From Bacillota bacterium (GTDB lineage: Bacteria; Bacillota; Proteinivoracia; UBA4975), in contig JBMNFF010000001.1 in NCBI GenBank assembly GCA_050949165.1, positions 1,622 through 65,621 of the forward strand: a stretch of DNA of 64,000 nucleotides, written 5' to 3'. Of the stretch, positions 1 through 64,000 are shown one piece after another (the first letter of the stretch is position 1; each line of letters begins with the position of its first letter). The notes beneath the pieces are model-generated. The model was not told the DNA's origin. It worked only from the letters and a program-made list of their open reading frames with translations, and did no database searches. The position numbers were made by a program, and so were the translations under genes.

Positions 1-518
1 TTGCAGAGAATATCCTGAACAGGGACTTCGCAGCTTCTGCTCCTAACCAAAAATGGGTTGCCGATGTAACTCAGCTGCGCTTTGGATGGAAGCCGTTGTA
101 TTTGTGCACGATACTTGATCTGTTTAACAATGAAGTAGTCGCATATACGGTAGGCAACCATAATAGCGCTGAATTTGTAATAGGTACCTTCAAGCACGCT
201 ATTGCTGGTAAGAAGATAGAGAAGCTTATATTCCATAGTGATAGAGGCGCCAACTTTACATCGAAAAGGTTCCAAGAAACACTGTTGGAATACGGGATCG
301 AGCCAAGCATGTCGAGAACGGGTAACTGCTGGGATAATGCTTGCATAGAGTCTTTTTTTAGCCATCTGAAAGCGGAAACCTTCTACCTGGAGAACTTGCA
401 GACAGAAGCCGAGATTAGGAAAGCGATCTCCAGATACATACATTGGTACAATAATGAACGTATTCAACTGAAACTAGGTAGCAGCCCGGTTGCATACCGC
501 CGCAGAAACGCAGCATAG
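1..518 (+). CDS. IS3-family transposase OrfB (integrase/rve core), 5'-partial; reading frame continues upstream of window
   Basis: Frame 1 from nt 1 is open and translates to ...WVADVTQLRFGWKPLYLCTILDLFNNEVVAYTVG...DRGANFTS...SMSRTGNCWDNACIESFF...PVAYRRR, a typical IS3 DDE integrase C-terminus. Confidence 0.8.
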   Translation, partial: AENILNRDFAASAPNQKWVADVTQLRFGWKPLYLCTILDLFNNEVVAYTVGNHNSAEFVIGTFKHAIAGKKIEKLIFHSDRGANFTSKRFQETLLEYGIEPSMSRTGNCWDNACIESFFSHLKAETFYLENLQTEAEIRKAISRYIHWYNNERIQLKLGSSPVAYRRRNAA

Positions 519-548
519 TGTTGCAGATATTTATTTGTCTACTTGACA
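1..548 (+). mobile_element. Right-hand end of an IS3-family element (partial); terminal repeat guessed to end near 548 (..tgtctacttgaca)
   Basis: Transposase tail plus a TG..CA-type terminal sequence after the stop. The boundary is inferred, not verified. Confidence 0.5.
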
Positions 549-578
549 GGGGTAAGTCCACCGTCCCCGGCGTCGCGG

Positions 579-2159
579 TCAGATCTTGCCCGAGCGGAGG
601 ATGGAGATCAGCAGCCACATTCCCATGAAGGCGGCGCCGATATAGCCCAGCAGGCCCAGGAGGGGGATGGTCATCAGCTTGGGACCCACGTCGGTGGTGA
701 CCACCAGGGATGAGCCGATGATCAGGGCAGAGACGATCATGGCAAAGACAATTCGGTTCACCGACTTTTTAAAGTCCGCCATGACATCTTTGAGGTGCAG
801 GGGCTCCAACTGGATGGTGGCCTTGCCGGCGGCGAATTTGTTGAGGACTTCCATGGCCTTGTCCGGCAGGCGCAGGCCGGTCCGGGTCAGGCGCTGCAGA
901 TGACCGGCAGTTCGCAGCAACTCCTGGCGGAAATTGCGGGAACGCAAGATCTGACCGCGGATAAAGGGAGCCATCAGCTCGATAATGGCCATTCCCGGCG
1001 CCAGGCCGTTGACCAGACCTTCCAGGACCAGGATACCCTTAATCAGCAAGGTGATGTCCCGGGGAAAGGCCAGCTTGTTCTGGCGGCAAATCCGGAAGAT
1101 CTCTTCAATGAGGCGGGGGATGTCCAGGTCTTCCACCGAGGCGCTGGCATAGTTATCGTATAGCTGTTCTATCTCTGAACGGAGGGGGGCCCGGTCGACC
1201 CGGCCCTTTTTTGTGCTGATGTTGACGATGGAGTTGACCATCTGCTCCAGGTCTCCCTCCACAATCCCCGCCAGCAGTTTGTTAAAGTGCCGGCGCAGGC
1301 CCTCGCCGAGATTGCCCACCAGGCCGAAATCCAGGTAGGCGATTTTCCGGGCGCTGATCAGGACATTACCCGGGTGCAGGTCGGCATGAAAGACCCCGTG
1401 TTCAAAGACCTGGGTCATAAAGTTGTAGATTATCTTGGCGCAGATTTCCTCCAGGTCATAGCCCGCTTCCACCAGTGCTATCTTTTCCGAAACCTTGATG
1501 CCCTCGATATATTCCATGACCAGCACGTTGCGGGTGGAGAATTCCGGGTAGACCCGGGGGATGGTGATGAACCGGATATCCCGGTGCAGCTCCTGGAAGC
1601 GCTGGATATTCTCGGCTTCCATGCAGAAGTTCAGTTCCAGTTCCAGGGCCTCCCAGAGCTCGTCCACCACTTCGCTGGGGTTCCAGACGCTGGTCTGGGG
1701 CAAGAACCTGGCCAGGAGGGCGAATTGCTTCAGCAGCCGCAGGTCGTTATAGATTTTGACTTCGATACCCGGGCGCTTGACCTTGATTACCACCCGGGTC
1801 CCATCCCTCAGTTGCCCCCGGTGGACCTGGGCGATGGATGCCGAGGCTATGGGCTTGGCCTCGAATTGGGCAAAAATCCTGTCCAGGCTATCCCCCAGCT
1901 CGGCCTCGACAATTTCCCGGACGGCCTGGAAGCCCACGGGCTTTACATCGTCCTGGAGCTTTTGAAATTCCTGGATATATTGGTCGGGTATGATGTCGGG
2001 CCGGGTGGAGAGGACCTGGGCGATTTTAACAAAGGTAGGCCCCAGTTCTTCCAGGGCCTGTCGCAATTGGGACGGGCTGGTAATGCCCTCTTTTAAACCG
2101 TACTTGGCCAAGACGCCGACGATCTGCTGGAATCGCTGGCGGGGACTCTGTCGCTTCAT
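579..2159 (-). CDS. ABC1/UbiB (AarF) family atypical protein kinase
   Basis: 526-aa ORF with the N-terminal MKRQSPRQRFQQIVGVLAKYG...FVKIAQVLSTRPDIIP signature, a kinase core (HADLHPGNVLI) and a C-terminal TM helix. Confidence 0.85.
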   Translation of the reverse strand: MKRQSPRQRFQQIVGVLAKYGLKEGITSPSQLRQALEELGPTFVKIAQVLSTRPDIIPDQYIQEFQKLQDDVKPVGFQAVREIVEAELGDSLDRIFAQFEAKPIASASIAQVHRGQLRDGTRVVIKVKRPGIEVKIYNDLRLLKQFALLARFLPQTSVWNPSEVVDELWEALELELNFCMEAENIQRFQELHRDIRFITIPRVYPEFSTRNVLVMEYIEGIKVSEKIALVEAGYDLEEICAKIIYNFMTQVFEHGVFHADLHPGNVLISARKIAYLDFGLVGNLGEGLRRHFNKLLAGIVEGDLEQMVNSIVNISTKKGRVDRAPLRSEIEQLYDNYASASVEDLDIPRLIEEIFRICRQNKLAFPRDITLLIKGILVLEGLVNGLAPGMAIIELMAPFIRGQILRSRNFRQELLRTAGHLQRLTRTGLRLPDKAMEVLNKFAAGKATIQLEPLHLKDVMADFKKSVNRIVFAMIVSALIIGSSLVVTTDVGPKLMTIPLLGLLGYIGAAFMGMWLLISILRSGKI

Positions 2160-2164
2160 TCCGG

Positions 2165-2452
2165 TCAGGGCAGCTGTTTTTCCAGCCTGCTGACCCGGGC
2201 TTCCAGGTTGTGAAAGTCCTCCTTGGTGGCCGGGTTTATGCTGGCGATAATCTCTTTGATCACGGCCTGGTCGGGTTGTGCTTGCTTGCCCTGAAACCGG
2301 TTGAGCAGCTCCCGATTGAGTTCCTTGCCCTGGTTGACGGTCAGCTCTCCCTTTTTCACCAGCTGATCCACCAGGTTCATGCCCTTTTCCATGGTGTAGG
2401 CCATGCTGCCGATTCCGGCCAGAACGAGATCGCGCAGACTGATGTTCTCCAT
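2165..2452 (-). CDS. Phasin-family (PHA-granule-associated-like) small coiled-coil protein
   Basis: Start trimmed to the ATG giving MENISLRDLVLAGIGSMAYTMEKG..., preceded by GGAGGGAATGTG. The family assignment is from the phasin-like N-terminal motif. Confidence 0.45.
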   Translation of the reverse strand: MENISLRDLVLAGIGSMAYTMEKGMNLVDQLVKKGELTVNQGKELNRELLNRFQGKQAQPDQAVIKEIIASINPATKEDFHNLEARVSRLEKQLP

Positions 2453-2585
2453 CACATTCCCTCCTGTCCTAATTAGCATGCCATCTTCGCCGGCATTCAA
2501 TGTATCCTTCTCTTTGCTGCAGGAAATCCGGCGCCGGATATGGAATCTACCTGGGTACGGGATAAGACGGAAAGGAGGCCTGATC

Positions 2586-3407
2586 TTGACCAGGGCAAAT
2601 CTGGGAGATATTGGCTGTTTTCTATTAGACATGGACGGGACCATCTACCTGGGCCGGCAACTGCTCCCCGGGGCGGACCGCTTCTTGGCGATTCTCGGGG
2701 AGCTGGGCAGGGAATACTTCTTCCTGACCAACAACTCTTCCCGGGACAAACTGGCCTATGTGGAGAAGCTGGAGAGTATGGGCATCGCGGTGGCGCCGGA
2801 AAGGGTCGTCACCTCCGGGGAAGCCACGGCCCTGTATCTGCAGAAAGCCAAGCCCGGGGCAAAACTCTTCCTCCTGGGCACCGAGGCTCTGGCCCGGGAA
2901 CTTGTCAGCCATGGCTTTTCCCTGGTGACAAAAAAAGAAAACCCGGATTACGTGGTCCTGGGTTTTGATACCACCCTTACCTATCAAAAATTGTGGGATG
3001 CCTGCGATTTGATCCGGGATGGTGTGGAATTCATCGCCACCCATCCCGACTTCAACTGCCCCCTGGAGGGGGGCAAGTACATGCCCGATGCCGGGGCCAT
3101 GGCCGCCTTTATCCAGGCCTCCACCGGGCGGACTCCTAAGGTCATCGGCAAGCCCCACCGGGAAATCGTCGATGCCGTCCTCTCCCGGACCCAGGTCCCC
3201 CGGGAACGGACCGCCATGGTGGGGGACCGCCTGTACACCGACATTGCCCTGGCCCAGGACGCAGGCCTGACCGGCATCCTGGTCCTCAGCGGGGAAAGCG
3301 GACCCCGGGATTTGGCGGAATCCCCCTACCGCCCCGACTATGTTTTCCCTTCGGTGGCCGAGCTGGGCGCTGCCTTGTTGGCAGGGGAGGAGAGGGAGGA
3401 TGGATAA
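2586..3407 (+). CDS. HAD-IIA family hydrolase (NagD/p-nitrophenylphosphatase-like)
   Basis: Has the DMDGT motif I, an FLTNNSS motif II region and GDRLYTDI motif IV. A TTG start at 2586 sits 7 nt after AAAGGAGG. Confidence 0.75.
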   Translation: MTRANLGDIGCFLLDMDGTIYLGRQLLPGADRFLAILGELGREYFFLTNNSSRDKLAYVEKLESMGIAVAPERVVTSGEATALYLQKAKPGAKLFLLGTEALARELVSHGFSLVTKKENPDYVVLGFDTTLTYQKLWDACDLIRDGVEFIATHPDFNCPLEGGKYMPDAGAMAAFIQASTGRTPKVIGKPHREIVDAVLSRTQVPRERTAMVGDRLYTDIALAQDAGLTGILVLSGESGPRDLAESPYRPDYVFPSVAELGAALLAGEEREDG

Positions 3408-4083
3408 GCGCATCTGGGAGATTGACCTGGCCAGAGCCCTGGCCATCGTCCTCATGGTGGTCTTTCACACCGTCTATGACTTGCGGGAATTTCTCAGTGT
3501 GGATGTCGACTACGCCAGCGGCTTCTGGTATTGGCTGGGCAAAGCCTCGGCCCTGCTCTTTATCTTTGTTTCCGGAATCAGCAGTGGTCTCAGCACCCGA
3601 ATCCTCAAGCGGGGCGTTGTGACTGTGACCATGGGCATGGTCATCACCGCCGTCACCTATGTGGTCCTGGGGGATATGTACATAAGATACGGCATCCTCC
3701 ACTTTCTGGGGACCTGCATGCTGATTGCCCCCCTGCTGCAGCGGCTTCCCCCGGGCGTCCTGGCCGTGCTTGCGACGGCCATCGGCCTTTCCGCCCGGCA
3801 TGTGGACGCTGCCAGGGTGGGGACCGGCCTGCTCCTTCCCTTAGGCGTAAGGTATCCCGGCTTTGCCTCGGCGGACTACTATCCCCTCATTCCCTATCTG
3901 GCTGTATTCTTGCTGGGCATAATCGCCTATAAACTCTACTATCGGCGGCGCCGGAGCCTGTTTCCCTTCGCCCTGGAGAGCCCCGTCATCGCCGCCCTGA
4001 GCAGAAACTCCCTCAAAATCTATCTCTTGCACCAGCCCATAATCGTGGGGCTGATTATGGTCTACAAGCACTTGTATCGCTAA
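3400..4083 (+). CDS. DUF1624/heparan-alpha-glucosaminide N-acetyltransferase-like polytopic membrane protein
   Basis: MDKRIWEIDLARALAIVLMVVFHTVYD...; a multi-TM protein. GGAGGGAGG RBS lies directly before the ATG at 3400. Confidence 0.6.
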   Translation: MDKRIWEIDLARALAIVLMVVFHTVYDLREFLSVDVDYASGFWYWLGKASALLFIFVSGISSGLSTRILKRGVVTVTMGMVITAVTYVVLGDMYIRYGILHFLGTCMLIAPLLQRLPPGVLAVLATAIGLSARHVDAARVGTGLLLPLGVRYPGFASADYYPLIPYLAVFLLGIIAYKLYYRRRRSLFPFALESPVIAALSRNSLKIYLLHQPIIVGLIMVYKHLYR

Positions 4084-4289
4084 TACTCGATGGCCGATAT
4101 GCGCTTGCCCTCCTGGATAAGGGCACATACTGTGGCCATTTGCTCCCGGGAAACGCGGCAACCGTTGAACACCATGCTGTACTTTCCCGAACTCCCCTGG
4201 ACGATAAAGGCCACGGGTCTGCCTGACTCCGACCCGGTGCCGTAACTGAGGGCTTCCACCGAAACCACCTCCTTGGATAGTCTATGCAC
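4080..4289 (-). CDS. Hypothetical 69-aa protein (GTG start, no RBS); doubtful
   Basis: ORF only. The 5' region is occupied by a plus-strand terminator hairpin. Confidence 0.15.
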   Translation of the reverse strand: MHRLSKEVVSVEALSYGTGSESGRPVAFIVQGSSGKYSMVFNGCRVSREQMATVCALIQEGKRISAIEY

Positions 4290-4305
4290 CGAGCTGTTGA
4301 AGATG

Positions 4306-4330
4306 AACCCCCTGCTAAGGGGGTTTTTCT
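4306..4330 (+). terminator. Rho-independent terminator hairpin CCCCCT-GCTA-AGGGGG followed by TTTTT
   Basis: Seen directly in the sequence. It sits immediately upstream of the truncated binding-protein fragment. Confidence 0.6.
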
Positions 4331-4366
4331 CTTATAGGGGCAATTAATTCTGCTTTTAAAAAAATA

Positions 4367-4603
4367 ATGGACCTGAAGCTGGGCCGGGTCGACCTGGTAA
4401 TCATCGACAAGCCCGTGGCTGAAAACTATATCCAGAAGCTGGGCGGGATGAAGATTTTGGGCGATCCCTTTACCAACGAGCAATACGGGATTGCCGTTCA
4501 GAAGGGCGAGACTGCCATGATGAACAAGATCAATGCCTCTCTGAAAAAGTTAATGGACACCGGGGAATACGACAGGATCTTTGCCAAGTGGTTTGGAGAA
4601 TAG
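4367..4603 (+). pseudogene. C-terminal ~78-aa remnant of a polar amino-acid (Gln/His-type) ABC-transporter substrate-binding protein
   Basis: ...DLVIIDKPVAENYIQKLGG..DPFTNEQYGIAVQKGETAMMNKINASLKKLMDTGEYDRIFAKWFGE is the last third of a family-3 binding protein. There is no N-terminal coding sequence or signal peptide upstream, only a terminator. The permease and ATPase genes follow. Confidence 0.7.
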
Positions 4604-4612
4604 GTTTTACCC

Positions 4613-5305
4613 ATGCGGCTAATAAAGTTTGACCTGATTATCAAGTCTCTGCCCTCCCTCCTGGAGGGGGCGCAGTTGTCCCTGTTGGTCAGTGCCTTGT
4701 CGGTTGCCTTTGGCATCAGCCTCGGCATCCTCATCGCCACTGCTCGCCTCTCAAAAGTCTGGCCCCTTCGGGCGCTGGCCGGGGCCTATGTCGCCTTCCT
4801 GCGGGGCACGCCCATGATCGTCCAGATCTTTATCGTCCACTTTGGCTTGAGTGAACTGGGCCTGACCCTGCCCGCCCTGGTTTCCGGGATCGTTGCCCTG
4901 AGCCTCAACAGCGGCGCCTACATGGGCGAGGTTTTCCGGGGCGGCATTCAATCCATCGACATCGGCCAGACCCAGGCGGGACTGTCCCTGGGCCTGACCA
5001 ACTTCCAAGTCTTTCGCTACATCGTCTTTCCCCAGGCCTTCCGCCGGGTCATTCCCTCCATGGGCAACGAGATGATTACCCTGACCAAGGACTCTTCCCT
5101 GGTCAGCTTTATCGCCATTACCGAGCTGACCTATAAGGCGACCCTCATCGCCTCCAGAACCTATGAGTACTTTACCATGTACATCGGCATCGCCATCGTC
5201 TACTTTGCCATCACCTACACCTTGTCGGTGCTCTTGGGCATGTTGGAAAGGAGGCTGGGACCATATGATTCGGATAGAGAACTTGAAGAAGGCCTTCGGC
5301 GCTAA
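4613..5305 (+). CDS. Polar amino-acid ABC transporter permease (His/Glu/Gln/Arg/opine family)
   Basis: 230 aa, about five TM segments, and the conserved EAA-like loop ([17 protein letters not shown]). Confidence 0.9.
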
Positions 5306-5987
5306 TGAAGTGCTCAAGGGGGTTTCGGTCCAGGTGGCCAAGGGCGAAGTGGTGGTGCTGATTGGAGCCAGCGGCTCCGGCAAGAGCACTTTGCTTCGGT
5401 GTGTAAACCTCCTGGAAGAGCCCGATGACGGCCAGATCTTCATCGACGGCGTGGAGGTCACCGCCCGGGACGTGGTCAGGCACGAGGTGCGCAAGGAGAC
5501 CGGCATGGTCTTTCAGCAGTTCAACCTCTTCCCCCACAAGCGGGTGATCGACAACATCACCCTGGCCCCCATCAAGGTGCGGGGCATGGCCCGGGAAGCG
5601 GCTGAAGAACTGGCTCTGGACCTCCTGGACAAGGTGGGACTGAGGGACCGGGCCAGGTCCTGGCCCCATCAGCTCTCCGGCGGCCAGCAGCAGCGGGTGG
5701 CCATCGCCCGGGCCCTGGCCATGCAGCCCAAAGTCATGCTCTTCGACGAGGTGACTTCGGCCCTGGATCCCGGCATGACCGGGGAAGTCCTCAACGTCAT
5801 GAAACAGCTGGCGGCCGACGGGGCCACCATGATTGTGGTCACCCACGAGATGGCCTTTGCCCGGGAAGCCGGGGACAAGATCATCTTCATGCACGACGGC
5901 GTCATCGTCGAGGAGGGGCCCCCCCAGGAGCTCCTCAACAACCCCCGGCATGAAGCGACCAAGGATTTCTTAAGCAAGGTATTATAA
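5265..5987 (+). CDS. Polar amino-acid ABC transporter ATP-binding protein (GlnQ-like)
   Basis: [11 protein letters not shown]...GASGSGKST (Walker A), [15 protein letters not shown] (signature) and [11 protein letters not shown] (Walker B). GGAAAGGAGG precedes the ATG at 5265. The gene overlaps the permease by 41 nt. Confidence 0.9.
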
Positions 5988-6046
5988 AGGCAAAACACCG
6001 GCGGAAAACCCGCCGGTGTTTGTTTATGACGTGGATGGGGCCGGAC

Positions 6047-7096
6047 TCAGGGTCCGGGCACCAACTTAATTTTGCCGGAATTGGTCAGGCAGGGGAGGAT
6101 GCCGATGTAGTCGGCGCTGACCTGGCCGATGACATTGACCCTCTCATCCTGGGGCAGGCTCCGGGCCAGAATCTGGATTTCTCCCGAGTACCTGCCGTAG
6201 AGGCGGTTGTCCATGGTTATCGCTCCCGCAGCCCTTTCCCCGCAGTTATCCGGCTCCATCAGGTCTCCGGGACAGGAATATTCCCGGGATTCATGGATGC
6301 GCTTGACCAGGAGGGGAGAGTCGGGTCGGATGGTGAAGACCTGATTATACAGGTAGCGGTACCTGGGCAGGAGCTGGCTGGGGACGGCGACGACCCCAGT
6401 CCTGCAGTGCCCGGCAATCAGCCGGCGCTGCCCTGAACTCAGTCCCAGGTCGCCCAGGAAGATTCCATCCAGGCCAAACTTAATCGCCATCTCCAGATAG
6501 GCCAGGTAGGGAGGGAGAGAGCGGTGGGCTTCCACCGTGGGCAACCCGGCATGGATGGGGCCCCGCTTCTCTTCATCCCCGGGGATAAAGGCCAGCACCT
6601 TGATGCCCAACCGCCGCAGCTCGGCATTGAGCCGGGCAAATTGGCAGGGATCCAGGCCGGTTTCCGGCCGGGGGTAGAAGTTGTGCATGGCGTAGACCTC
6701 TCCCCCCGCGGCGACGATTTTTTCAGCAGTAGCGGCGTCCACCGTGGAGGCGTTGAAGGCCAGGGGAAATTCTTCAGCCACCGCCAACATTTCTGCCAGG
6801 GAAAAGCCATAGTCCAGGCGGAGGATGTCCAGGCCCAGCTCCCGGGCGAAGCCCAGGATATCTTCGTGGCCAAAGACCTTCAATGTCTTGGGCGACACAT
6901 CGGCCAGAATCCGGAACCCCGAGCTTTTTAGCCAGTTGCTCATAGCCCGGGCAGCATCGACATAGTCGGCATCAAACTCTTCCTGGATGTGGAAAGAAGT
7001 GAAGACGAAGGTACCCGAGCCGGCCAGGGCCTCCAGGCTCTGCTTCTGGCGGGCGAAGGCCGACACGTATACCGAAAGTCCTAAATCCTTAAACAC
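6047..7096 (-). CDS. mupG: DUF871-family 6-phospho-N-acetylmuramidase (MupG-like)
   Basis: 349-aa DUF871 protein placed last in a murR-murQ-murP operon, as in Gram-positive MurNAc catabolism. Confidence 0.75.
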   Translation of the reverse strand: MFKDLGLSVYVSAFARQKQSLEALAGSGTFVFTSFHIQEEFDADYVDAARAMSNWLKSSGFRILADVSPKTLKVFGHEDILGFARELGLDILRLDYGFSLAEMLAVAEEFPLAFNASTVDAATAEKIVAAGGEVYAMHNFYPRPETGLDPCQFARLNAELRRLGIKVLAFIPGDEEKRGPIHAGLPTVEAHRSLPPYLAYLEMAIKFGLDGIFLGDLGLSSGQRRLIAGHCRTGVVAVPSQLLPRYRYLYNQVFTIRPDSPLLVKRIHESREYSCPGDLMEPDNCGERAAGAITMDNRLYGRYSGEIQILARSLPQDERVNVIGQVSADYIGILPCLTNSGKIKLVPGP

Positions 7097-8513
7097 TGGC
7101 TACTTCTGAGTCCTTGATGAACAGCGAGGTGATGATAAAGCCGAAGATATAGGAGATGACCAGACCCAGGAAGTAGTTGAGCATGGATGCAGGTTGCATG
7201 ACGGCGATGGCCACAACTCCCGAGGGACCCCAGGCCGAAGCCATGACCTTGGACAGCATCACAAAGGCGCCGCCAAAGCCTGCGCCGAGACCGGCGGTGA
7301 CAAAGGGCTTGCCCAGGGGCAGGGTGACGCCGTAGATCAGGGGCTCGCCTATCCCCAGCACGCCGGCGGGCAGCGCCCCGGCGATGACCTTTTTCATCCG
7401 CTCATTGCGGACCCTGTTGGCCTTGAGCCAGATGGCCAGGGCTGCGCCCACCTGGCCGGCGCCGGCCATGGCCAGGACGGGGAAGAGGGTCACGCCGCCC
7501 AGGGCCTCCAGCTGAATGGCGTAGATGGGAATCAGGCCATGGTGCAGGCCCAGGAGGACCATGGGCAGGAAGAGGGCTGCGAGGACATAGCCGGAAATTA
7601 CGCTGACCACGGCATTGTCGGAGTTAATCAGGACGTTGAGGCCCTTGACCAGCCAGTCGGAAGCGAAGCCGGAAACCGGCATGATCACAAAGACAAAGAG
7701 CAGTCCCACGATGAGCAGGGAAATCAGGGGAGTGAGGACCAGGTCCAGGACCTCGGGGACCACCTTGCGGACCCGCTTTTCCACCAGGGAGAGGATGTAG
7801 ACTCCGATGATGACGCCGATGATGCCTCCCTTGCCGGTGGTGAGAATGGACTTCAGGGGAGTTTCTGCATCGTAGAGGTTGAAGAGTTGAGAGATCTGGT
7901 TGATCTGGGCGGCGATGGACATGGCGCCGAGCATGCCGCCCAGGGCTTCGGTGGCGCCGAAGCGCTTGGCGGCATTGATGCCGGTGTAGATGGCAAAGTA
8001 GCCCAGGAAACCTGTCCCAATCAGGGAGAAGAGCAACTGGGTTGCCGTCCAGAAGGTCCCGGCCAGGGTCCCTTTGCTGAGCAAGGTTGAGAGCAGGGAG
8101 CCGAGCCCATTGAAAATACCCGCGGCTATGATTGCTGGAAGAAGAGGGATGAAAATACCGGCGATGGTTTCCAGGGCGGATTTCAGTGGGCTCTGCTTGC
8201 GGGCGCCTTTGATGGCGGCCTTATTGGCCTGCCAGTCGTCGGTGACCGTCTGATCCTTGGCGATGCCGTGCTCTTGGGCGAGGATGTCCATGAGTCTGTT
8301 GGCTTTGCCGGGGCCGACCACCACCTGCAGGGTTTCGGCATCGACGACGCCCATGACGCCTTCGGTTTCTTTCAGGGCATCCAAGTCGGCCTTTTCTTTG
8401 TCTTTCAGGCGCAGCCGCAGCCTGGTCATACAGTTGGTGACTGCCAGGACATTGTCCTTGCCGCCAACCAGTTCGAGAATCTTGCCTGCCAATTTTTCGT
8501 TGGTCATTGACAT
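7089..8513 (-). CDS. murP: PTS N-acetylmuramic-acid-specific EIIBC component
   Basis: N-terminal EIIB domain (NVLAVTNCMTRLRLRL) followed by a glucose-family EIIC membrane domain. Adjacent to murQ. Confidence 0.8.
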   Translation of the reverse strand: MSMTNEKLAGKILELVGGKDNVLAVTNCMTRLRLRLKDKEKADLDALKETEGVMGVVDAETLQVVVGPGKANRLMDILAQEHGIAKDQTVTDDWQANKAAIKGARKQSPLKSALETIAGIFIPLLPAIIAAGIFNGLGSLLSTLLSKGTLAGTFWTATQLLFSLIGTGFLGYFAIYTGINAAKRFGATEALGGMLGAMSIAAQINQISQLFNLYDAETPLKSILTTGKGGIIGVIIGVYILSLVEKRVRKVVPEVLDLVLTPLISLLIVGLLFVFVIMPVSGFASDWLVKGLNVLINSDNAVVSVISGYVLAALFLPMVLLGLHHGLIPIYAIQLEALGGVTLFPVLAMAGAGQVGAALAIWLKANRVRNERMKKVIAGALPAGVLGIGEPLIYGVTLPLGKPFVTAGLGAGFGGAFVMLSKVMASAWGPSGVVAIAVMQPASMLNYFLGLVISYIFGFIITSLFIKDSEVASV

Positions 8514-8522
8514 CAGCTCCTC

Positions 8523-9416
8523 TCAAATAATTGACTTGCGGATGTGGCCGTCGGCCGCATCCAGTTTCGCCCTTGCGGTATGGACGTCGCAATTGAGCAA
8601 AATCATTACAATGGCCAGTTTCACGCTCCCTTCTGCAAGTTTCAGGTGTTGGACGGCTTTTTCCTGAGTGCAGCCGGTGGCGCTCATGATGATGTTGACC
8701 GCCCGGGTTTCCAGCTTCTTATTGGTCGGTTGCACGTCCACCATCAGGTTCTTGAACACCTTGCCGATGCCCACCATGGAAACGGTGGAAATCATGTTCA
8801 GGACCAGCTTTTGAGCGGTGCCCGCCTTGAGCCGGGTGGAGCCGGTGAGGACTTCGGGCCCCACGATGACTTCGATGGGAATGTCTGCAACAGAACTGAT
8901 GGGAGAGTTTTCATTGCAGGATATGGAGGCGGTGGTGCAGCCCACTTCCCTGGCGTATTCCAAGGCTCCCAGGACGTAAGGGGTGCGGCCGCTGGCGGCA
9001 ATCCCGATCACCACGTCCCGGGCCTCGAGGCCGATGTCCTGCAGGTCCTTGGCGCCCATGGCGTAGTCGTCTTCGGCCCCTTCCACAGCCTGGGCAAAGG
9101 CCACGGTCCCGCCGGCCAACAGGGCCACCACCTGTTCAGGGGGAGTCCCGAAGGTGGGAGGGCACTCGGCGGCGTCCAAAAAGCCCAGCCGACCGCTGGT
9201 TCCGGCCCCCACATAGATCAGGCGGCCGCCGGATTTAAAGGCCCTGATCACAGCCTCAACGGCCTTCTCGATTTGAGGGATGGCCTTGCCAACGGCCGGG
9301 GCCACCTGGGCATCTTCCTGGTTCATGGCCTTGAGGGCTTCCAGGGGAGACATGAGGTCCAAATCCTGGGTCCTTTCATTGCGCTGTTCCGTTGACAATT
9401 GCGAGAGATCAAGCAT
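8523..9416 (-). CDS. murQ: N-acetylmuramic acid 6-phosphate etherase
   Basis: A SIS-domain protein with the MurQ hallmark ...LIYVGAGTSGRLG...AAECPPTFG. Confidence 0.9.
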   Translation of the reverse strand: MLDLSQLSTEQRNERTQDLDLMSPLEALKAMNQEDAQVAPAVGKAIPQIEKAVEAVIRAFKSGGRLIYVGAGTSGRLGFLDAAECPPTFGTPPEQVVALLAGGTVAFAQAVEGAEDDYAMGAKDLQDIGLEARDVVIGIAASGRTPYVLGALEYAREVGCTTASISCNENSPISSVADIPIEVIVGPEVLTGSTRLKAGTAQKLVLNMISTVSMVGIGKVFKNLMVDVQPTNKKLETRAVNIIMSATGCTQEKAVQHLKLAEGSVKLAIVMILLNCDVHTARAKLDAADGHIRKSII

Positions 9417-10278
9417 CGGTTATTACCCCATTTCCTTTTTGAATGTGCGTCTTGGCAATCTGGGCCAGGGACTTTTCATACTGGGTGTTCAGATAGCCGG
9501 TGTAGAGGAAGTCGATGATGTTGAGCTGGGATATCCGGGAAGACATGGCGCCGCTGCGGACGATGCCTTCGGTGGCCGAGACATAGAGGTGGAGATCGCT
9601 GTGCTCTGTTACCGGCGAACGGCCGTACCGGGTGATGGAGATTATTTTGACATTGTTGGCCCGCATGGCCTTGGCGCATTCCACCATCTCCCGGGTCTGG
9701 CCGGAATAGGAGAGGATTATGCCCACATCTCCTTCCCGCATATTGCGGGCGGTGAGCAGCTGGGTATGCCAGTCGTCGCTGACGGAGCAGCGCTTGTTCA
9801 GGCGCATAAACTTCAACTGGGCGTCCTTGGCCACCAGGAGGGAGGAGCCGATGCCGAAGAGGGCGACGTGGTCACAGGCATAGAGGAGCTGGATACATTG
9901 ATTGAGGACGGCATAATCCACCAGGTCCTTGGTGGCTTCCAGGGCAAGCATGTTCCTGTACGTTATTTTGTCGACGATCTCTTCCAGGCTGTCGGCAGGG
10001 CTTACTTCCTTCTGGGCCTCCAGACGGGTATTCTCCCGCATGGCCAGCTCGTAGATCAGGGCCTTGTTAAAGTCCCTGTACCCCTCAAAGCCGTTCTTCT
10101 TGCAGAGGCGGATGATGGAGGCCGGGGAAGAAAAGGCCTGTTCAGCCAGTTGGTGCACCGACATGGTGGCTGCTTCCTGGGGATGGTCCAGGATGAATTG
10201 AATTATCGCCCTTTCGGTGGTGCTGGCCCGTTCCAGGTACTCCCGCAGGCGCACACTGACAATTTTCATGGCAATCAC
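9409..10278 (-). CDS. murR: RpiR/MurR-family transcriptional regulator (HTH_6 + SIS)
   Basis: N-terminal HTH_6 and C-terminal SIS domains. First gene of the MurNAc operon. Confidence 0.8.
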   Translation of the reverse strand: MIAMKIVSVRLREYLERASTTERAIIQFILDHPQEAATMSVHQLAEQAFSSPASIIRLCKKNGFEGYRDFNKALIYELAMRENTRLEAQKEVSPADSLEEIVDKITYRNMLALEATKDLVDYAVLNQCIQLLYACDHVALFGIGSSLLVAKDAQLKFMRLNKRCSVSDDWHTQLLTARNMREGDVGIILSYSGQTREMVECAKAMRANNVKIISITRYGRSPVTEHSDLHLYVSATEGIVRSGAMSSRISQLNIIDFLYTGYLNTQYEKSLAQIAKTHIQKGNGVITDA

Positions 10279-10397
10279 CCTTATAATTTGAATGATACCG
10301 GTTTGAACTTATGTGTCAATAAATCTATCCGGTTATGAAATATTGTTTCACAAACTTGATATTTTGCAAGCATTTTTAGCCTTTGGGTGAAATTGGC

Positions 10398-10424
10398 AAA
10401 AAAACTGACCACTTCAGTGGTCAG
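10398..10424 (-). terminator. Intrinsic terminator of lysA (CTGACCACT-GAAGTGGTCAG followed by T7 on the minus strand)
   Basis: Hairpin plus T-run seen in the sequence; it overlaps the lysA stop codon. Confidence 0.6.
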
Positions 10425-11766
10425 TTGGGGTTGGCGCCGCGGGCTCGCCCTGCGCCGCCTTTCTCAGCATATGGGGAGGAATGAAGTCGCGCCTGACCAG
10501 GTCCGCATAATTTTCCCTGGCCACTACCAGTTCGGCCCGGCCGGCGTTGACAAAGACTGCGGCGGGGCGGGCAAAGTGATTGTAATTGCTGGCCAGGGAA
10601 TGGTGGTAGGCGCCGGTGGCCAGCATGGCCAGGATATCGCCGCGTCGGAGCGCAGGCAGTTCGACATCCCGAATCAGGATATCTCCCGACTCGCAGGCCT
10701 TGCCGGCTATGGTTACCAGTTTCCGGGCAGGCTCCAGGGCCCGATTGGCCACGACGAAGGTGTAGCGGGCTCCGTAGAGGGCCGGGCGGGGATCCGACAT
10801 CATGCCGCCATCCACCGCCACGTACTTGCGCACCCCCGGCACCACCTTGCAGCAACCCACCTGGAACAGGGTGGTCCCCGCCGGGCCCACGATGGACCGG
10901 CCCGGTTCGATCAGCAGCCGGGGCAGGGGGAGGCCGTATCTTGCCGCTTCGGCCTTCACCGTCCCGGTCAGCGCCCGCACATAATCTTCTATGGCCGGGG
11001 GCGAGTCTTCCCGCCGATAGCGGATGCCCAGGCCGCCGCCCAGGTCCAGCTCGGCCAGGGTCAGGCCCTGCTCCCGGCGGATCTTCGCCATCAGGCCCAC
11101 CATAACCTCTGCCGCCCTGCGAAAGGGGGCGAGGGAGAGGATCTGAGAACCGATATGACAGTGCAGGCCCCGCAGGTTTAAGCCCGGCAGCTTGACGGCC
11201 CGGGCGACGGCTTTTTGTACCTGGGTGTCCAGGCCGAAGCCAAATTTGGAATCGGCTTGCCCCGTCTGGATATAGGCATGGGTGGTGGGGGCGACAGCGG
11301 GGTTGACCCGCAGGTAGATATTCGCTTCCAGGCTCCGGGCGGCGGCAATCCGGCTCAGGAGGGCCAGCTCCGAAAAGCTGTCCACCACCAGGCGGCCCAC
11401 CCCGGCCCGCAATGCCAGGTCGATTTCCGCTTCGGATTTGTTGTTGCCGTGAAAGATAATCCTTTCCGCCGGAAACCCGGTCTGGAGGGCGGTGTAGATT
11501 TCTCCCCCCGAGACGGTATCCAGGCTCAGACCCTCTTCTTCCACCAGGCGGCAGATGGCGCTGGTCATAAAGGCTTTTCCCGCATAGGCCACCCGGGAGT
11601 CGGGGTAGCATTGGGCCAGGGCCTCCCGGTAGCGGGCGCAGTTCTGGCGGATCAGACTTTCATCCAGCACATAGAGGGGAGTGCCGAACCTCCGGGCGAG
11701 CTCCACTGTATCGCAGCCGCCCAGCTGCAAATGACCTCTTTCGTTGACTTCCAGTCCATTTATCAT
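10414..11766 (-). CDS. lysA: Diaminopimelate decarboxylase
   Basis: 450 aa with the PLP fold-III decarboxylase motifs (..YAGKAF.., GGGLGI, EPGRSIV.., CESGD). GGAGG precedes the ATG. Confidence 0.92.
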   Translation of the reverse strand: MINGLEVNERGHLQLGGCDTVELARRFGTPLYVLDESLIRQNCARYREALAQCYPDSRVAYAGKAFMTSAICRLVEEEGLSLDTVSGGEIYTALQTGFPAERIIFHGNNKSEAEIDLALRAGVGRLVVDSFSELALLSRIAAARSLEANIYLRVNPAVAPTTHAYIQTGQADSKFGFGLDTQVQKAVARAVKLPGLNLRGLHCHIGSQILSLAPFRRAAEVMVGLMAKIRREQGLTLAELDLGGGLGIRYRREDSPPAIEDYVRALTGTVKAEAARYGLPLPRLLIEPGRSIVGPAGTTLFQVGCCKVVPGVRKYVAVDGGMMSDPRPALYGARYTFVVANRALEPARKLVTIAGKACESGDILIRDVELPALRRGDILAMLATGAYHHSLASNYNHFARPAAVFVNAGRAELVVARENYADLVRRDFIPPHMLRKAAQGEPAAPTPTDH

Positions 11767-11867
11767 TTTTTATCCTCCACTTCCTTGGCGGAGCAATGGG
11801 AAGGCCGGAAAATAAAAGAGCGCCCGACGAAAGTCCGACGCAAAAAGGCAAAGACCCTCCTCATGCC

Positions 11868-12048
11868 CCCGATGAGATAGCTCTCCACACCGGCCCTGGG
11901 CACTGCCGGTGTGACAGCCCTGCACCTCTTCGGTGCAAGTCCAGCAGCGGACTTAGGTATCCGCCACTTCGGCGAAGGCTCCTTTCCCTGAGGTTCGCTG
12001 GCTTCCGGCCTCCCCCCAGGTACTCTTAGACTTCGCGCCTCTACCCCA
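11868..12048 (-). promoter_or_regulatory. Lysine riboswitch (L-box) in the lysA 5' leader
   Basis: The minus-strand RNA reads GGUAGAGGCGCGAAGUCUAAGAGUA...GGAGCCUUCGCCGAAG...GGCUGUCA...UGGAGAGCUAUCUCAUCG. All conserved L-box blocks are present, in the same order as the B. subtilis lysC leader. Confidence 0.75.
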
Positions 12049-12117
12049 CCCTGGTGTGAGTGAGGTGTGCTATGTTGTTTTACTTTTTTAAACTACCACC
12101 GGCAGGAAAAGTTGTCA

Positions 12118-12513
12118 ATGGAAAGTGCAGGATTTCCCCGGCTTGACCTGGAATACAGGTGGGAGTATACTTTCGGGCAAGGAGTGATTGGCTTGACAGA
12201 AACGGAACTGCGCTGTGAAAAATGCGGCGAGGCCATAGTTTTTCGCAAAGACCTGGTGGTGACCAATCGGATGTTCACCAGGTTTTCCACCTTTCACCGG
12301 GACTGCTTCCAGCAGGCTTTTCGCAAGGGGGAATATGTCGGCCGACCCGCCAATACCCTGACCGCCACCATCGCCCTGGCGATAATCCTGCTGGCAGCCC
12401 TGCTCTTTTATTTCAAAACCCGGGACAGTTTGGTGCTCCTGGTCCTGATCTTCAGCCCCCTCTACCGGCTCTGGATCTGGTTTAATTTTGAGAGGAAGGT
12501 TGGCAATAAGTAA
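12118..12513 (+). CDS. Hypothetical small protein with a CxxC (CEKCGEAIVF) zinc-ribbon-like motif and a C-terminal TM helix
   Basis: ORF only. The start is uncertain; a TTG at about 12196 with AAGGAG is an alternative. Confidence 0.35.
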   Translation: MESAGFPRLDLEYRWEYTFGQGVIGLTETELRCEKCGEAIVFRKDLVVTNRMFTRFSTFHRDCFQQAFRKGEYVGRPANTLTATIALAIILLAALLFYFKTRDSLVLLVLIFSPLYRLWIWFNFERKVGNK

Positions 12514-12545
12514 ATCCGGTTTGACGCCGGATTTATTTTTTTCCG
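12514..12545 (+). terminator. Rho-independent terminator AAATCCGG-TTTGACG-CCGGATTT followed by T7
   Basis: Seen directly in the sequence. Confidence 0.6.
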
Positions 12546-12656
12546 CCTGCTGCCAAGGACCGGGAAGACAGCAATAAATGGAAAGAAGCCGGCGGTCCCA
12601 ACTGGTAAAGTATGGATTAAGCAATGAGCTTTAACTAATTCATAGGAGTGGTCATA

Positions 12657-14291
12657 ATGGGCAGGAAGATTTTGGCGGTTACGGTTATTATTGCGGTCCT
12701 CTGTACACCGGGCTGTAAGATTCGCCTGAAAACCGGTGGCGGGGGCTATAAGGTCGGCGATTTTGTCGAGGTCCAGGAGAATGGAGAATGGTGGAATGCA
12801 GAAATCCTGGAATTGGACGGAGACCGGTACCATGTCTCCCTGAAGGGCTTCGACCAGTACAGCCGGTGGGTGGAGGCGGAGGATATTCGCCCCAAGGAAA
12901 TCCCCCTGCCGGTGGATCAGGAGGCTCCATATAAAATCGGCGATGCCGTCGCCATCGATTGGGGCGGAGAGTATTGGCCGGCGGAAATTCTCCATGTCGC
13001 TCAGGCAGAGTTCTACCTCATCAGCTACCCGGAAGTGGATTACGATTGGGCTGATGAGTGGCTGCCGGAGTACAGGCTAAAGGATAAAAAGGGATTAACG
13101 GAAGGAAGCAGGGTGGAGGTATGGTGGAACGATGCCTGGTGGCCCGGCGAGGTGGTCGAGGTCAGAAACGAGCGCCTTTACCTGGTAAACTACTGGGAGG
13201 AAAGCAGCCTCACAGAAGAGTGGCTGGAGGAGTGGCAGATCTACGGATACGCCCATGAGATTCCCCAAGAAGATCCCGAAGAGCCCCAGGACCCGGAAGA
13301 CCCTGAGGACCCCGGAGATGTGGGCAATATTCCCGATAACCTGGAATTCCCCGAAGGCTTCGATGCCGTCCTGCGCCGGGGCGAGGATACCCGGGCCGAG
13401 GGCTTGCTCTACTATACCCAGCACCGGGAGGGAAGCTGTTGCTACTACTTTGGCAACAGCATGGACGATATAACCCACGTGGTGGTGGAGGACAATGGAC
13501 AGTTCCTGGGCGCCATCATCTACGATGAGAATTTATACCCCGTGCACTGGCTGTTTGAGGAAGTGACCATGGCGGCCATGTGGAGCGAAGAGGAACCCTT
13601 TGCTCCGGAAAATGCCCTGATCAAGCTGGTCTTTGACGAGGATCAGCTGGACATGACCCTGGACATCAGCATGGATGTGCTGACCAAGGATCTGCTGGCC
13701 AAATTGCCCGGGCTCTATGGCGAAGAGTTCGGGGAAGTGGTCCCCGACCTCCTGGCCAAACTGGAGGCCATGGGCTGGAGCGAGCTGTCGGTGGCTCAGG
13801 CTGCGGAGCAGGCGGCCACTCCCCATGAGCTGGCCATGGCCTCCATGCTGACCACGGCCAGCGTCGTCACCACCATAGTCGAAAGCCTGCAAGCCGGGTC
13901 CAGCGCCGGCCTGGGTTCCGGCCTTGCCGGCAGGCAGGCCGGCGGCGCCATCCGCACCCTGTCCCTGTGGGGGGATTTGGGCGACGCCGCCGTCAAATCC
14001 ATGCTTCCCCCTGCGGCGGGCATGCTCTGGACAATTCTCCGCCACCTGCGGGGCCTGGCCGATGGCGCTTACGACGGCGCCGGTATCGCCGGTCCGACGG
14101 TGGGCATGCTGCTCTGTCGGGGCGCCTCCACGGTACCCAACTACTGCAACCACTTTTATCTCTACCACACCAATAAGAATCTGGGGCGCTGCGTGGCCAT
14201 GTGCGTCGCCACCCTGGGCTGTTTTACCGATATCTGCATGCCGGTGACCCTGTCGGTGGAAGAGGCCAACGGGTTCAGAACAGTGCGCTGA
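12657..14291 (+). CDS. Lipoprotein with three tandem Agenet/Tudor-like repeats, an acidic Pro/Glu/Asp linker and a Cys-rich C-terminal domain
   Basis: Lipobox LCTPGC. Repeats VGDFVEVQENGEWWNAEIL.., IGDAVAIDWGGEYWPAEIL.. and SRVEVWWNDAWWPGEVVEV..YLVNY. The C-terminus reads NYCNHFYLYHT..GRCVAMCVATLGCFTDICMP. AGGAG precedes the ATG at 12657. Confidence 0.7.
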   Translation: MGRKILAVTVIIAVLCTPGCKIRLKTGGGGYKVGDFVEVQENGEWWNAEILELDGDRYHVSLKGFDQYSRWVEAEDIRPKEIPLPVDQEAPYKIGDAVAIDWGGEYWPAEILHVAQAEFYLISYPEVDYDWADEWLPEYRLKDKKGLTEGSRVEVWWNDAWWPGEVVEVRNERLYLVNYWEESSLTEEWLEEWQIYGYAHEIPQEDPEEPQDPEDPEDPGDVGNIPDNLEFPEGFDAVLRRGEDTRAEGLLYYTQHREGSCCYYFGNSMDDITHVVVEDNGQFLGAIIYDENLYPVHWLFEEVTMAAMWSEEEPFAPENALIKLVFDEDQLDMTLDISMDVLTKDLLAKLPGLYGEEFGEVVPDLLAKLEAMGWSELSVAQAAEQAATPHELAMASMLTTASVVTTIVESLQAGSSAGLGSGLAGRQAGGAIRTLSLWGDLGDAAVKSMLPPAAGMLWTILRHLRGLADGAYDGAGIAGPTVGMLLCRGASTVPNYCNHFYLYHTNKNLGRCVAMCVATLGCFTDICMPVTLSVEEANGFRTVR

Positions 14292-14294
14292 GCC

Positions 14295-15503
14295 ATGCGG
14301 ACCGCGCTTGCGCTGCTTGGACTGTTCCTGATCCTCTTGCCCGCCGGCGCCGGCGCAGTTGAGGAGGATGTCCTCTGGTTCTTCTGGGGCGAGGGCTGCC
14401 CGGCCTGCCGGGAGGCCCTGACCTGGCTGGATGGGCTGGCCCGGAAATTCCCGGAGCTCACCATCCACCGGGGCGAAGTCTGGCAGGACCCGGAGCAGCG
14501 GGACCTTTACTTGAGCTTGCTGGCGGAAAGGGAGGTGGAGTCCTCCTGGGTCCCAGGCTTTATCCTGGATGCTTCCGTCTGGCAGGGCTTTAACGGTGAA
14601 ATTGCCCGGGAAATCGAGGCGGAGCTGGCGGCTCGCTTTCCCGGCACTCTCCGGCGGCCCCGGCGGGCTCCGCCGCCCGGGCCGGCGAAGGGCGGCTGGG
14701 GGCGGATGCCCCTGCTGGCAGCCACCGTCCTCATCGCCCTGGCCGACGGCTTTAATCCCTGCGCCCTCTGGGTGTTGACTATCCTCCTGGCCATGGTGCT
14801 CCACTGCCGCTCCCGGGGCAAGACCGCCGCTGTGGGGGTGACTTTTTTGGTGGTGTCCGGGGCCGTCTACGGGCTGTTTGTCGCCGGCGTCTTTGCCGTC
14901 CTCAGCCTGGCCGGGTCCCTGGTCTGGATTCGCTGGGCGGTGGCCATCCTGGCCCTGGTCATGGCCGCCCTCAATATCGCCGATTTCTTCCGCGGCCAGG
15001 GGGACTTCACCCTGGCCATTCCCCCGGCTGGCAAACCCGGGATAATCCGGAGGGGGAGGGAGTTGAGCAAAGACCGCCCCCTCCCGCTGGTGCTGGCCAT
15101 GACCGCCGTCTTTGCCGCCGGGGTGACTCTGCTGGAACTGCCTTGCACCGCTGGATTTCCCGTGGTCTGGACCAAGCTGGCAGCCGAGGCGGGGGTGGAG
15201 GGTCCTGCCTTTTGGGCCTTGCTGCTCCTCTATATACTGAGCTTCCTGGTCATGGAGGGGGTGGTGGTGGGCGTCGCCGTCCTCAGCCAGAGAGTGTTCC
15301 GGCTCCAGGAGCGCCATGGCCGCGATCTGAAACTGGTGGGGGGGATGATCTTGTTGACCACCGCCGGCGCCCTCCTGATCAAGCCGGCGATAATGGAGGG
15401 GCTGACTGGGGCCCTGCTGGTCCTGACTGCCGCCTTGCTGGCTGCAGGCGCCATCGGCCTTCGCCGCCTGCGGGCACGCTCCGGCGGCAGTATCCAGGGC
15501 TAG
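14295..15503 (+). CDS. Secreted thioredoxin-like domain (WGEGCPAC) fused to a CcdA/DsbD-type thiol-disulfide transmembrane domain
   Basis: Signal peptide, a CxxC thioredoxin fold, then the DsbD-beta/CcdA motifs DGFNPCALWVL and LPCTAGFP. The start lies 4 nt after the upstream stop. Confidence 0.8.
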   Translation: MRTALALLGLFLILLPAGAGAVEEDVLWFFWGEGCPACREALTWLDGLARKFPELTIHRGEVWQDPEQRDLYLSLLAEREVESSWVPGFILDASVWQGFNGEIAREIEAELAARFPGTLRRPRRAPPPGPAKGGWGRMPLLAATVLIALADGFNPCALWVLTILLAMVLHCRSRGKTAAVGVTFLVVSGAVYGLFVAGVFAVLSLAGSLVWIRWAVAILALVMAALNIADFFRGQGDFTLAIPPAGKPGIIRRGRELSKDRPLPLVLAMTAVFAAGVTLLELPCTAGFPVVWTKLAAEAGVEGPAFWALLLLYILSFLVMEGVVVGVAVLSQRVFRLQERHGRDLKLVGGMILLTTAGALLIKPAIMEGLTGALLVLTAALLAAGAIGLRRLRARSGGSIQG

Positions 15504-15627
15504 CATTCCGACCGGAAACAATTGGAAACGCAGTTTTATTTGCCAATAACTGTGTTGCCAAATATACTGGAATAGACTATTCTTTAATCCAGAGCGTCTA
15601 ATTCTTTTTGCAGCCCGGAGTGATAAC

Positions 15628-17581
15628 ATGAAGCAAAAAAAATTGAAGAACTACTCTCTCTTTTTCTACATCTCCGCCTCCGTATTTTTCATGGAGACTA
15701 TCCTCAGGATTGCCACGGTAGGCGGCAGTTTCTTTTCCCTGGGGGTGCTCATTTCCCTGCTCTTTTCCCTGGGAGCGGCAACCCTCTTCTTTATCATCTG
15801 CACATTTTTCCCGCCGGCCACCAATAGGCGCCTGGCTCTGGCCCTGCTCATCCTCATGGCCACCCTCTTCGGCTCCCAGCTGGTCTACTACGGCATCTTT
15901 ACCACCTTCTACACCGTGTACTCAGCCGGTCAGGCTGGCCAGGTCTTTCAATTCTGGCGGGAGGCGGTGGCTGGCATCGCTGCCAAGCCCATTCCCGTCG
16001 CCGCGCTCTTCCTGCCCGCCATCGCCCTGGGCCTCTTTGGCAAGAGGTTTTTCGCCTTCCCTAGCTTGCGCTGGTCGCGGCGGGGAATCCTGGCGGGGTT
16101 AATCCTGCTCTCCTACGGGTCCGGTCTGGCTGTGGTCCATGCCGGCGGGCGGGGACAAGCTTCGCCCTATGCACTCTATTATGATCGCGCTGTACCGGTG
16201 CAATCGGTGGCCAAGCTGGGGCTTCTCACCACCATGCGCCTGGATATCCAGCGCCAGCTGTCGGGCTGGACCCCCACCGTGGTTCTGCCGCCCCTTGAGG
16301 AAGCCCCGGTCTGGAGTCCTCCCGAACCCGAGGAAGAGCAGGTGGAGTACAATGTCCTGAACATCGACTTCGATTCCCTGCTCAGCGGCGAGGAGGATGA
16401 AACCCTGCGGGAAATGCACCGCTACTTTGCCGGCCTCAAACCCACGGAAAAGAACGAGTTCACCGGCAAGTACCAAGGCTATAACCTCATCCTCATCACC
16501 GCCGAGGGCTTTTCCCATCTGGCGGTGCGCCCCGATGTGACCCCCACTTTGTACAAGCTCTACCAGGAAGGGTATAAATTTACCAATTTCTACACACCCC
16601 TCTGGGGCGTCAGCACCTCCGACGGCGAGTACGTGGCCTGCACCGGCCTCATCCCCAAGACCGGGATCTGGAGCTTTAAGCGTTCCGCCCAGAACTCTCT
16701 GCCCCTGGTCATGGGCAATCAACTGAAGAAACTGGGCTACCAGACTGTGGCCTATCACAACCACTCGTACAAATATTACGGCCGGGACTCTCTCCCATCC
16801 CAATATGGGCTACGCGTACAAGGGCATCGGCAATGGCCTGGAGATCTCCAAGGCCTGGCCCCGCTCCGACCTGGAGATGATGGAGAAGTCCATCCCAGAA
16901 TACATCGGCGACCACCAGTTCCACGCCTATTACATGACCGTCAGCGGTCATCTCAACTACAATTTTTCCGGCAACAATATGGCCGCCAAGAACAGGAAGC
17001 ACGTCCAGGACCTGCCTTATTCCAAGACGGCCCAGGCCTACCTGGCAACCCAGATCGAATTTGACCGGGCCATGGAATACCTGCTGGGGGAATTGGAGAA
17101 GGCCGGCGTCGCCGACAGGACCCTGATCGCCATCAGCGCCGACCACTATCCCTACGGACTGGAGCGGTCGGCCATTGAAGAGCTGGCGGGGGAAAAGGTG
17201 GATAATAATTTCGACCTGTATCGCAACTCCTTCCTCCTCTGGACCAAGGGCATGGAGCCGGTGACCATCGACGAGCCCTGCTCCAGCCTGGATATAATCC
17301 CCACCCTTTCCAACCTCCTGGGCCTGGACTACGATTCTCGCCTCCTCATGGGCCGGGACATCCACTCCCAGGCCGATCCCCTGGTGATCTTTGCCGACGG
17401 CAGCTTCATCACCGACAAGGGCCGTTACGATGCCAATGCCGAAAGATTCGAACCCAATCCCGGGGTCAGCGTCGAGGAAGGCTATGTAGAATCCATCTGC
17501 AATATTGTGGCCTGCAAGACCTATTTCTCCGCCATGATCCTGGATACAGACTATTACGCCAAGGTCTTGCCCGATTGGTAA
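15628..17581 (+). pseudogene. LtaS-family sulfatase/phosphoglycerol transferase (LTA-synthase-like), interrupted by a +1 frameshift near 16789
   Basis: Five N-terminal TM helices plus an extracellular sulfatase domain. ORF 15628..17064 and ORF 16805..17581 join as ...YKYYGRD|LSHPNMGYAYKG... by skipping one base in the 'gactctctcc' run. Confidence 0.7.
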
Positions 17582-17596
17582 AGCATATCCGAAAAA

Positions 17597-17634
17597 GCAA
17601 GGGGTTGTCTCCGGCGGGAGACAACCCCTTTGGT
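17597..17634. terminator. Bidirectional terminator AAGGGGTTGTCTCC-GGCG-GGAGACAACCCCTT between convergent genes
   Basis: A perfect 14-bp stem flanked by A and T runs. Confidence 0.65.
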
Positions 17635-19506
17635 TTAGCGCCGATACCTGGGAATGTCGAACTTGAGGCTGTAGATATTGACCTGCTGGTAGAGTTGCCG
17701 GATAAAGCCGGTCTGCTTGCTGGCCCAGCCGATGTCGGTGGCGTACTGGTGCAGGCCAGGCCTGCCCGGATTCCAGCGAATCTTGTACAGGGTGTCCTGG
17801 CCGTAGGCGGCGTGGTTGACGTAGTTCTTGGCTACAAAGACGGCGCCGCCCCGGATGGCCGCCTCGGGGGTGAACCAGCCCTGGTTATAGGCAAATTCCG
17901 CTCCCTTGTAGAGGGGATTGGAGTCCACGGCATTGATGCCAAACATATTGTAGACCATCCGCGGTTCCAGATCGGGGTCTTCCGGGGTGAAGAGGATGCC
18001 GTTGGCCAGCTGACTGGTCCCGTTGCCGGTTTCATGCAGGGCCATGGAGGTGAGAAAGATTTCATTGATATTGTTTTCCCGGCTGGCCTGGAAGAAGACG
18101 GCTTCCATACCCAAGAGAATGCCCTTGCCGGCCAGGATTTTGCCCAGTTCCGCAGCGGTGATTCCGGAGCGCCCGGAAAGGGTTAAGAACTGGAACATCT
18201 GGGGAGTGTAGGTTTCCGTCACCCAGTCGGCGTAATTGCCGCACGCCCAGCCCTGAACATCGCCCAGGTCGATCAGGAACCAGTAGCCCAGCGAGTCGGG
18301 TGCGGTCCCCTCGGTGACTTCCACTGCTTCTGCGACGGGATAGATTTCCCCCTTGCGGACGGCGCCCACGCGGGTGCCGTGGCTGCTGGGGGTGTCCCGC
18401 AGGTTGAGAACATCTGCGGTAATGATGATTTCGGCAACGCTTTCTGCCAGGTCCCCGGGCAGGAAAGTGGAGGGGTTGACATAATGTTCCACCTCAGCCC
18501 GGGGAGCATCCTGCCAGCCCCTGCCGCTGACATGCCACTGGGGCTTACAGGTCATCTGGATGTCCACCATCTCCGCCAGCGTCAGCTGGTAGTCGGTAAA
18601 GCTGACGATAGCGTAGGAGCTGAGCACCGAAGCCACTGCCTCATCGAATCGTGTCCTCAGGGCTTCCGGAGAAGGATAGGGGGCGGCGGCATACAGGGGA
18701 GCGATAACCCGCTCCCGGCGGCTGCTGATGACCATGGTGTAGGGATTGAGATCAAGCCCCAGCTCCTGGCCGTGTTCCAAGAGCAGTTCGGCAAAGGCCT
18801 GCTGGTCGACGGCGGAATTTAGCGCCTCCAGGAGGTGGCCGATGTCCGCCAGGGCCCTTTCCACCTCCTGGGCGAAGACTGCCGCCAGCGCAATCGCATC
18901 CTGGTAGCCGCTGCCCCTCTGGGCCAGGACGCCCTGGGCCACGGCGTTCTTGCCGCCTTCAGAGAGCTGGGCGTACTCTTGCAGGGAAAGGCCCAGGATC
19001 TGGGCACGGGCTTCCAGGATCGCCCGCAGGCCGGGGGCATCGCCGGCCCCGTTCACTTCGGCCAGGGCCTGGTCCAGCGGGTCGGCCAGGACCTTTTCCC
19101 GAAATTTGAGCTGGCCCTGCTCCAGGCTGACCACCTGGACCCGGCTGATTTCTGCCGGCCTGGCCTGGGCGCCGGCGGTGTAGTCATCCAGGTCAAAGCT
19201 CTTTCCCGTCAGCAGGGCCAGGGCATAGGCGTCCAGGACGTCGGTATAGTCCACATACCCGTTGATATCGTCCCAGTAGGCGTACATATTCTTGCCGACA
19301 TAGTGGTCGAAGAGGGGGGAAGGGGAGTCCAGGAGGGAGAGGGCATAGGACTCCAGCAAATCCAGGTATCCGTATTCATAGAGTTCGCCGTCCGGCCCCT
19401 GAACCACGAAGGCGTCCATCTTGGCCTGGGCCGGGGTGGTGAGGAGCAGGAGGAGGGCTGTGACGGTCAGGGTCGCCAGGAGAAGGCGGGCAAAGATCCG
19501 CGGCAT
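17635..19506 (-). CDS. Secreted peptidoglycan hydrolase: SH3b domain plus a C-terminal GH73 N-acetylglucosaminidase (mannosyl-glycoprotein endo-beta-N-acetylglucosaminidase) domain
   Basis: Signal peptide MPRIFARLLLATLTVTALLLLLTTPAQA. SH3b region (VLNLRDTPSSHGTRVGAVRKGEIYPV). GH73 motifs FLTSMALHETGNGTSQLA and YNMFGINA. Confidence 0.8.
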   Translation of the reverse strand: MPRIFARLLLATLTVTALLLLLTTPAQAKMDAFVVQGPDGELYEYGYLDLLESYALSLLDSPSPLFDHYVGKNMYAYWDDINGYVDYTDVLDAYALALLTGKSFDLDDYTAGAQARPAEISRVQVVSLEQGQLKFREKVLADPLDQALAEVNGAGDAPGLRAILEARAQILGLSLQEYAQLSEGGKNAVAQGVLAQRGSGYQDAIALAAVFAQEVERALADIGHLLEALNSAVDQQAFAELLLEHGQELGLDLNPYTMVISSRRERVIAPLYAAAPYPSPEALRTRFDEAVASVLSSYAIVSFTDYQLTLAEMVDIQMTCKPQWHVSGRGWQDAPRAEVEHYVNPSTFLPGDLAESVAEIIITADVLNLRDTPSSHGTRVGAVRKGEIYPVAEAVEVTEGTAPDSLGYWFLIDLGDVQGWACGNYADWVTETYTPQMFQFLTLSGRSGITAAELGKILAGKGILLGMEAVFFQASRENNINEIFLTSMALHETGNGTSQLANGILFTPEDPDLEPRMVYNMFGINAVDSNPLYKGAEFAYNQGWFTPEAAIRGGAVFVAKNYVNHAAYGQDTLYKIRWNPGRPGLHQYATDIGWASKQTGFIRQLYQQVNIYSLKFDIPRYRR

Positions 19507-19508
19507 GG

Positions 19509-21065
19509 CTAATCCACCCTGACATTTTCTTTCTTGGCTTGGTCGGCGATGACCTCGCCGTAGAACTTTTTGCCCTCTGCCTGGTAAGAGAGGACCACGT
19601 CGCCGATCCTGACCCTACCCTCATACTTGCCGGGGTCGGGAGCGTACAGGGTCACAAACACGAAGACCTTGCCCGGGGATATGCCGTCCTTGACCTCGAA
19701 TTCCTTGACGGCGGTGGGGGCATGGACGGTGACCTTAAAGGCCCTGGTGGCGCCGGTATGGCCAGGACTGCTGCCCTTGACGGTGATGGTGGCGGTGCCG
19801 GCTCCCTTGGCGGTGACGGTTATTGTCTTGCCCGAAAGGGAGGCGGTGGCCACCCCGGTGTTGCTGGATGTGACGGTGAGCCCAGCGCTGGCGGGAGTCA
19901 CGTTGACCACCCGGGTGCCCGTTTCCCCTGCCACCAGGCTGAGATTCCCTATTCCCTTGATGCTTACCGCCTTCTGAGGGGGCTGGGGCTCCGGTTCCGG
20001 CTCCGGTTCAGGTTCCGGCTCCGGTTCCGGCTCTTCCCGGTATTCCTGGCCGCCGATGAGGGCTGTCAGGCCCGGGTCTATTTTCACCTGGGCTGGAGCT
20101 TGGTCCATGGTCACCCCGGAGTGGTGGATTGCCGCGGTGCCAATCTGCCCCTGCCCGGTGATGCCCGTCCGGCCATGGAGTTCTACGGTAGCCACATAGG
20201 TATCCCGGGCCAGGGCGATGCTGGTGGCCACAGGCAATTGGGGGACCAGCAAGTGCTCGATGTCGCCGGCCAGGAGTTCCAAAAACACGCCGTCGGCCCT
20301 GCAGCTCACCTGGCCCAGGCTGCCCTGCAACCGGGTCAGGCCGGGAGCGTTGAGCTCCACCTGGCCCACACTGCCGCTGCCGGTGAGGTTTATGGCCGCT
20401 TCCAGGACCAGGTTTGCAACCTGGACATCCCGGGCCAGCTCCAGGCCGGCGTTGGCGGCGCCGGTCCTGACGCTGACATTTTCCACGCCGCCCCGGAGCA
20501 CTTTGACATTGGCCGCCTTGGCCTCGATCTCCAGGCTCTGGTACTGGCCCATGATGATGACCTTCTTGTCGGTGAGGACCCGGACATTTTCAAAGCCCGG
20601 GGCGCCTTCCTGCAAGCCCTCTTCCTGCAGGTTGATTTCGGCCTTGGCCAGCACCGCCTGGATGCCGGCGGAGCCCTTGGCCAGGAGGGTGGCGCCCTGG
20701 GAAGTCTCCTGGACGCTGATTTTTGCTATGGTGGAATCCACCAGGAGCAGGTCAAAGCCGCCGCCGGCAATTACCACTTCGCCCTGCACTTCCACCTGGC
20801 GCAAGGCGATGGTGCCGCCGCCGATATCCTCGGTCAGGTATAGATTGCCGGTGATCAAGGTGTTTTGCAGGGTCAGTTCTGCCGTGCTGATGGTGGCGTC
20901 GCCGTCGATGACTTCCATGGTGGGGGGACCGTAGGTGCCGGGGTCGGTAAATAAATTTGTCGCCCCTGCCGCCGGCAGCCAATAGTTCCGGTACACCAAG
21001 AAGCCCCCCAGGAGTACGTTTAGAGTGAGGGAGAGGGCCAAGATTATTGAGTTGATTCGTTTCAA
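19509..21065 (-). CDS. Membrane-anchored cell-surface protein with a beta-helix-like repeat region, an (EP)8 linker and a Big_2 (bacterial Ig-like) domain
   Basis: N-terminal TM helix. EPEPEPEPEPEPEPEPQPPQ linker. Big_2 consensus (VVNVTPASAGLTVTSSNTGVATAS..GKTITVTAKGAGTATITV). The stop lies 2 nt before the autolysin start, suggesting an operon. Confidence 0.7.
   Translation of the reverse strand: MKRINSIILALSLTLNVLLGGFLVYRNYWLPAAGATNLFTDPGTYGPPTMEVIDGDATISTAELTLQNTLITGNLYLTEDIGGGTIALRQVEVQGEVVIAGGGFDLLLVDSTIAKISVQETSQGATLLAKGSAGIQAVLAKAEINLQEEGLQEGAPGFENVRVLTDKKVIIMGQYQSLEIEAKAANVKVLRGGVENVSVRTGAANAGLELARDVQVANLVLEAAINLTGSGSVGQVELNAPGLTRLQGSLGQVSCRADGVFLELLAGDIEHLLVPQLPVATSIALARDTYVATVELHGRTGITGQGQIGTAAIHHSGVTMDQAPAQVKIDPGLTALIGGQEYREEPEPEPEPEPEPEPEPQPPQKAVSIKGIGNLSLVAGETGTRVVNVTPASAGLTVTSSNTGVATASLSGKTITVTAKGAGTATITVKGSSPGHTGATRAFKVTVHAPTAVKEFEVKDGISPGKVFVFVTLYAPDPGKYEGRVRIGDVVLSYQAEGKKFYGEVIADQAKKENVRVD
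19987..20033 (-). repeat. Tandem 12-nt repeat (ggctccggttcc)n encoding the (EP)n linker
   Basis: Seen in the sequence; it lies inside a coding region. Confidence 0.8.
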
Positions 21066-21290
21066 GTAACCACCATCCTGTCGCGATATTTTACATCTTT
21101 AATTCTGTAAAGGAGGTGGTTTTCCTTTTTAAAGGGCGGTGGTAAATCTTTACATTCCCCGCGCTTTCCACCGGGGGCAGGAATCGCGGCTTGTCAACGA
21201 GAACTAAACATAGTCAGTGCGATTTGCCGGGCTGCACGCGAACCGAGGAGGAATGGACCGGCAAAATTTGCCAGCGAAGGAGAATGGAAA

Positions 21291-22232
21291 TTGGATCTCA
21301 GCAAATTTACTCAGTTTCGGGAGAAGGCCCTGGGCAATGTGACCCAGGTCATTGTGGGCAAGGAGAGGGAGATCGAGTTGATCCTCACCGCCTTCCTGGC
21401 CGGCGGCCACGTCCTCCTGGAAGATCTCCCCGGCATGGGCAAGACCATGCTGGTCAAGGCCCTGGCCAAGACCCTGGCCCTGGACTATAAGCGGATTCAG
21501 TTCACCCCCGACCTGCTGCCTGCCGACATCACCGGCATTAACTACTACAACCAGAAGCAGGGGGACTTTCAGTTCCGGGAAGGCCCCCTCTTCGCCAACC
21601 TGGTGCTGGCCGATGAAATTAACCGGGCCACCCCCCGCACCCAGTCGGCCCTCCTGGAGGCCATGGAAGAAAAGCAGATTACCGCCGATGGCGAGACCAG
21701 GGTCCTGGCCCGGCCCTTCATGGTCCTGGCCACCCAGAACCCTGTGGAATCCTTTGGCACCTTTCCCCTGCCTGAGGCCCAGCTGGACCGCTTTTTCATG
21801 CGCATCAGCCTGGGTTACCCCCGGCGGGAGGAGGAGAAGGCCATCATCGCCAAGAATATCGGCAATCCCCTGGACAGGATTGAGCCGGTCTTTGTGCCCG
21901 AAGAGCTGGACTATGTCCTGGGCCACGTCAGTGAGGTCGGCATCCAGGAGGATGTACTGGATTATCTCCTGGACATCACCGACGCCACCCGGGGATGGCA
22001 GGGGATCGAGTTGGGGGTCAGCCCCCGGGGCTCCATCGCCCTTTTCAAGGCGGCCCAGGCCTTCGCCGCCCTTCAGGGCAGGGATTATATCCTGCCTGAG
22101 GATGTCAAGGCCCTGGCTCCCCATGTCCTCAACCACCGGATAATCGCCAAGGGCGGACGGCGGATGGAGAAGGCGACGGCCATCATCGAAGAGATCCTCG
22201 CCGCCACCCCCGTCCCCTTAGAGGACCTGTAG
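21291..22232 (+). CDS. MoxR-family AAA+ ATPase
   Basis: GHVLLEDLPGMGKT (Walker A), VLADEINRA (Walker B) and a C-terminal AAA lid. TTG start with AAGGAG upstream. Confidence 0.9.
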   Translation: MDLSKFTQFREKALGNVTQVIVGKEREIELILTAFLAGGHVLLEDLPGMGKTMLVKALAKTLALDYKRIQFTPDLLPADITGINYYNQKQGDFQFREGPLFANLVLADEINRATPRTQSALLEAMEEKQITADGETRVLARPFMVLATQNPVESFGTFPLPEAQLDRFFMRISLGYPRREEEKAIIAKNIGNPLDRIEPVFVPEELDYVLGHVSEVGIQEDVLDYLLDITDATRGWQGIELGVSPRGSIALFKAAQAFAALQGRDYILPEDVKALAPHVLNHRIIAKGGRRMEKATAIIEEILAATPVPLEDL

Positions 22233-22242
22233 GGGAAGGCAA

Positions 22243-23322
22243 ATGCATTGGTACTTGCTGGCGCTACTGGTCCTTACCTATCTCTTCAACAATATCAGCC
22301 TGCACTACGGCTTTGACAATCTCTCCTACCGAATGGAACTCCCCGATGAGCTCTTTGAAATCGGGGCCGAGATCCCCATTTCCTCGGTGGTGGAAAACAG
22401 AAAGCCCCTGACGGTATCCTTCCTGCAGGTCAGGGAGTGGTTTCCTCCGTACTTCGATATCAAGCACAATACATACAGCCTCTTCATCATGCCCTTCCAG
22501 CGGGTGCGGCGGACCTATAAGGTAAGAGCCCTGAAGCGGGGCCTGTACAGCCTGGACAAGGTGGAGCTGAAGCTGGGGGACTTTATCGGCCTCAGGTCCG
22601 AGGAGAAGCGGATCCCCACCGGTCCCCGGCTCGTCGTCCTGCCGGCCCGGGCGAACCTGGACCGGGACATCGTCCCCCTGGGCGCCCTCAGCGGCGAGGT
22701 CACGGTGCGGCGCTGGCTGGTGGACGACCCCCTGATGACGGTGGGCATCCGGGAATACACCGGCGCCGAGCCCCGCAAATACCTGCACTGGCCTTCATCC
22801 CTGCGCCACGGGAAGCTGATGGTCAAGGAGTTTGACTACACCACCGACAACAGCGCCATGCTCCTCCTCAATATGGAGACCATGAAACCCAGTTGGAAGC
22901 CGGTGGAGGAAGAGTTGCTGGAGCAGGGCATTTCCCTGGCCCGCGCCGTCATGGAGCTGCTGGAGGAGGCCGGGATTCCCTACGGCTTTGCCAGCAATGC
23001 CTATAACGACTCCTTGGAGCGCCGGGGCTGGTACTACCCGCCGGGTTTGGGCCCCAACCACCTGCGGACCTTTTTAGAGACCCTGGGCAGGCTCCACTAC
23101 CGCATTCCTTCCTTCTTCGAGCTCACCCTGCGGGAAGTGCAGCAGCATCCCGGCAATTATTCCACAGTGGTGATTATCACACCTCGCATTCTGGAGAGCT
23201 ATATCGAGCCCATCAACGGGCTCAGCCGCCGTCTCAGCCGGACGCTGGTGATATCCCTGGAGGAAGAGCATCTGGACGCCCTGGACGCAAATATCATCAA
23301 GTACAGGGGGCGAGAGAGTTGA
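22243..23322 (+). CDS. DUF58 domain protein (MoxR partner)
   Basis: The motif REYTGAEPRKYLHWPSSLRHGKLMVKEF matches the DUF58 R.Y..GD..R.I.W..SAR signature. Located directly after moxR. Confidence 0.8.
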   Translation: MHWYLLALLVLTYLFNNISLHYGFDNLSYRMELPDELFEIGAEIPISSVVENRKPLTVSFLQVREWFPPYFDIKHNTYSLFIMPFQRVRRTYKVRALKRGLYSLDKVELKLGDFIGLRSEEKRIPTGPRLVVLPARANLDRDIVPLGALSGEVTVRRWLVDDPLMTVGIREYTGAEPRKYLHWPSSLRHGKLMVKEFDYTTDNSAMLLLNMETMKPSWKPVEEELLEQGISLARAVMELLEEAGIPYGFASNAYNDSLERRGWYYPPGLGPNHLRTFLETLGRLHYRIPSFFELTLREVQQHPGNYSTVVIITPRILESYIEPINGLSRRLSRTLVISLEEEHLDALDANIIKYRGRES

Positions 23323-24530
23323 CGATCCTGATTCTGGAACTCATGGCGGCGCTTTCCTTTGTCTACGCATTCTTTCTCCTCTTCATCGCCTTTGCCCCCG
23401 TCCCCCAGGTCTTGCTCCTCTTCCTCTGGCAGCTGGCCGCCGGCCTGATCTTTTACTGGCTGGCGGGAAAGCATAAAATCGGGCAGCTTGCCGCATTGCT
23501 GCTGCTCTTGCCCCTGTTCTGTTTTTCGGGGATTCTGGCCGCCTGCTTTATCCTGGCTGCAGCGGCCTATTGCTGCATCTATATCCGCACCACCCTCTTG
23601 CGGAGCAATGCCGAGCAATCCGCCAAGAACTTCAAGCGCACCCTGTTCATCTTCATCAGCGCCCTTGTCTTCCGCTACACCTGGCCCTTTATGCTGCCCA
23701 GCGGTTCCCTGGTCCAGGCGGCGCCCTTCTGGATAATTTACTTCCTGGCTTCGGTGTTCTTCGTCCGCTCCATCCGGCATCTGGAATCCGGCCTGGAGCC
23801 CGAGAAGATCCGCCGCGCCAACCTCCGGTACCTGGCCGGCATCTCAGTGCTCTCGGTGCTGACGGCCCTTTCGGGAGTCAGGGAATTCATTAACCGGGCC
23901 CTGCATCAGCTCCTGTATTGGCTGGCTTACGGCTTTGTCTACCTGGGCCAGTTGATCCTCTGGGTCTATCAGGCCCTGCCCCGAAGTTTTACCAATTTGC
24001 TGGAGTCCTGGGATTCCCGGAACGGTCAGGCATCCCCTGCCCCCGAAGGCCTGGAATCGGTGGGCCAGGCTGTGGAAGAACAGATGGCAGCCTGGGATAT
24101 GGCGGCGCTGGATCTGATAGTTCCCTTTATCCTGGCCGCCCTGGTAATCTACATCCTCTACCGGATAATCTTTACGGCGGGAAATCGGAGCTTTGTCGGT
24201 CGGGATTATGTGGAAGTGCGGGAATACATCAAGGCCGCCAAGCCCAAAAAGCCCCGGCGTCGCCGGGAGCGTTCCGCCTCCCGTAGCGGCCAGCAGATTC
24301 GCCTTCTCTACCGGCGCTTCCTCCAAAAACTGAGCCGCCAACAGGTGGAGCTCCAGGGCACCGACACATCCCTGGATGTCAAGCTAAAGGCGGACTCGGT
24401 CTTCAGCGGCGACACCCGGGGCATCCGGGAGCTTTACACCCGCAGCCGGTACGGGAACAAGCCTGCCGATCCCAAGGCGGTGGCCGCCATGGAGGCAAAG
24501 ATCAAGGAGCTGAATCCAAAGGAGACGTAG
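23319..24530 (+). CDS. Polytopic membrane protein with a C-terminal DUF4129-like domain (third gene of the MoxR operon)
   Basis: Six or more TM helices, then ...ELYTRSRYGNKPADPKAVAAMEAKIKEL, which is DUF4129-like. Overlaps the upstream stop by 4 nt. Confidence 0.55.
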   Translation: MTILILELMAALSFVYAFFLLFIAFAPVPQVLLLFLWQLAAGLIFYWLAGKHKIGQLAALLLLLPLFCFSGILAACFILAAAAYCCIYIRTTLLRSNAEQSAKNFKRTLFIFISALVFRYTWPFMLPSGSLVQAAPFWIIYFLASVFFVRSIRHLESGLEPEKIRRANLRYLAGISVLSVLTALSGVREFINRALHQLLYWLAYGFVYLGQLILWVYQALPRSFTNLLESWDSRNGQASPAPEGLESVGQAVEEQMAAWDMAALDLIVPFILAALVIYILYRIIFTAGNRSFVGRDYVEVREYIKAAKPKKPRRRRERSASRSGQQIRLLYRRFLQKLSRQQVELQGTDTSLDVKLKADSVFSGDTRGIRELYTRSRYGNKPADPKAVAAMEAKIKELNPKET

Positions 24531-24673
24531 GGGGCCACCTTGCCCCCTCCCACCACCGGCTCCGGCTGGACCCTCCACCACCAGCAAAGCCCTCTACCTG
24601 ATGGAGCTGGCGGGCATCCAGGTGGAAGAGTCGGGAGTGCCCTGGCTCTTTCCCGGGAATTTCCACAATTGCC

Positions 24674-24702
24674 CATCCCCCTGGGGGGATTTTTCGTTTA
24701 TA
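24674..24702 (+). terminator. Terminator CCATCCCCC-TGG-GGGGGAT followed by TTTTT, then a TATAAT box
   Basis: Seen in the sequence. It separates the MoxR operon from the yabE-like gene. Confidence 0.55.
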
Positions 24703-24752
24703 ATTGTAATAAATATCTTAGGGGACAGACTGCCAAGAAAAGGGGTGAGCAG

Positions 24753-25733
24753 GTGCCCAGAGCCAAAAGATTTCTCTCCGCCGCTGTTACTGTCCTCTTC
24801 AGTCTCGCCTTCGTCGTCATCAGTCCCGTCCACACCGCGCCGAGACCGGTTGCCATAATAACTCCGGACGGCGTTCGGGAAATCTGCACCGCCGAGAAGG
24901 TGGTGGCGGACATTCTCGCCCAGGCAGGCATCGTCCTGGACAGCCAATGCGAAATCACCTATCCGGCCCTGAAGGAAGAGCTGGAAGGGCACTATATCCA
25001 CATCAAGCGGGGCGCCCCGATCAGCCTCAAGGCCGACGGAGAGACCAGGGAGATCATCACCTGGGCCGGGACTGTCGAGGACTTCCTCAAGGAACAGGGT
25101 ATCTGCGTCCAGGATGCCCTGGTCAGCTATCCCTTGGAACAGAGCCTGCATGCCGGCATGGAGGTAGAGATCATCCGGGTGCAACGGGAAGTGGTCAGCG
25201 AGACCCAGGCCATTGCCGCCAAGACCACGTACAAGAAGGACTCTTCCCTGGACCTGGGCAAGGAAAAGGTGCTGACCCAGGCCCGGGACGGCATGAAGCT
25301 GCTGACCTATGAAGTCATCTATTTTGACGGCCGGGAAGTGGCCCGCACCCTTCTGGGCGAAGAAGCTCTCCTCCCGCCGGTCGCCGGCGTGGTCCTCAAG
25401 GGAACCAAGGCCAGCGCTTCCAGGAGCGGGGGGAGTAGCGGCGCTGCCCTTGAAGGTATAGCTTCATACTATGGCGCCGAATTGCACGGCAGGAAGACCG
25501 CCAGCGGCGTCCCCTTCGACATGAATGCCTTTACTGCCGCCCACCGGACTCTGCCCTTTGGAACCAAGGTCAGGGTCACCTACCAGGCCACCGGCAAATC
25601 GGTGGTGGTGGAGATCAACGACCGGGGGCCCCATGTGGCTGGCCGCATCATCGACCTCTCGGCCGCCGCCGCCAGGGAGATTGGCCTGTATGCCGACGGC
25701 ATCGGCAAGGTGAAAATTGAATTCTTGGATTAG
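24753..25733 (+). CDS. YabE-like cell-wall protein: DUF348 + G5 + RlpA-like '3D' double-psi beta-barrel domain
   Basis: GTG start after AAAGGGGTGA. N-terminal TM helix. G5-like region (TTYKKDSSLDLGKEKVLTQARDG). C-terminal 3D domain GIASYYG..GRKTASGVPFDMNAFTAAHRTLPFGTKVRVT..VVVEINDRGP. Confidence 0.75.
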   Translation: MPRAKRFLSAAVTVLFSLAFVVISPVHTAPRPVAIITPDGVREICTAEKVVADILAQAGIVLDSQCEITYPALKEELEGHYIHIKRGAPISLKADGETREIITWAGTVEDFLKEQGICVQDALVSYPLEQSLHAGMEVEIIRVQREVVSETQAIAAKTTYKKDSSLDLGKEKVLTQARDGMKLLTYEVIYFDGREVARTLLGEEALLPPVAGVVLKGTKASASRSGGSSGAALEGIASYYGAELHGRKTASGVPFDMNAFTAAHRTLPFGTKVRVTYQATGKSVVVEINDRGPHVAGRIIDLSAAAAREIGLYADGIGKVKIEFLD

Positions 25734-25736
25734 AAA

Positions 25737-25768
25737 GACCCAGGGAAGCCCCTGGTCTTTTTTACTTT
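25737..25768 (+). terminator. Terminator hairpin AGACCCAGGG-AAGC-CCCTGGTCT followed by T6
   Basis: Seen in the sequence. Confidence 0.6.
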
Positions 25769-25876
25769 TTATGCGAAAAATTAACACCCTGTTTCCAAAA
25801 ATTACATGCACATTTTACTTAACTAAAGGATTAAAGGAGACTATACTTTTCCCCATATCAAAAGTAGGAGGGGAAC

Positions 25877-26959
25877 TTGATGCTTAAAAAATTAACCGCA
25901 ATTGTTCTTGCAACAGTCCTGGTCTTTGCCCTGGCAGGTTGCCGGGGAGAGAGAACCGGGCAGGAAGAAGGCGGCGATTACAAGATCGGTATCATTACCG
26001 GGACGGTGTCCCAGGGTGAGGAAGAATTCCAGGCCGCCCAAAATATGGCCGCCAAATACGGCGACAAGATTGTAACTGCAACCTATCCGGATAATTTCGC
26101 CTCCGAAACCGAGACCGTCATCGCCCAGGTAGAGGCCTTGGCGGCCAACCCAGATGTCAAGGCCATCGTCTTTGTCCAGGCTGTCCCCGGCGCAGCCGCA
26201 GCCATCGACAAGGTGCGGGAAACCCGTCCCGACATGCTCTTCATCGCCGGCGTTGCCGCTGAGGACGGCTACCACGTCTGGCAGTTGATTGTAAACAAGC
26301 TGGCCCGGCGCCGCGCGGATTATGACCTGGCCAAGCCCCTGGTCTGCATCGGCCTGGCCGGCCTGGCCTTCGCAGCCACCTTCATCCCGGCGGTGGAGGA
26401 TATCCTCCTTTTCGTGCGGATTCCCGTGACCACCTACCTGGCCATTGCCGGCCTCTGCCTGTTCAACACCTGGCTGCTTCGCACCCGCCTGGGCCAGAAC
26501 ATGCGCACCGTCGGCCAGAGCCGCACCGTGGCCAATGCCGCAGGACTCAACGTCGACCGGATTCGCATCATCGCCATGATCCTCTCCACCGTCCTGGCCT
26601 GCTGGGGACAGCTCATCTATCTCCAGAACATCGGGACCTTCTCCACCTATGGCGCCCACACCCAGGTCGGCCAGTTCGCCATCGCCGCCCTCCTGGTGGG
26701 CGGGGCCTCGGTGCAAAGGGCCAATAACAAGCAGGCGGTGCTGGGGGTCATCCTCTTCCACACCTTGTTCATCGTCGCTCCCCAGGCCGGCAAGGAATTG
26801 TTCAACAACGCCCAGCTGGGCGAGTACTTCCGGGTCTTTGTGGCCTATGGTGTCATCGCCGTATCCCTGGCCATGCACGCATGGAAGACGGCAATTCGGC
26901 CCAAGCTGGGGGCAGCCGCGCCCATCAGTCAGGGTGGAGGCGGCAGTTGCTGCAGTTAA
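25877..26959 (+). pseudogene. Chimeric ORF: N-terminal ~140 aa of a DUF3798-type ABC-transporter lipoprotein fused in frame to the C-terminal half of a BMP/ribose-family ABC permease (deletion remnant)
   Basis: Lipobox LAGC plus DYKIGIITGTVSQGEEEF...IVTATYPDNF matches the DUF3798 N-terminus. From about residue 150 the sequence is permease (..RTRLGQNMRTVGQSRTVANAAGLNVDRIR.., TM helices). The rest of the binding protein, the ATPase and the first permease are absent. Confidence 0.6.
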
Positions 26960-26960
26960 A

Positions 26961-26996
26961 AAATACTAAATCCGCTGCTGGTCGGCGGATTTTTTT
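26961..26996 (+). terminator. Terminator AATCCGC-TGCTGGTC-GGCGGATT followed by T8
   Basis: Seen in the sequence. Confidence 0.55.
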
Positions 26997-27103
26997 TGCC
27001 CTTATATCCGGATTGGCAAGGGGAAGGGGCAGAAGCAGATGGCAGTCTGGCAGGACTTTTCTGCATCTTAAGGAAATATAGATATGAGCATTAATGAAGG
27101 AGG

Positions 27104-28755
27104 TTGAGGAGCATGAGTAAGCCGGTGCCGCCTCTCCCAAAGAACCTGGAATTAGTGCTTAAGGTTTCACAGCCGAAGAAGGCCAAGCCTTTCCTTACCC
27201 GGAAGACAAAAAGGTTAGTAGCAATCCTTGCCCCCCTGCTGGTAGTTTTCCTATTTTTCCAGCTGATTCTCTATTCCACCCGGGATATCCTCTACTATCC
27301 CAGAGTCGGCCCCTATCCCGGCGGTTCCATCTTGTACAAAGGAGATATCGCCGACAACCTCCCCAACGGCCAGGGGAAATTCTTCACCAGGGCGGGTCGA
27401 CTCATTGCCCAGGGTTCTTTTAAAGACGGCAAATTGCACGGCTCTGCCATTTTTTACGGCGAAGGCGGCCGGATCTATGAAGGTCAATGGCAGGACGGCA
27501 AGCGAAGCGGCCAGGGAACCTTGACCGTCCACGGCGTCAAGGTTTACGAAGGGCAGTGGGCCAACGACAAGCTCAACGGTTACGGGAGCCTGCACACCGT
27601 AAACAGCACTTATCAGGGAGAGTGGAAGGACAATAAGCGAGAAGGTCAAGGCGTCCTCGCCATGAGGGGGCAGAGGTATGAAGGTGAATTCAGCGATGAC
27701 CTGTTCCACGGCCAGGGAACCTTGTTCATCGATGAAAGAAAAGTGTACCAGGGGCAATGGCACAGGGGCCTGCCCCACGGAGAAGGGACCCTGTTTGCCC
27801 CAGTAACGGCGATATTATCTTCAGCGGCCATTGGGATAGTGGTTTTATCGAAGATGGGGACTTGTTGGGTCTGGACCCGGAAACATGGGAGTTCTTAAAT
27901 CTCCATATCTACCAACGGGGACTGGCTGCGGACTCGACTTGCCTGGACTTTATCAGAATTACCCAGGCCCTGTTGGGTGAAGGCCTGGATCAGGTCCTGC
28001 GGCTGAAGGCCGTGATTGACTCGGCCAGCGATGACCCCACCTTTCGCGAATTAATGTACCGCTTGATTGAATTGCCCCAGGAGCCCTATGAAGACCAGGT
28101 AATCAGGGAATGCATCCGCGCCCTGGAAAACGTGCCCTTGCCGATACTGCGGGACATCGTCGCCATAGGCAGCTCCTGTAAATTTTTTCCCGGCCTGATC
28201 GATGTCCCCGGTTACGTGGCCAATCCGAAATATGCCGGCGTCTACTATATAGACAAAAGATATCTGGTCGTCAGTTTGGGCAAGGGGTTGCCGGACATCG
28301 TCACCTTGCATGAAGTCGGCCATGAAGTGGACATTGCCCTGCTGTACTATAGCTCCTACAAACAGTTCTATTCAATCTGGCAGGCAGAGGCTGCCAGTGC
28401 CTTTACTCGCGATTACTATGTCGAGAACCCTGGCGAGTACTTCGCCCAGTTCTTTGCAAATTTCTATGCCGATGAGGAGGTCGTGGCGGCAGGTATTGAC
28501 TACGGATATTTCCAGTACCGGCGCAAAGAGTTAAAGGAAGTCGCCCCCCGCACCTATGAGTTTTTCGAGCAGTACGTCGACGGCTATCAGGGGCGGAATT
28601 ATGTCCACGTCCTCAAGCCCAGCACCCCCGATGCCGCCAGCGCCCACATATCCCTTAAATTACCCCAGCCAATCCCCCCGCGGGATTTTCTGGACAGAAT
28701 GGTCTACGGCCTTCGCAGTCTTTTCCGCCCCCCCCAAACCGGTGGAGCCCCCTGA
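27104..28755 (+). pseudogene. Membrane-anchored MORN-repeat protein with a C-terminal ATLF-like (anthrax-lethal-factor/PPEP-type) zinc-metalloprotease domain; -1 frameshift at a C4 run near 27797
   Basis: N-terminal TM helix. About seven MORN repeats (YEGQW.DGK..GQG). HEVGHEVD (HExxH) plus downstream YFAQFFANFY..E. ORFs 27104..27898 and 27757..28755 join as GEGTLFAP|SNGDIIFSGHWDSGF if one C is added to 'gccccag'. Confidence 0.65.
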
Positions 28756-28820
28756 CGCCGATAGTCAGTGAACCCCTGCCCAGCAATCTTCACTGGGGGG
28801 CTGCCCGTCATATGAATAAC

Positions 28821-28848
28821 AGATGGGGCCATTTGGCCCCCTTTTACA
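28821..28848 (+). terminator. Terminator GGGGCCA-TTT-GGCCCCC followed by TTTT
   Basis: Seen in the sequence, between convergent genes. Confidence 0.5.
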
Positions 28849-28903
28849 GTGTTTTCACCAGGCGATTTGCCCCGATATTCCTTTTTGCACAACTTGTTCC
28901 TAT

Positions 28904-29695
28904 CTATTTTACATAGAGCTTGCCCACCAGCCAGTTCACGAAGCTGTTGGGCAGCAGTTTGTTGAGGAAGGCGAAGAGCTTGTACTTGGCGCCGATGGTA
29001 TATATGGGCTTGATCCGGGACCTCAGCGCCGTCCTGTACACCGCCCGGGCAACGACCTCGGGCGGGTAGCCGCTTTGCTCATCTCGCTCCATGACGGCCA
29101 CGCTGCGGGCGATTGCACCCCCGTAAACGTCATCCCCCGCCAGGGACTTGGCCCGGGCGCCGGTAAATTCTGTCTTGACATCTCCCAGTTGCAGGGCGCA
29201 GATACTGACTCCAAAGGGCTTCAGCTCGTTGGCCAGGGCATTGACCAGGATGTTCAGCGCCGCCTTGGTGGCGGAGTAGAAGGATTGGAAGGGGATGGCG
29301 AATATGGCTGCCGCCGAGGAGATGCAGATGATCCGCCCCCGGCTCTCCCGGAGCAGGGGGAGGGAGGCCTGAATGCAGCTCACCACCCCGAAGAAGTTGA
29401 CGTCGAACTGGCGCTTGGCCTCGGCCAGTTGGCTAAATTCCACCGCTCCCGAGATGCCGAAGCCGGCATTGTTGATCAGCAGGTCCAGGCGGCCAGCCTC
29501 AGCTTCTATCCGGGCAAAGGCCGCCCGCACCGCCCCTTCATCGGTGACATCCACGGCGATATCGGCAACCCCCGGTTCTCCGGCGGGCCGGCGGCTGAGA
29601 TTGTACACCCGCCACCCCTGATTGGCAAAGAGCTTGGCCGTGGCCCGGCCGATGCCGCTGGAGGCGCCGGTGATGGCAACTACCTTGGCGGTCAT
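28904..29695 (-). CDS. Classical short-chain dehydrogenase/reductase (3-ketoacyl/3-ketosphinganine-reductase-like)
   Basis: MTAKVVAITGASSGIGRATA (TGxxxGIG), NNAG, and the S..YSATKAAL catalytic triad. The start overlaps the upstream stop by 4 nt. Confidence 0.85.
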   Translation of the reverse strand: MTAKVVAITGASSGIGRATAKLFANQGWRVYNLSRRPAGEPGVADIAVDVTDEGAVRAAFARIEAEAGRLDLLINNAGFGISGAVEFSQLAEAKRQFDVNFFGVVSCIQASLPLLRESRGRIICISSAAAIFAIPFQSFYSATKAALNILVNALANELKPFGVSICALQLGDVKTEFTGARAKSLAGDDVYGGAIARSVAVMERDEQSGYPPEVVARAVYRTALRSRIKPIYTIGAKYKLFAFLNKLLPNSFVNWLVGKLYVK

Positions 29696-30873
29696 ACCAA
29701 TCCAGCTTCCTTGAGGACAGCCTCGATGATGTCCACCGCCTCGTCGATCAAGGCTTCGGTGTGGGTGGCCATGAGGCTTACCCGGAGCAGGCATTCACTG
29801 GGCGGCGTGGCCGGCGGCAGGACGGGGTTGACATAGACCCCGGCCTCGAACAGCTTCTTGTTCACCGTCAGGGTGGTGATCATGTCCTTGGTGTAGATGG
29901 GGATGATGGGAGTGGGGGACTCCTTGATCTTTATATTGCGGCTGTTGAGGGCCCGCTTCATGTAAGCGGCCAGCTGGCCCAGCCTGTCCACCCGCTGGGG
30001 TTCGGTGCGCATGATTTCCAGGGATTTGATGGCGGCGGCGCAGGATGCCGGGGTGATGGAGGCCGAGAAGATAAAGGGCCGGGACTTGTGCCGGACATAA
30101 TCCGCCACCACCCGAGAAGAGGCCATGAACCCGCCCAGGCTGGCCAGGGACTTGGAGAAGGTGCCCATGATGATATCCACTTCGTCTTCCAGCCCGAAGT
30201 AGGATGCGGTGCCCCGACCGCCGACGCCGATTACCCCCAAGCCGTGGGCGTCATCCACCATCAGCCGGGCCTTGTACTTCTTCTTCAATTCGACGATTTC
30301 CGGGAGCAGACAGATATCCCCGCTCATGCTGAAGACGCCGTCGGTGACGATGAGCTTGCCGGCATCTTCGGGGATGTTGGCCAGCACCCTTTCCAGATCG
30401 GCCATATCCGAGTGGTTAAAGCGCAAATGCTTGGCATAACTGAGCTTGCAGCCATCGTAGATGCTGGCGTGGTTCTCCTTGTCGGAGATGATATAGTCCC
30501 CCCGCCCGCACAGGGAACTGATGATGCCCAGGTTGGACTGAAAGCCGGTGGAAAAGGTGATTACTGCTTCGGCATGCAGAAACTCGGCCAAATCCCTTTC
30601 CAACTGGGTGTGCAGGTTGAGGGTGCCGTTGAGAAAGCGGGATCCAGAACAGCCGCTGCCGTATTTCCTGGTGGCGGCTATGGCGGCTTCCTTCACCCTT
30701 TCATCTGCCGTCAGGCCCAGGTAGTTATTGGAGCCCAACATTATCCTGCGCTTGCCCTCCATGATAACTTCCACATCCTGTTGGGACTGGAGCTCATGGA
30801 AATAGGGATATAACCCCAGGGCCTGTACTTCTTTAGCCTCGGTAAACTTCTCACACTTAGTAAATAAAGACAT
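29692..30873 (-). CDS. PLP-dependent alpha-oxoamine synthase (Spt/Kbl/BioF family acyl-CoA:amino-acid C-acyltransferase)
   Basis: 393 aa with SNNYLGL, the HASIYDG, DDAHG and GTFSKSLASLGGF (PLP-Lys) motifs. Co-transcribed with the SDR. Confidence 0.85.
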   Translation of the reverse strand: MSLFTKCEKFTEAKEVQALGLYPYFHELQSQQDVEVIMEGKRRIMLGSNNYLGLTADERVKEAAIAATRKYGSGCSGSRFLNGTLNLHTQLERDLAEFLHAEAVITFSTGFQSNLGIISSLCGRGDYIISDKENHASIYDGCKLSYAKHLRFNHSDMADLERVLANIPEDAGKLIVTDGVFSMSGDICLLPEIVELKKKYKARLMVDDAHGLGVIGVGGRGTASYFGLEDEVDIIMGTFSKSLASLGGFMASSRVVADYVRHKSRPFIFSASITPASCAAAIKSLEIMRTEPQRVDRLGQLAAYMKRALNSRNIKIKESPTPIIPIYTKDMITTLTVNKKLFEAGVYVNPVLPPATPPSECLLRVSLMATHTEALIDEAVDIIEAVLKEAGLV

Positions 30874-31229
30874 TATGATTCCACTCCTTTACCAAACCAA
30901 TAACAAGTGAGAGCGGGGACCAATGTCCTCGCCAAGCCAACCCTCCTTTACCTTGGATTGTATGGGATATATTGCGTATATTATATACTCAATCCCCGCT
31001 ATTTTCTAGGCCGATTTGCACCAATCTGCTGCCGGCCCGGGAACCCGGGGCCGGGTCCTCCGGCCCGTTGCCTGTTTCTCAATCTTCGTGTCCAATGAAG
31101 GGAATCCCCCAATATCTTGAAATATAGCAATATTAGACCATAAGAGAGCAAGATTCTTGAAGAAGTCTTCTCCTGGCGAAATTATAATTACCAGTAATGC
31201 AGTAATGCTTAATGCGAGGAGGCTTTATT

Positions 31230-31685
31230 TTGAAAAAAGTAATTTTCCTGTTCTTGCTTGCCCTGGTCCTGACCTCTGCCGGCTGCGGCTTCAAGAACAG
31301 GACCCCCTTAACAGCTGATGAGTTTGTCACCAAGATGGAAGCGGAAGGATTCACTTTGGTGGACGCTACCGATCAGTTCGAACCCGGTATAGTGGAGGCC
31401 GTGCAACTGGCCGTGGGTGAAGACTACCAGATTGAGTTCTACGTCGTTCCCACCGTCGAACAGGCCCAGCGGGCCTTTGAACAAAACAAGGCTGACTTTG
31501 AAGCTGCTCAGGGCAGCTCGTCCAGCCACAAATCCGTCGAAGTGAAAAACTACAGCTACTATTCCCAGACTTCAGCGGGTCTCTATGCTGTGGTGTCCCG
31601 AACAGACAACACCTTCATCTATGTTGTCGCCGATGCTGAATACAAGAAGGAGATCAACGAGATACTTTCCGATCTGGGATATTAA
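31230..31685 (+). CDS. Small lipoprotein, function unknown
   Basis: A TTG start after GAGGAGG gives (M)KKVIFLFLLALVLTSAGC (lipobox). Confidence 0.5.
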   Translation: MKKVIFLFLLALVLTSAGCGFKNRTPLTADEFVTKMEAEGFTLVDATDQFEPGIVEAVQLAVGEDYQIEFYVVPTVEQAQRAFEQNKADFEAAQGSSSSHKSVEVKNYSYYSQTSAGLYAVVSRTDNTFIYVVADAEYKKEINEILSDLGY

Positions 31686-31708
31686 ACAGTCCTCCCCCAT
31701 GGTAAGAC

Positions 31709-31737
31709 CGCCGGCTTGGGCCGGCGGTTGTTTTATA
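31709..31737 (+). terminator. Terminator ACCGCCGGC-TTGG-GCCGGCGGT followed by a T-rich tail
   Basis: Seen in the sequence. A second hairpin (AGACCTGC-CCC-TGCAGGTCT+TTTT) lies at about 31866-31893. Confidence 0.55.
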
Positions 31738-31965
31738 CCTCATCGCTTTGGATGTACAGAATCTGGTCGCAGCTGGCAGGGATATGCTGGTAAATCGCAG
31801 CGTGCGCTGCATGACTTCTTTGCCAACTCAGAGGTGGTAGGATGCCGCTAGTCCTGGGCCAACCTAATAAAGACCTGCCCCTGCAGGTCTTTTTATGATA
31901 CAGTAGAGAAGAAAAATTATCTGCTATCGGTGAAAATTATTGCCGGGGAACAAGGAGGATGCATA

Positions 31966-32415
31966 ATGAAGATCAATCTTACGAAAAAGCAGTACCAACT
32001 CCTGATGGAGAAGTGTTATATTGCCGACTGGGTAATCCACGCTTATCGGCGCCCTGAGGATGGTATCGGGGAAGACTACCTGGAACTGCAGCAGTATTTG
32101 CTGGGCTTTGCCAAAGACTTTGGCTATGAGGACAATGTCTCCCATATTCGGGAAAACGACAGATATGTCTGGGCAGAAGACTATTTGGAAAAGAATCCCG
32201 ACGCCGGGGAATACATACTCCACTACGACTTTAACAGATATGCCGATATCCTGTCCGACCGGCTGGCGGACATGGCCATCAAAGAGCGCTACTCCCCGGA
32301 AGAGCTGGAAGCGAAGGATCCCCAGGAACTCTCCAAGGAGTTTTATGAGCTTAAGCTCGAAGCTCTAAAGACCACTTCATTGCTCCACGGCAACCAGGGC
32401 GAGAAAGAAGAATAG
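31966..32415 (+). CDS. Hypothetical acidic cytoplasmic protein
   Basis: AGGAGG RBS before MKINLTKKQYQLL...; no recognisable domain. Confidence 0.4.
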   Translation: MKINLTKKQYQLLMEKCYIADWVIHAYRRPEDGIGEDYLELQQYLLGFAKDFGYEDNVSHIRENDRYVWAEDYLEKNPDAGEYILHYDFNRYADILSDRLADMAIKERYSPEELEAKDPQELSKEFYELKLEALKTTSLLHGNQGEKEE

Positions 32416-32602
32416 CAATAATAGTATTCAAGATGCCGGAATCTGCGAATTGCGTAACCCGGTATCTTTTTTTGTCAATGCGCGAAGCTATGTTTTGGTT
32501 GGAACGCAAAAGGCGCAATATTTATAATGTCTCAATTATCGGGGTTATGCTATTCTCATATTGGGTTGGTGGCAACCCCAATAATTGCTTGGAGGTCGAA
32601 TT

Positions 32603-33469
32603 ATGAAGAAAATTTTTTCGGCCATCTTGGTTTTGCTTATACTCATATGCTTCGCAGGCTGTGGAAGGAGTCCCGTTGAAATCCCAAGGGAGGATACAGA
32701 GGGAGAAAATCAATCTCCTGAACCTTCTCCAGAGCAAGTGTCCATAGCTGAGGAAGTCGTCATCGATGAACAGGGGATTCGCATCCAGATCGCCGCCCTT
32801 GAAGAAGCCAGGATGGGACCGGAACTGAAAGTGCAGATTGAGAATTCCTCAGAAGTGTCCGTAACTGTCCAGGTGAGAAAAACGTCAGTCAACGGATTTA
32901 TGATTGAACCGATCTTTTCCTGTGATGTGGCTCCGGGAAAGAAGGCTGTTGATGGCATATCCTTCTATGAAAGCGACATGGAAAGACACAATATTGAGGT
33001 CATCACCAACATTGAACTGGTCTTCCATGTCTTTAATGCCACCACCTGGGAAACTGTATTCAGATCCCAGCCGGTGCAAATTATTACAACAGCTGCAGAT
33101 AAGCACAGCCAAACCTATGATTCCGCAGGGGATGTATTAATCGAAAGCGCAGGAATAAAAATCGTCTTTCAGGGGTTGAGTGAAGATTATCTGGGTCCGG
33201 TGGCCAAGTTGTACATCGAGAACAATACCGACGAGTTTGTTTCCGTCCAAGCTAAAGATACTTCTGTAAATGGCTTTATGATCAGTCCCGTCTTTTCCTG
33301 TGAAATCACGCCGGGTAAAAAGGTCATTGACGGATTGTCATTCTACGAAGATGATATTGCTGAGCACGGCATCGACGCCATACAAGAAATCGAGCTGAGG
33401 TTCATCATCTTCAACCCCGATTCCTGGAAAACTATTTTAGAAACCGAATACATTACCATAACTCCATAA
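32603..33469 (+). CDS. Lipoprotein with two tandem ~100-aa beta-rich repeat domains (DUF4352-like)
   Basis: Lipobox ICFAGCG. Internal repeat ..VSVTVQVRKTSVNGFMIEPIFSCDVAPGKKAVDGISFYE.. and ..FVSVQAKDTSVNGFMISPVFSCEITPGKKVIDGLSFYE... Confidence 0.6.
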   Translation: MKKIFSAILVLLILICFAGCGRSPVEIPREDTEGENQSPEPSPEQVSIAEEVVIDEQGIRIQIAALEEARMGPELKVQIENSSEVSVTVQVRKTSVNGFMIEPIFSCDVAPGKKAVDGISFYESDMERHNIEVITNIELVFHVFNATTWETVFRSQPVQIITTAADKHSQTYDSAGDVLIESAGIKIVFQGLSEDYLGPVAKLYIENNTDEFVSVQAKDTSVNGFMISPVFSCEITPGKKVIDGLSFYEDDIAEHGIDAIQEIELRFIIFNPDSWKTILETEYITITP

Positions 33470-33472
33470 CCC

Positions 33473-34195
33473 TTAATACCCCACCCACATGACCGTTCCT
33501 CTTTCTGCGAAGCCCAGTTTCCTGGCCAGGCTCAATGACTTGTGATTGTCGGGCTCGATATGCACAAAGGCAGGTTTTCCCAATTCCTGCAGTTGCCTGG
33601 CGACAGCCACTGTCACATCCCGGGCATAGCCCCGTCCACGGTATTCTTCCCGCACAAAGAGGAACCCGATTGCCCCGTCATCGTGGGTTATGGCCCAGGC
33701 CACGGGCTCATCTCCGTGGAAAATTGCCGCTGAGTGTCCCCGGGCAATGCGGTCGCGGGTGTAGGCCAATGTGGTCAGCTCTGCATAAGGCCAGAGACGG
33801 TAGATGGCATCGGCATGCGCCGGCAGAAGCTTGACAGGAGTGGTTCCCGGTTGGGGCAGGGCGGCGCCCTGGGGGAGTTGGAGCCGCAAAGATGCCATCT
33901 GCCAATTTATCCGGCGGCCCCTGGCCAGGAGGGGAAGCATCCAGGCCTGGACCAGGGCGAAGTTTTTATCCTGATCGGTCAGAGACCCTGTCATTTCCAG
34001 CAGCTCATCCCTGTTCTCGCTCTTGATGTATACCCAGTCCCAATCGCTGGTTCCCTTGAAAAGCAGCGAGGACCCACAACGCAGGAGTTCGGTAATGGGA
34101 TTGTTCTCCAGGAAATTAATGTAGGCGATATTGCCCTCTATGTCCCGGGCCAGGAAATCGATGGCTTCATGCTTACTGAGATTTTCCATCCTCAT
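33473..34195 (-). CDS. GNAT-family N-acetyltransferase
   Basis: The C-terminal ...GFLFVREEYRGRGYARDV...SLSLARKLGF block is a GNAT motif A/B region. Confidence 0.75.
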   Translation of the reverse strand: MRMENLSKHEAIDFLARDIEGNIAYINFLENNPITELLRCGSSLLFKGTSDWDWVYIKSENRDELLEMTGSLTDQDKNFALVQAWMLPLLARGRRINWQMASLRLQLPQGAALPQPGTTPVKLLPAHADAIYRLWPYAELTTLAYTRDRIARGHSAAIFHGDEPVAWAITHDDGAIGFLFVREEYRGRGYARDVTVAVARQLQELGKPAFVHIEPDNHKSLSLARKLGFAERGTVMWVGY

Positions 34196-34625
34196 ACTTG
34201 GTCTTCACCTTCCTTAGGCCATTTACCCGTATTGCACCCAAGCGGGCAAGCTACCGAAAGCCCTTGCTATGCATGCTAATTCCACGTGCTGCAATTCAAT
34301 TCCTCCAATTTCCACAGTCGATGCACCGGATTATATGGAGGCTGTGGGGTTTGAGGCCTGGCTGACAAGGCAGATGTTGTGTTGGCCAGAATTTATAGGG
34401 AGCCTGTGCCTAGGCTCCTTTTTTCTGGAATGTAATCCATATCTGCAACATTTAGACAAATTGAGCAATCCGGAATTACCGGCAGGATAAATAAGTGTAA
34501 TTGTAGAATATTGTCAGCAACTCTATTTTCTGGGGGAAATCACATTATTCCCAACTTAATTCGCCCACGCTTCCACCCAGGGGCGCTGGGCCTTTATTAC
34601 CACATACTTTTCTAGGGGGGGTAAG

Positions 34626-36843
34626 GTGAAAAAGTTAATCGTTTGGGGCCTTATATTTTCCTTCTTGTTCGGGATAACCGGTTGCTCGAAGTCAATAGAA
34701 TTGGAGTCAATCGTCCTTGACCCTGAGGAACTTGTCCTGGAGATCTCACAGTCGCGACAACTCAATATTTCTTTTGTTCCAGAAAGCGCCGAAGCCACAG
34801 ATATAACATGGTCGTCCAGCGACGGCAGTGTCGCCAGTGTAGATTGAGACCGGGATAGTAACAGCGGTTTCCCCGGGGACGGCAGTCATCACCGCAACCG
34901 GTCCCAATGGGGTTGCCGCTCACTGCACCGTTACGGTCCCGGTCATCCCGGTCACAGGCGTCTCTCTGGAAGGATCCCTTACCGTAACGACGAATACATC
35001 CCACCGGCTTTCTGCTACCCTGATCCCGGAGCACGCTTCCAACCCGGCGCTGTCCTGGACTTCCAGCGATACAGACGTGGCAATTGTCGAAGCCGATGGA
35101 ACTGTAGTCGCCCTCTCACCGGGAACCGTCATTATCACTGTTACAACTGAAGATGGCGGCCATACGGCAGAGTGTACTGTCGATGTAAAAAGCGCCGTTG
35201 AAAAGGTAGCTTTAGATAAACATACCCTTAACCTTGCAACCACCGAAACTGCACAGCTTTCTGCCGTTGTCAGTCCCCCGGACGCGCTTCAGGATGTCGT
35301 CTGGAGCTCCAGTGACGAAGGGGTAGCCACTGTGGACGATTCCGGACTTGTTTCCGCCAGGAACGAAGGCACTGCTGTTATTACCGTTACGACGCCTTGC
35401 GGACGTACCGACAGTTGCACCGTTACAGTGACCAGGGTAAAAGTCACCGGCGTCAAAATCAATCGCTCATCACTAAAACTCGCCACCGGGGATTTGGCGC
35501 AGTTATCCGCCACAGTGTCGCCGGCAAATGCCGCTGAAAAATCTGTATCCTGGCAGTCCAGCAATCCCGACGTTGCAACTGTAAACGCCTCTGGTAAATT
35601 GACAGCGGTCAGTCCCGGTCAATGCACTGTTACTGTCAAGACTGTGGACGGCGCCTACACCGCAACTTGCGCTGTTACAGTATTTGCTCCTACCGGTAAA
35701 CCCGGCAACTCCATCGGCAATCTCGTGAACCTGGGGACGTTCGCCTATCATGATGGCTGGATATATTTCTCGAATCCTTATGACGACCTCAAACTGTATA
35801 AAATCCGGGCCGACGGCGGCACCGCGTACAAATTAAGTAATGAATACGATACCAGTGGTATCAACATCGTTGATGGGTGGATATATTATCAGGCGGTTTC
35901 AGGCAGAAATCACAGGATTTTTAAAATCCGCCCTGATGGAAGCGGCAAGCAAATGCTTGTCACTCTGCCCCGGTCTGTCGATGCATACGGCAATGTAGGC
36001 GGACTAGGGAGAATGATGGTCATGGATGGTTGGATTTACATGGGAAATACAAATACAAGATATCGAATCGACGGCTCCGAAAAGCAGGAATGTCATGACC
36101 CGTTTCGGTCGGCCATCGTTGACGGATGGCTCTACACCTCATCGGAATCTGAAATTTACCGCATCCGAACCGATGGAGGCAAAAGGGAAATCTTATACCG
36201 AGGGAGAAAACATATTGTTTTCTTGCATATAATTGATGGATGGATGTATTTCGAGGATTGGAATAGTGTGAACCGTTTGAAGCTCGGCGGCACCCAGGTT
36301 GAAAAGCTGATAGAATTTGAAGGCAGATTTGAAAGTATGTTGGTAGATGAAGGCTGGATTTACATCTTGGAGCATACTGGCCCAGAAAAGATGAATATAC
36401 TGCGTATACGCACTGACGGAAGCACACCCCAAAAGTTAATTGCCGATGAAAATCTCCCCCCCATATCCTGGTTGCAGGTTGCCGACGGCTGGCTATATTA
36501 TCGGACCAGAGCCTACACCACCAGAGGGAGTAGCATAGGAGACTATATGCGCCTGCGCCTGACAAACAGCGATATCAAGGAGCCCTTTGCGGCCTACCCG
36601 GTCAGCGGCCAAATTGTCGACGCCAATAATCAACCTGTCTGGACTAGATATCTGGTAAAATATACCGGCAAAGACCTGGCAACCAATTCCAACAGGGATA
36701 TGTATGCCGAGAATGGAAATATCTATGTTCTCCTCTATCCCGGAACATACGTAATTCAAATTGAAGTGAGCTTTCTGGAATATTTTGAATATGAGTTTGT
36801 AGTCGACGGCCCGATTTCCGATTTGAGGATAGTATTGCCCTAG
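34626..36843 (+). pseudogene. Lipoprotein with four Big_2 Ig-like domains and a C-terminal DUF5050 (DGWIYY-repeat beta-propeller) domain; frameshift after the first Big_2 domain near 34845
   Basis: GTG start after G7. Lipobox ITGCS. ORFs 34626..34847 and 35077..36843 reconnect as ..SVASVD|ETGIVTAVSPGTAVITATGPNG.. if one T is removed from 'gattgag'. Confidence 0.7.
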
Positions 36844-36928
36844 CTTTTCCCACCACAGTCCATCACTGCAGACTGATCGCCTGGTAAAGAAGGCAAAAGC
36901 CGATGTGCGGTTCCCCGCATCGGCTTTT
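36822..36928. repeat. Copy A of a ~105-bp duplicated module (gene 3' end + palindromic terminator AAAAGCCGATG-N12-CATCGGCTTTT)
   Basis: Near-identical to 42882..42996: AGTATTGCC-TAGCTTT-CCCACCA-AGTCCAT ... AGAAGG-AAAAGCCGATG-GCGGTTCCCCGC-ATCGGCTTTT. Confidence 0.7.
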
Positions 36929-36979
36929 GCTTTTCATTATGCTCAGGATAAGCCAGGATTTTCTTTTTACCACCGTTTT

Positions 36980-38170
36980 CTACTTATTATTATGGTTATC
37001 CTCTGCCTGCTGAATGAAATAATGCTTACAGGCAAGGGTCAGCAACAGCTGTTTCTCATAATCGCTGATGTCGCCGATAATGCTCTCAATTTGCTTGACC
37101 CGATTATAAACGGTATTTCGGTGCAGGAATAGAGCTTGTCCTGTTGCGGAGATATTGTATGAGTTTTCGCTAAGGGCCATTAAAGTTGCCAATAGCTCGG
37201 TGTTCTGACGTGCATCTGCTTCTGCAAGAGGAGAGATAAGGGTCTGGCAAAGATGGTTCAGGACATAGTGGTTTTGATTGTCGTTCAGGAAAAAATCGAG
37301 GAAGTAATCTTCAAATAAAAATTCCTGTCGCTCCGGATATAATCTCATACCGAGATAGAGAAGCGTGGTAGTGTGAAAGGCTGCTTGATTTAAGTCTAAT
37401 AGGCTATGGCAGGGTGGGCTCATGGCTATTATTGTGTCGTCAAATCCAAGGCAGCGGCGAATAGTGGCAAAGATTACTTGCACAGCTGAAGGATACTCTA
37501 AGTTAAATGTCTCAGGATTACATATCCTGCAGAAAATTAATGTATTACCCTGCATGTCCGAACCTAAGCAACAAGTTTCAACATCTGCAGCACGATCAAT
37601 AGCGCTACTCAGTTCTGACAGCTTCTCCCGAGTAACAGGAGAACTGCTGCGGGCAACTATGATGTATCGCAGGCAGTTCAAGAGCACGCCAAATTTTGAA
37701 GCATTAACGCGAATATCCTTCTCATCGCTTAAATCTCCCCGGATAATTGCGCCAAAAAAACCGTCTAAGGAGCTAAAGCGAAATTTCGAGGAATCGCTGG
37801 CTGCCAGGGTATTTAGCAGTGGCCTTGATATTTCCCTATAACTAAAATGCATGGGAATGCGAATTATTGGGAAGGAATTTTCCTCTGCAATTCTGGCTAC
37901 CCGTTCCGGAATAGACTTTACATACCGACCTAATTTTATGCCGAGACCCGAGCAACCTCGGCGAATCAATGTGCGGACCAGCAGTTCGAGCAGGGCTTCA
38001 TCAGAAGCAAAACAGTAGCCCGTCGTTATTATAAAGTCATTGGCATTAGTCCAGTGCATACCTTCGGGAATCTCGACAACATCGATATAGGCGACGCGAC
38101 GGCTAATTCCTGTTTCTCCATGTAATACGGAAATTTGCTCGTCAAGGCGAAGGATATCTTCTACTATCAT
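36980..38170 (-). CDS. PucR-family transcriptional regulator (purine-catabolism-regulator-like; GGDEF-like middle domain plus C-terminal HTH)
   Basis: C-terminal PucR HTH (...ATGQALFLHRNTVYNRVKQIESI...). The second ATG was chosen because of an AAAGGGGG RBS. Divergent from the M20 hydrolase gene. Confidence 0.7.
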   Translation of the reverse strand: MIVEDILRLDEQISVLHGETGISRRVAYIDVVEIPEGMHWTNANDFIITTGYCFASDEALLELLVRTLIRRGCSGLGIKLGRYVKSIPERVARIAEENSFPIIRIPMHFSYREISRPLLNTLAASDSSKFRFSSLDGFFGAIIRGDLSDEKDIRVNASKFGVLLNCLRYIIVARSSSPVTREKLSELSSAIDRAADVETCCLGSDMQGNTLIFCRICNPETFNLEYPSAVQVIFATIRRCLGFDDTIIAMSPPCHSLLDLNQAAFHTTTLLYLGMRLYPERQEFLFEDYFLDFFLNDNQNHYVLNHLCQTLISPLAEADARQNTELLATLMALSENSYNISATGQALFLHRNTVYNRVKQIESIIGDISDYEKQLLLTLACKHYFIQQAEDNHNNK

Positions 38171-38622
38171 TGCTTTGCCCCCTTTGCCCATTCTATTGGA
38201 ATTATATCAGAGTTATTGTGCACCATGCACAATAAAACCAGCTTTTTTTGTGTTTACTTATCTTGTAAAGGTTTAAAGGCTTAAATTAAAATTTAAAGTA
38301 ACAATATTGTAATATTAGAGTAAGAATATTGCCAAACCTGGTCAGTGTGCTTGGACTTTTGCTGGAGAATTGAGCCAGTTGAAGGGAGGTATGGACTGAA
38401 TGGCCTGCTTACCACACGGCATAGTCTAGCACACCAAACCGCCCAACTTCTTTTGCCATTGTAGGAAAGATTTTGTATAGCTGCATGCCATGCAGGAGGT
38501 TCCAGTGCTCAAAGATGTTAGCGGTGGGCACCAAGTTGCTTGCTTTTTATTTGACTAATAGAAGAAAAGCCTTCTGTAAATTAATTACAGGCGAAAGACC
38601 TCATTACTGAAAGGGGCAAGCT

Positions 38623-39831
38623 ATGAAAAAACAGGATCTACTGGCGCTTGTAGATAAAAAGGCTCTCCGAGCAGTTGAATTGCGCAGGGATATCCACCAA
38701 TATCCCGAATTGAGTGGGCAGGAATGGCGGACAAGTGAGCTTGTGCGCAAAGAACTGGATCGGCTGGGTATCCAGTATCAATCTTGGCCGGACTATACCG
38801 GAGTTGTGGGTTTAATTCCCGGTGCTGGCCAGGGGCCAGTTATTGCCCTGCGTGCAGATATGGATGCTCTACCTATCCTGGAAAAAAGGACAGAACTGCC
38901 CTTTTGCTCAAAGATCCCTGGGGTTATGCACGCTTGCGGCCATGATGTCCATACCGCGATTTTGTTAGGTGCGGCAGCTGTGCTGAAGGAGCTGGCTCCT
39001 CGTCTCCACGGCACTGTGAAATTACTGTTTCAACCCAGCGAGGAAAGCGGAGATAATGGCGCCGCACGCATGGTGGACTTAGGTTGTATGGAGAACCCCA
39101 AAGTGGATAAGGTGTTTGGCATCCACGTGGATGATAGTCGCGAATGTGGGCAATTGGGCACCAAGGCTGGCGCCATCAATTCAGCTTCCGATCATTTTCA
39201 GGTTACGGTCTTGGGCAAATCTACCCATGGCACCAAACCCCAAAAGGGAGTAGATGCCATACATACTGCCTGCCAGATGATTATCAATCTATATACCATG
39301 ATGTCGCGCAGGCTCAGCGCCCTGGATACTGTGTCGGTTAATGTCGGGACCATCTGTGGTGGATCGGCAGATAACATCATTTGCGATAAAGTTGAATTCG
39401 GTATTTCCCTACGCACCGTCAGCAATGAAATTCGTTCTTACATGCATGAGGAAATACGTCAGCTGCTGAAGGATACTGCGCGTTTGAATCGCGCCAAGGT
39501 GGAGATCTCCTTGCGCGAAGGGGCAAGAAGCCAATTCAATGATGAAGGCTGCGTCCAATTGATTGAGAGTGTGGCTGACCTGTTGTACGGGAAAGGCGTT
39601 TACGAGACGAACCCTCACCCGTCTATGGGTTCTGAGGATTTTTCCGAATACTGCAGGGACGGCACGCCTGGAGCGTTGTGGGAACTGGGCGTTCGTAACA
39701 CAGAAAAGGGATGGACGGCAGGGCTGCACAATGATCAATTCTGTCCTGACGAAAGGGCAATACCCATTGGCATTGCAATGCAAAGTGCGATTGTGTACCA
39801 ACTGCTCAGCAAAGATGGACTTGAGGAGTAG
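38623..39831 (+). CDS. M20D-family amidohydrolase (N-acyl-L-amino-acid amidohydrolase/hippuricase/carboxypeptidase-like)
   Basis: [17 protein letters not shown], the metal-binding E..G/H pattern and a dimerisation insert. AAAGGGG RBS. Confidence 0.85.
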
Positions 39832-39886
39832 GTGCATTAGTGCACTCCAGTAAAGCATTAAGCAAGATAACATAACATGAGATAGA

Positions 39887-40973
39887 ATGCGGGTGTTAAA
39901 CATGATAATTAATCGAGAAACCGGGACTTGGGCTGTATACGGTGGAATGTTGTTGGGCGGTGGCGGCGGCGGAGATATCCAGGAGGGGTTGCGCATACTC
40001 GACCTGGCTCTTTCTTATGCCCAAGAAATACCCCTTCGCCCTCTGTCCGAGATTGACCCTCAGGCAATCATACTGACTGCCTCCCTGGTTGGTTCCCCGG
40101 CATCCAAGGAGCGGTATGTGGCTCCAGCCCATTACCAGCGAGTGTATCAGATATTCCGCCAGCAGTATCCCGGAGAAATTGGCGGGATCATCACCAACGA
40201 AATGGGGGCGCAAAGCAGTACCAATGGTTGGGTGCTGGCCGCCATGACCGGTCTGCCCCTAATCGACGCCCCTTGCAATGGCCGGGCCCATCCCACTGGA
40301 GTGATGGGCGCCCTGGGGCTCGCTGAGGAAAAGGGATACCGCTCCATTCAGGTCGGAGTCGGGGGAAGAGAGCACAGAGAGACAGAAATCTATGTCTCAG
40401 GCGATTTGGGTACAGCTTCTTCCCTAATCCGCAGCGCGGCATCGGCAGCAGGCGGATTTGTCACAGTGCTGCGCAATCCTGTAACTGCCGATTATGTGGC
40501 TAAACATGCGGCTGTTGGCGCCCTTTCCCACTCGATTAAAGTGGGACAAGTACTCTACCGGGAATTGGGTAATGCCGATGCAGTTGTAGAGGCCTTGGCA
40601 AACACCCTGGGGGTTCAAGAGATTTGCCGGGGTGTGATTTCAGACCATGACCTAAATATCACCGAAGGTTTTGATTTAGGAACCCTGACCATAGAGACCG
40701 ATGGCCTTCCCGTAGACAATCTCTTTCTGGAATGAATACATGACTGCCGAGCGAGGCGGGGTGCGGCTTGCCACTTTCCCCGACTTGATTGCAGTCCTGG
40801 ATGGCGAAAGCGGGCTGCCGCAAACCAGCGCCATGGTCCATGTCAATCAGGAGGTAATCCTGATTAAATTGGGATATGAACAGTTGCTGTTAGGGAGTAG
40901 CATGCGCAACCGCAGGTTATTCGAGGAAGCAGAGAGATATCTCAAAAGGGATCTGGTAAAGTATGTCTTCTAA
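39887..40973 (+). pseudogene. DUF917-family protein, split by a frameshift near 40733
   Basis: GGGGGGD motif near the N-terminus. ORFs 39887..40735 and 40740..40973 join as ..VDNLFLE|EYMTAERGGV.. by removing one T. The summed length of about 360 aa matches DUF917. Confidence 0.6.
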
Positions 40974-41652
40974 AGTCACCATCGGCTGTCTGACCATCGG
41001 GCAATCCCCCAGGCCGGAAATCATTAATGAATTAGCGGACCTGTTGCCCCGGAATTGTCGCTTGACGGAGCTGGGTGCGCTGGACGGGCAGAGCCCAACT
41101 CAGCTGTTGAAAGCAACCCCCGTCGGTAACGAAGCCTTTTATGTTACCCTCCTAAGCGACGGGACGGAAATTAAAGTTTCCAAGCTTGCCCTGGAGGGGC
41201 TGATTCGCAACAGTCTTGAAGAGCTACAGCGCCGGGGCGCAGATTTGGCGGTTCTATTGTGCACTGGTGAGTTTCCGCCTATGGCAACGAAAATTCCTTT
41301 TTTTCGAGGCAGTGAGATAACCAAGGCGCGGGTGAAGCAAGAATATTGCGGGCAGAAAATCGCCGTGGTGGTTCCCGATCCTGACCAAGCGGCCCACATG
41401 TCCCAGCGATGGCTAAATTTAGGCATTCAGCATGACATCTATGATTGCTCTCCCTATTATGAGACGGAGCAAAGCCAAAAGCTCTGTGCCCAGCTGCGTA
41501 AGAGCCAAGTTGACTTCATCGTGCTGGACTGCTTCGGCTTTACCCTGGAAATGGCAAACTGCTTCCGCCAACAGACTGGAAAGCATGTGCTGCTTCCTCG
41601 GGAGATAGTTGGAGAGTACATCACCAGCTATATAAAGACCAACATGAAGTAG
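40963..41652 (+). CDS. AroM-family protein (DUF1355)
   Basis: 229 aa. MSSKVTIGCLTIGQSPRPEI... matches the AroM N-terminus. Follows the DUF917 gene. Confidence 0.65.
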   Translation: MSSKVTIGCLTIGQSPRPEIINELADLLPRNCRLTELGALDGQSPTQLLKATPVGNEAFYVTLLSDGTEIKVSKLALEGLIRNSLEELQRRGADLAVLLCTGEFPPMATKIPFFRGSEITKARVKQEYCGQKIAVVVPDPDQAAHMSQRWLNLGIQHDIYDCSPYYETEQSQKLCAQLRKSQVDFIVLDCFGFTLEMANCFRQQTGKHVLLPREIVGEYITSYIKTNMK

Positions 41653-41751
41653 GTATCTAATATCTGGTGAGCATTCTTCTCAGTGATAGATATGTTCACA
41701 ATAGCTTGCCGGTACTATCTAATCCGGCGGGTTATAACCCCCTATCTAGCG

Positions 41752-41785
41752 ATATGCGGCAACGCCTAACGGTGTTGCCGCATAT
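41752..41785. repeat. Perfect 12-bp inverted repeat ATATGCGGCAAC-N10-GTTGCCGCATAT
   Basis: Seen in the sequence. It lies in the 400-nt intergenic region downstream of aroM. Confidence 0.5.
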
Positions 41786-42066
41786 TGCGTATTGCTGACA
41801 TCTTTTCCTCCTGGCTACCAATGTTCCCTCCTGTCATGCAGGCCTTGTACTGTGCTTTGCAACGAGCCCCGCAAAGACAGAAATCACCGGCTGAAGGCGG
41901 AGCTAATCAGCTGAAGCAGCGCAGGCCTATTCAGGAGGGGGGGGTAACAAGTAGGTCCACAGCACGACAAACAGTGCGATGAATGGGGCGAAATTATGCA
42001 AAATAACGTACGCATTTATTGCTTTGCATCGTGCTCCGTGATATTTTATGTTTAGGAGGTGTTAAT

Positions 42067-42831
42067 ATGACATCAGTTGATAGCACTGTAATAACCGCAA
42101 CTGAGTTCAAGCAGAATCTGGGAAAGTATTTTGCTTTCGTGGAAGAGCAGAATGAGGTTGTGATTACCAAGAACGGCAATAAAATTGCCAGGCTCACTCC
42201 TTATGTTACAGATATTGAGCAGTATTTTCTTTTAAGAGAAAAAGCCCTGGACTACCAATATGGTGGAAAAAAGGTTTCTTATGAAGAATTCCTGGAAATC
42301 AATGAAAAGAGCACTCTGAGAATGGAGCTTATCAATGGCGAGATCTATTTGCTGTCATCTCCGAACATCGTGCATCAGGAGCTTCTGGGCCGCTTGCACC
42401 TGCTATTTAACGAATACTTTACTGGCAAGAAATGCAGGGTTTTTCTTGCGCCCTTTGATGTCCATCTGAAAAAGAAGGGCATGAAAACCCCCGATGTCGT
42501 TCAGCCTGATGTGCTGGTAGCCTGTGACCTGGAAGACAAGGTAACTGAAAAGGGACGGTATATGGGAACGCCGGACTTGGTGGTTGAGATTCTCTCCGAA
42601 AGCACGAGGAACAAGGATATGATTGACAAGTTGAACTCGTACATGTTGTCCAAGGTCAGGGAATACTGGCTCGTCGACCCCAAGCAGGAGACAATCATAA
42701 TCTATAGCTTTGAGAATAATGAAATCGATAGGCTGAAGGTGTTTGAGAGAGGGAGTATTGCCCGCTCCATGATATTTGATGGGCTCTCAGCCGATATTGA
42801 TATCCTGTTCAGCGACCTGGTATGGCACTGA
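42067..42831 (+). CDS. Fusion protein: Phd/YefM-type antitoxin-like N-terminal domain plus a Uma2-family (DUF820) PD-(D/E)xK endonuclease domain
   Basis: AGGAGG RBS. The N-terminus ITATEFKQNLGKYFAFVEEQNEVVITKNGNKIARLTPY is Phd/YefM-like. The remainder (ELINGEIY...PDVVQPDVLV...PDLVVEILSEST...EYWLVDP) is Uma2. Confidence 0.65.
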   Translation: MTSVDSTVITATEFKQNLGKYFAFVEEQNEVVITKNGNKIARLTPYVTDIEQYFLLREKALDYQYGGKKVSYEEFLEINEKSTLRMELINGEIYLLSSPNIVHQELLGRLHLLFNEYFTGKKCRVFLAPFDVHLKKKGMKTPDVVQPDVLVACDLEDKVTEKGRYMGTPDLVVEILSESTRNKDMIDKLNSYMLSKVREYWLVDPKQETIIIYSFENNEIDRLKVFERGSIARSMIFDGLSADIDILFSDLVWH

Positions 42832-42881
42832 CAGCAAATATCTTTTGCTGCCCCGACAGGATATAAAAAGCGCGGCTGGAG

Positions 42882-42996
42882 GGATTGAGGACAGTATTGC
42901 CTTAGCTTTACCCACCAGAGTCCATGTAGACAGATTGTGTACTAAGCCTGTTCAAGAAGGTAAAAGCCGATGCGCGGTTCCCCGCCATCGGCTTTT
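42882..42996. repeat. Copy B of the duplicated gene-3'-end + terminator module
   Basis: See copy A at 36822..36928. Here it is not attached to a full-length gene. Confidence 0.7.
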
Positions 42997-43161
42997 ATTA
43001 TTATCTGCTTCGCAAGTAGTTTGCGATGAACTGTTCTACATCTCCCGGGGCAGAAGTACCCTCTTCCCCGTGGGCGAAAGTATCCCCCCTTCCAGCTAGA
43101 GCAGACGCAATCCGACATTGTCCTGTCTCGCCATAGAGCGGGCAATGGTAAAGCTTGTGTT

Positions 43162-44346
43162 CTATTTGCCGATTAGCTCAAACACGATGCCTGCCTGCAT
43201 CTTCATGCCGGTGGGAACTGTCTCGGGGTCGGCATCGTATTCCGAACTGTGGGTGGGCGCGGTAAATCCCAGTTCTTCATTGCGGCTGCCCAGCTTGTAA
43301 AAGGCGCCGGGCACTTCGGTGCAGTAGTAACAAAAGTCTTCGCAGCCCATGAAGGGACGCTCAACATAGCTGAAGGATTCCGGCCCCAACACCTGCTCGG
43401 CCACCGAGCGAATGATCTCGACGCATTCCGGAGAATTTTGCACGCTGTCATAGTCGGGTTTGCCCTCCACCTCGGCCTGGACGCCGTGCATGGCGCAGGC
43501 ATGCACAATAATGCCGCGCAGGGCGTCGTTGGCCCTTTGCCGGGCCTCGCGGGAGATGGTGCGCACTATTATCGAGAGGGTTGCCTCGTCGGCGATGACA
43601 TTGCTGGCGACGCCACCGGACAGTTTGCCCACCGTGATGACCACGCTGTCATGGGGGGAAACCCGGCGGCTGACCACCGTCTGCAGCTCCATGACAATAC
43701 TGGCCGCCGCCACGATGGCGTCATTGCCCAAGTGGGGCGCACAGCCGTGGGCCTTCTGGCCGCGGATCCTGACGTTGTATGTATCGCTACTGGCATATAA
43801 GGCGCCGGCCTTGGTGCGCAAGGTCCCGCAGGGAATGGCGTCGTCGACGTGCAGGCCGAAGACATAGTCGACATCGGGATTCTTCATGCATCCGGCGGCT
43901 ATCATCCGCTTGGCCCCGCCCCAGGTCTCCTCGGCTGGCTGAAAGAACAGCTTGACATTGCCCCGCAGGTGCTCCCGGGCATCCTGCAGCACCCGGGCGG
44001 TGCCCAGAAGGATTGCGGTATGGACGTCATGGCCACAGGCATGCATCACGCCCTCGTTCTGCGACCGATAGGGCTTGTCTGATCTTTCCGTAATGGGCAG
44101 GGCATCCATGTCGGCCCGCAGGGCGATGGTCTTGCCTGGGGTCGCACCCCGGATGATGCCCACCACTCCCGTCATGCCCGGCACCGGGTAATACTCGATG
44201 CCGGCTTCCTCTAAGCTGGCCTGAATGAATTTCGAGGTTTCAAATTCCTGGTCACTGAGCTCGGGATGGCGGTGCAGATGCTCCCGGGCCGCGATGGCAA
44301 AACTGCGGTGCTTTTCCACCAGTGAGTGCAACATACTGTTCCCCAT
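43162..44346 (-). CDS. M20D-family amidohydrolase (paralog of the 38623..39831 gene)
   Basis: [17 protein letters not shown]..., the same architecture, and convincing paralogy along the whole length. Confidence 0.85.
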   Translation of the reverse strand: MGNSMLHSLVEKHRSFAIAAREHLHRHPELSDQEFETSKFIQASLEEAGIEYYPVPGMTGVVGIIRGATPGKTIALRADMDALPITERSDKPYRSQNEGVMHACGHDVHTAILLGTARVLQDAREHLRGNVKLFFQPAEETWGGAKRMIAAGCMKNPDVDYVFGLHVDDAIPCGTLRTKAGALYASSDTYNVRIRGQKAHGCAPHLGNDAIVAAASIVMELQTVVSRRVSPHDSVVITVGKLSGGVASNVIADEATLSIIVRTISREARQRANDALRGIIVHACAMHGVQAEVEGKPDYDSVQNSPECVEIIRSVAEQVLGPESFSYVERPFMGCEDFCYYCTEVPGAFYKLGSRNEELGFTAPTHSSEYDADPETVPTGMKMQAGIVFELIGK

Positions 44347-44526
44347 GCTTCACCTCTCGCCTTTCTTCTGGTTAAGCACATTTTACCATAGATAGCTCTT
44401 GGCGGGTCAGATAACCCAAGATTTTCTCGCAAGGGGAAGAGGCACGCCGCATAAACCTTCCTAAAGCAGGGATTTGGTAAAATATTGTCGAATGTTGTAC
44501 TATCTCGGATTTCTGGAGGGGATTAT

Positions 44527-46968
44527 ATGCATCTCAACTTAGAGCAGAAGCGACTGATCACCGCCACCCCCAGCGGCGCCACGCTGGTGCGCGGGGTTGC
44601 GGGCTCCGGAAAGACCACTGTTGCCGTGCATCGCGCGGGCTATCTCCTGAATAATTACTGCCTGGGCGAATCCGACCGGGTGCTTTTGGTTACCTATAAC
44701 AAAACCCTGGTCAAGTACCTGCGTCATCTCTATGAGAAGGTCAATGTCGAGGAAGGGGCATATGTCAACCTCTTTGGCCCCAGCCAATCTCAGGTGGACA
44801 TCACGACCATTGACAGCATTTTCTACCGCTATTATTGCAGCCTCTTCCCAAAATCCCAGCGCCGGGAACAGCTGTACGGCAATAACAACAAGAAGTACCA
44901 GGTCATCAGGAACTGTATAGCCGAGTTGGCCAAGAAGTTTGAGGATACCAATATCTTGGACCCCAAGAATGCCAGCTTCCTCTTGGATGAGATAGATTGG
45001 ATTCGCTCCTGCAATTATATGGAGTTATCTGAGTACCAGAATGTCGACCGCCTGGGTCGCCAGAGCTTCACCCAATCTGAAGGTCCCCAGCGGTTGCGCA
45101 AGAATTCCAGAACCCGCCATGCCATCTTCGAGCTGATGCTGGCCTACGATGCCCGTCTGGAGGAAGAGGGGCTCATCGACCCTAAGACCAGGGACATCCT
45201 GGTCTTAAAGAAGGCCCAGGAGCGACCTGAGCCGAAGTACACCCATATCATCGTCGATGAGAGCCAGGACCTGACCCGGGTGCAGCTGGAGTTTCTCAAG
45301 CTGTTGTACAAGCCGGGAGATTATTCCAGCCTCTTCTTCGTGGCGGATACCGCCCAGAGCATCTATCCCCATTCCTGGTTGGTGCGGGGGCGGAGCTTCA
45401 CCAGCTTGGGCCTGGACCTGACGGGCCGTGGCAATGTGCTGAGCAAGAACTACCGGACCACCACCCAGATAGCCCAGGCAGCCTACAGCCTCATTGAGGA
45501 GAACACAGAGATTGTCGAGGACGAGTACTATGTGGAGCCGGCTCTCCTGGACAAGCAGGGCCAGTATCCGGTGTACACGCACTTTACCTCCGAGCAGGAA
45601 GAAGCGGAATATGTTGCCCGGGAAATACACCAATTGCTGAATACATACCGCCCCGGCGAAATCATCGTCATCGCCCGGCTCAATCGGCAGCTGGAAATGG
45701 TCCAGCACGTACTGGAGGAACAGGGCCTGACCTGCCAGCTCTTGAAGGATCGGGAGGCCAGTTTCGACGAAGACTGCATCAAGCTGTTGACCATCCATTC
45801 CATCAAGGGCCTGGAGTTCAAGGTCGTGTTCATCATCGGTCTCAATGATTCCGTCATTCCCCTCATCGCCTACACCGAGATGGACGAAGGTATGCAGGAG
45901 ATTACCGAGCGCAAACTCTTATATGTGGGGATGACCCGGGCTGCTGAGCTCCTGTACATGTCTTCCTGCGCCCAGCCCTCCCGCTTCCTAAAGAGCATCT
46001 CCCCCCAGTACCTGCGCCTGTCCAGCGGCAGCCGCTTCAGCCATCTGTACAATATCCGCCCCGATGAATACCAGTTCGCCGAAAAGATCCTGGACATCTA
46101 CAGCAAGGAAGAGAAGGTCAGGCAGTGGCTGCTCCGGGAGTTGCAGGAAAAGTACAACTATCCCCGGGCCCTGTTGTCGGTGGAGTACAAGGTCAACAAC
46201 ATGTCCCGCACCGGCTCGGTGGACATCTGTATCCAGGTAAGCCGGGACGGCAGGCTGGTGCCCTATATCTTCTGCGAGGTCAAGGCCCCCGGCAGCGGCA
46301 CAAGCCAGGCCCTGGACCAGCTCAAGAGCTATATGAGCAATGCTAAGCATTGCCAGTACGGCCTGGCCACCGACGGCAGGGATATGGTCATCATCGATGC
46401 CGACTTTAATCCCGTTGACGACATCCCGGCCTTTAACCGGTTCATGTTGCCCAGCACCATGGAAAGATACAGCTTCCACTGCTTCACCAGCAAGCGCAAG
46501 TTCAACCTGGTCAGGGACAGCAACCTGTCCCAGGAAGTGATAGTAGAAACCGCTGCCGGCAGCGAGGCCTACAGTGGAGACAAGTTGAAGCTCATTCCCA
46601 CCTATGAGGGGATTGCCGCCGGCCAGCCCATCTACATGCAGGGCAGGAGCGAGGCCAGGTTCTACCTGCCCAGCGAATGGCTGCGGGGCAGGGAGAACTG
46701 CTACCTCCTCCAGGTCAAGGGAGACAGCATGATCGAGGCCGGCATAGATGATCAGGACTATGTCCTTATTCAGCACCAGTCCACCGCCCAAAACAGGGAT
46801 ATCGTGGCCGTGGCCATTGACGATGAGGCCACCCTCAAGCGGTTCGTGCGCATGGGGGATTCGGTGTTGCTGATGCCGGAAAACCCCAAGTATGAGCCCA
46901 TCCAGCTCTCGGACAACCAGGCCAGAATTGTGGGCGTGGCCATTGGGCTGCTGAAGAAAGAGAGTTAA
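44527..46968 (+). CDS. Three-domain protein: UvrD-like SF1 helicase, an HsdR-N/Mrr-like PD-(D/E)xK nuclease module, and a C-terminal LexA-like S24 self-cleaving peptidase domain
   Basis: GGAGGGG RBS plus the ATG giving MHLNLEQKRL. Helicase motifs: GVAGSGKTT (I), IIVDESQDLT (II), NYRTTTQIAQAAYSLI (IV), IHSIKGLEFKVVFIIGL (VI region). Nuclease module: SVDICIQ...IFCEVKAPG...QALDQLKSY. S24 domain: IAAG|QP (Ala-Gly cleavage site), VKGDSM (Ser) and ATLKRF (Lys). Confidence 0.8.
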   Translation: MHLNLEQKRLITATPSGATLVRGVAGSGKTTVAVHRAGYLLNNYCLGESDRVLLVTYNKTLVKYLRHLYEKVNVEEGAYVNLFGPSQSQVDITTIDSIFYRYYCSLFPKSQRREQLYGNNNKKYQVIRNCIAELAKKFEDTNILDPKNASFLLDEIDWIRSCNYMELSEYQNVDRLGRQSFTQSEGPQRLRKNSRTRHAIFELMLAYDARLEEEGLIDPKTRDILVLKKAQERPEPKYTHIIVDESQDLTRVQLEFLKLLYKPGDYSSLFFVADTAQSIYPHSWLVRGRSFTSLGLDLTGRGNVLSKNYRTTTQIAQAAYSLIEENTEIVEDEYYVEPALLDKQGQYPVYTHFTSEQEEAEYVAREIHQLLNTYRPGEIIVIARLNRQLEMVQHVLEEQGLTCQLLKDREASFDEDCIKLLTIHSIKGLEFKVVFIIGLNDSVIPLIAYTEMDEGMQEITERKLLYVGMTRAAELLYMSSCAQPSRFLKSISPQYLRLSSGSRFSHLYNIRPDEYQFAEKILDIYSKEEKVRQWLLRELQEKYNYPRALLSVEYKVNNMSRTGSVDICIQVSRDGRLVPYIFCEVKAPGSGTSQALDQLKSYMSNAKHCQYGLATDGRDMVIIDADFNPVDDIPAFNRFMLPSTMERYSFHCFTSKRKFNLVRDSNLSQEVIVETAAGSEAYSGDKLKLIPTYEGIAAGQPIYMQGRSEARFYLPSEWLRGRENCYLLQVKGDSMIEAGIDDQDYVLIQHQSTAQNRDIVAVAIDDEATLKRFVRMGDSVLLMPENPKYEPIQLSDNQARIVGVAIGLLKKES

Positions 46969-47014
46969 AGAGCCCAGGACCAGTACAGCATGCAATAAAG
47001 GATGGGAAAGAGAT

Positions 47015-47863
47015 ATGAATAATTTTTGGCTTGCTTTTGCGCTGACAACCTTTGCCGGGTTGAGTACAGGTATAGGAAGCTTGCTCGCCTTTTTCACCAA
47101 GAAGAGCAATACCAAGTTCTTGGCGATCAGCCTCGGCTTTTCGGCAGGGGTCATGATCTATGTATCCATGATCGATATTTTCTTTAAAGCTCAGAGCAGC
47201 CTTATTAATGAACTGGGCCCTGAAAAAGGCCGATGGGTAACGGTACTTGCCTTCTTCGGCGGCATGTTCTTAATTGGCATCATCGACAGGCTGATCCCCA
47301 GCTCTGAAAACCCCCATGAGCTCCACTCGGTTGAAGAAATATGTGAAGATTGCCCGGAAGACAGTCACCATATTGAACAGATCAGGAAACGAGAAGAAGC
47401 GGAAAAAAACCAGAAGCTCCTGCGCATGGGCCTTTTCACCGCACTTGCCATTGCCATTCACAACTTCCCTGAAGGCCTGGCCACATTTGTCGCTGCCCTG
47501 CAAGAACCGAAAGTGGCAATTCCCATTGCCATAGCGATTGCGATTCATAACATTCCTGAAGGAATAGCAGTATCCGTCCCCATATTCTATGCCACCGGAA
47601 GCAGAAAGAAAGCCTTTTTCTATTCGTTCTTATCCGGGTTCTCCGAACCCATAGGCGCCCTGGTAGGCTACCTGATATTATTGCCCTTTATGAGCGACCT
47701 TTTAGTGGGGATTATCTTTGCCCTTGTGGCGGGCATCATGGTCTTTATTGCTCTGGATGAACTGCTCCCGTCGTCGCGGGAGTATGGCGAACATCATCTG
47801 TCCATCTATGGCCTGGTTGTTGGCATGATGGTAATGGCCGTCAGCTTGCTGATATTTGTCTAG
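47015..47863 (+). CDS. zupT: ZIP-family zinc/divalent-metal permease (ZupT-like)
   Basis: Two HNFPEGLA/HNIPEGIAV motifs, eight TM helices and a His-rich loop. Confidence 0.85.
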   Translation: MNNFWLAFALTTFAGLSTGIGSLLAFFTKKSNTKFLAISLGFSAGVMIYVSMIDIFFKAQSSLINELGPEKGRWVTVLAFFGGMFLIGIIDRLIPSSENPHELHSVEEICEDCPEDSHHIEQIRKREEAEKNQKLLRMGLFTALAIAIHNFPEGLATFVAALQEPKVAIPIAIAIAIHNIPEGIAVSVPIFYATGSRKKAFFYSFLSGFSEPIGALVGYLILLPFMSDLLVGIIFALVAGIMVFIALDELLPSSREYGEHHLSIYGLVVGMMVMAVSLLIFV

Positions 47864-47889
47864 GCATAAGCATGGCGATGTTGCAAAAA

Positions 47890-47938
47890 GGGAAGGCATC
47901 TTAGTTGAACAAGCCTTCCCCTTTGTTTTAGTTGAAGC
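47890..47938 (+). terminator. Terminator GGGAAGGC-N25-GCCTTCCC followed by CTTTGTTTT
   Basis: Seen in the sequence. Confidence 0.5.
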
Positions 47939-48131
47939 CCTGATAGAGATAGGGACATTGACTGTTCCATAGCACAGTGGGGCTGTGAGAAACATCGAAG
48001 ACTGCAAATTATCGGATTCCAGGGGCTGCTGAAGAAAGAGATAGGGTAGTTGTTATGCTCGCCCCAAAGCCGCATATCTAGAGTATGATTACATTAGAAC
48101 GAGTCAGCTAATGAGAGGGGCAGAACTTTTA

Positions 48132-48800
48132 ATGAAAGACTTTACCATTCGCTTGGCCCGTTTAATATTAGGGCTGCTCCTGTATGCCTTGGGGATTGCC
48201 AGCACTCTAAAAGCCCAGTTAGGCTATGCACCCTGGGATGTTTTCCATGTTGGTGTTGCCATGACCACGGGTATAAGCATTGGCACTGCCACAATTATCG
48301 TCGGAGTCGTTATTATAGCTACCGTCATGCTGCTAAAAGAAAAAATCGGCCTCGGAAGCCTGGCAAATATGCTATTGGTAGGCGTTTTCCTGGATGCAAT
48401 CCTTATGCTTAACATTTTACCTTCTGCAAACTATTTGTTTTCGGGGCTCCTTATGCTGATAGCCGGCTTATTCTCCATTGCGTTTGGTTCGTATTTCTAC
48501 ATCAGTTCAGCCTTTGGTGCTGGACCAAGGGACAGCCTCATGGTCGCTCTGGCCAGAAAGACCGGGTTGCCCATAGGGGTATGCCGTGCTGCTGTTGAAC
48601 TTGCTGCCTTGTTCTTTGGCTGGCGTCTAGGTGGGATGGTTGGCATTGGCACAGTCTTATCTGCCCTGCTAATTGGGTTTTGCGTCCAGTTGGTATTTAA
48701 GATATTAAAGTTTGATGCCACGGTAATCCGGCACCAGACCCTCAGGGAAACCTATAAAGCTATCCTATCGTCCCGGGTGCATAACAAGGGCAACGACTAA
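48132..48800 (+). CDS. YczE/YitT-like small polytopic membrane protein
   Basis: Six TM helices. The in-frame ATG at 48111 is an alternative start. Confidence 0.5.
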   Translation: MKDFTIRLARLILGLLLYALGIASTLKAQLGYAPWDVFHVGVAMTTGISIGTATIIVGVVIIATVMLLKEKIGLGSLANMLLVGVFLDAILMLNILPSANYLFSGLLMLIAGLFSIAFGSYFYISSAFGAGPRDSLMVALARKTGLPIGVCRAAVELAALFFGWRLGGMVGIGTVLSALLIGFCVQLVFKILKFDATVIRHQTLRETYKAILSSRVHNKGND

Positions 48801-49162
48801 TGTGCCAAGGGCACCTCGATTTAATGTGGAAATATGTATGCAGGAAATCATCTAATAGCAACTGCCCCTTGGGGGTCGTTGCTATTTCTGTACAGGGGGA
48901 GAGACCGTGATAACCCGCTTCGAGTCCATCAATAAACATAAAGTATGGCTGATGTGGCGCACAGCTATTTATCCTGACCCACAATCAACAAATCTCCTGG
49001 CAGGTCGGGGCCTGGTTTGAAAATGATATGAACATAGATACATCGGCCAGCTATTATAAGCCAAATTGCACCGCCACAAGCAGTGGTCGCAATTCAAAGT
49101 TGGTGATACTAGATGATTAGCCGTATTAGATGCAACCAACCTAACTAAAGGGAGGGAAGAAA

Positions 49163-49879
49163 GTGATATCTGTCGCCACCTGGAACATGGATTACTGGAA
49201 GCGCAAGAAGGAGCAGCGCCAAGCGGCCTGGACCTATTTAACTGAAGAAATTCGCCCCGACATTGCCTTACTCCAAGAGTGCAAGCCGCCTCCTGTCATG
49301 AATAGGGAGTATAATATTATTTACCATGAAATAGGTGGTGCTAGAAATTGGGGGTCGGCGGTGCTGGCCCGCAGTTATACCATAAAGGAGGTCGAATTTG
49401 AAAACAGCCACCCCGGTTGTGTGGTGGCTGCAGAAATAGAAATACTAGGTATCACTTTGACAGCAATCAGCGTATACGGGATGTTGTGCAAGCATAATTA
49501 CGCAACTACGACGATGCACAGAATCCTTTCCGACTTGACTCCTTTAATCCATGGCCAGCGGAATAGACGCACTTTCATAATGGGTGGCGATTACAACGTA
49601 AGCACTCAGTGGGACGAACGCTATAAGCACCGCGATCCTTCTCACCAGTTGGTTTTCGACAGGATTGAGGATTTCAGATTGGTGAACTGCACTCTTCAAT
49701 ACTTCGGAAAGCACGTTCAGACCAACCACCATGCTAGGAGCAATTATCCATGGCAGAATGACTATCTGCATGCTTCAAAAAAGCTCGCGGCCAAGTTGGT
49801 GTCATGCGAGGTATTTGGTGAGGAGGAGATAAGAGAGTTTAGTGATCATTTGCCCGTATTAGCTCATTTTGCTTTCTAG
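49163..49879 (+). CDS. Endonuclease/exonuclease/phosphatase (EEP) family protein, copy 1
   Basis: GTG start after AAGGGAGGGAAG. ATWNMDYW, ..IALLQE.. and a C-terminal SDHLPV hallmark. About 85% identical to the 59678..60394 product. Confidence 0.75.
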   Translation: MISVATWNMDYWKRKKEQRQAAWTYLTEEIRPDIALLQECKPPPVMNREYNIIYHEIGGARNWGSAVLARSYTIKEVEFENSHPGCVVAAEIEILGITLTAISVYGMLCKHNYATTTMHRILSDLTPLIHGQRNRRTFIMGGDYNVSTQWDERYKHRDPSHQLVFDRIEDFRLVNCTLQYFGKHVQTNHHARSNYPWQNDYLHASKKLAAKLVSCEVFGEEEIREFSDHLPVLAHFAF

Positions 49880-50049
49880 TTTTCAATTGCCTCTAAATCG
49901 AATTGAAAAGCCCCGGAGGTAAAGTAGGATGGAGGAATGCTATGGGTATTAAAGATGTTATTGTGAGGAATGAAGCTGCAATTAAACAGTACCTTGAACT
50001 TGGGTATGTAAATGAAAAGGATCTACTCAAACGTCAGTAGTGTGTGATA

Positions 50050-51395
50050 TTGTCTGTAAAAGTGGATCCTTAATTTAAAGGGCCATCGCCCTCTGGTAAA
50101 ATGGAAGTGTCAGAAACAACCAATTACTGGAGGGATTGCGATGACCCGTATTAATCTTACCTTATCCGAGGAAACTTTGCACCACCTAATTTCCGGGGAT
50201 GATAAAGGAATTTCTATGTTGCTGAGAGAGGCCCTGAACCAGATTCTAGAGCACCAAAGGACTGAGCAGATTGAGGCTGCCCGTTATGAGCGAACCGAAA
50301 CTCGTCGGGGTTTGCGGAACGGCTACAAGCCTAGAAAACTTAACACCCGGGTAGGGACCCTAAACCTTCGGGTTCCCCAAATACGGGATGGCGTTTTTTC
50401 TACCGAGCTGTTTAGAAGATACCAGCGTAGTGAGCAGGCTCTAGTGCTTGCCCTTATGGAAATGGTGGTTAATGGGGTATCTACCCGTAAGGTGGCAAGA
50501 ATCACCGAGGAGCTATGTGGAACTGAGTTCTCAGCTTCAACTGTGTCTAGCTTATGCAAGCAATTAGACCCCATCGTGGAGGGGTGGAAAAACCGCAGCT
50601 TGGCTGGACAAGCCTTCCCCTTTGTCCTGGTGGATGCCCTCGTCATAAAGCTTAGGGATAATGGCCGAGTTCGTCCTCATAGTACTATGTTGGCAATCGG
50701 GATAAACGCCGAGGGCAACAGAGAGATTTTGGGGTTTCAAGTAGGAGACAGTGAGTCAGAGTCCAGCTGGACAGACTTTTTTAATTCCCTAAAAAACCGA
50801 GGTCTATCTGGGATAGACCTGGTTGTCTCCGATGACCACAGAGGGCTTGTAAACGCCGTACAGACCTGTTTCCAGGGGGTAACCTGGCAAAGGTGCCAAA
50901 CTCACTTTACCAAGAACATACTGGATAAATGCCCAAAATCATTACAGGCTGAATTGAAAGCCAGGCTCCGTACAGTATTTGAGGCGAACGACACCGAAAC
51001 GGCACGGAAGTTGGCCAAGGGTATTCACGAAGAATATGCTGATAAAGCCGCTAGGGCTGTAGAGACTCTGGACCAGGGGTTTGAGGATGCCATTGCGGTG
51101 CTGGCACTACCTGAGTACTATCGGCGAAAACTAAGGACCACCAACAGCGTGGAGCGGCTCAACGAAGAGATCCGCCGCAGGGAAAGGGTCATAAGGATAT
51201 TTCCAAATCCTGAATCGGCAGTAAGGCTGATAGGAGCGGTACTGATGGAACACCATGAGGAGTGGAGCGAAGGACGACGATACTTTGACATGAGCTCGTA
51301 CTGGTCTTGGAAAAAAGAGCAAGAATCAGCCGGTAAAAACGATTGCCGGATAAGTGCATAGATACAGTTTTGCCAGAGGCAATTTTACAGACAAA
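50050..51395 (+). mobile_element. IS256-family insertion sequence (~1.35 kb)
   Basis: Imperfect terminal inverted repeats TTGTCTGTAAAAGTGG (left) and GCAATTTTACAGACAA (right) flank the transposase gene. No clean target-site duplication was seen. Confidence 0.7.
50141..51361 (+). CDS. IS256-family (mutator-type) transposase
   Basis: 406 aa with the D...D...E core (..VLVDALVIKLR.., SDDHRGL, ..NSVERLNEEIRRR..). Confidence 0.92.
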   Translation: MTRINLTLSEETLHHLISGDDKGISMLLREALNQILEHQRTEQIEAARYERTETRRGLRNGYKPRKLNTRVGTLNLRVPQIRDGVFSTELFRRYQRSEQALVLALMEMVVNGVSTRKVARITEELCGTEFSASTVSSLCKQLDPIVEGWKNRSLAGQAFPFVLVDALVIKLRDNGRVRPHSTMLAIGINAEGNREILGFQVGDSESESSWTDFFNSLKNRGLSGIDLVVSDDHRGLVNAVQTCFQGVTWQRCQTHFTKNILDKCPKSLQAELKARLRTVFEANDTETARKLAKGIHEEYADKAARAVETLDQGFEDAIAVLALPEYYRRKLRTTNSVERLNEEIRRRERVIRIFPNPESAVRLIGAVLMEHHEEWSEGRRYFDMSSYWSWKKEQESAGKNDCRISA

Positions 51396-51485
51396 ATTGG
51401 ACTTGACCGTAGCGAAGATACGCTCGGTATTGACTTATGATTAAATAAATGTTACTGTATATTCAATTTTACTTAGGAAGAAAAA

Positions 51486-52097
51486 TTGGAGGAACAAATG
51501 AATATTAAGAAGTATTTTTCTAATAACACTGCAATTTTAACTATTATTTGTATTAATCTGATTGTCTTTATCGCAATAAACGCTTTTCCCAATCTTCGTG
51601 AAATTCTTTTATTAAATGCTGATCCCAAAATAATGTTAGAAAAACCATGGACTTTATTTACGGTCTTTTTTTCTCATGAGCTGCTGATACATATTCTATT
51701 AAACATGGTTTTGGTTTTTATCTTTGGTACTGAGCTCTATAAAGAAACAAATGCAAAGGTAGTTTATCTTGTTTATATCCTTTGTGGATTTATTGGTAGT
51801 TTATCAATCTTTATATATGCTCCTTTAATCGGATATAATGGAGGATTAATCGCAGGAGCTTCTGCAGCAGCGTTTGGGATTGTTGCAACTTATGTTATAC
51901 TGCAGCCCAATACTATGATATTAGGATCAAAGGCAAAATACTGGTTGATAGCATTATTTATTGTGAATGCTATTTTAACCATAAGAGATCCCTTGGTTTC
52001 TGTTGGCGGCCCGGCTCATGCGGTAGGTATTATAGTAGGATTGCTTTTAGGCTTGCTGCTGAAGAAAAAGCAAGTCGCAAAGAGCGGCAATGAGTGA
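51486..52097 (+). CDS. Rhomboid-family intramembrane serine protease
   Basis: Six TM helices, a GASAAAFG (GxSG) catalytic Ser and a downstream AHAVGIIVG His. The region has very low GC. Confidence 0.8.
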   Translation: MEEQMNIKKYFSNNTAILTIICINLIVFIAINAFPNLREILLLNADPKIMLEKPWTLFTVFFSHELLIHILLNMVLVFIFGTELYKETNAKVVYLVYILCGFIGSLSIFIYAPLIGYNGGLIAGASAAAFGIVATYVILQPNTMILGSKAKYWLIALFIVNAILTIRDPLVSVGGPAHAVGIIVGLLLGLLLKKKQVAKSGNE

Positions 52098-52132
52098 CTT
52101 TCACATAATACAAGAGATGTAGAGGATAAAGC

Positions 52133-52876
52133 ATGAAAAATCATAGTACTAAAAGAACAACGATTTTGGCAGTACTGCTATCGGTATTCTTATTTCAACA
52201 AGCCGCCAGCAAAATTGGTAAATATGTTGCTAATATTTTTGATTACAGCTTAATAGATAGTTATAATGTTTTTGCCTGGATTTCTGTGCACCACATTGTA
52301 CAGACACTTTTAGCTTTGGTGCCCATTATCATACTATCAAAAATTTATAACATCGATTTTGGTTTCCGTTTAGGAGATAAAAAAACAGGTTTAAAACTTA
52401 TTAGGATATACACAATTGCGATGTTAGTATATATAACTTTTACATCTGTTATAACCTATTTTGGCAATCAAATTGTTCAATATGATTATCCGTTAACTAT
52501 GACAAACATTTTAGGCTCATTGGGATTTCAACTTTTCTTGACGGGCCCTTCTGAAGAAATTCTATTCCGTGCTCTGCCGATTTCAATATTCGCTTGCGTT
52601 ATATCGAGTGAAAAAGGCATAAAAACAGGGAAACTGCACATTTCATGGCCCAATATTATTGCTGCGATATTTTTTGCTCTCGCACATATCAAATGGACCA
52701 TAAGCCCATTTTCCGTAAGCTTTGAATATATGCAACTGCTATTTTCATTAGTTTTAGGAATAATGTATGGAATCGTATATGAGAAAAGTAAAAGTGTAAT
52801 CTATCCGATGATAATGCATAGTTTGACCAACGTGGCAGTCGTTGGGGCGGGATACATATTATCTATTCTCAAGTAA
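52133..52876 (+). CDS. CPBP-family intramembrane metalloprotease (CAAX protease/Abi, bacteriocin-immunity type)
   Basis: EEILFRALP (EExxxR), FALAHI and HSLTNV motifs. Eight TM helices. Confidence 0.8.
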   Translation: MKNHSTKRTTILAVLLSVFLFQQAASKIGKYVANIFDYSLIDSYNVFAWISVHHIVQTLLALVPIIILSKIYNIDFGFRLGDKKTGLKLIRIYTIAMLVYITFTSVITYFGNQIVQYDYPLTMTNILGSLGFQLFLTGPSEEILFRALPISIFACVISSEKGIKTGKLHISWPNIIAAIFFALAHIKWTISPFSVSFEYMQLLFSLVLGIMYGIVYEKSKSVIYPMIMHSLTNVAVVGAGYILSILK

Positions 52877-53100
52877 ATGCTTTTATTCGAATCACTAATG
52901 GTATCCGTCAGTCGCACAAAATTATAAAAGCCGCTATTTTAGCGGCTATTTTTATATAACGGAACTTATTGCTTAGTCGACGGTTTGAAAGAAACCTAAC
53001 CATAGTATATGTTCCCGCTTACTGATAGTGAAAAAGTGTCTCGGACATTTCCGAAAACGGGGGAGGGCAGGGGACATCTACACAATTCTATTAAAGTAAA

Positions 53101-53329
53101 TCAATCCCCCGAAACACGTACTTCTGCACCGGATTCACGTAGAATTTTTGTCCAATACTCAATAAATTCCTTGCCCGAAGGGATGTTATCATCGGTTTTG
53201 AGACCAAGTACTCTGCTTTTGCCCACTCCGAGATTATGATAGGGCATGATCTCTGCATAACGATAGCTGCCCATATGTTTTTTTAAAAAATCCCTGAGTG
53301 TTTGTTGTAGACTAGTTTTACCGGGAATT
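53101..53329 (-). pseudogene. C-terminal ~75-aa fragment of a glycyl-radical-enzyme activating (radical SAM, PflA-like) protein, truncated by the IS21 insertion
   Basis: ...IPGKTSLQQTLRDFLKKH....MPYHNLGVGKSRVLG...PSGKEFIEYWTKILRESGAEVRV matches the PflA/activase C-terminus. The upstream part of the ORF runs into IS21 terminal-repeat DNA. Confidence 0.6.
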
Positions 53330-53463
53330 GCATGATAGGTTCCCCGGAAATTGCAAAGTAAAATTCCCTGTTTTTGCAGATAGAGAAGGCCATTGCAGCA
53401 GCCCCATAGAAACCTACCCTTGTAACGCCAATCACGAGGGAGGTAATTAGGAGGATGCTGACA

Positions 53464-54984
53464 ATGGCGCAAATTAATTGTATCAGAGAAATGTACTTTG
53501 AGAAAGGCATGAATTATGCCAGCATAGCAAGAGCCACAGGACATGATGTAAAGACAGTTAAGAAATACATCAACATGAAAGACTTTACTCAACCGCTTCC
53601 CAAACCAGCTAAAAAACGCGGGTCTAAGTTGGACAAGTATAAAGAGGAGATAGATAGCTGGTTGGAAGCAGATAAGCAGGCCCGCAAGAAACAGCGCCAC
53701 ACTGCGCGCAGAGTCTTCGATCGGCTGGCTGGAATTTATGGTCCTGAATTCAACTGTTCTTACCGGCTGGTCGCTGCGTATGTAGCAGAACGTAAGAAGG
53801 CGCTATACAGTCAGGAAACCCAATTTTTTATGCCTCTGGAACATATCCCGGGAGAGGCGCAAGTAGACTTTGGCGAAGCAGATTTTTATGAGGGCAATGA
53901 ACTCTGCAACGGCTATTACTTGAATCTCTCTTTCCCCAATAGCAATGGCGGTTACCTGCAGCTGTTCAAAGGGCAGAACATGCAATGCCTGGCCGAAGGG
54001 CTGATGAACATCTTTGCCCACTTGGGCGGCGTACCAACCAGGCTCTGGTTCGATAACCTTTCTCCAGCAGTAAAGAAAATCCTGAAAAACCATGGGCGGG
54101 AACTGACAGATTCGTTCCTGCGTTTCAAGAATCACTACGGATTTATTGCTGCGTTTTGCAACCCCGAGAGCGGTCATGAAAAAGGCAATGTGGAGAACAA
54201 AGTGGGCTACCATCGGCGCAATCTGTTGGTGCCCATCCCCCGGATAGATGACCTAAGAGCATTTAATCGCCAACTGCTTGAGAAATGCGATCGAGATATG
54301 CAAAGGCCACATTACAAGAAGGCGCTGCTGATTCAAGAGCTGTTCTTTGAGGACCGAAAAGCGCTGCTGCCACTGCCCGCTGTCCCCTATGATGAATCCG
54401 AGATTAAGAAGGTGCGCACTAACAGTTACGCTAAGTTCACATTAAATGATGGGAAGCACACTTACTCCACCGCTCCCCGTTACGCCAACAGCGAAGTATT
54501 CGTAAGGTTGACCGCTCATGACGTCATTGTTCTGGACGAGAGCTACAGGGAGGCAATTAGGCACCCCCGCCTCTACGGTAAAGAGAACAAGGAATCCATG
54601 GACTGGCTGCCATATTTGGCCCAACTGGCCCGCCGACCTGCGGCCCTAAAATACACCGGTATCTATCCCATGCTCCCTGAACCTATACAGGATTTCCTGG
54701 ACAACTGCGACTACTCGAGCAAGAAGGAAGCCTTGACAGTCTTGGCCAAGCTCAGCGAGGCAAGTGGGTTTAACAAGGCTACTGAAGCCTTCTTGACGGC
54801 CTTGGAACACGGTGTAAGCGATGCCGACAGCATCATAGCTATGTTTAGTCGACTTAACTGCGAAGTCCTAGACCTGGATCCCCTAATCCTGCCGGCCAGT
54901 GTTCCCGACATGCCCCAAGTACAAGCTAACGTAGCTGAATATGACCGCTTGTTCTTGAGTGAAGGTGGTATTCATGAAAGCTGA
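53464..54984 (+). CDS. istA: IS21-family transposase IstA
   Basis: N-terminal HTH (MAQINCIREMYFEKGMNYASIARATGHDVKTVKKY) plus the DDE core. Confidence 0.92.
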   Translation: MAQINCIREMYFEKGMNYASIARATGHDVKTVKKYINMKDFTQPLPKPAKKRGSKLDKYKEEIDSWLEADKQARKKQRHTARRVFDRLAGIYGPEFNCSYRLVAAYVAERKKALYSQETQFFMPLEHIPGEAQVDFGEADFYEGNELCNGYYLNLSFPNSNGGYLQLFKGQNMQCLAEGLMNIFAHLGGVPTRLWFDNLSPAVKKILKNHGRELTDSFLRFKNHYGFIAAFCNPESGHEKGNVENKVGYHRRNLLVPIPRIDDLRAFNRQLLEKCDRDMQRPHYKKALLIQELFFEDRKALLPLPAVPYDESEIKKVRTNSYAKFTLNDGKHTYSTAPRYANSEVFVRLTAHDVIVLDESYREAIRHPRLYGKENKESMDWLPYLAQLARRPAALKYTGIYPMLPEPIQDFLDNCDYSSKKEALTVLAKLSEASGFNKATEAFLTALEHGVSDADSIIAMFSRLNCEVLDLDPLILPASVPDMPQVQANVAEYDRLFLSEGGIHES

Positions 54985-55702
54985 AATTGCTGAGTGCTGC
55001 CGCCGCCTTCGCTTAAGCAAGAACATAGCAGAAATCTCCGACCAAGTTGAAGCTGACAGCTACCAGGAGTACCTGCTTAAGGTCCTGAAGCAAGAGGTTG
55101 CATACAGGGAAACAACCCGCAAGAACCGTCTGGTAAAACAAGCTGGTTTCTACAACTTGAAAACCTTTGATGGTTACAGCTTTGACGAAATTCGGTTGCC
55201 AACAGAGCTCTCAATTGCCGATTTAAAAGAAGTGAACTTCGTCAGGCAACAGAAGAACCTCATCTTCTACGGCAATGTAGGCACCGGCAAGACCCACCTC
55301 GCCACGGCCATAGGGATTGAAGCATGCAATAGAGGTCTATCTGTTCGGTTCTTCCGCACAGCAGCCCTGGTCAACCAACTCAGCGATGCACAGAAAAAAG
55401 GCGAGCTCAATAAACTTCTGAAACAATTAGCAAAGGCTGATCTGTTAATCTGCGATGAATGGGGATATGTCCCCCTGGACCGAGACGGTTCCAAGCTCTT
55501 GTTCCAGGTAATTTCAGACCGCTACGAGCAAAGGAGTGTGATCATCACTACCAATCTTGAATTTAGCAAGTGGGTAAACATTTTCTATGATGAGCAGATG
55601 ACGGCTGCCATGATCGACCGCTTAGTTCACCACAGCTACCTGCTATTATTCGATGGACAGAGTTACCGGATTAGGAAATCATTGATGAAAGGCTACGCAT
55701 AA
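54959..55702 (+). CDS. istB: IS21-family helper ATPase IstB
   Basis: NLIFYGNVGTGKTHLA (Walker A) and DEWGY (Walker B). Overlaps istA. Confidence 0.92.
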   Translation: MKVVFMKAEIAECCRRLRLSKNIAEISDQVEADSYQEYLLKVLKQEVAYRETTRKNRLVKQAGFYNLKTFDGYSFDEIRLPTELSIADLKEVNFVRQQKNLIFYGNVGTGKTHLATAIGIEACNRGLSVRFFRTAALVNQLSDAQKKGELNKLLKQLAKADLLICDEWGYVPLDRDGSKLLFQVISDRYEQRSVIITTNLEFSKWVNIFYDEQMTAAMIDRLVHHSYLLLFDGQSYRIRKSLMKGYA

Positions 55703-55776
55703 ATTCCCTGGCGGGGTTGTTGCAAGGGAAGTTTGCAAACACAGGGAAAAAGAGCTTGCAAAAAACAACTATTTGA

Positions 55777-56613
55777 TTGTCCTGGAGGTAATCATAGTAC
55801 TCTCCCTCAGTTTCAAATTCCATGGGGCTGTGAAACTGCTTATAGTAGGAGAGGAAATAGGTTAACAGTATGTCCCTATATTTTTGCTCTTTACTTAGGG
55901 CTGTAAATTGCTCCTCGACAAACTGAGTTAAATCTATGTTGGTTACGGTAGGCTGTTTCCCTTCGACCTGGGCGATAATTTCTTTACCCAGTTTGTGAAA
56001 GGTCATGGCGTCAATATCTTTGCCAGTCTCTTTCTTGATCCGCTCAGACATTTCTGCAGCCGAGGCATTGGTGAAGGACAAAACCAGCAGTTCATTGGGC
56101 TGGTAGGAATATCTATCTAACAGATATTTGACCTTGCCGACTATGGTCGTGGTCTTGCCACTACCGGCGCCGGCTATGACGAGATTGTTTATTTCATCCT
56201 TAATTATGCATTCCCTCTGTTGGTTATCCAGTGACCTTCCTTCGATATTAGCGAAGAGGGCGTCATAACGCTTTTTTTCCCTGGATCGCGTTGTATTTTT
56301 TGCAGATATCATTCAGGGTGGCGCATGTTTGTTTAAACTGGTCAATCTTGAGTTTGTTTCCCGGGGGTAGTTTGCGATACCGCCTGGTTTTTCTGATTCT
56401 TTCCTTCAACTCATGGACCGAGGATTTCCAGTCTGCTATGTTTTGTTGATCCATATACCTGGAATAGTCCATAATGCGGCCCAGTGCCTCGAGGGCATCT
56501 CGGCATTCCATGGCAATCTCATCCCAGGAACGAATTAGGTCGAGCTTTCGCTGTTTTCTTTTTTGTTTATAGGTGCTGTACCAGGAGGCAATTCTTCTGA
56601 ACAATATACCCAC
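55777..56613 (-). pseudogene. N-terminal part of a HelD/UvrD-like SF1 helicase gene, frameshifted at an A7 run (~56285) and truncated by the right end of IS21
   Basis: ORF 56263..56613 (N-terminal coiled region) joins ORF 55671..56312 (..NNLVIAGAGSGKTTTIVGKVKYLL.. Walker A/Ia) if A7 is read as A6. The coding sequence stops at the IS21 boundary. Confidence 0.6.
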
Positions 56614-57112
56614 CCCTGATTGGTAAATTGCATCTACATTCTATCACATTCTTTATTTTATAACCATTTGCCATAACACCTGGGTAGAGGGGGAGGGCAG
56701 ACAGAATTGGGCAATATGGAAAGTCTGCACAAAGTGGTGCGAAAGGTTTTACTTTCCAGGCAGGACATTTTTTGAATACATTGAATAACATTAAAGAACC
56801 TTAATCTGGTAGGATTTTTCCTTAGAGTTATTTTGGGGTAGTTGCCCACTATTCGGGGCTAGCTTACAAGGGGCGTGCTTTGCCTAATACCTTGGGCATT
56901 TGCGCAGCAATAACAAAAGTTTATGTCAGGACTGTCTGATATTGTAATTACAGGGACTGGAGGGGGGATAGTATGTTTGGTGAGGCGGACAGGAATGGCC
57001 AGTTTATTGGTTGCGCTGGGTATCCCAAGTACAGGAATACTGCACAGGTAAAGTGAATCGCATGTTGCATATATTGTTATAAGTGTAAGTTTGGGGAAAG
57101 GGGAGGGAGCTT

Positions 57113-58933
57113 GTGGCAAGCACATTCAAGTCCAATGACGTACCTATCGCTGAGATTTTAAAGCAGATTGCGAAAGGGGAGACCCAGCTTCCAGATTTTC
57201 AACGGGGATGGGTATGGGATGAGGAGCGGATTATTGCTCTTATTGCCAGCATTTCTAATTCATATCCCGTAGGGGCTTTAATGTTCTTAGAGTATGGTGG
57301 GGATTCGGTCAGGTTTCACTACCGTAAATTTACGGGGGTAAAAGTGGATAATACTATCCCCAATATTTTAGTATTGGATGGCCAGCAGCGTCTCACATCG
57401 ATTTACAGTGCGATGTATTCCAGGGATGCGGTTGTCACTCGTACAGATAAAAACAAAGAAATTCAAAGGTTTTTTTATCTTGATATCGAAAAATGCCTGG
57501 ATACTTCCACTGATCGCGTTGATGCTATTATTTCAGTTCCGGAGGATAAAATAATCCGGTCAAATTTCGGGCGAGTTATCGATCTAGACGTAAGCACCAG
57601 GGATAAGGAGTTTGAAAACCACCTGTTTCCGCTGAATATAGTATTTGACTTCATTGAATGTGCTAAATGGCAGAATGAGTACCAGAAATATCACGGGTAC
57701 TCGCCTGAAATATTGGATCGCTATGCGAGATTTAATGCTGAGATACTGGTGCCAATCCAGACTTATAATGTTCCTGTCATAACTTTGGGTAGGGGGACCC
57801 CTAAGGAAGCAGTGTGCCAAGTTTTCGAGAACGTTAATACCGGCGGGGTATCCTTGACAGTGTTTGAACTAGTAACTGCTATGTTTGCAGCAGATGATTT
57901 TCGGCTGAGGGATGACTGGGAAGAAAGAAAGGAACGCCTTGTTAATGAATCTGCGCTTTCAGTTTCCAACCTGGATGCAGCCGTATTATCTGTAGTGTCA
58001 CCCACTGATTTCCTTGTGGCGGCTACCTTGCTTTCCAGATACTACATCAAAGCTCAGGGTGGAGAAGCCGTTAGTTGTAAGAAGAAGGACGTCCTGCGCC
58101 TCACGCTTGGTGAATATAAGAACTATAAAGAGCAACTAACTAACGGTTTTATCCAAGCTGCCAGTTTCCTTAAGGAGCAACGCATTTTTTCTGCAAGGGA
58201 TTTACCATACAGCACACAGTTAATTCCCCTGGCAGTTATATTTACCATTCTGGGCAAGCAGGCTCATGATGTTTTTATTAAAGATAAGATTGCCCGTTGG
58301 TACTGGTGCGGCGTATTGGGCGAGATGTACGGTGGCGCCAACGAAACCAGGTATGCCACTGATGTGACTGGTATGATGGATTGGATAAATGGCGGCGAGG
58401 AACCGGATACAATTCAAAGAGCATATTTCCAGCCCACCCGGTTGCTTACCTTGCAGACCAGGCTCAGCGCAGCATATAAGGGGATAATGGCTCTGATTTT
58501 AAAAACAGGATGCTTGGATTTCATTAGCGGCAGCGCTATGGACTTCACTGTTTTCCTTGATGAAAGCACTGATATTCATCATATATTCCCGAGAGCATAT
58601 TGCGAGAGCGTTGGGCTACCGAGATCGAGGTGGAATTCGATTGTTAATAAAACGCCGTTGTTCGCGAGGACTAATAGAATTATCGGGGGCAGTGCTCCCA
58701 GTGAATACTTGAAAAAAATTGAGAGAGATGGGCGTATCACTAAGGAGCAGCTAGACGATTATGTCGCTTCGCATCTTATCGACGTGTCATGCCTAAGGGA
58801 AGACGATTTTGACACTTACTTTATTAAACGGGCAAAAGCGCTTTTGAAAGAAATCAGCTGCGCCATGGGCAAACCCATTGCCAATTTAGGTGGGGATGAT
58901 GTAATAATCGGCTTTGGCAGCTCCTTGGAGTAG
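57113..58933 (+). CDS. GmrSD-like type IV (modification-dependent) restriction endonuclease: N-terminal DUF262 (ParB/Srx-like NTPase, DGQQR) plus C-terminal DUF1524 (His-Me finger)
   Basis: VLDGQQRLTSIY in the N-terminal half and DIHHIFPRAYC in the C-terminal half. GTG start after GGGGAGGGAG. Confidence 0.8.
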   Translation: MASTFKSNDVPIAEILKQIAKGETQLPDFQRGWVWDEERIIALIASISNSYPVGALMFLEYGGDSVRFHYRKFTGVKVDNTIPNILVLDGQQRLTSIYSAMYSRDAVVTRTDKNKEIQRFFYLDIEKCLDTSTDRVDAIISVPEDKIIRSNFGRVIDLDVSTRDKEFENHLFPLNIVFDFIECAKWQNEYQKYHGYSPEILDRYARFNAEILVPIQTYNVPVITLGRGTPKEAVCQVFENVNTGGVSLTVFELVTAMFAADDFRLRDDWEERKERLVNESALSVSNLDAAVLSVVSPTDFLVAATLLSRYYIKAQGGEAVSCKKKDVLRLTLGEYKNYKEQLTNGFIQAASFLKEQRIFSARDLPYSTQLIPLAVIFTILGKQAHDVFIKDKIARWYWCGVLGEMYGGANETRYATDVTGMMDWINGGEEPDTIQRAYFQPTRLLTLQTRLSAAYKGIMALILKTGCLDFISGSAMDFTVFLDESTDIHHIFPRAYCESVGLPRSRWNSIVNKTPLFARTNRIIGGSAPSEYLKKIERDGRITKEQLDDYVASHLIDVSCLREDDFDTYFIKRAKALLKEISCAMGKPIANLGGDDVIIGFGSSLE

Positions 58934-59139
58934 CGAGAATGGGGCCAGGTCCGACCAAGGCTTTTACTCAGATGAAGGAGGGTTGCTATAGGGAGGCCTG
59001 GTCGTATTAACCCTCGAGCTTATGCGGAATGTGTACCTAAGGTTTTGGGTGGCAAGGGGCTTATGCAACAGGGATTCAAATGTGTCCTAGAGTTAGCAAT
59101 GCCATGGCTACTAGAGGTATAGCAGCAGAGGCTGTGTAA

Positions 59140-59183
59140 TGCGGAATGGACGCCAGAGGGGGGTACTTACCTCCATGGCGTCC
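59140..59183. terminator. Strong palindrome AATGGACGCCA-N19-TGGCGTCCATT (possible bidirectional terminator)
   Basis: An 11-bp perfect stem, about 200 nt downstream of the GmrSD gene and at the stop of the minus-strand ORF. Confidence 0.4.
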
Positions 59184-59589
59184 ATTTGATATTTAGTTTA
59201 TTAGCATGCGTTCCTCCGACAAGGATTCTTGCCACTGGATATCGGAATAATGAGCCTTGCTGAGGGATAGCAGGACTGGGGTATATATTTGTTGAATATG
59301 TAAAAGATGCAACATTTGGTTTTGGAGGCAACTTAATGAAACGAAATCCTTCGACAATTTTATGGAATAAACGTGGAATATTAGCAGCAGTTTTACTTGT
59401 TCCGATTTTGCCATAAGTAATAATTTTTTTATCAGCATATTTAATAAGCTTATCACCGACCGGCACAGTAACTAACCTGCCATTATCACTTGCAGTGCCC
59501 TTAAGAACGCCAATGCCTAACTTCCCACAAAGGATGGGAGTATAGTCAGTTGTTGTAAACTGTATGCGGGTGGGTTGATGCTGCCACAT
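59167..59589 (-). CDS. Hypothetical 140-aa protein
   Basis: ORF only; no recognisable motif. Confidence 0.25.
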   Translation of the reverse strand: MWQHQPTRIQFTTTDYTPILCGKLGIGVLKGTASDNGRLVTVPVGDKLIKYADKKIITYGKIGTSKTAANIPRLFHKIVEGFRFIKLPPKPNVASFTYSTNIYPSPAIPQQGSLFRYPVARILVGGTHANKLNIKWTPWR

Positions 59590-59677
59590 TTATTTATGAA
59601 GCCTTTTGCTACAGGACACCTTGCGTCCAGTGTTTAAGCAACTTCAAAAGAATTATTGCAGGATGGGAGGGGAGTAT

Positions 59678-60394
59678 GTGATATCCATTGCCACCTGGAA
59701 CATGGATTATTGGAAACGCAACAAGGAGCAGCGACAAGCTGCCTGGGACTATTTAACTGATGAAATTCGCCCGGACATTGCCCTACTCCAGGAGTGTATG
59801 CCGCCTTCTGTCATTAGCAAAGGATATAATATTATTTACCGGGAAATTGGTGGTACTAGAAATTGGGGGTCTGCGGTGTTGGCTCGCGGTTATCCCATAA
59901 AGGAAATAGATTTTGAAAACAGCCATCCTGGTTGTGTGGTAGCTACAGAAGTGGAAGTACAAGGCGTCACCTTAACGGCAATCAGCGTTTACGGAATGCT
60001 GTGTAGGTATAATTACGCGACCACGACGATGCACAGAATCCTTTCCGACTTGACTCCGTTAATACATGGCCAGAGGAGAAGCCGCACTTTCATAATGGGC
60101 GGGGATTATAATGTTAGCCCTCAATGGGATGAGCGCTATAAACACCGCGACCCCTCCCACCAGTTGGTTTTTGACCGGATCGATGATTTCAGACTGGTGA
60201 ACTGTACCCTTCAATACTTCGGAAAACTTGTCCAGACCAACCACCATTCTAGAAGCAAATTCCCTTGGCAGAATGACTTTCTGCATGCATCAAAAAAACT
60301 TGCGGCAAAGCTGGTGTCATGCAGGGTATTTAATGAAGAACATGTAAGGGAGTTCAGTGACCACGATCCAGTAGTGGCTTATTTTGAGGATTAA
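59678..60394 (+). CDS. EEP (endonuclease/exonuclease/phosphatase) family protein, copy 2; immediately upstream of a UvrD-like helicase gene
   Basis: GTG start after GGGAGGGGAG, chosen by homology to copy 1. ATWNMDYW...ALLQE...SDHDPV. Confidence 0.7.
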   Translation: MISIATWNMDYWKRNKEQRQAAWDYLTDEIRPDIALLQECMPPSVISKGYNIIYREIGGTRNWGSAVLARGYPIKEIDFENSHPGCVVATEVEVQGVTLTAISVYGMLCRYNYATTTMHRILSDLTPLIHGQRRSRTFIMGGDYNVSPQWDERYKHRDPSHQLVFDRIDDFRLVNCTLQYFGKLVQTNHHSRSKFPWQNDFLHASKKLAAKLVSCRVFNEEHVREFSDHDPVVAYFED

Positions 60395-60561
60395 TAATAA
60401 AATGGGGCGGAGTTCGAAGACAAAAAAACGGCCGCTTGCTGTTAGGCCGCACCTGGGATGAAATGCCTGCGCTGAAAACCGGCAATTAGGATACCGGGCG
60501 GGCAGGTTTGTCACGGGAGCGTGCTATTGTATATATGTCAGCACAAAGGGAGGTAGATTGT

Positions 60562-62523
60562 ATGTCCCATCTGAAGATATGGCAGCAAGCTCAGAAAAAG
60601 GTGGAAGAAACCGTTGCCAGAGTGAAGTCATTCCTTGACAGCTTTTCCCGGGAGCGGGAAGAGTTGCAGCAGCGGATTGCCAAATATCGTGAGGACGTAA
60701 AGAATGCGGACAGCAAGGACAGGCAGTTCATGTTGTCCGACCTTTTATGCTGGAAGAAGAGGCCCGCCTGGGCAGACGCATTGAGGATATGAGCACCGGC
60801 CTGTTCAGCCCCTATTTCAGCAAAGTCGTTTCCGATGAGGCTATTTACATATCCAAGTACTTTTCGGACCCAGATCATAACCTGGTCAAATTTACATCGC
60901 CCGTCGCCGTCCTCAGATACAAAGACGTGGAACAAGTTGGCTATGTCAACGGCATAGCCCACAAAATCAAGGAGAAGCAGATTGTAGACATCGAGGAGGG
61001 TACCCTGAGGCGTTTGGAGCACGCCGAGGCCGACACCGTTTTTGTTTACGATTGCAACAGGGTAACCTTTCTCCACAAGCGGCCTGGGGAGCTGCCGGTG
61101 AGCAAGGCCAGTTTGGCCGCCCCGCAGCCGGAGAGCGCTGAGGCGGCCGAGCCCAAGAAATATGTGCTGGGCGAGATTATCGCGAAAATGCGGGAAGAGC
61201 AGGACCGCATCATGCGGGCGCCCTACCAGGGGGTGACCCTGGTCAAGGGGGCAGCAGGTTCCGGCAAGACCAACATTGCCTTCCACCGCATTGTTTACCT
61301 GCTCAGCGAGCATCCCAAGGAGTTCCGGCAACAGGCCATCGCAGTATTTTGTTACAACGTGGCTTTGAAGAAGTATTTGAGCAACATGCTCATCGAGCTG
61401 AATATCCCGCGGGTTCAGGTCTTCAGCATCGACGAGTGGCTTTACTCCATCCTCCGGAAGGTCACCAACATTAGCTGGCTAAATTACGATGAAGATACCT
61501 GGACCAAGATTGTCAAGACGCGCAAAGAAGTCCTGCCGATCTTGGACGTTTTTTACGCTGAGTACAAACCCCAGCTCCTCAAGACGATAACCGTGGAAGA
61601 GGTTGGCGAGGACAGCCTTCTGCGCATCGACGGGCTATGGATTCTCAATTTGCTCTATACCTACCGGCCCTTCTTAGAGCATATCAGCTGGCATGATTCC
61701 GGCGGCCCGGTCCGCTATGAGCCGGGGGAAAGGGTGGACCATTCAGATCAGTTTCTCCTTGCCTGGCTAATTCAGAAGCTGGCTCAAGACAGGAATCTCA
61801 ATGTCTTTGGCTATTACGACCACGTGGTGGTGGATGAGGTCCAGGACCTGATGCCCGTCCAGCTTGCCCTGCTGGACACCCTACACAACAATTCCATGAC
61901 CCTGGTGGGGGATGTGAGTCAAAGGATTTTCGCCCTGGGCGTGGACAGCTGGGACCAGCTCCCCGTTACCATCAATAGCACCTATGAACTTACTATGTGC
62001 CATCGGTCCACCCTGCAGACCCATCCTCTTTGCCAACGAACTGCTGGCAGACAAAGGGGACAATATATATTCAACAAAGGTGGGGAAACAAGGGGAAAAG
62101 CCGTGTCTCTTCAGGGCTGCAAACCGTACCGATGCCCTGGACAAGGTTGTTCAGTATGTAAAGGAAATCAAGGGGCGGGAACCCCTGGCCTCGGTGGCGG
62201 TCCTCAACTTCCGTAACAGGGATTTGAATTGGATTAATGACAACCTCTGGAAAGCGGGCATTGACAGCTACATTGCCACCAAAGGCGACTGGGAGTTTTC
62301 GCCCCGGGTGGCGGTTACCACGTATCACCAGGTCAAGGGTTTGGAATTTGACTACATCTTCATCCTGGGGCTTAACGATTACCAGCAGTTAAAAATCTCC
62401 AACATGGACAAGGTTATCTACACTGCGGTGACCCGGGCCCAGAAGCGGGTGTACATTGCTTATTGGCGGCACCTCCCGGATATCCTCAAAAAAGCGGACC
62501 CGGAGCTATATGTCCGGGTCTGA
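60562..62523 (+). pseudogene. UvrD/HelD-like SF1 helicase with a ~230-aa N-terminal extension; two frameshifts (T4 run ~60745; C3 run ~62010)
   Basis: AAGGGAGG RBS plus the ATG giving MSHLKIWQQ. Frames rejoin as ..FMLSDLL|(F)MLEEEARL.. and ..CHRSTLQT|ILFANELL.. (motif IV NYRST..IL.AAN). Motifs KGAAGSGKT, VVVDEVQDL and YHQVKGLEFDYIFILGL. Same subfamily as the 44527 helicase. Confidence 0.65.
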
Positions 62524-62718
62524 CAAGGGGCCTTTGCAATACTCAATTCTCCTGGCCGGATTTCCTGTTATCAGCACGGCGCCAACGGCCAGGGACAAGC
62601 TGGCAATCGTGAAAGCTGTTACGATTATCAACATTATGTAACATGCAATCTTGTTGGCTACAGAATAATGTACTATTAAACTGACAGAAAGGCTCATCGC
62701 CCCGAAAAAGGCACACAT
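62506..62718 (-). CDS. Possible 70-aa hydrophobic small membrane protein
   Basis: ORF with two predicted TM helices; no RBS was checked. Confidence 0.2.
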   Translation of the reverse strand: MCAFFGAMSLSVSLIVHYSVANKIACYIMLIIVTAFTIASLSLAVGAVLITGNPARRIEYCKGPLSDPDI

Positions 62719-62891
62719 TAAGGACAGTCTTTTTAAGAGCGTTATCCTGTCCGCCTTTCCCTCCCTGTTGAAGCTGTTGCGATTGCAACTATGGAACCCA
62801 GGCGTTCTGGCATAGAATGCTTTTTTACTGTATTATTTGGTTGCGGGCAAGGGTGCTGAGCGCGGCAGGGTATGTTTAAAGGGTAAAACGG

Positions 62892-62922
62892 GATGCTGGA
62901 AAAGCATCCTTGTTTTTTCATC
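62892..62922 (+). terminator. Orphan terminator GGATGCT-GGAAA-AGCATCC followed by TTGTTTTTTC in an intergenic region
   Basis: Seen in the sequence. Confidence 0.45.
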
Positions 62923-63028
62923 TGGCAATAGCAAAGGAATTGGGTGGAATTGCTGGTCATATTTTACAAGGATGTCACGATACTCGTGTAGAATTATTGT
63001 AACAATAATTGTTCGGGGAGGGGGCCCT

Positions 63029-64000
63029 ATGACCAGGAAGTGGAGTGAGAGTCCGTCGTTTTTTCTCAGACAGCCCTGGACTGGCCGCACTGATTTGCTA
63101 ACGGAAAGGGCTGCTGAGCTGGCGAAGGAATGGCTCAGGAGAAAAAAGGGTCCGGTTGTCGCCGGTTCCGAGGCTATAAACACAGCTTTGTGCGCAATTG
63201 AGGAGTTGAAGAAGGTCAATCAGTTCCTGCGCGTTGCCGTAGTTGTACCGAGCCGCCCGTTAGTTCACCAATGGTCGGAAAGAATCCAGGAGTTTTTCGG
63301 CTTCCCCGAAAGGGTAGTGGGCTTAGTTGACGGCGAGCGCAGCGATTTTTACTCCAAGTGGACAAGGATCCTTGTGTGTACTGCTACCCCGGGAATAAAC
63401 CTGCTTGCGGAAAAGTGCGATTCGTTCATTGGCCAAGACTTGCTTCTTATAGGGCATGATTTGAACCACAGTCAGCTTCATGCTTTGCTGGCAGCTCCCC
63501 ATGCTTACAGCCTTATTTTACTGGAGGACGACGCGGCGGTGACTGCGCACGATTACTATGGTTGCGAAGATGAAGATTCTGAACCAGTTGAACCATTAAA
63601 CGAAGAAAGTGCCAGGGCAAGGACAACCGCAACACGATTGCTCGACTGCACCAATTTACAGGACAGCGATGCCTATTTTTCGGCAATGCTCACCAAAGAC
63701 ATGTTAATCGGGGACATTGAGATTAGCGAAGAGGAATTGGACCATCTGGCCAACCTCATTACTGCAGAGTTAAAGAAACCATTTCCGCATATAAAAAGCT
63801 CCTTAAGCATTGCTGTATTTCTGGTATGGGCTGGAATCTTGTATTATCAGGAAGGCAATTATTGGGCCCCAATTTATGAAAAACTGGGCTTGCCATTATC
63901 CAGTAGTAAATGGCAAGCGATTCTCGGCAATGTTTTTTTAGACGTAATCAGAAATAATGGACTCCTGGAGATACGGGATGGGCAAACCTACGTTACCCCA
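63029..64000 (+). CDS. Hypothetical protein, 3'-partial (runs off the window); helicase-core-like fragments (..ILVCTATPG..) but no canonical Walker A
   Basis: GGGAGGGGG RBS plus ATG at 63029. The frame is open to the window end (at least 324 aa) and is absent from the ORF track because no stop codon is reached. Confidence 0.5.
   Translation, partial: MTRKWSESPSFFLRQPWTGRTDLLTERAAELAKEWLRRKKGPVVAGSEAINTALCAIEELKKVNQFLRVAVVVPSRPLVHQWSERIQEFFGFPERVVGLVDGERSDFYSKWTRILVCTATPGINLLAEKCDSFIGQDLLLIGHDLNHSQLHALLAAPHAYSLILLEDDAAVTAHDYYGCEDEDSEPVEPLNEESARARTTATRLLDCTNLQDSDAYFSAMLTKDMLIGDIEISEEELDHLANLITAELKKPFPHIKSSLSIAVFLVWAGILYYQEGNYWAPIYEKLGLPLSSSKWQAILGNVFLDVIRNNGLLEIRDGQTYVTP

Follow-up and report, generated by a model that had tools for sequence, protein, structure and literature searches.

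The stretch of DNA analysed here, a window of 64,000 nucleotides from an uncultured anaerobic-digester Bacillota bacterium, carries a strain-variable gene island of foreign composition in which several deletions, along with two insertion sequences that are both complete, have disrupted an anti-phage-type gene set. Positions 46969-64000 are most likely a recombination-prone accessory locus, which probably extends further to the left and right and which immediately follows a conserved UvrD-nuclease-S24 gene (the anchor gene); strains and sister species hold different, mostly anti-phage-type, cargo there. The island is an ordinary, well-documented instance of an already known kind.

Composition, limits and gene content

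GC content is 0.459 over 49163-64000 vs 0.591 over 1-30 kb, and the correlation of tetranucleotides with those of 1-30 kb, about 0.95 inside the core, drops to between -0.07 and 0.20 in the windows with starts at 48-56 kb, which cover 48-60 kb. Composition is atypical from about 31 kb on. A sequence-only reading of the window had proposed a 15-kb accessory/defence-type island beginning at 49163. The variable accessory/defence locus stands, but 49163 is an arbitrary limit: the variable zone starts at 46968, the stop codon of the anchor gene, or earlier, with no sharp boundary on the left. On the right the island runs on past the window end, and it does not form a closed unit of 15 kb. The features are as follows.

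44485..46968, + strand: anchor gene, 827 aa, with UvrD-type SF1 helicase, HSDR_N_2 (PD-(D/E)xK) nuclease and LexA-type S24 peptidase domains (Pfam)
46945..48041, + strand: ZIP zinc-transporter segment (gene 47015-47863)
48111..48800, + strand: YczE-family membrane protein gene (NF052291, 5e-51)
48854..49117, + strand: terminator hairpin (48854-48886) and remains of an AAA_13/PDC-S06 ATPase gene
49163..49879, + strand: EEP1, ExoIII-like endonuclease/exonuclease/phosphatase (EEP) fold, 238 aa, intact (Exo_endo_phos, 1e-7)
50035..51408 (about), + strand: IS256-family insertion sequence, about 1.37 kb, limits by comparison with other copies
51486..52876, + strand: rhomboid and CPBP/Rce1-like intramembrane protease gene pair
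53104..53298, - strand: possible radical-SAM-like tail, about 65 codons of a C-terminus similar to glycyl-radical-enzyme activases, remainder of the gene missing
53299..55767, + strand: IS21-family insertion sequence, 2469 nt, TG...CA termini, istA and istB intact
55768..56613, - strand: N-terminal fragment of a helicase IV/HelD-like SF1 (UvrD-type) helicase gene
57113..58933, + strand: GmrSD-like (DUF262) gene, 606 aa, intact (GmrSD_N, 4e-30)
59678..60394, + strand: EEP2, second ExoIII-like EEP gene, 238 aa, intact (Exo_endo_phos, 6e-7)
60562..62523, + strand: HelD-like SF1 helicase pseudogene, in three reading frames
63029..64000, + strand: start of the gene for a 1623-aa protein, first 323 codons, the rest past the window end

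The anchor gene lies outside the interval of the earlier reading, and most of the compared variable cargo starts directly past its stop codon. Its S24 features GIAAGQP, GDSM and LKRF are present and invariant across 16 family members. A 19-nt direct repeat, GGGCTGCTGAAGAAAGAGA, at 46945-46963 and 48023-48041, brackets the ZIP segment and is the anchor gene's 3' end; inside the segment lie 36 nt left over from an IS256-type transposase gene (47907-47942). In contig L026 the S24 3' end is followed directly by YczE, without the ZIP segment. The YczE gene, which scores 173 bits against NF052291 (below the NCBIfam cut-off of 205 bits), sits as an insertion between the anchor's stop codon and the anchor's terminator, and homology with L023 and L025 restarts at 48847 (alignment A1). 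The ATPase gene has lost about 1.6 kb of its interior, and what remains is its beginning at 48907, with the start codon and roughly 14 codons, and its last 53 codons at 48959-49117; L025 has an intact gene of 616 aa (PDC-S06, 4e-175).

The GmrSD-like gene is the only intact recognised defence-family gene in 49163-64000 and encodes a putative type IV, modification-dependent restriction enzyme. Its best PADLOC match is PDC-M55C (2e-29), followed by HEC-05 of the BrxU group (3e-22); the N-terminus matches BrxU 7p9k, the translation has DGQQR and HHIFP motifs, and the C-terminal nuclease domain gave no Pfam GmrSD_C match. Judging by its family, the enzyme would combine an NTP-dependent DUF262 domain with a C-terminal His-Me-type nuclease and cut modified phage DNA. 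An identical protein is carried by 19 metagenome contigs. Other PADLOC profile matches are the PDC-S06 remnant and the 1623-aa protein, which is remotely similar to candidate C3a139 'HKD+Snf2' and has no Pfam domain.

EEP1 and EEP2 share 83.5% protein identity and 84% DNA identity, the canonical EEP catalytic residue positions are among the invariant alignment columns, and the closest solved structures to EEP1 are ExoIII/Xth. There are two EEP genes, as had been read, but no recent duplication: the copies are diverged alleles. EEP1 is absent from L018, where a deletion abutting the IS256 end has removed 49196-50034. The helicase fragment at 55768-56613, correctly recognised earlier as truncated, has its 3' part cut by IS21 and also has an internal frameshift at about 56263-56312; the same frameshifted ORF pair (113 aa and 253 aa) occurs in the independent IS-free assemblies L001, L006 and L007. 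Compared with an intact orthologue of 91% identity, the pseudogene at 60562-62523 has lost 4 nt at 60744 and gained 1 nt at 62020. The orthologues that are intact (L125, L039) measure 654-656 aa, the closest solved structures are HelD 6wvk and 6yxu, and the helicase/giant-gene adjacency is kept in L125 at 91% nucleotide identity. Two SF1 helicase genes are present, then, but both are broken, and most defence-type genes of the island are dead; the ZIP, YczE and rhomboid/CPBP genes are non-defence cargo.

The IS256 transposase (50141-51361, 406 aa) is intact (Transposase_mut, 2e-131; NF033543, 1e-115) and about 61% identical in amino acids to annotated IS256 transposases; the terminal inverted repeats are imperfect, and no target-site duplication flanks the element in the window. 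Four metagenome contigs (L014-L017) end inside it at 50162, as is expected at a repeat. The adjoining rhomboid (51486-52097, 4e-20) and Rce1/CPBP (52133-52876, 2e-13) genes are very AT-rich, as claimed, with a GC of 0.338 over 51409-52991. No plasmid match for the pair was found, and in L011 it lies between two different IS256-family elements.

The ends of the IS21 element (istA 53455-54984, NF033546, 2e-77; istB 54959-55702, IstB_IS21, 8e-69) were set from two other copies with different flanks, L042 and L043. Judging from three different flanks, and from IS-free alleles at the window's right-hand junction (L001, L006, L007 and L022), the element is mobile. It has no target-site duplication in the window; since none is clear at L042 and L043 either, this absence speaks only weakly for rearrangement. 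The window is also without 281 nt that IS-free alleles carry to the left of the IS21 site; this, together with the absence of target duplications at either element, fits a secondary rearrangement. The tail at 53104-53298 has no Pfam or NCBIfam match and a single PDB match, to residues 186-243 of pyruvate formate-lyase activase PflA 3c8f (E = 0.17), in which a (M/L)PYH(N/E)LG motif is aligned. Of the truncated radical-SAM gene described earlier there is thus a C-terminal remnant that may resemble PflA, but just about 65 codons; a 199-aa ORF running into IS21 was probably what had been seen.

Strain comparisons and competing explanations

The host and its relatives were compared through MAG AS09scLD_363, UBA5509 and UBA5286. 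The species-representative MAG is without window positions 46964-55767 and has the UvrD-S24 gene joined to the helicase fragment and GmrSD by the 281-nt spacer absent from the window; the anchor gene is likewise joined to the helicase fragment and GmrSD in L022 and L007. The anchor gene is 98% identical in L022 and 79-87% identical in nucleotides in L023, L024 and L025, with different downstream genes in each, and the genes upstream differ too in L022, L023 and L024. In relatives at 82-87% identity the cargo past the anchor is a PDC-S06 ATPase, SNF2 plus DUF4391, or transporters. Gene order is anchor, terminator, AAA_13 and EEP in L025; S24 3' part, terminator, EEP, intact helicase and NERD in L039; and AAA_13, DUF499-like, NERD, split DUF5131, intact helicase and the 1623-aa gene in L125. 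Synteny is not conserved and composition is not host-like; the reading as an accessory/defence island and hot spot for transfer therefore holds. The named IS256 and IS21 insertions, rhomboid/CPBP pair and GmrSD-like gene are all there, with domain E-values far beyond chance. The defence content needs a correction, in that the GmrSD-like gene is intact but the helicases are pseudogenes and the PDC-S06 ATPase, although matched by PADLOC, survives as end fragments only.

It is unlikely, though the least so of the alternatives, that a repeated copy of IS21 (possibly also IS256) has linked non-adjacent loci in a partial assembly join, which would exaggerate the mosaic. Both elements are repeats in these communities, independent contigs stop or begin inside them (L014-L017 at 50162; L002, L003 and L008 at 55723-55738), the IS21 flanks are unrelated genes without target duplication, and none of the independent contigs retrieved spans 52992-53298 or the left IS21 junction. 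However, the 1.1-Mb JGI contig L011 is 99.97% identical over 38218-52991 before a different IS256-family element follows, and so confirms every junction in that interval, including both IS256 ends; L002, L003 and L008 read through the right IS21 junction from inside the element. Real IS-mediated rearrangements would give the same picture, and if split at IS21 each half would still be compositionally foreign and strain-variable.

Remains of a site-specific integrative element (a prophage, ICE or integrase-driven island) targeting the UvrD-S24 3' end are quite improbable. The repeat of the anchor 3' end around the ZIP segment and the isolated S24 3' fragments that adjoin other cargo in L026, L028 and L039 agree with such an element, but no integrase, recombinase, tRNA, phage or conjugation genes were found within the window, a scan of viral contigs yielded no close anchor-gene relative that includes the S24 part, and the S24 truncation in L026 is explained by an IS1182-type transposase gene 170 nt upstream of the fragment. 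That this is ordinary chromosomal DNA, with a low GC due to membrane-protein or AT-rich genes and not to horizontal origin, is barely credible. The ZIP, YczE, rhomboid and CPBP proteins are hydrophobic membrane proteins, whose genes tend to be AT-richer, and GC is generally lower from 31 kb on; yet soluble-protein genes are also far from the core (GC of 0.446 for GmrSD and 0.473 for EEP1, with 0.482 for IS21), the tetranucleotide correlation is about 0, and segments differ in presence between near-identical strains, comparisons that refute this account.

For the recombination-prone accessory locus, the cargo of relatives suggests an earlier order of anchor gene, terminator, AAA_13 (PDC-S06-like) ATPase and ExoIII-like EEP nuclease, which would have been followed by a HelD-like helicase, sometimes a NERD protein, and the 1623-aa protein. 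In the window genome this set would have been dismantled. Only the two ends of the ATPase gene are left, with the small ZIP and YczE segments inserted ahead of it. The IS256-family element lies next after EEP1, with foreign DNA of 34% GC (rhomboid and CPBP) on its other side, and the IS21-family element links the tail of an unrelated, possibly radical-SAM gene to the helicase fragment beside the GmrSD-like gene; we infer a role of the insertion sequences in these deletions and joins. The second, diverged EEP-helicase copy has two frameshifts. Still potentially functional are the GmrSD-like protein, the two EEP nucleases, the two insertion sequences and the membrane proteins, and the locus genes may have anti-phage activity.

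Relation to known systems

Defence islands, that is, variable 'hot spots' with conserved flanking anchor genes, are an established concept. In the locus, as in them, cargo next to a conserved anchor gene is interchangeable, and restriction-type, ATPase, helicase and nuclease genes cluster together with atypical composition, IS elements and gene remnants. Unlike them, it is without integrase or tRNA, much of its cargo is dead or non-defence, and its anchor encodes a helicase-nuclease-S24 protein that is uncharacterised too and has no conserved synteny upstream. The window elements resemble their families in the Mutator-type DDE transposase and imperfect terminal repeats of IS256, and in the istA/istB pair, TG...CA ends and several independent insertion sites of IS21, but they lack flanking target-site duplications and each separates unrelated sequences.

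The GmrSD/BrxU/SspE family comprises DUF262-DUF1524 type IV restriction enzymes with the nuclease motif DHIYP/EHICP (bioRxiv 10.1101/2024.01.29.577857). The window protein likewise consists of one polypeptide, about 600 aa long, and has DGQQR in an N-terminal DUF262 domain, a C-terminal HHIFP resembling that motif, and HEC-05 and BrxU PDB matches at the N-terminus. It differs in that its C-terminal half matches neither Pfam GmrSD_C nor the PADLOC profiles, only some 90 residues contribute to its identity with BrxU, and its gene lies in no BREX, Hma or type I RM system.

HelD is an RNA-polymerase recycling SF1 ATPase. The locus helicases share with it a predicted N-terminal coiled coil and UvrD-type 1A/2A domains, and HelD proteins are their best solved relatives, but their score is far under the NCBIfam HelD cut-offs (76 vs 419 bits). 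Gabija GajB profiles match them too, but the GajA partner is absent and both window copies are pseudogenes; in close relatives the helicase gene comes after the EEP nuclease gene, unlike the described HelD and Gabija arrangements. PDC-S06 is a PADLOC candidate, an AAA_13, PrrC/RloC-like ABC ATPase. Relatives have an intact gene at exactly the position of the window ATPase (4e-175 to 5e-267), whereas the window holds only its ends; at 616-617 aa the proteins of L025 and L125 fall short of the profile length, that of L025 ending at position 613/740, and a separate EEP or DUF499-like gene comes next.

Composition and gene content of the interval

From its sequence alone, the region 49163-64000 had been described as a 15-kb accessory or defence-type island riddled with insertion sequences. 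The host is an uncultured anaerobic-digester Bacillota (species-representative MAG AS09scLD_363; sister species UBA5509 and UBA5286). In composition the interval is plainly foreign, with a GC content of 0.459 against 0.591 in 1-30 kb, and 0.509 in 30.9-47 kb. Tetranucleotide correlation to the first 30 kb, about 0.95 inside the core, is 0.25-0.8 at 30-48 kb and about 0 at 48-60 kb, and the departure from the core starts near 31 kb, not 49 kb. A tRNA search found no tRNA genes in the window, no integrase was found among the window ORFs searched, and the sole attachment-site-like feature is a 19-nt direct repeat around a ZIP transporter segment. The island claim is upheld for foreign composition and variable cargo, but not for a start at 49 kb. 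Within the high-GC core, a lysine riboswitch lies at 11870-12051 on the minus strand (Rfam RF00168, 112.9 bits).

Features of the interval and of the conserved gene upstream of it

44485-46968 (+), anchor gene, 827 aa: UvrD helicase, HSDR_N_2 PD-(D/E)xK nuclease and LexA-type S24 peptidase
48854-48886, terminator hairpin of the anchor gene, between YczE and EEP1, in a stretch that is not plain spacer
48959-49117, last 53 codons of an AAA_13 ATPase gene (remnant)
49163-49879, EEP1, ExoIII-like EEP nuclease gene (profile searches)
50141-51361, IS256-family transposase gene (Transposase_mut PF00872, 2e-131; NCBIfam NF033543 transpos_IS256, 386 bits, cut-off 150)
51486-52097, rhomboid gene (profile search)
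52133-52876, CPBP/Rce1-like gene (profile search)
53101-53700 (-), 199-aa ORF, radical-SAM candidate
53299-55767, IS21 element, 2469 nt, TG...CA ends
53455-54984, istA (NF033546, 2e-77, 260 bits, cut-off 160)
54959-55702, istB (IstB_IS21, 8e-69)
55768-56613 (-), helicase fragment
57113-58933, intact GmrSD_N/DUF262 gene, 606 aa (PF03235, 105.9 bits, cut-off 33.2)
59678-60394, EEP2, second ExoIII-like EEP nuclease gene (profile searches)
60562-62523, broken helicase gene
63029 to window end (+), opening 323 codons of a gene for a 1623-aa protein

The ORF listing and profile searches bore out every feature that the sequence-only reading had named, including the IS256 and IS21 insertions, two EEP nuclease genes, two SF1 helicase genes (both broken) and the very AT-rich rhomboid and CPBP pair, whose genes are real and whose segment, 51409-52991, has a GC content of 0.338. 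A plasmid search with this segment gave no match. The weakest item is the truncated radical-SAM gene. The candidate ORF extends into IS21, leaving a C-terminal tail of about 65 codons (53104-53298) outside it, and the sole PDB match of this tail, from which its identity is drawn, is to the C-terminus of pyruvate formate-lyase activase (PflA; residues 186-243, E = 0.17). The CX3CX2C cluster-binding N-terminal domain is absent and Pfam and NCBIfam searches with the tail gave no match.

Several of the genes in the interval are remnants, which makes the analysis of the window useful for annotation. Of the AAA_13 gene between YczE and EEP1, the start codon with about 14 codons and the final 53 codons are left; at the same position L025, a related contig, carries an intact gene of 616 aa (PADLOC candidate PDC-S06, 4e-175). 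Compared with the intact 654-aa orthologue in L125, another of the compared contigs (91% DNA identity), the plus-strand helicase at 60562-62523 has lost 4 nt at 60744 and gained 1 nt at 62020. The minus-strand helicase fragment carries its own frameshift, and because the same frameshifted ORF pair (113 aa and 253 aa) is found in the independent, IS21-free assemblies L001, L006 and L007, it was already a pseudogene before IS21 arrived. Just upstream of the GmrSD-like gene, 20 codons at 56991-57050 (+) resemble the C-terminus of the NERD and Zn-ribbon protein that follows the helicase of the related contig L039 (65% identity, E = 7e-4 in a window-sized search), and may be another gene remnant.

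Variation downstream of the anchor gene

The anchor gene is a conserved landmark, and the content downstream of it differs from genome to genome.

Arrangement at the same site in related contigs, metagenome loci and sister species

L011 (1.1-Mb JGI contig), 99.97% identical to 38218-52991, then another IS256-family element, a DUF772-transposase IS, TetR and transporter genes
L022 and L007, anchor gene, 281 nt absent from the window, then helicase fragment and GmrSD; 46964-55767 lacking
L026, S24 3' end leading directly to YczE; ZIP lacking
L018, 49196-50034 (EEP1) lacking; the deletion abuts the IS256 end
L025 (87% nucleotide identity), terminator, AAA_13, EEP
UBA5509, AAA_13, 475-aa protein, SNF2 with DUF4391, trypsin-like protease
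UBA5286, transporter and metabolic genes
L039, truncated S24 3' end, same terminator, EEP (76%), intact 656-aa helicase and NERD protein, adjoining Wadjet genes
L125, YczE, Mrr, AAA_13, DUF499-like, NERD, DUF5131, intact helicase, 1623-aa gene

Upstream of the anchor gene no synteny was found with L022, L023 or L024, and nine contigs (L011, L018, L022, L007, L026, L025, L023, L024 and L125) all differ at the site. Synteny of the block is not conserved among the relatives compared, and its cargo differs; conserved synteny and host-like composition were both looked for, and neither was found. The most economical reading is that this is a recombination-prone accessory locus whose cargo, largely of anti-phage type, is exchanged among strains. 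Deletions and two mobile IS elements would have eroded it in the window genome.

At 40715 a 1-nt insertion relative to the nearly identical L011 truncates a DUF917/S-Me-THD gene (282-aa ORF, 361 aa in L011) and is either a strain-specific frameshift or an assembly error. An intergenic element is repeated at 36840-36985, at 42905-43075 and at 600-770 of L022; it is centred on the GC-rich hairpin AAGCCGATGCGCGGTTCCCCGCCATCGGCTTTT, upstream of which about 40 nt of flank are also similar, and its probable identity is a terminator or a REP-like repeat.

Insertion sequences and a possible rearrangement

The IS256 transposase is a Mutator-type DDE enzyme of the ~400-aa class, about 61% identical to annotated plasmid IS256 transposases. 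Its element has imperfect terminal inverted repeats and ends at about 50035, as set by the deletion junction in L018, and at 51408, as set by related copies in L022 and in L043, another compared contig, where this end is conserved. An 8-9-bp target-site duplication was sought and none was found, the flanks being CAAACGT(C) and GTAGCGAA. The low-GC rhomboid/CPBP block begins directly after the element; a second copy of the same IS bracketing this cargo, as in a composite transposon, was not found in the window, and the second IS256-family element on the right in L011 is a different one that gives no nucleotide match. A supposed IS256 remnant near 47.9 kb was rejected, since tblastn with the transposase gave no match there; a 36-nt, 13-aa scrap (QAFPFVLVEAL) remains.

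The ends of the IS21 element are set by copies in two metagenome contigs, L042 and L043, that match the window exactly over 53299-55767. The element is demonstrably mobile, since the three copies each have different flanks and some alleles lack it. No target-site duplication was seen in the window and none was clear in L042 or L043. Its left flank is the tail of an unrelated gene, the 281 nt expected there are missing from the window, and the rhomboid/CPBP block abuts IS256, from which we infer a secondary rearrangement rather than a simple insertion.

These junctions bear on other explanations of the interval. An assembly join across IS21 is kept as a rival because no independent contig spans 52992-53298 or the left junction of the element; we consider it quite improbable, and even if the sequence had been joined at IS21, each half would remain foreign and variable. 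That the low-GC DNA is native is refuted by the strain comparisons. Hints of an integrase-type element with its target at the anchor gene's 3' end come from the direct repeat that flanks the ZIP segment and from stray fragments of the S24 3' part, but the window holds no integrase or tRNA gene, and in L026 an IS1182-type transposase gene lies 170 nt upstream of the S24 fragment. We reject such an element, with the S24 fragments as its attachment sites, as the main explanation.

The repeat itself, GGGCTGCTGAAGAAAGAGA, lies at 46945-46963 and 48023-48041 and corresponds to the 3' end of the UvrD-S24 gene. It brackets a 1.08-kb ZIP transporter segment, which is absent from the sister contig L026.

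Defence-type genes and known systems

Intact defence candidates are the GmrSD-like gene, a Uma2 fusion upstream of the interval and a giant gene resembling PADLOC candidate C3a139; the PDC-S06 gene and the two helicases are present in the window as remnants only. Within 49163-64000 no gene of a recognised defence family other than the GmrSD-like one is intact. The Uma2 fusion, at 42019-42831 (+), joins a PhdYeFM antitoxin domain to restriction-endonuclease-like Uma2 (PDC-S03, 1e-55).

The claim of a GmrSD-like type IV restriction gene holds for an intact reading frame whose N-terminal DUF262 domain has the DGQQR motif (LDGQQRLTS in translation) and matches BrxU (7p9k). Near the C-terminus is an HHIFP motif resembling DHIYP/EHICP, nuclease motifs that are essential in BrxU and HEC-06 (bioRxiv 10.1101/2024.01.29.577857). 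PF07510 (Pfam GmrSD_C) gave no match to the C-terminus even at E <= 1, the only match there being a weak one to HNH_4 (E = 0.032, residues 472-522), and in BLASTP against a GmrSD_N+C protein the N-terminus alone aligned. An AF2 single-sequence model (no alignment) was unusable (pLDDT 31.6). Because GmrSD_C is unmatched and the model unusable, membership of the GmrSD/BrxU family, as judged from sequence, is secure for the N-terminal domain only.

EEP1 and EEP2 share 83.5% identity as proteins and 84% as DNA, have ExoIII as their closest solved structure, and retain the residues invariant in 26 family members, at the canonical EEP catalytic positions. An EEP nuclease with a helicase as a general two-gene system was considered and rejected: clustering of neighbouring ORFs at 80 loci (JGI metagenome scan, EEP alignment) gave no recurring partner, and a helicase is adjacent only in the nearest clade, comprising L039-L041 and the window. 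Since the relatives lack a constant partner, we do not call the pair a system; the recurrent, unnamed pairing of an EEP nuclease with a HelD-like helicase is a lead.

At four of the 80 loci (L076, L103, L122 and L058), distant EEP relatives (39-48% identity) lie 0.04-2.3 kb from DUF262/GmrSD-like genes, and about six have type I RM genes nearby. The window repeats the former pattern, with GmrSD, then 744 nt, then EEP2. A 140-aa ORF at 59167-59589 (-) lies between these two and a 45-aa ORF at 49903-50040 (+) follows EEP1. Other assemblies annotate both as genes, but neither has a precomputed Pfam match on those contigs, nor did a direct Pfam scan find one for the 140-aa ORF; they may be spurious or remnants.

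The ORF at the window end is 98% identical to P0227, a protein of 1623 aa; in L125 the corresponding gene lies at 10001-14872. This protein has no Pfam domains and remotely matches C3a139 ('HKD+Snf2'). About 545 representative clusters match it at E <= 1e-3, mostly proteins of 1100-1600 aa, whose alignments run from their own N-terminus to query residues 204-371; its first 200 residues resemble a degenerate helicase motif region. This family of 1100-1600-aa proteins without a Pfam domain is a second lead.

A third is the widespread helicase-nuclease-S24 family that accompanies defence genes. The S24 part of the anchor protein has the Ala-Gly cleavage site and GDSM and LKR motifs, and an alignment of 16 members shows no variation at the Walker A, DExQ, D...ExK, Ala-Gly, Ser and Lys positions. 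More than 120 protein clusters across Clostridia share this architecture, often under the annotation 'LexA', and in two cultured genomes (Clostridium bovifaecis and Ca. Syntrophocurvum) the gene has defence-type genes as neighbours. A viral-contig scan returned distant helicase-domain matches only, and a keyword literature search found no published description of a UvrD-S24 fusion. A bolder and, in our view, unlikely reading is that the anchor is an immune or island-control protein, a helicase-nuclease triggered by RecA*/DNA damage, alongside which interchangeable defence cassettes are recruited. If so, the broken set of AAA_13, EEP nuclease, HelD-like helicase, NERD and 1623-aa protein would be the wreck of at least one undescribed multi-gene system.

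GajB profiles match all the helicases, but no GajA-type (ATPase-TOPRIM) gene of Gabija was found in the window and both candidate helicases are pseudogenes. Nor is a full-length match to the HelD equivalog reached (NF041464, 75.7 bits, cut-off 419), HelD being only the nearest solved relative of these helicases. Islands of defence and accessory genes that are full of IS elements and pseudogenes are already well known, and the window adds one more: a clean and well-resolved, if unsurprising, case of IS elements and recombination eroding and reshuffling a defence locus, here in an uncultured bacterium from digesters.
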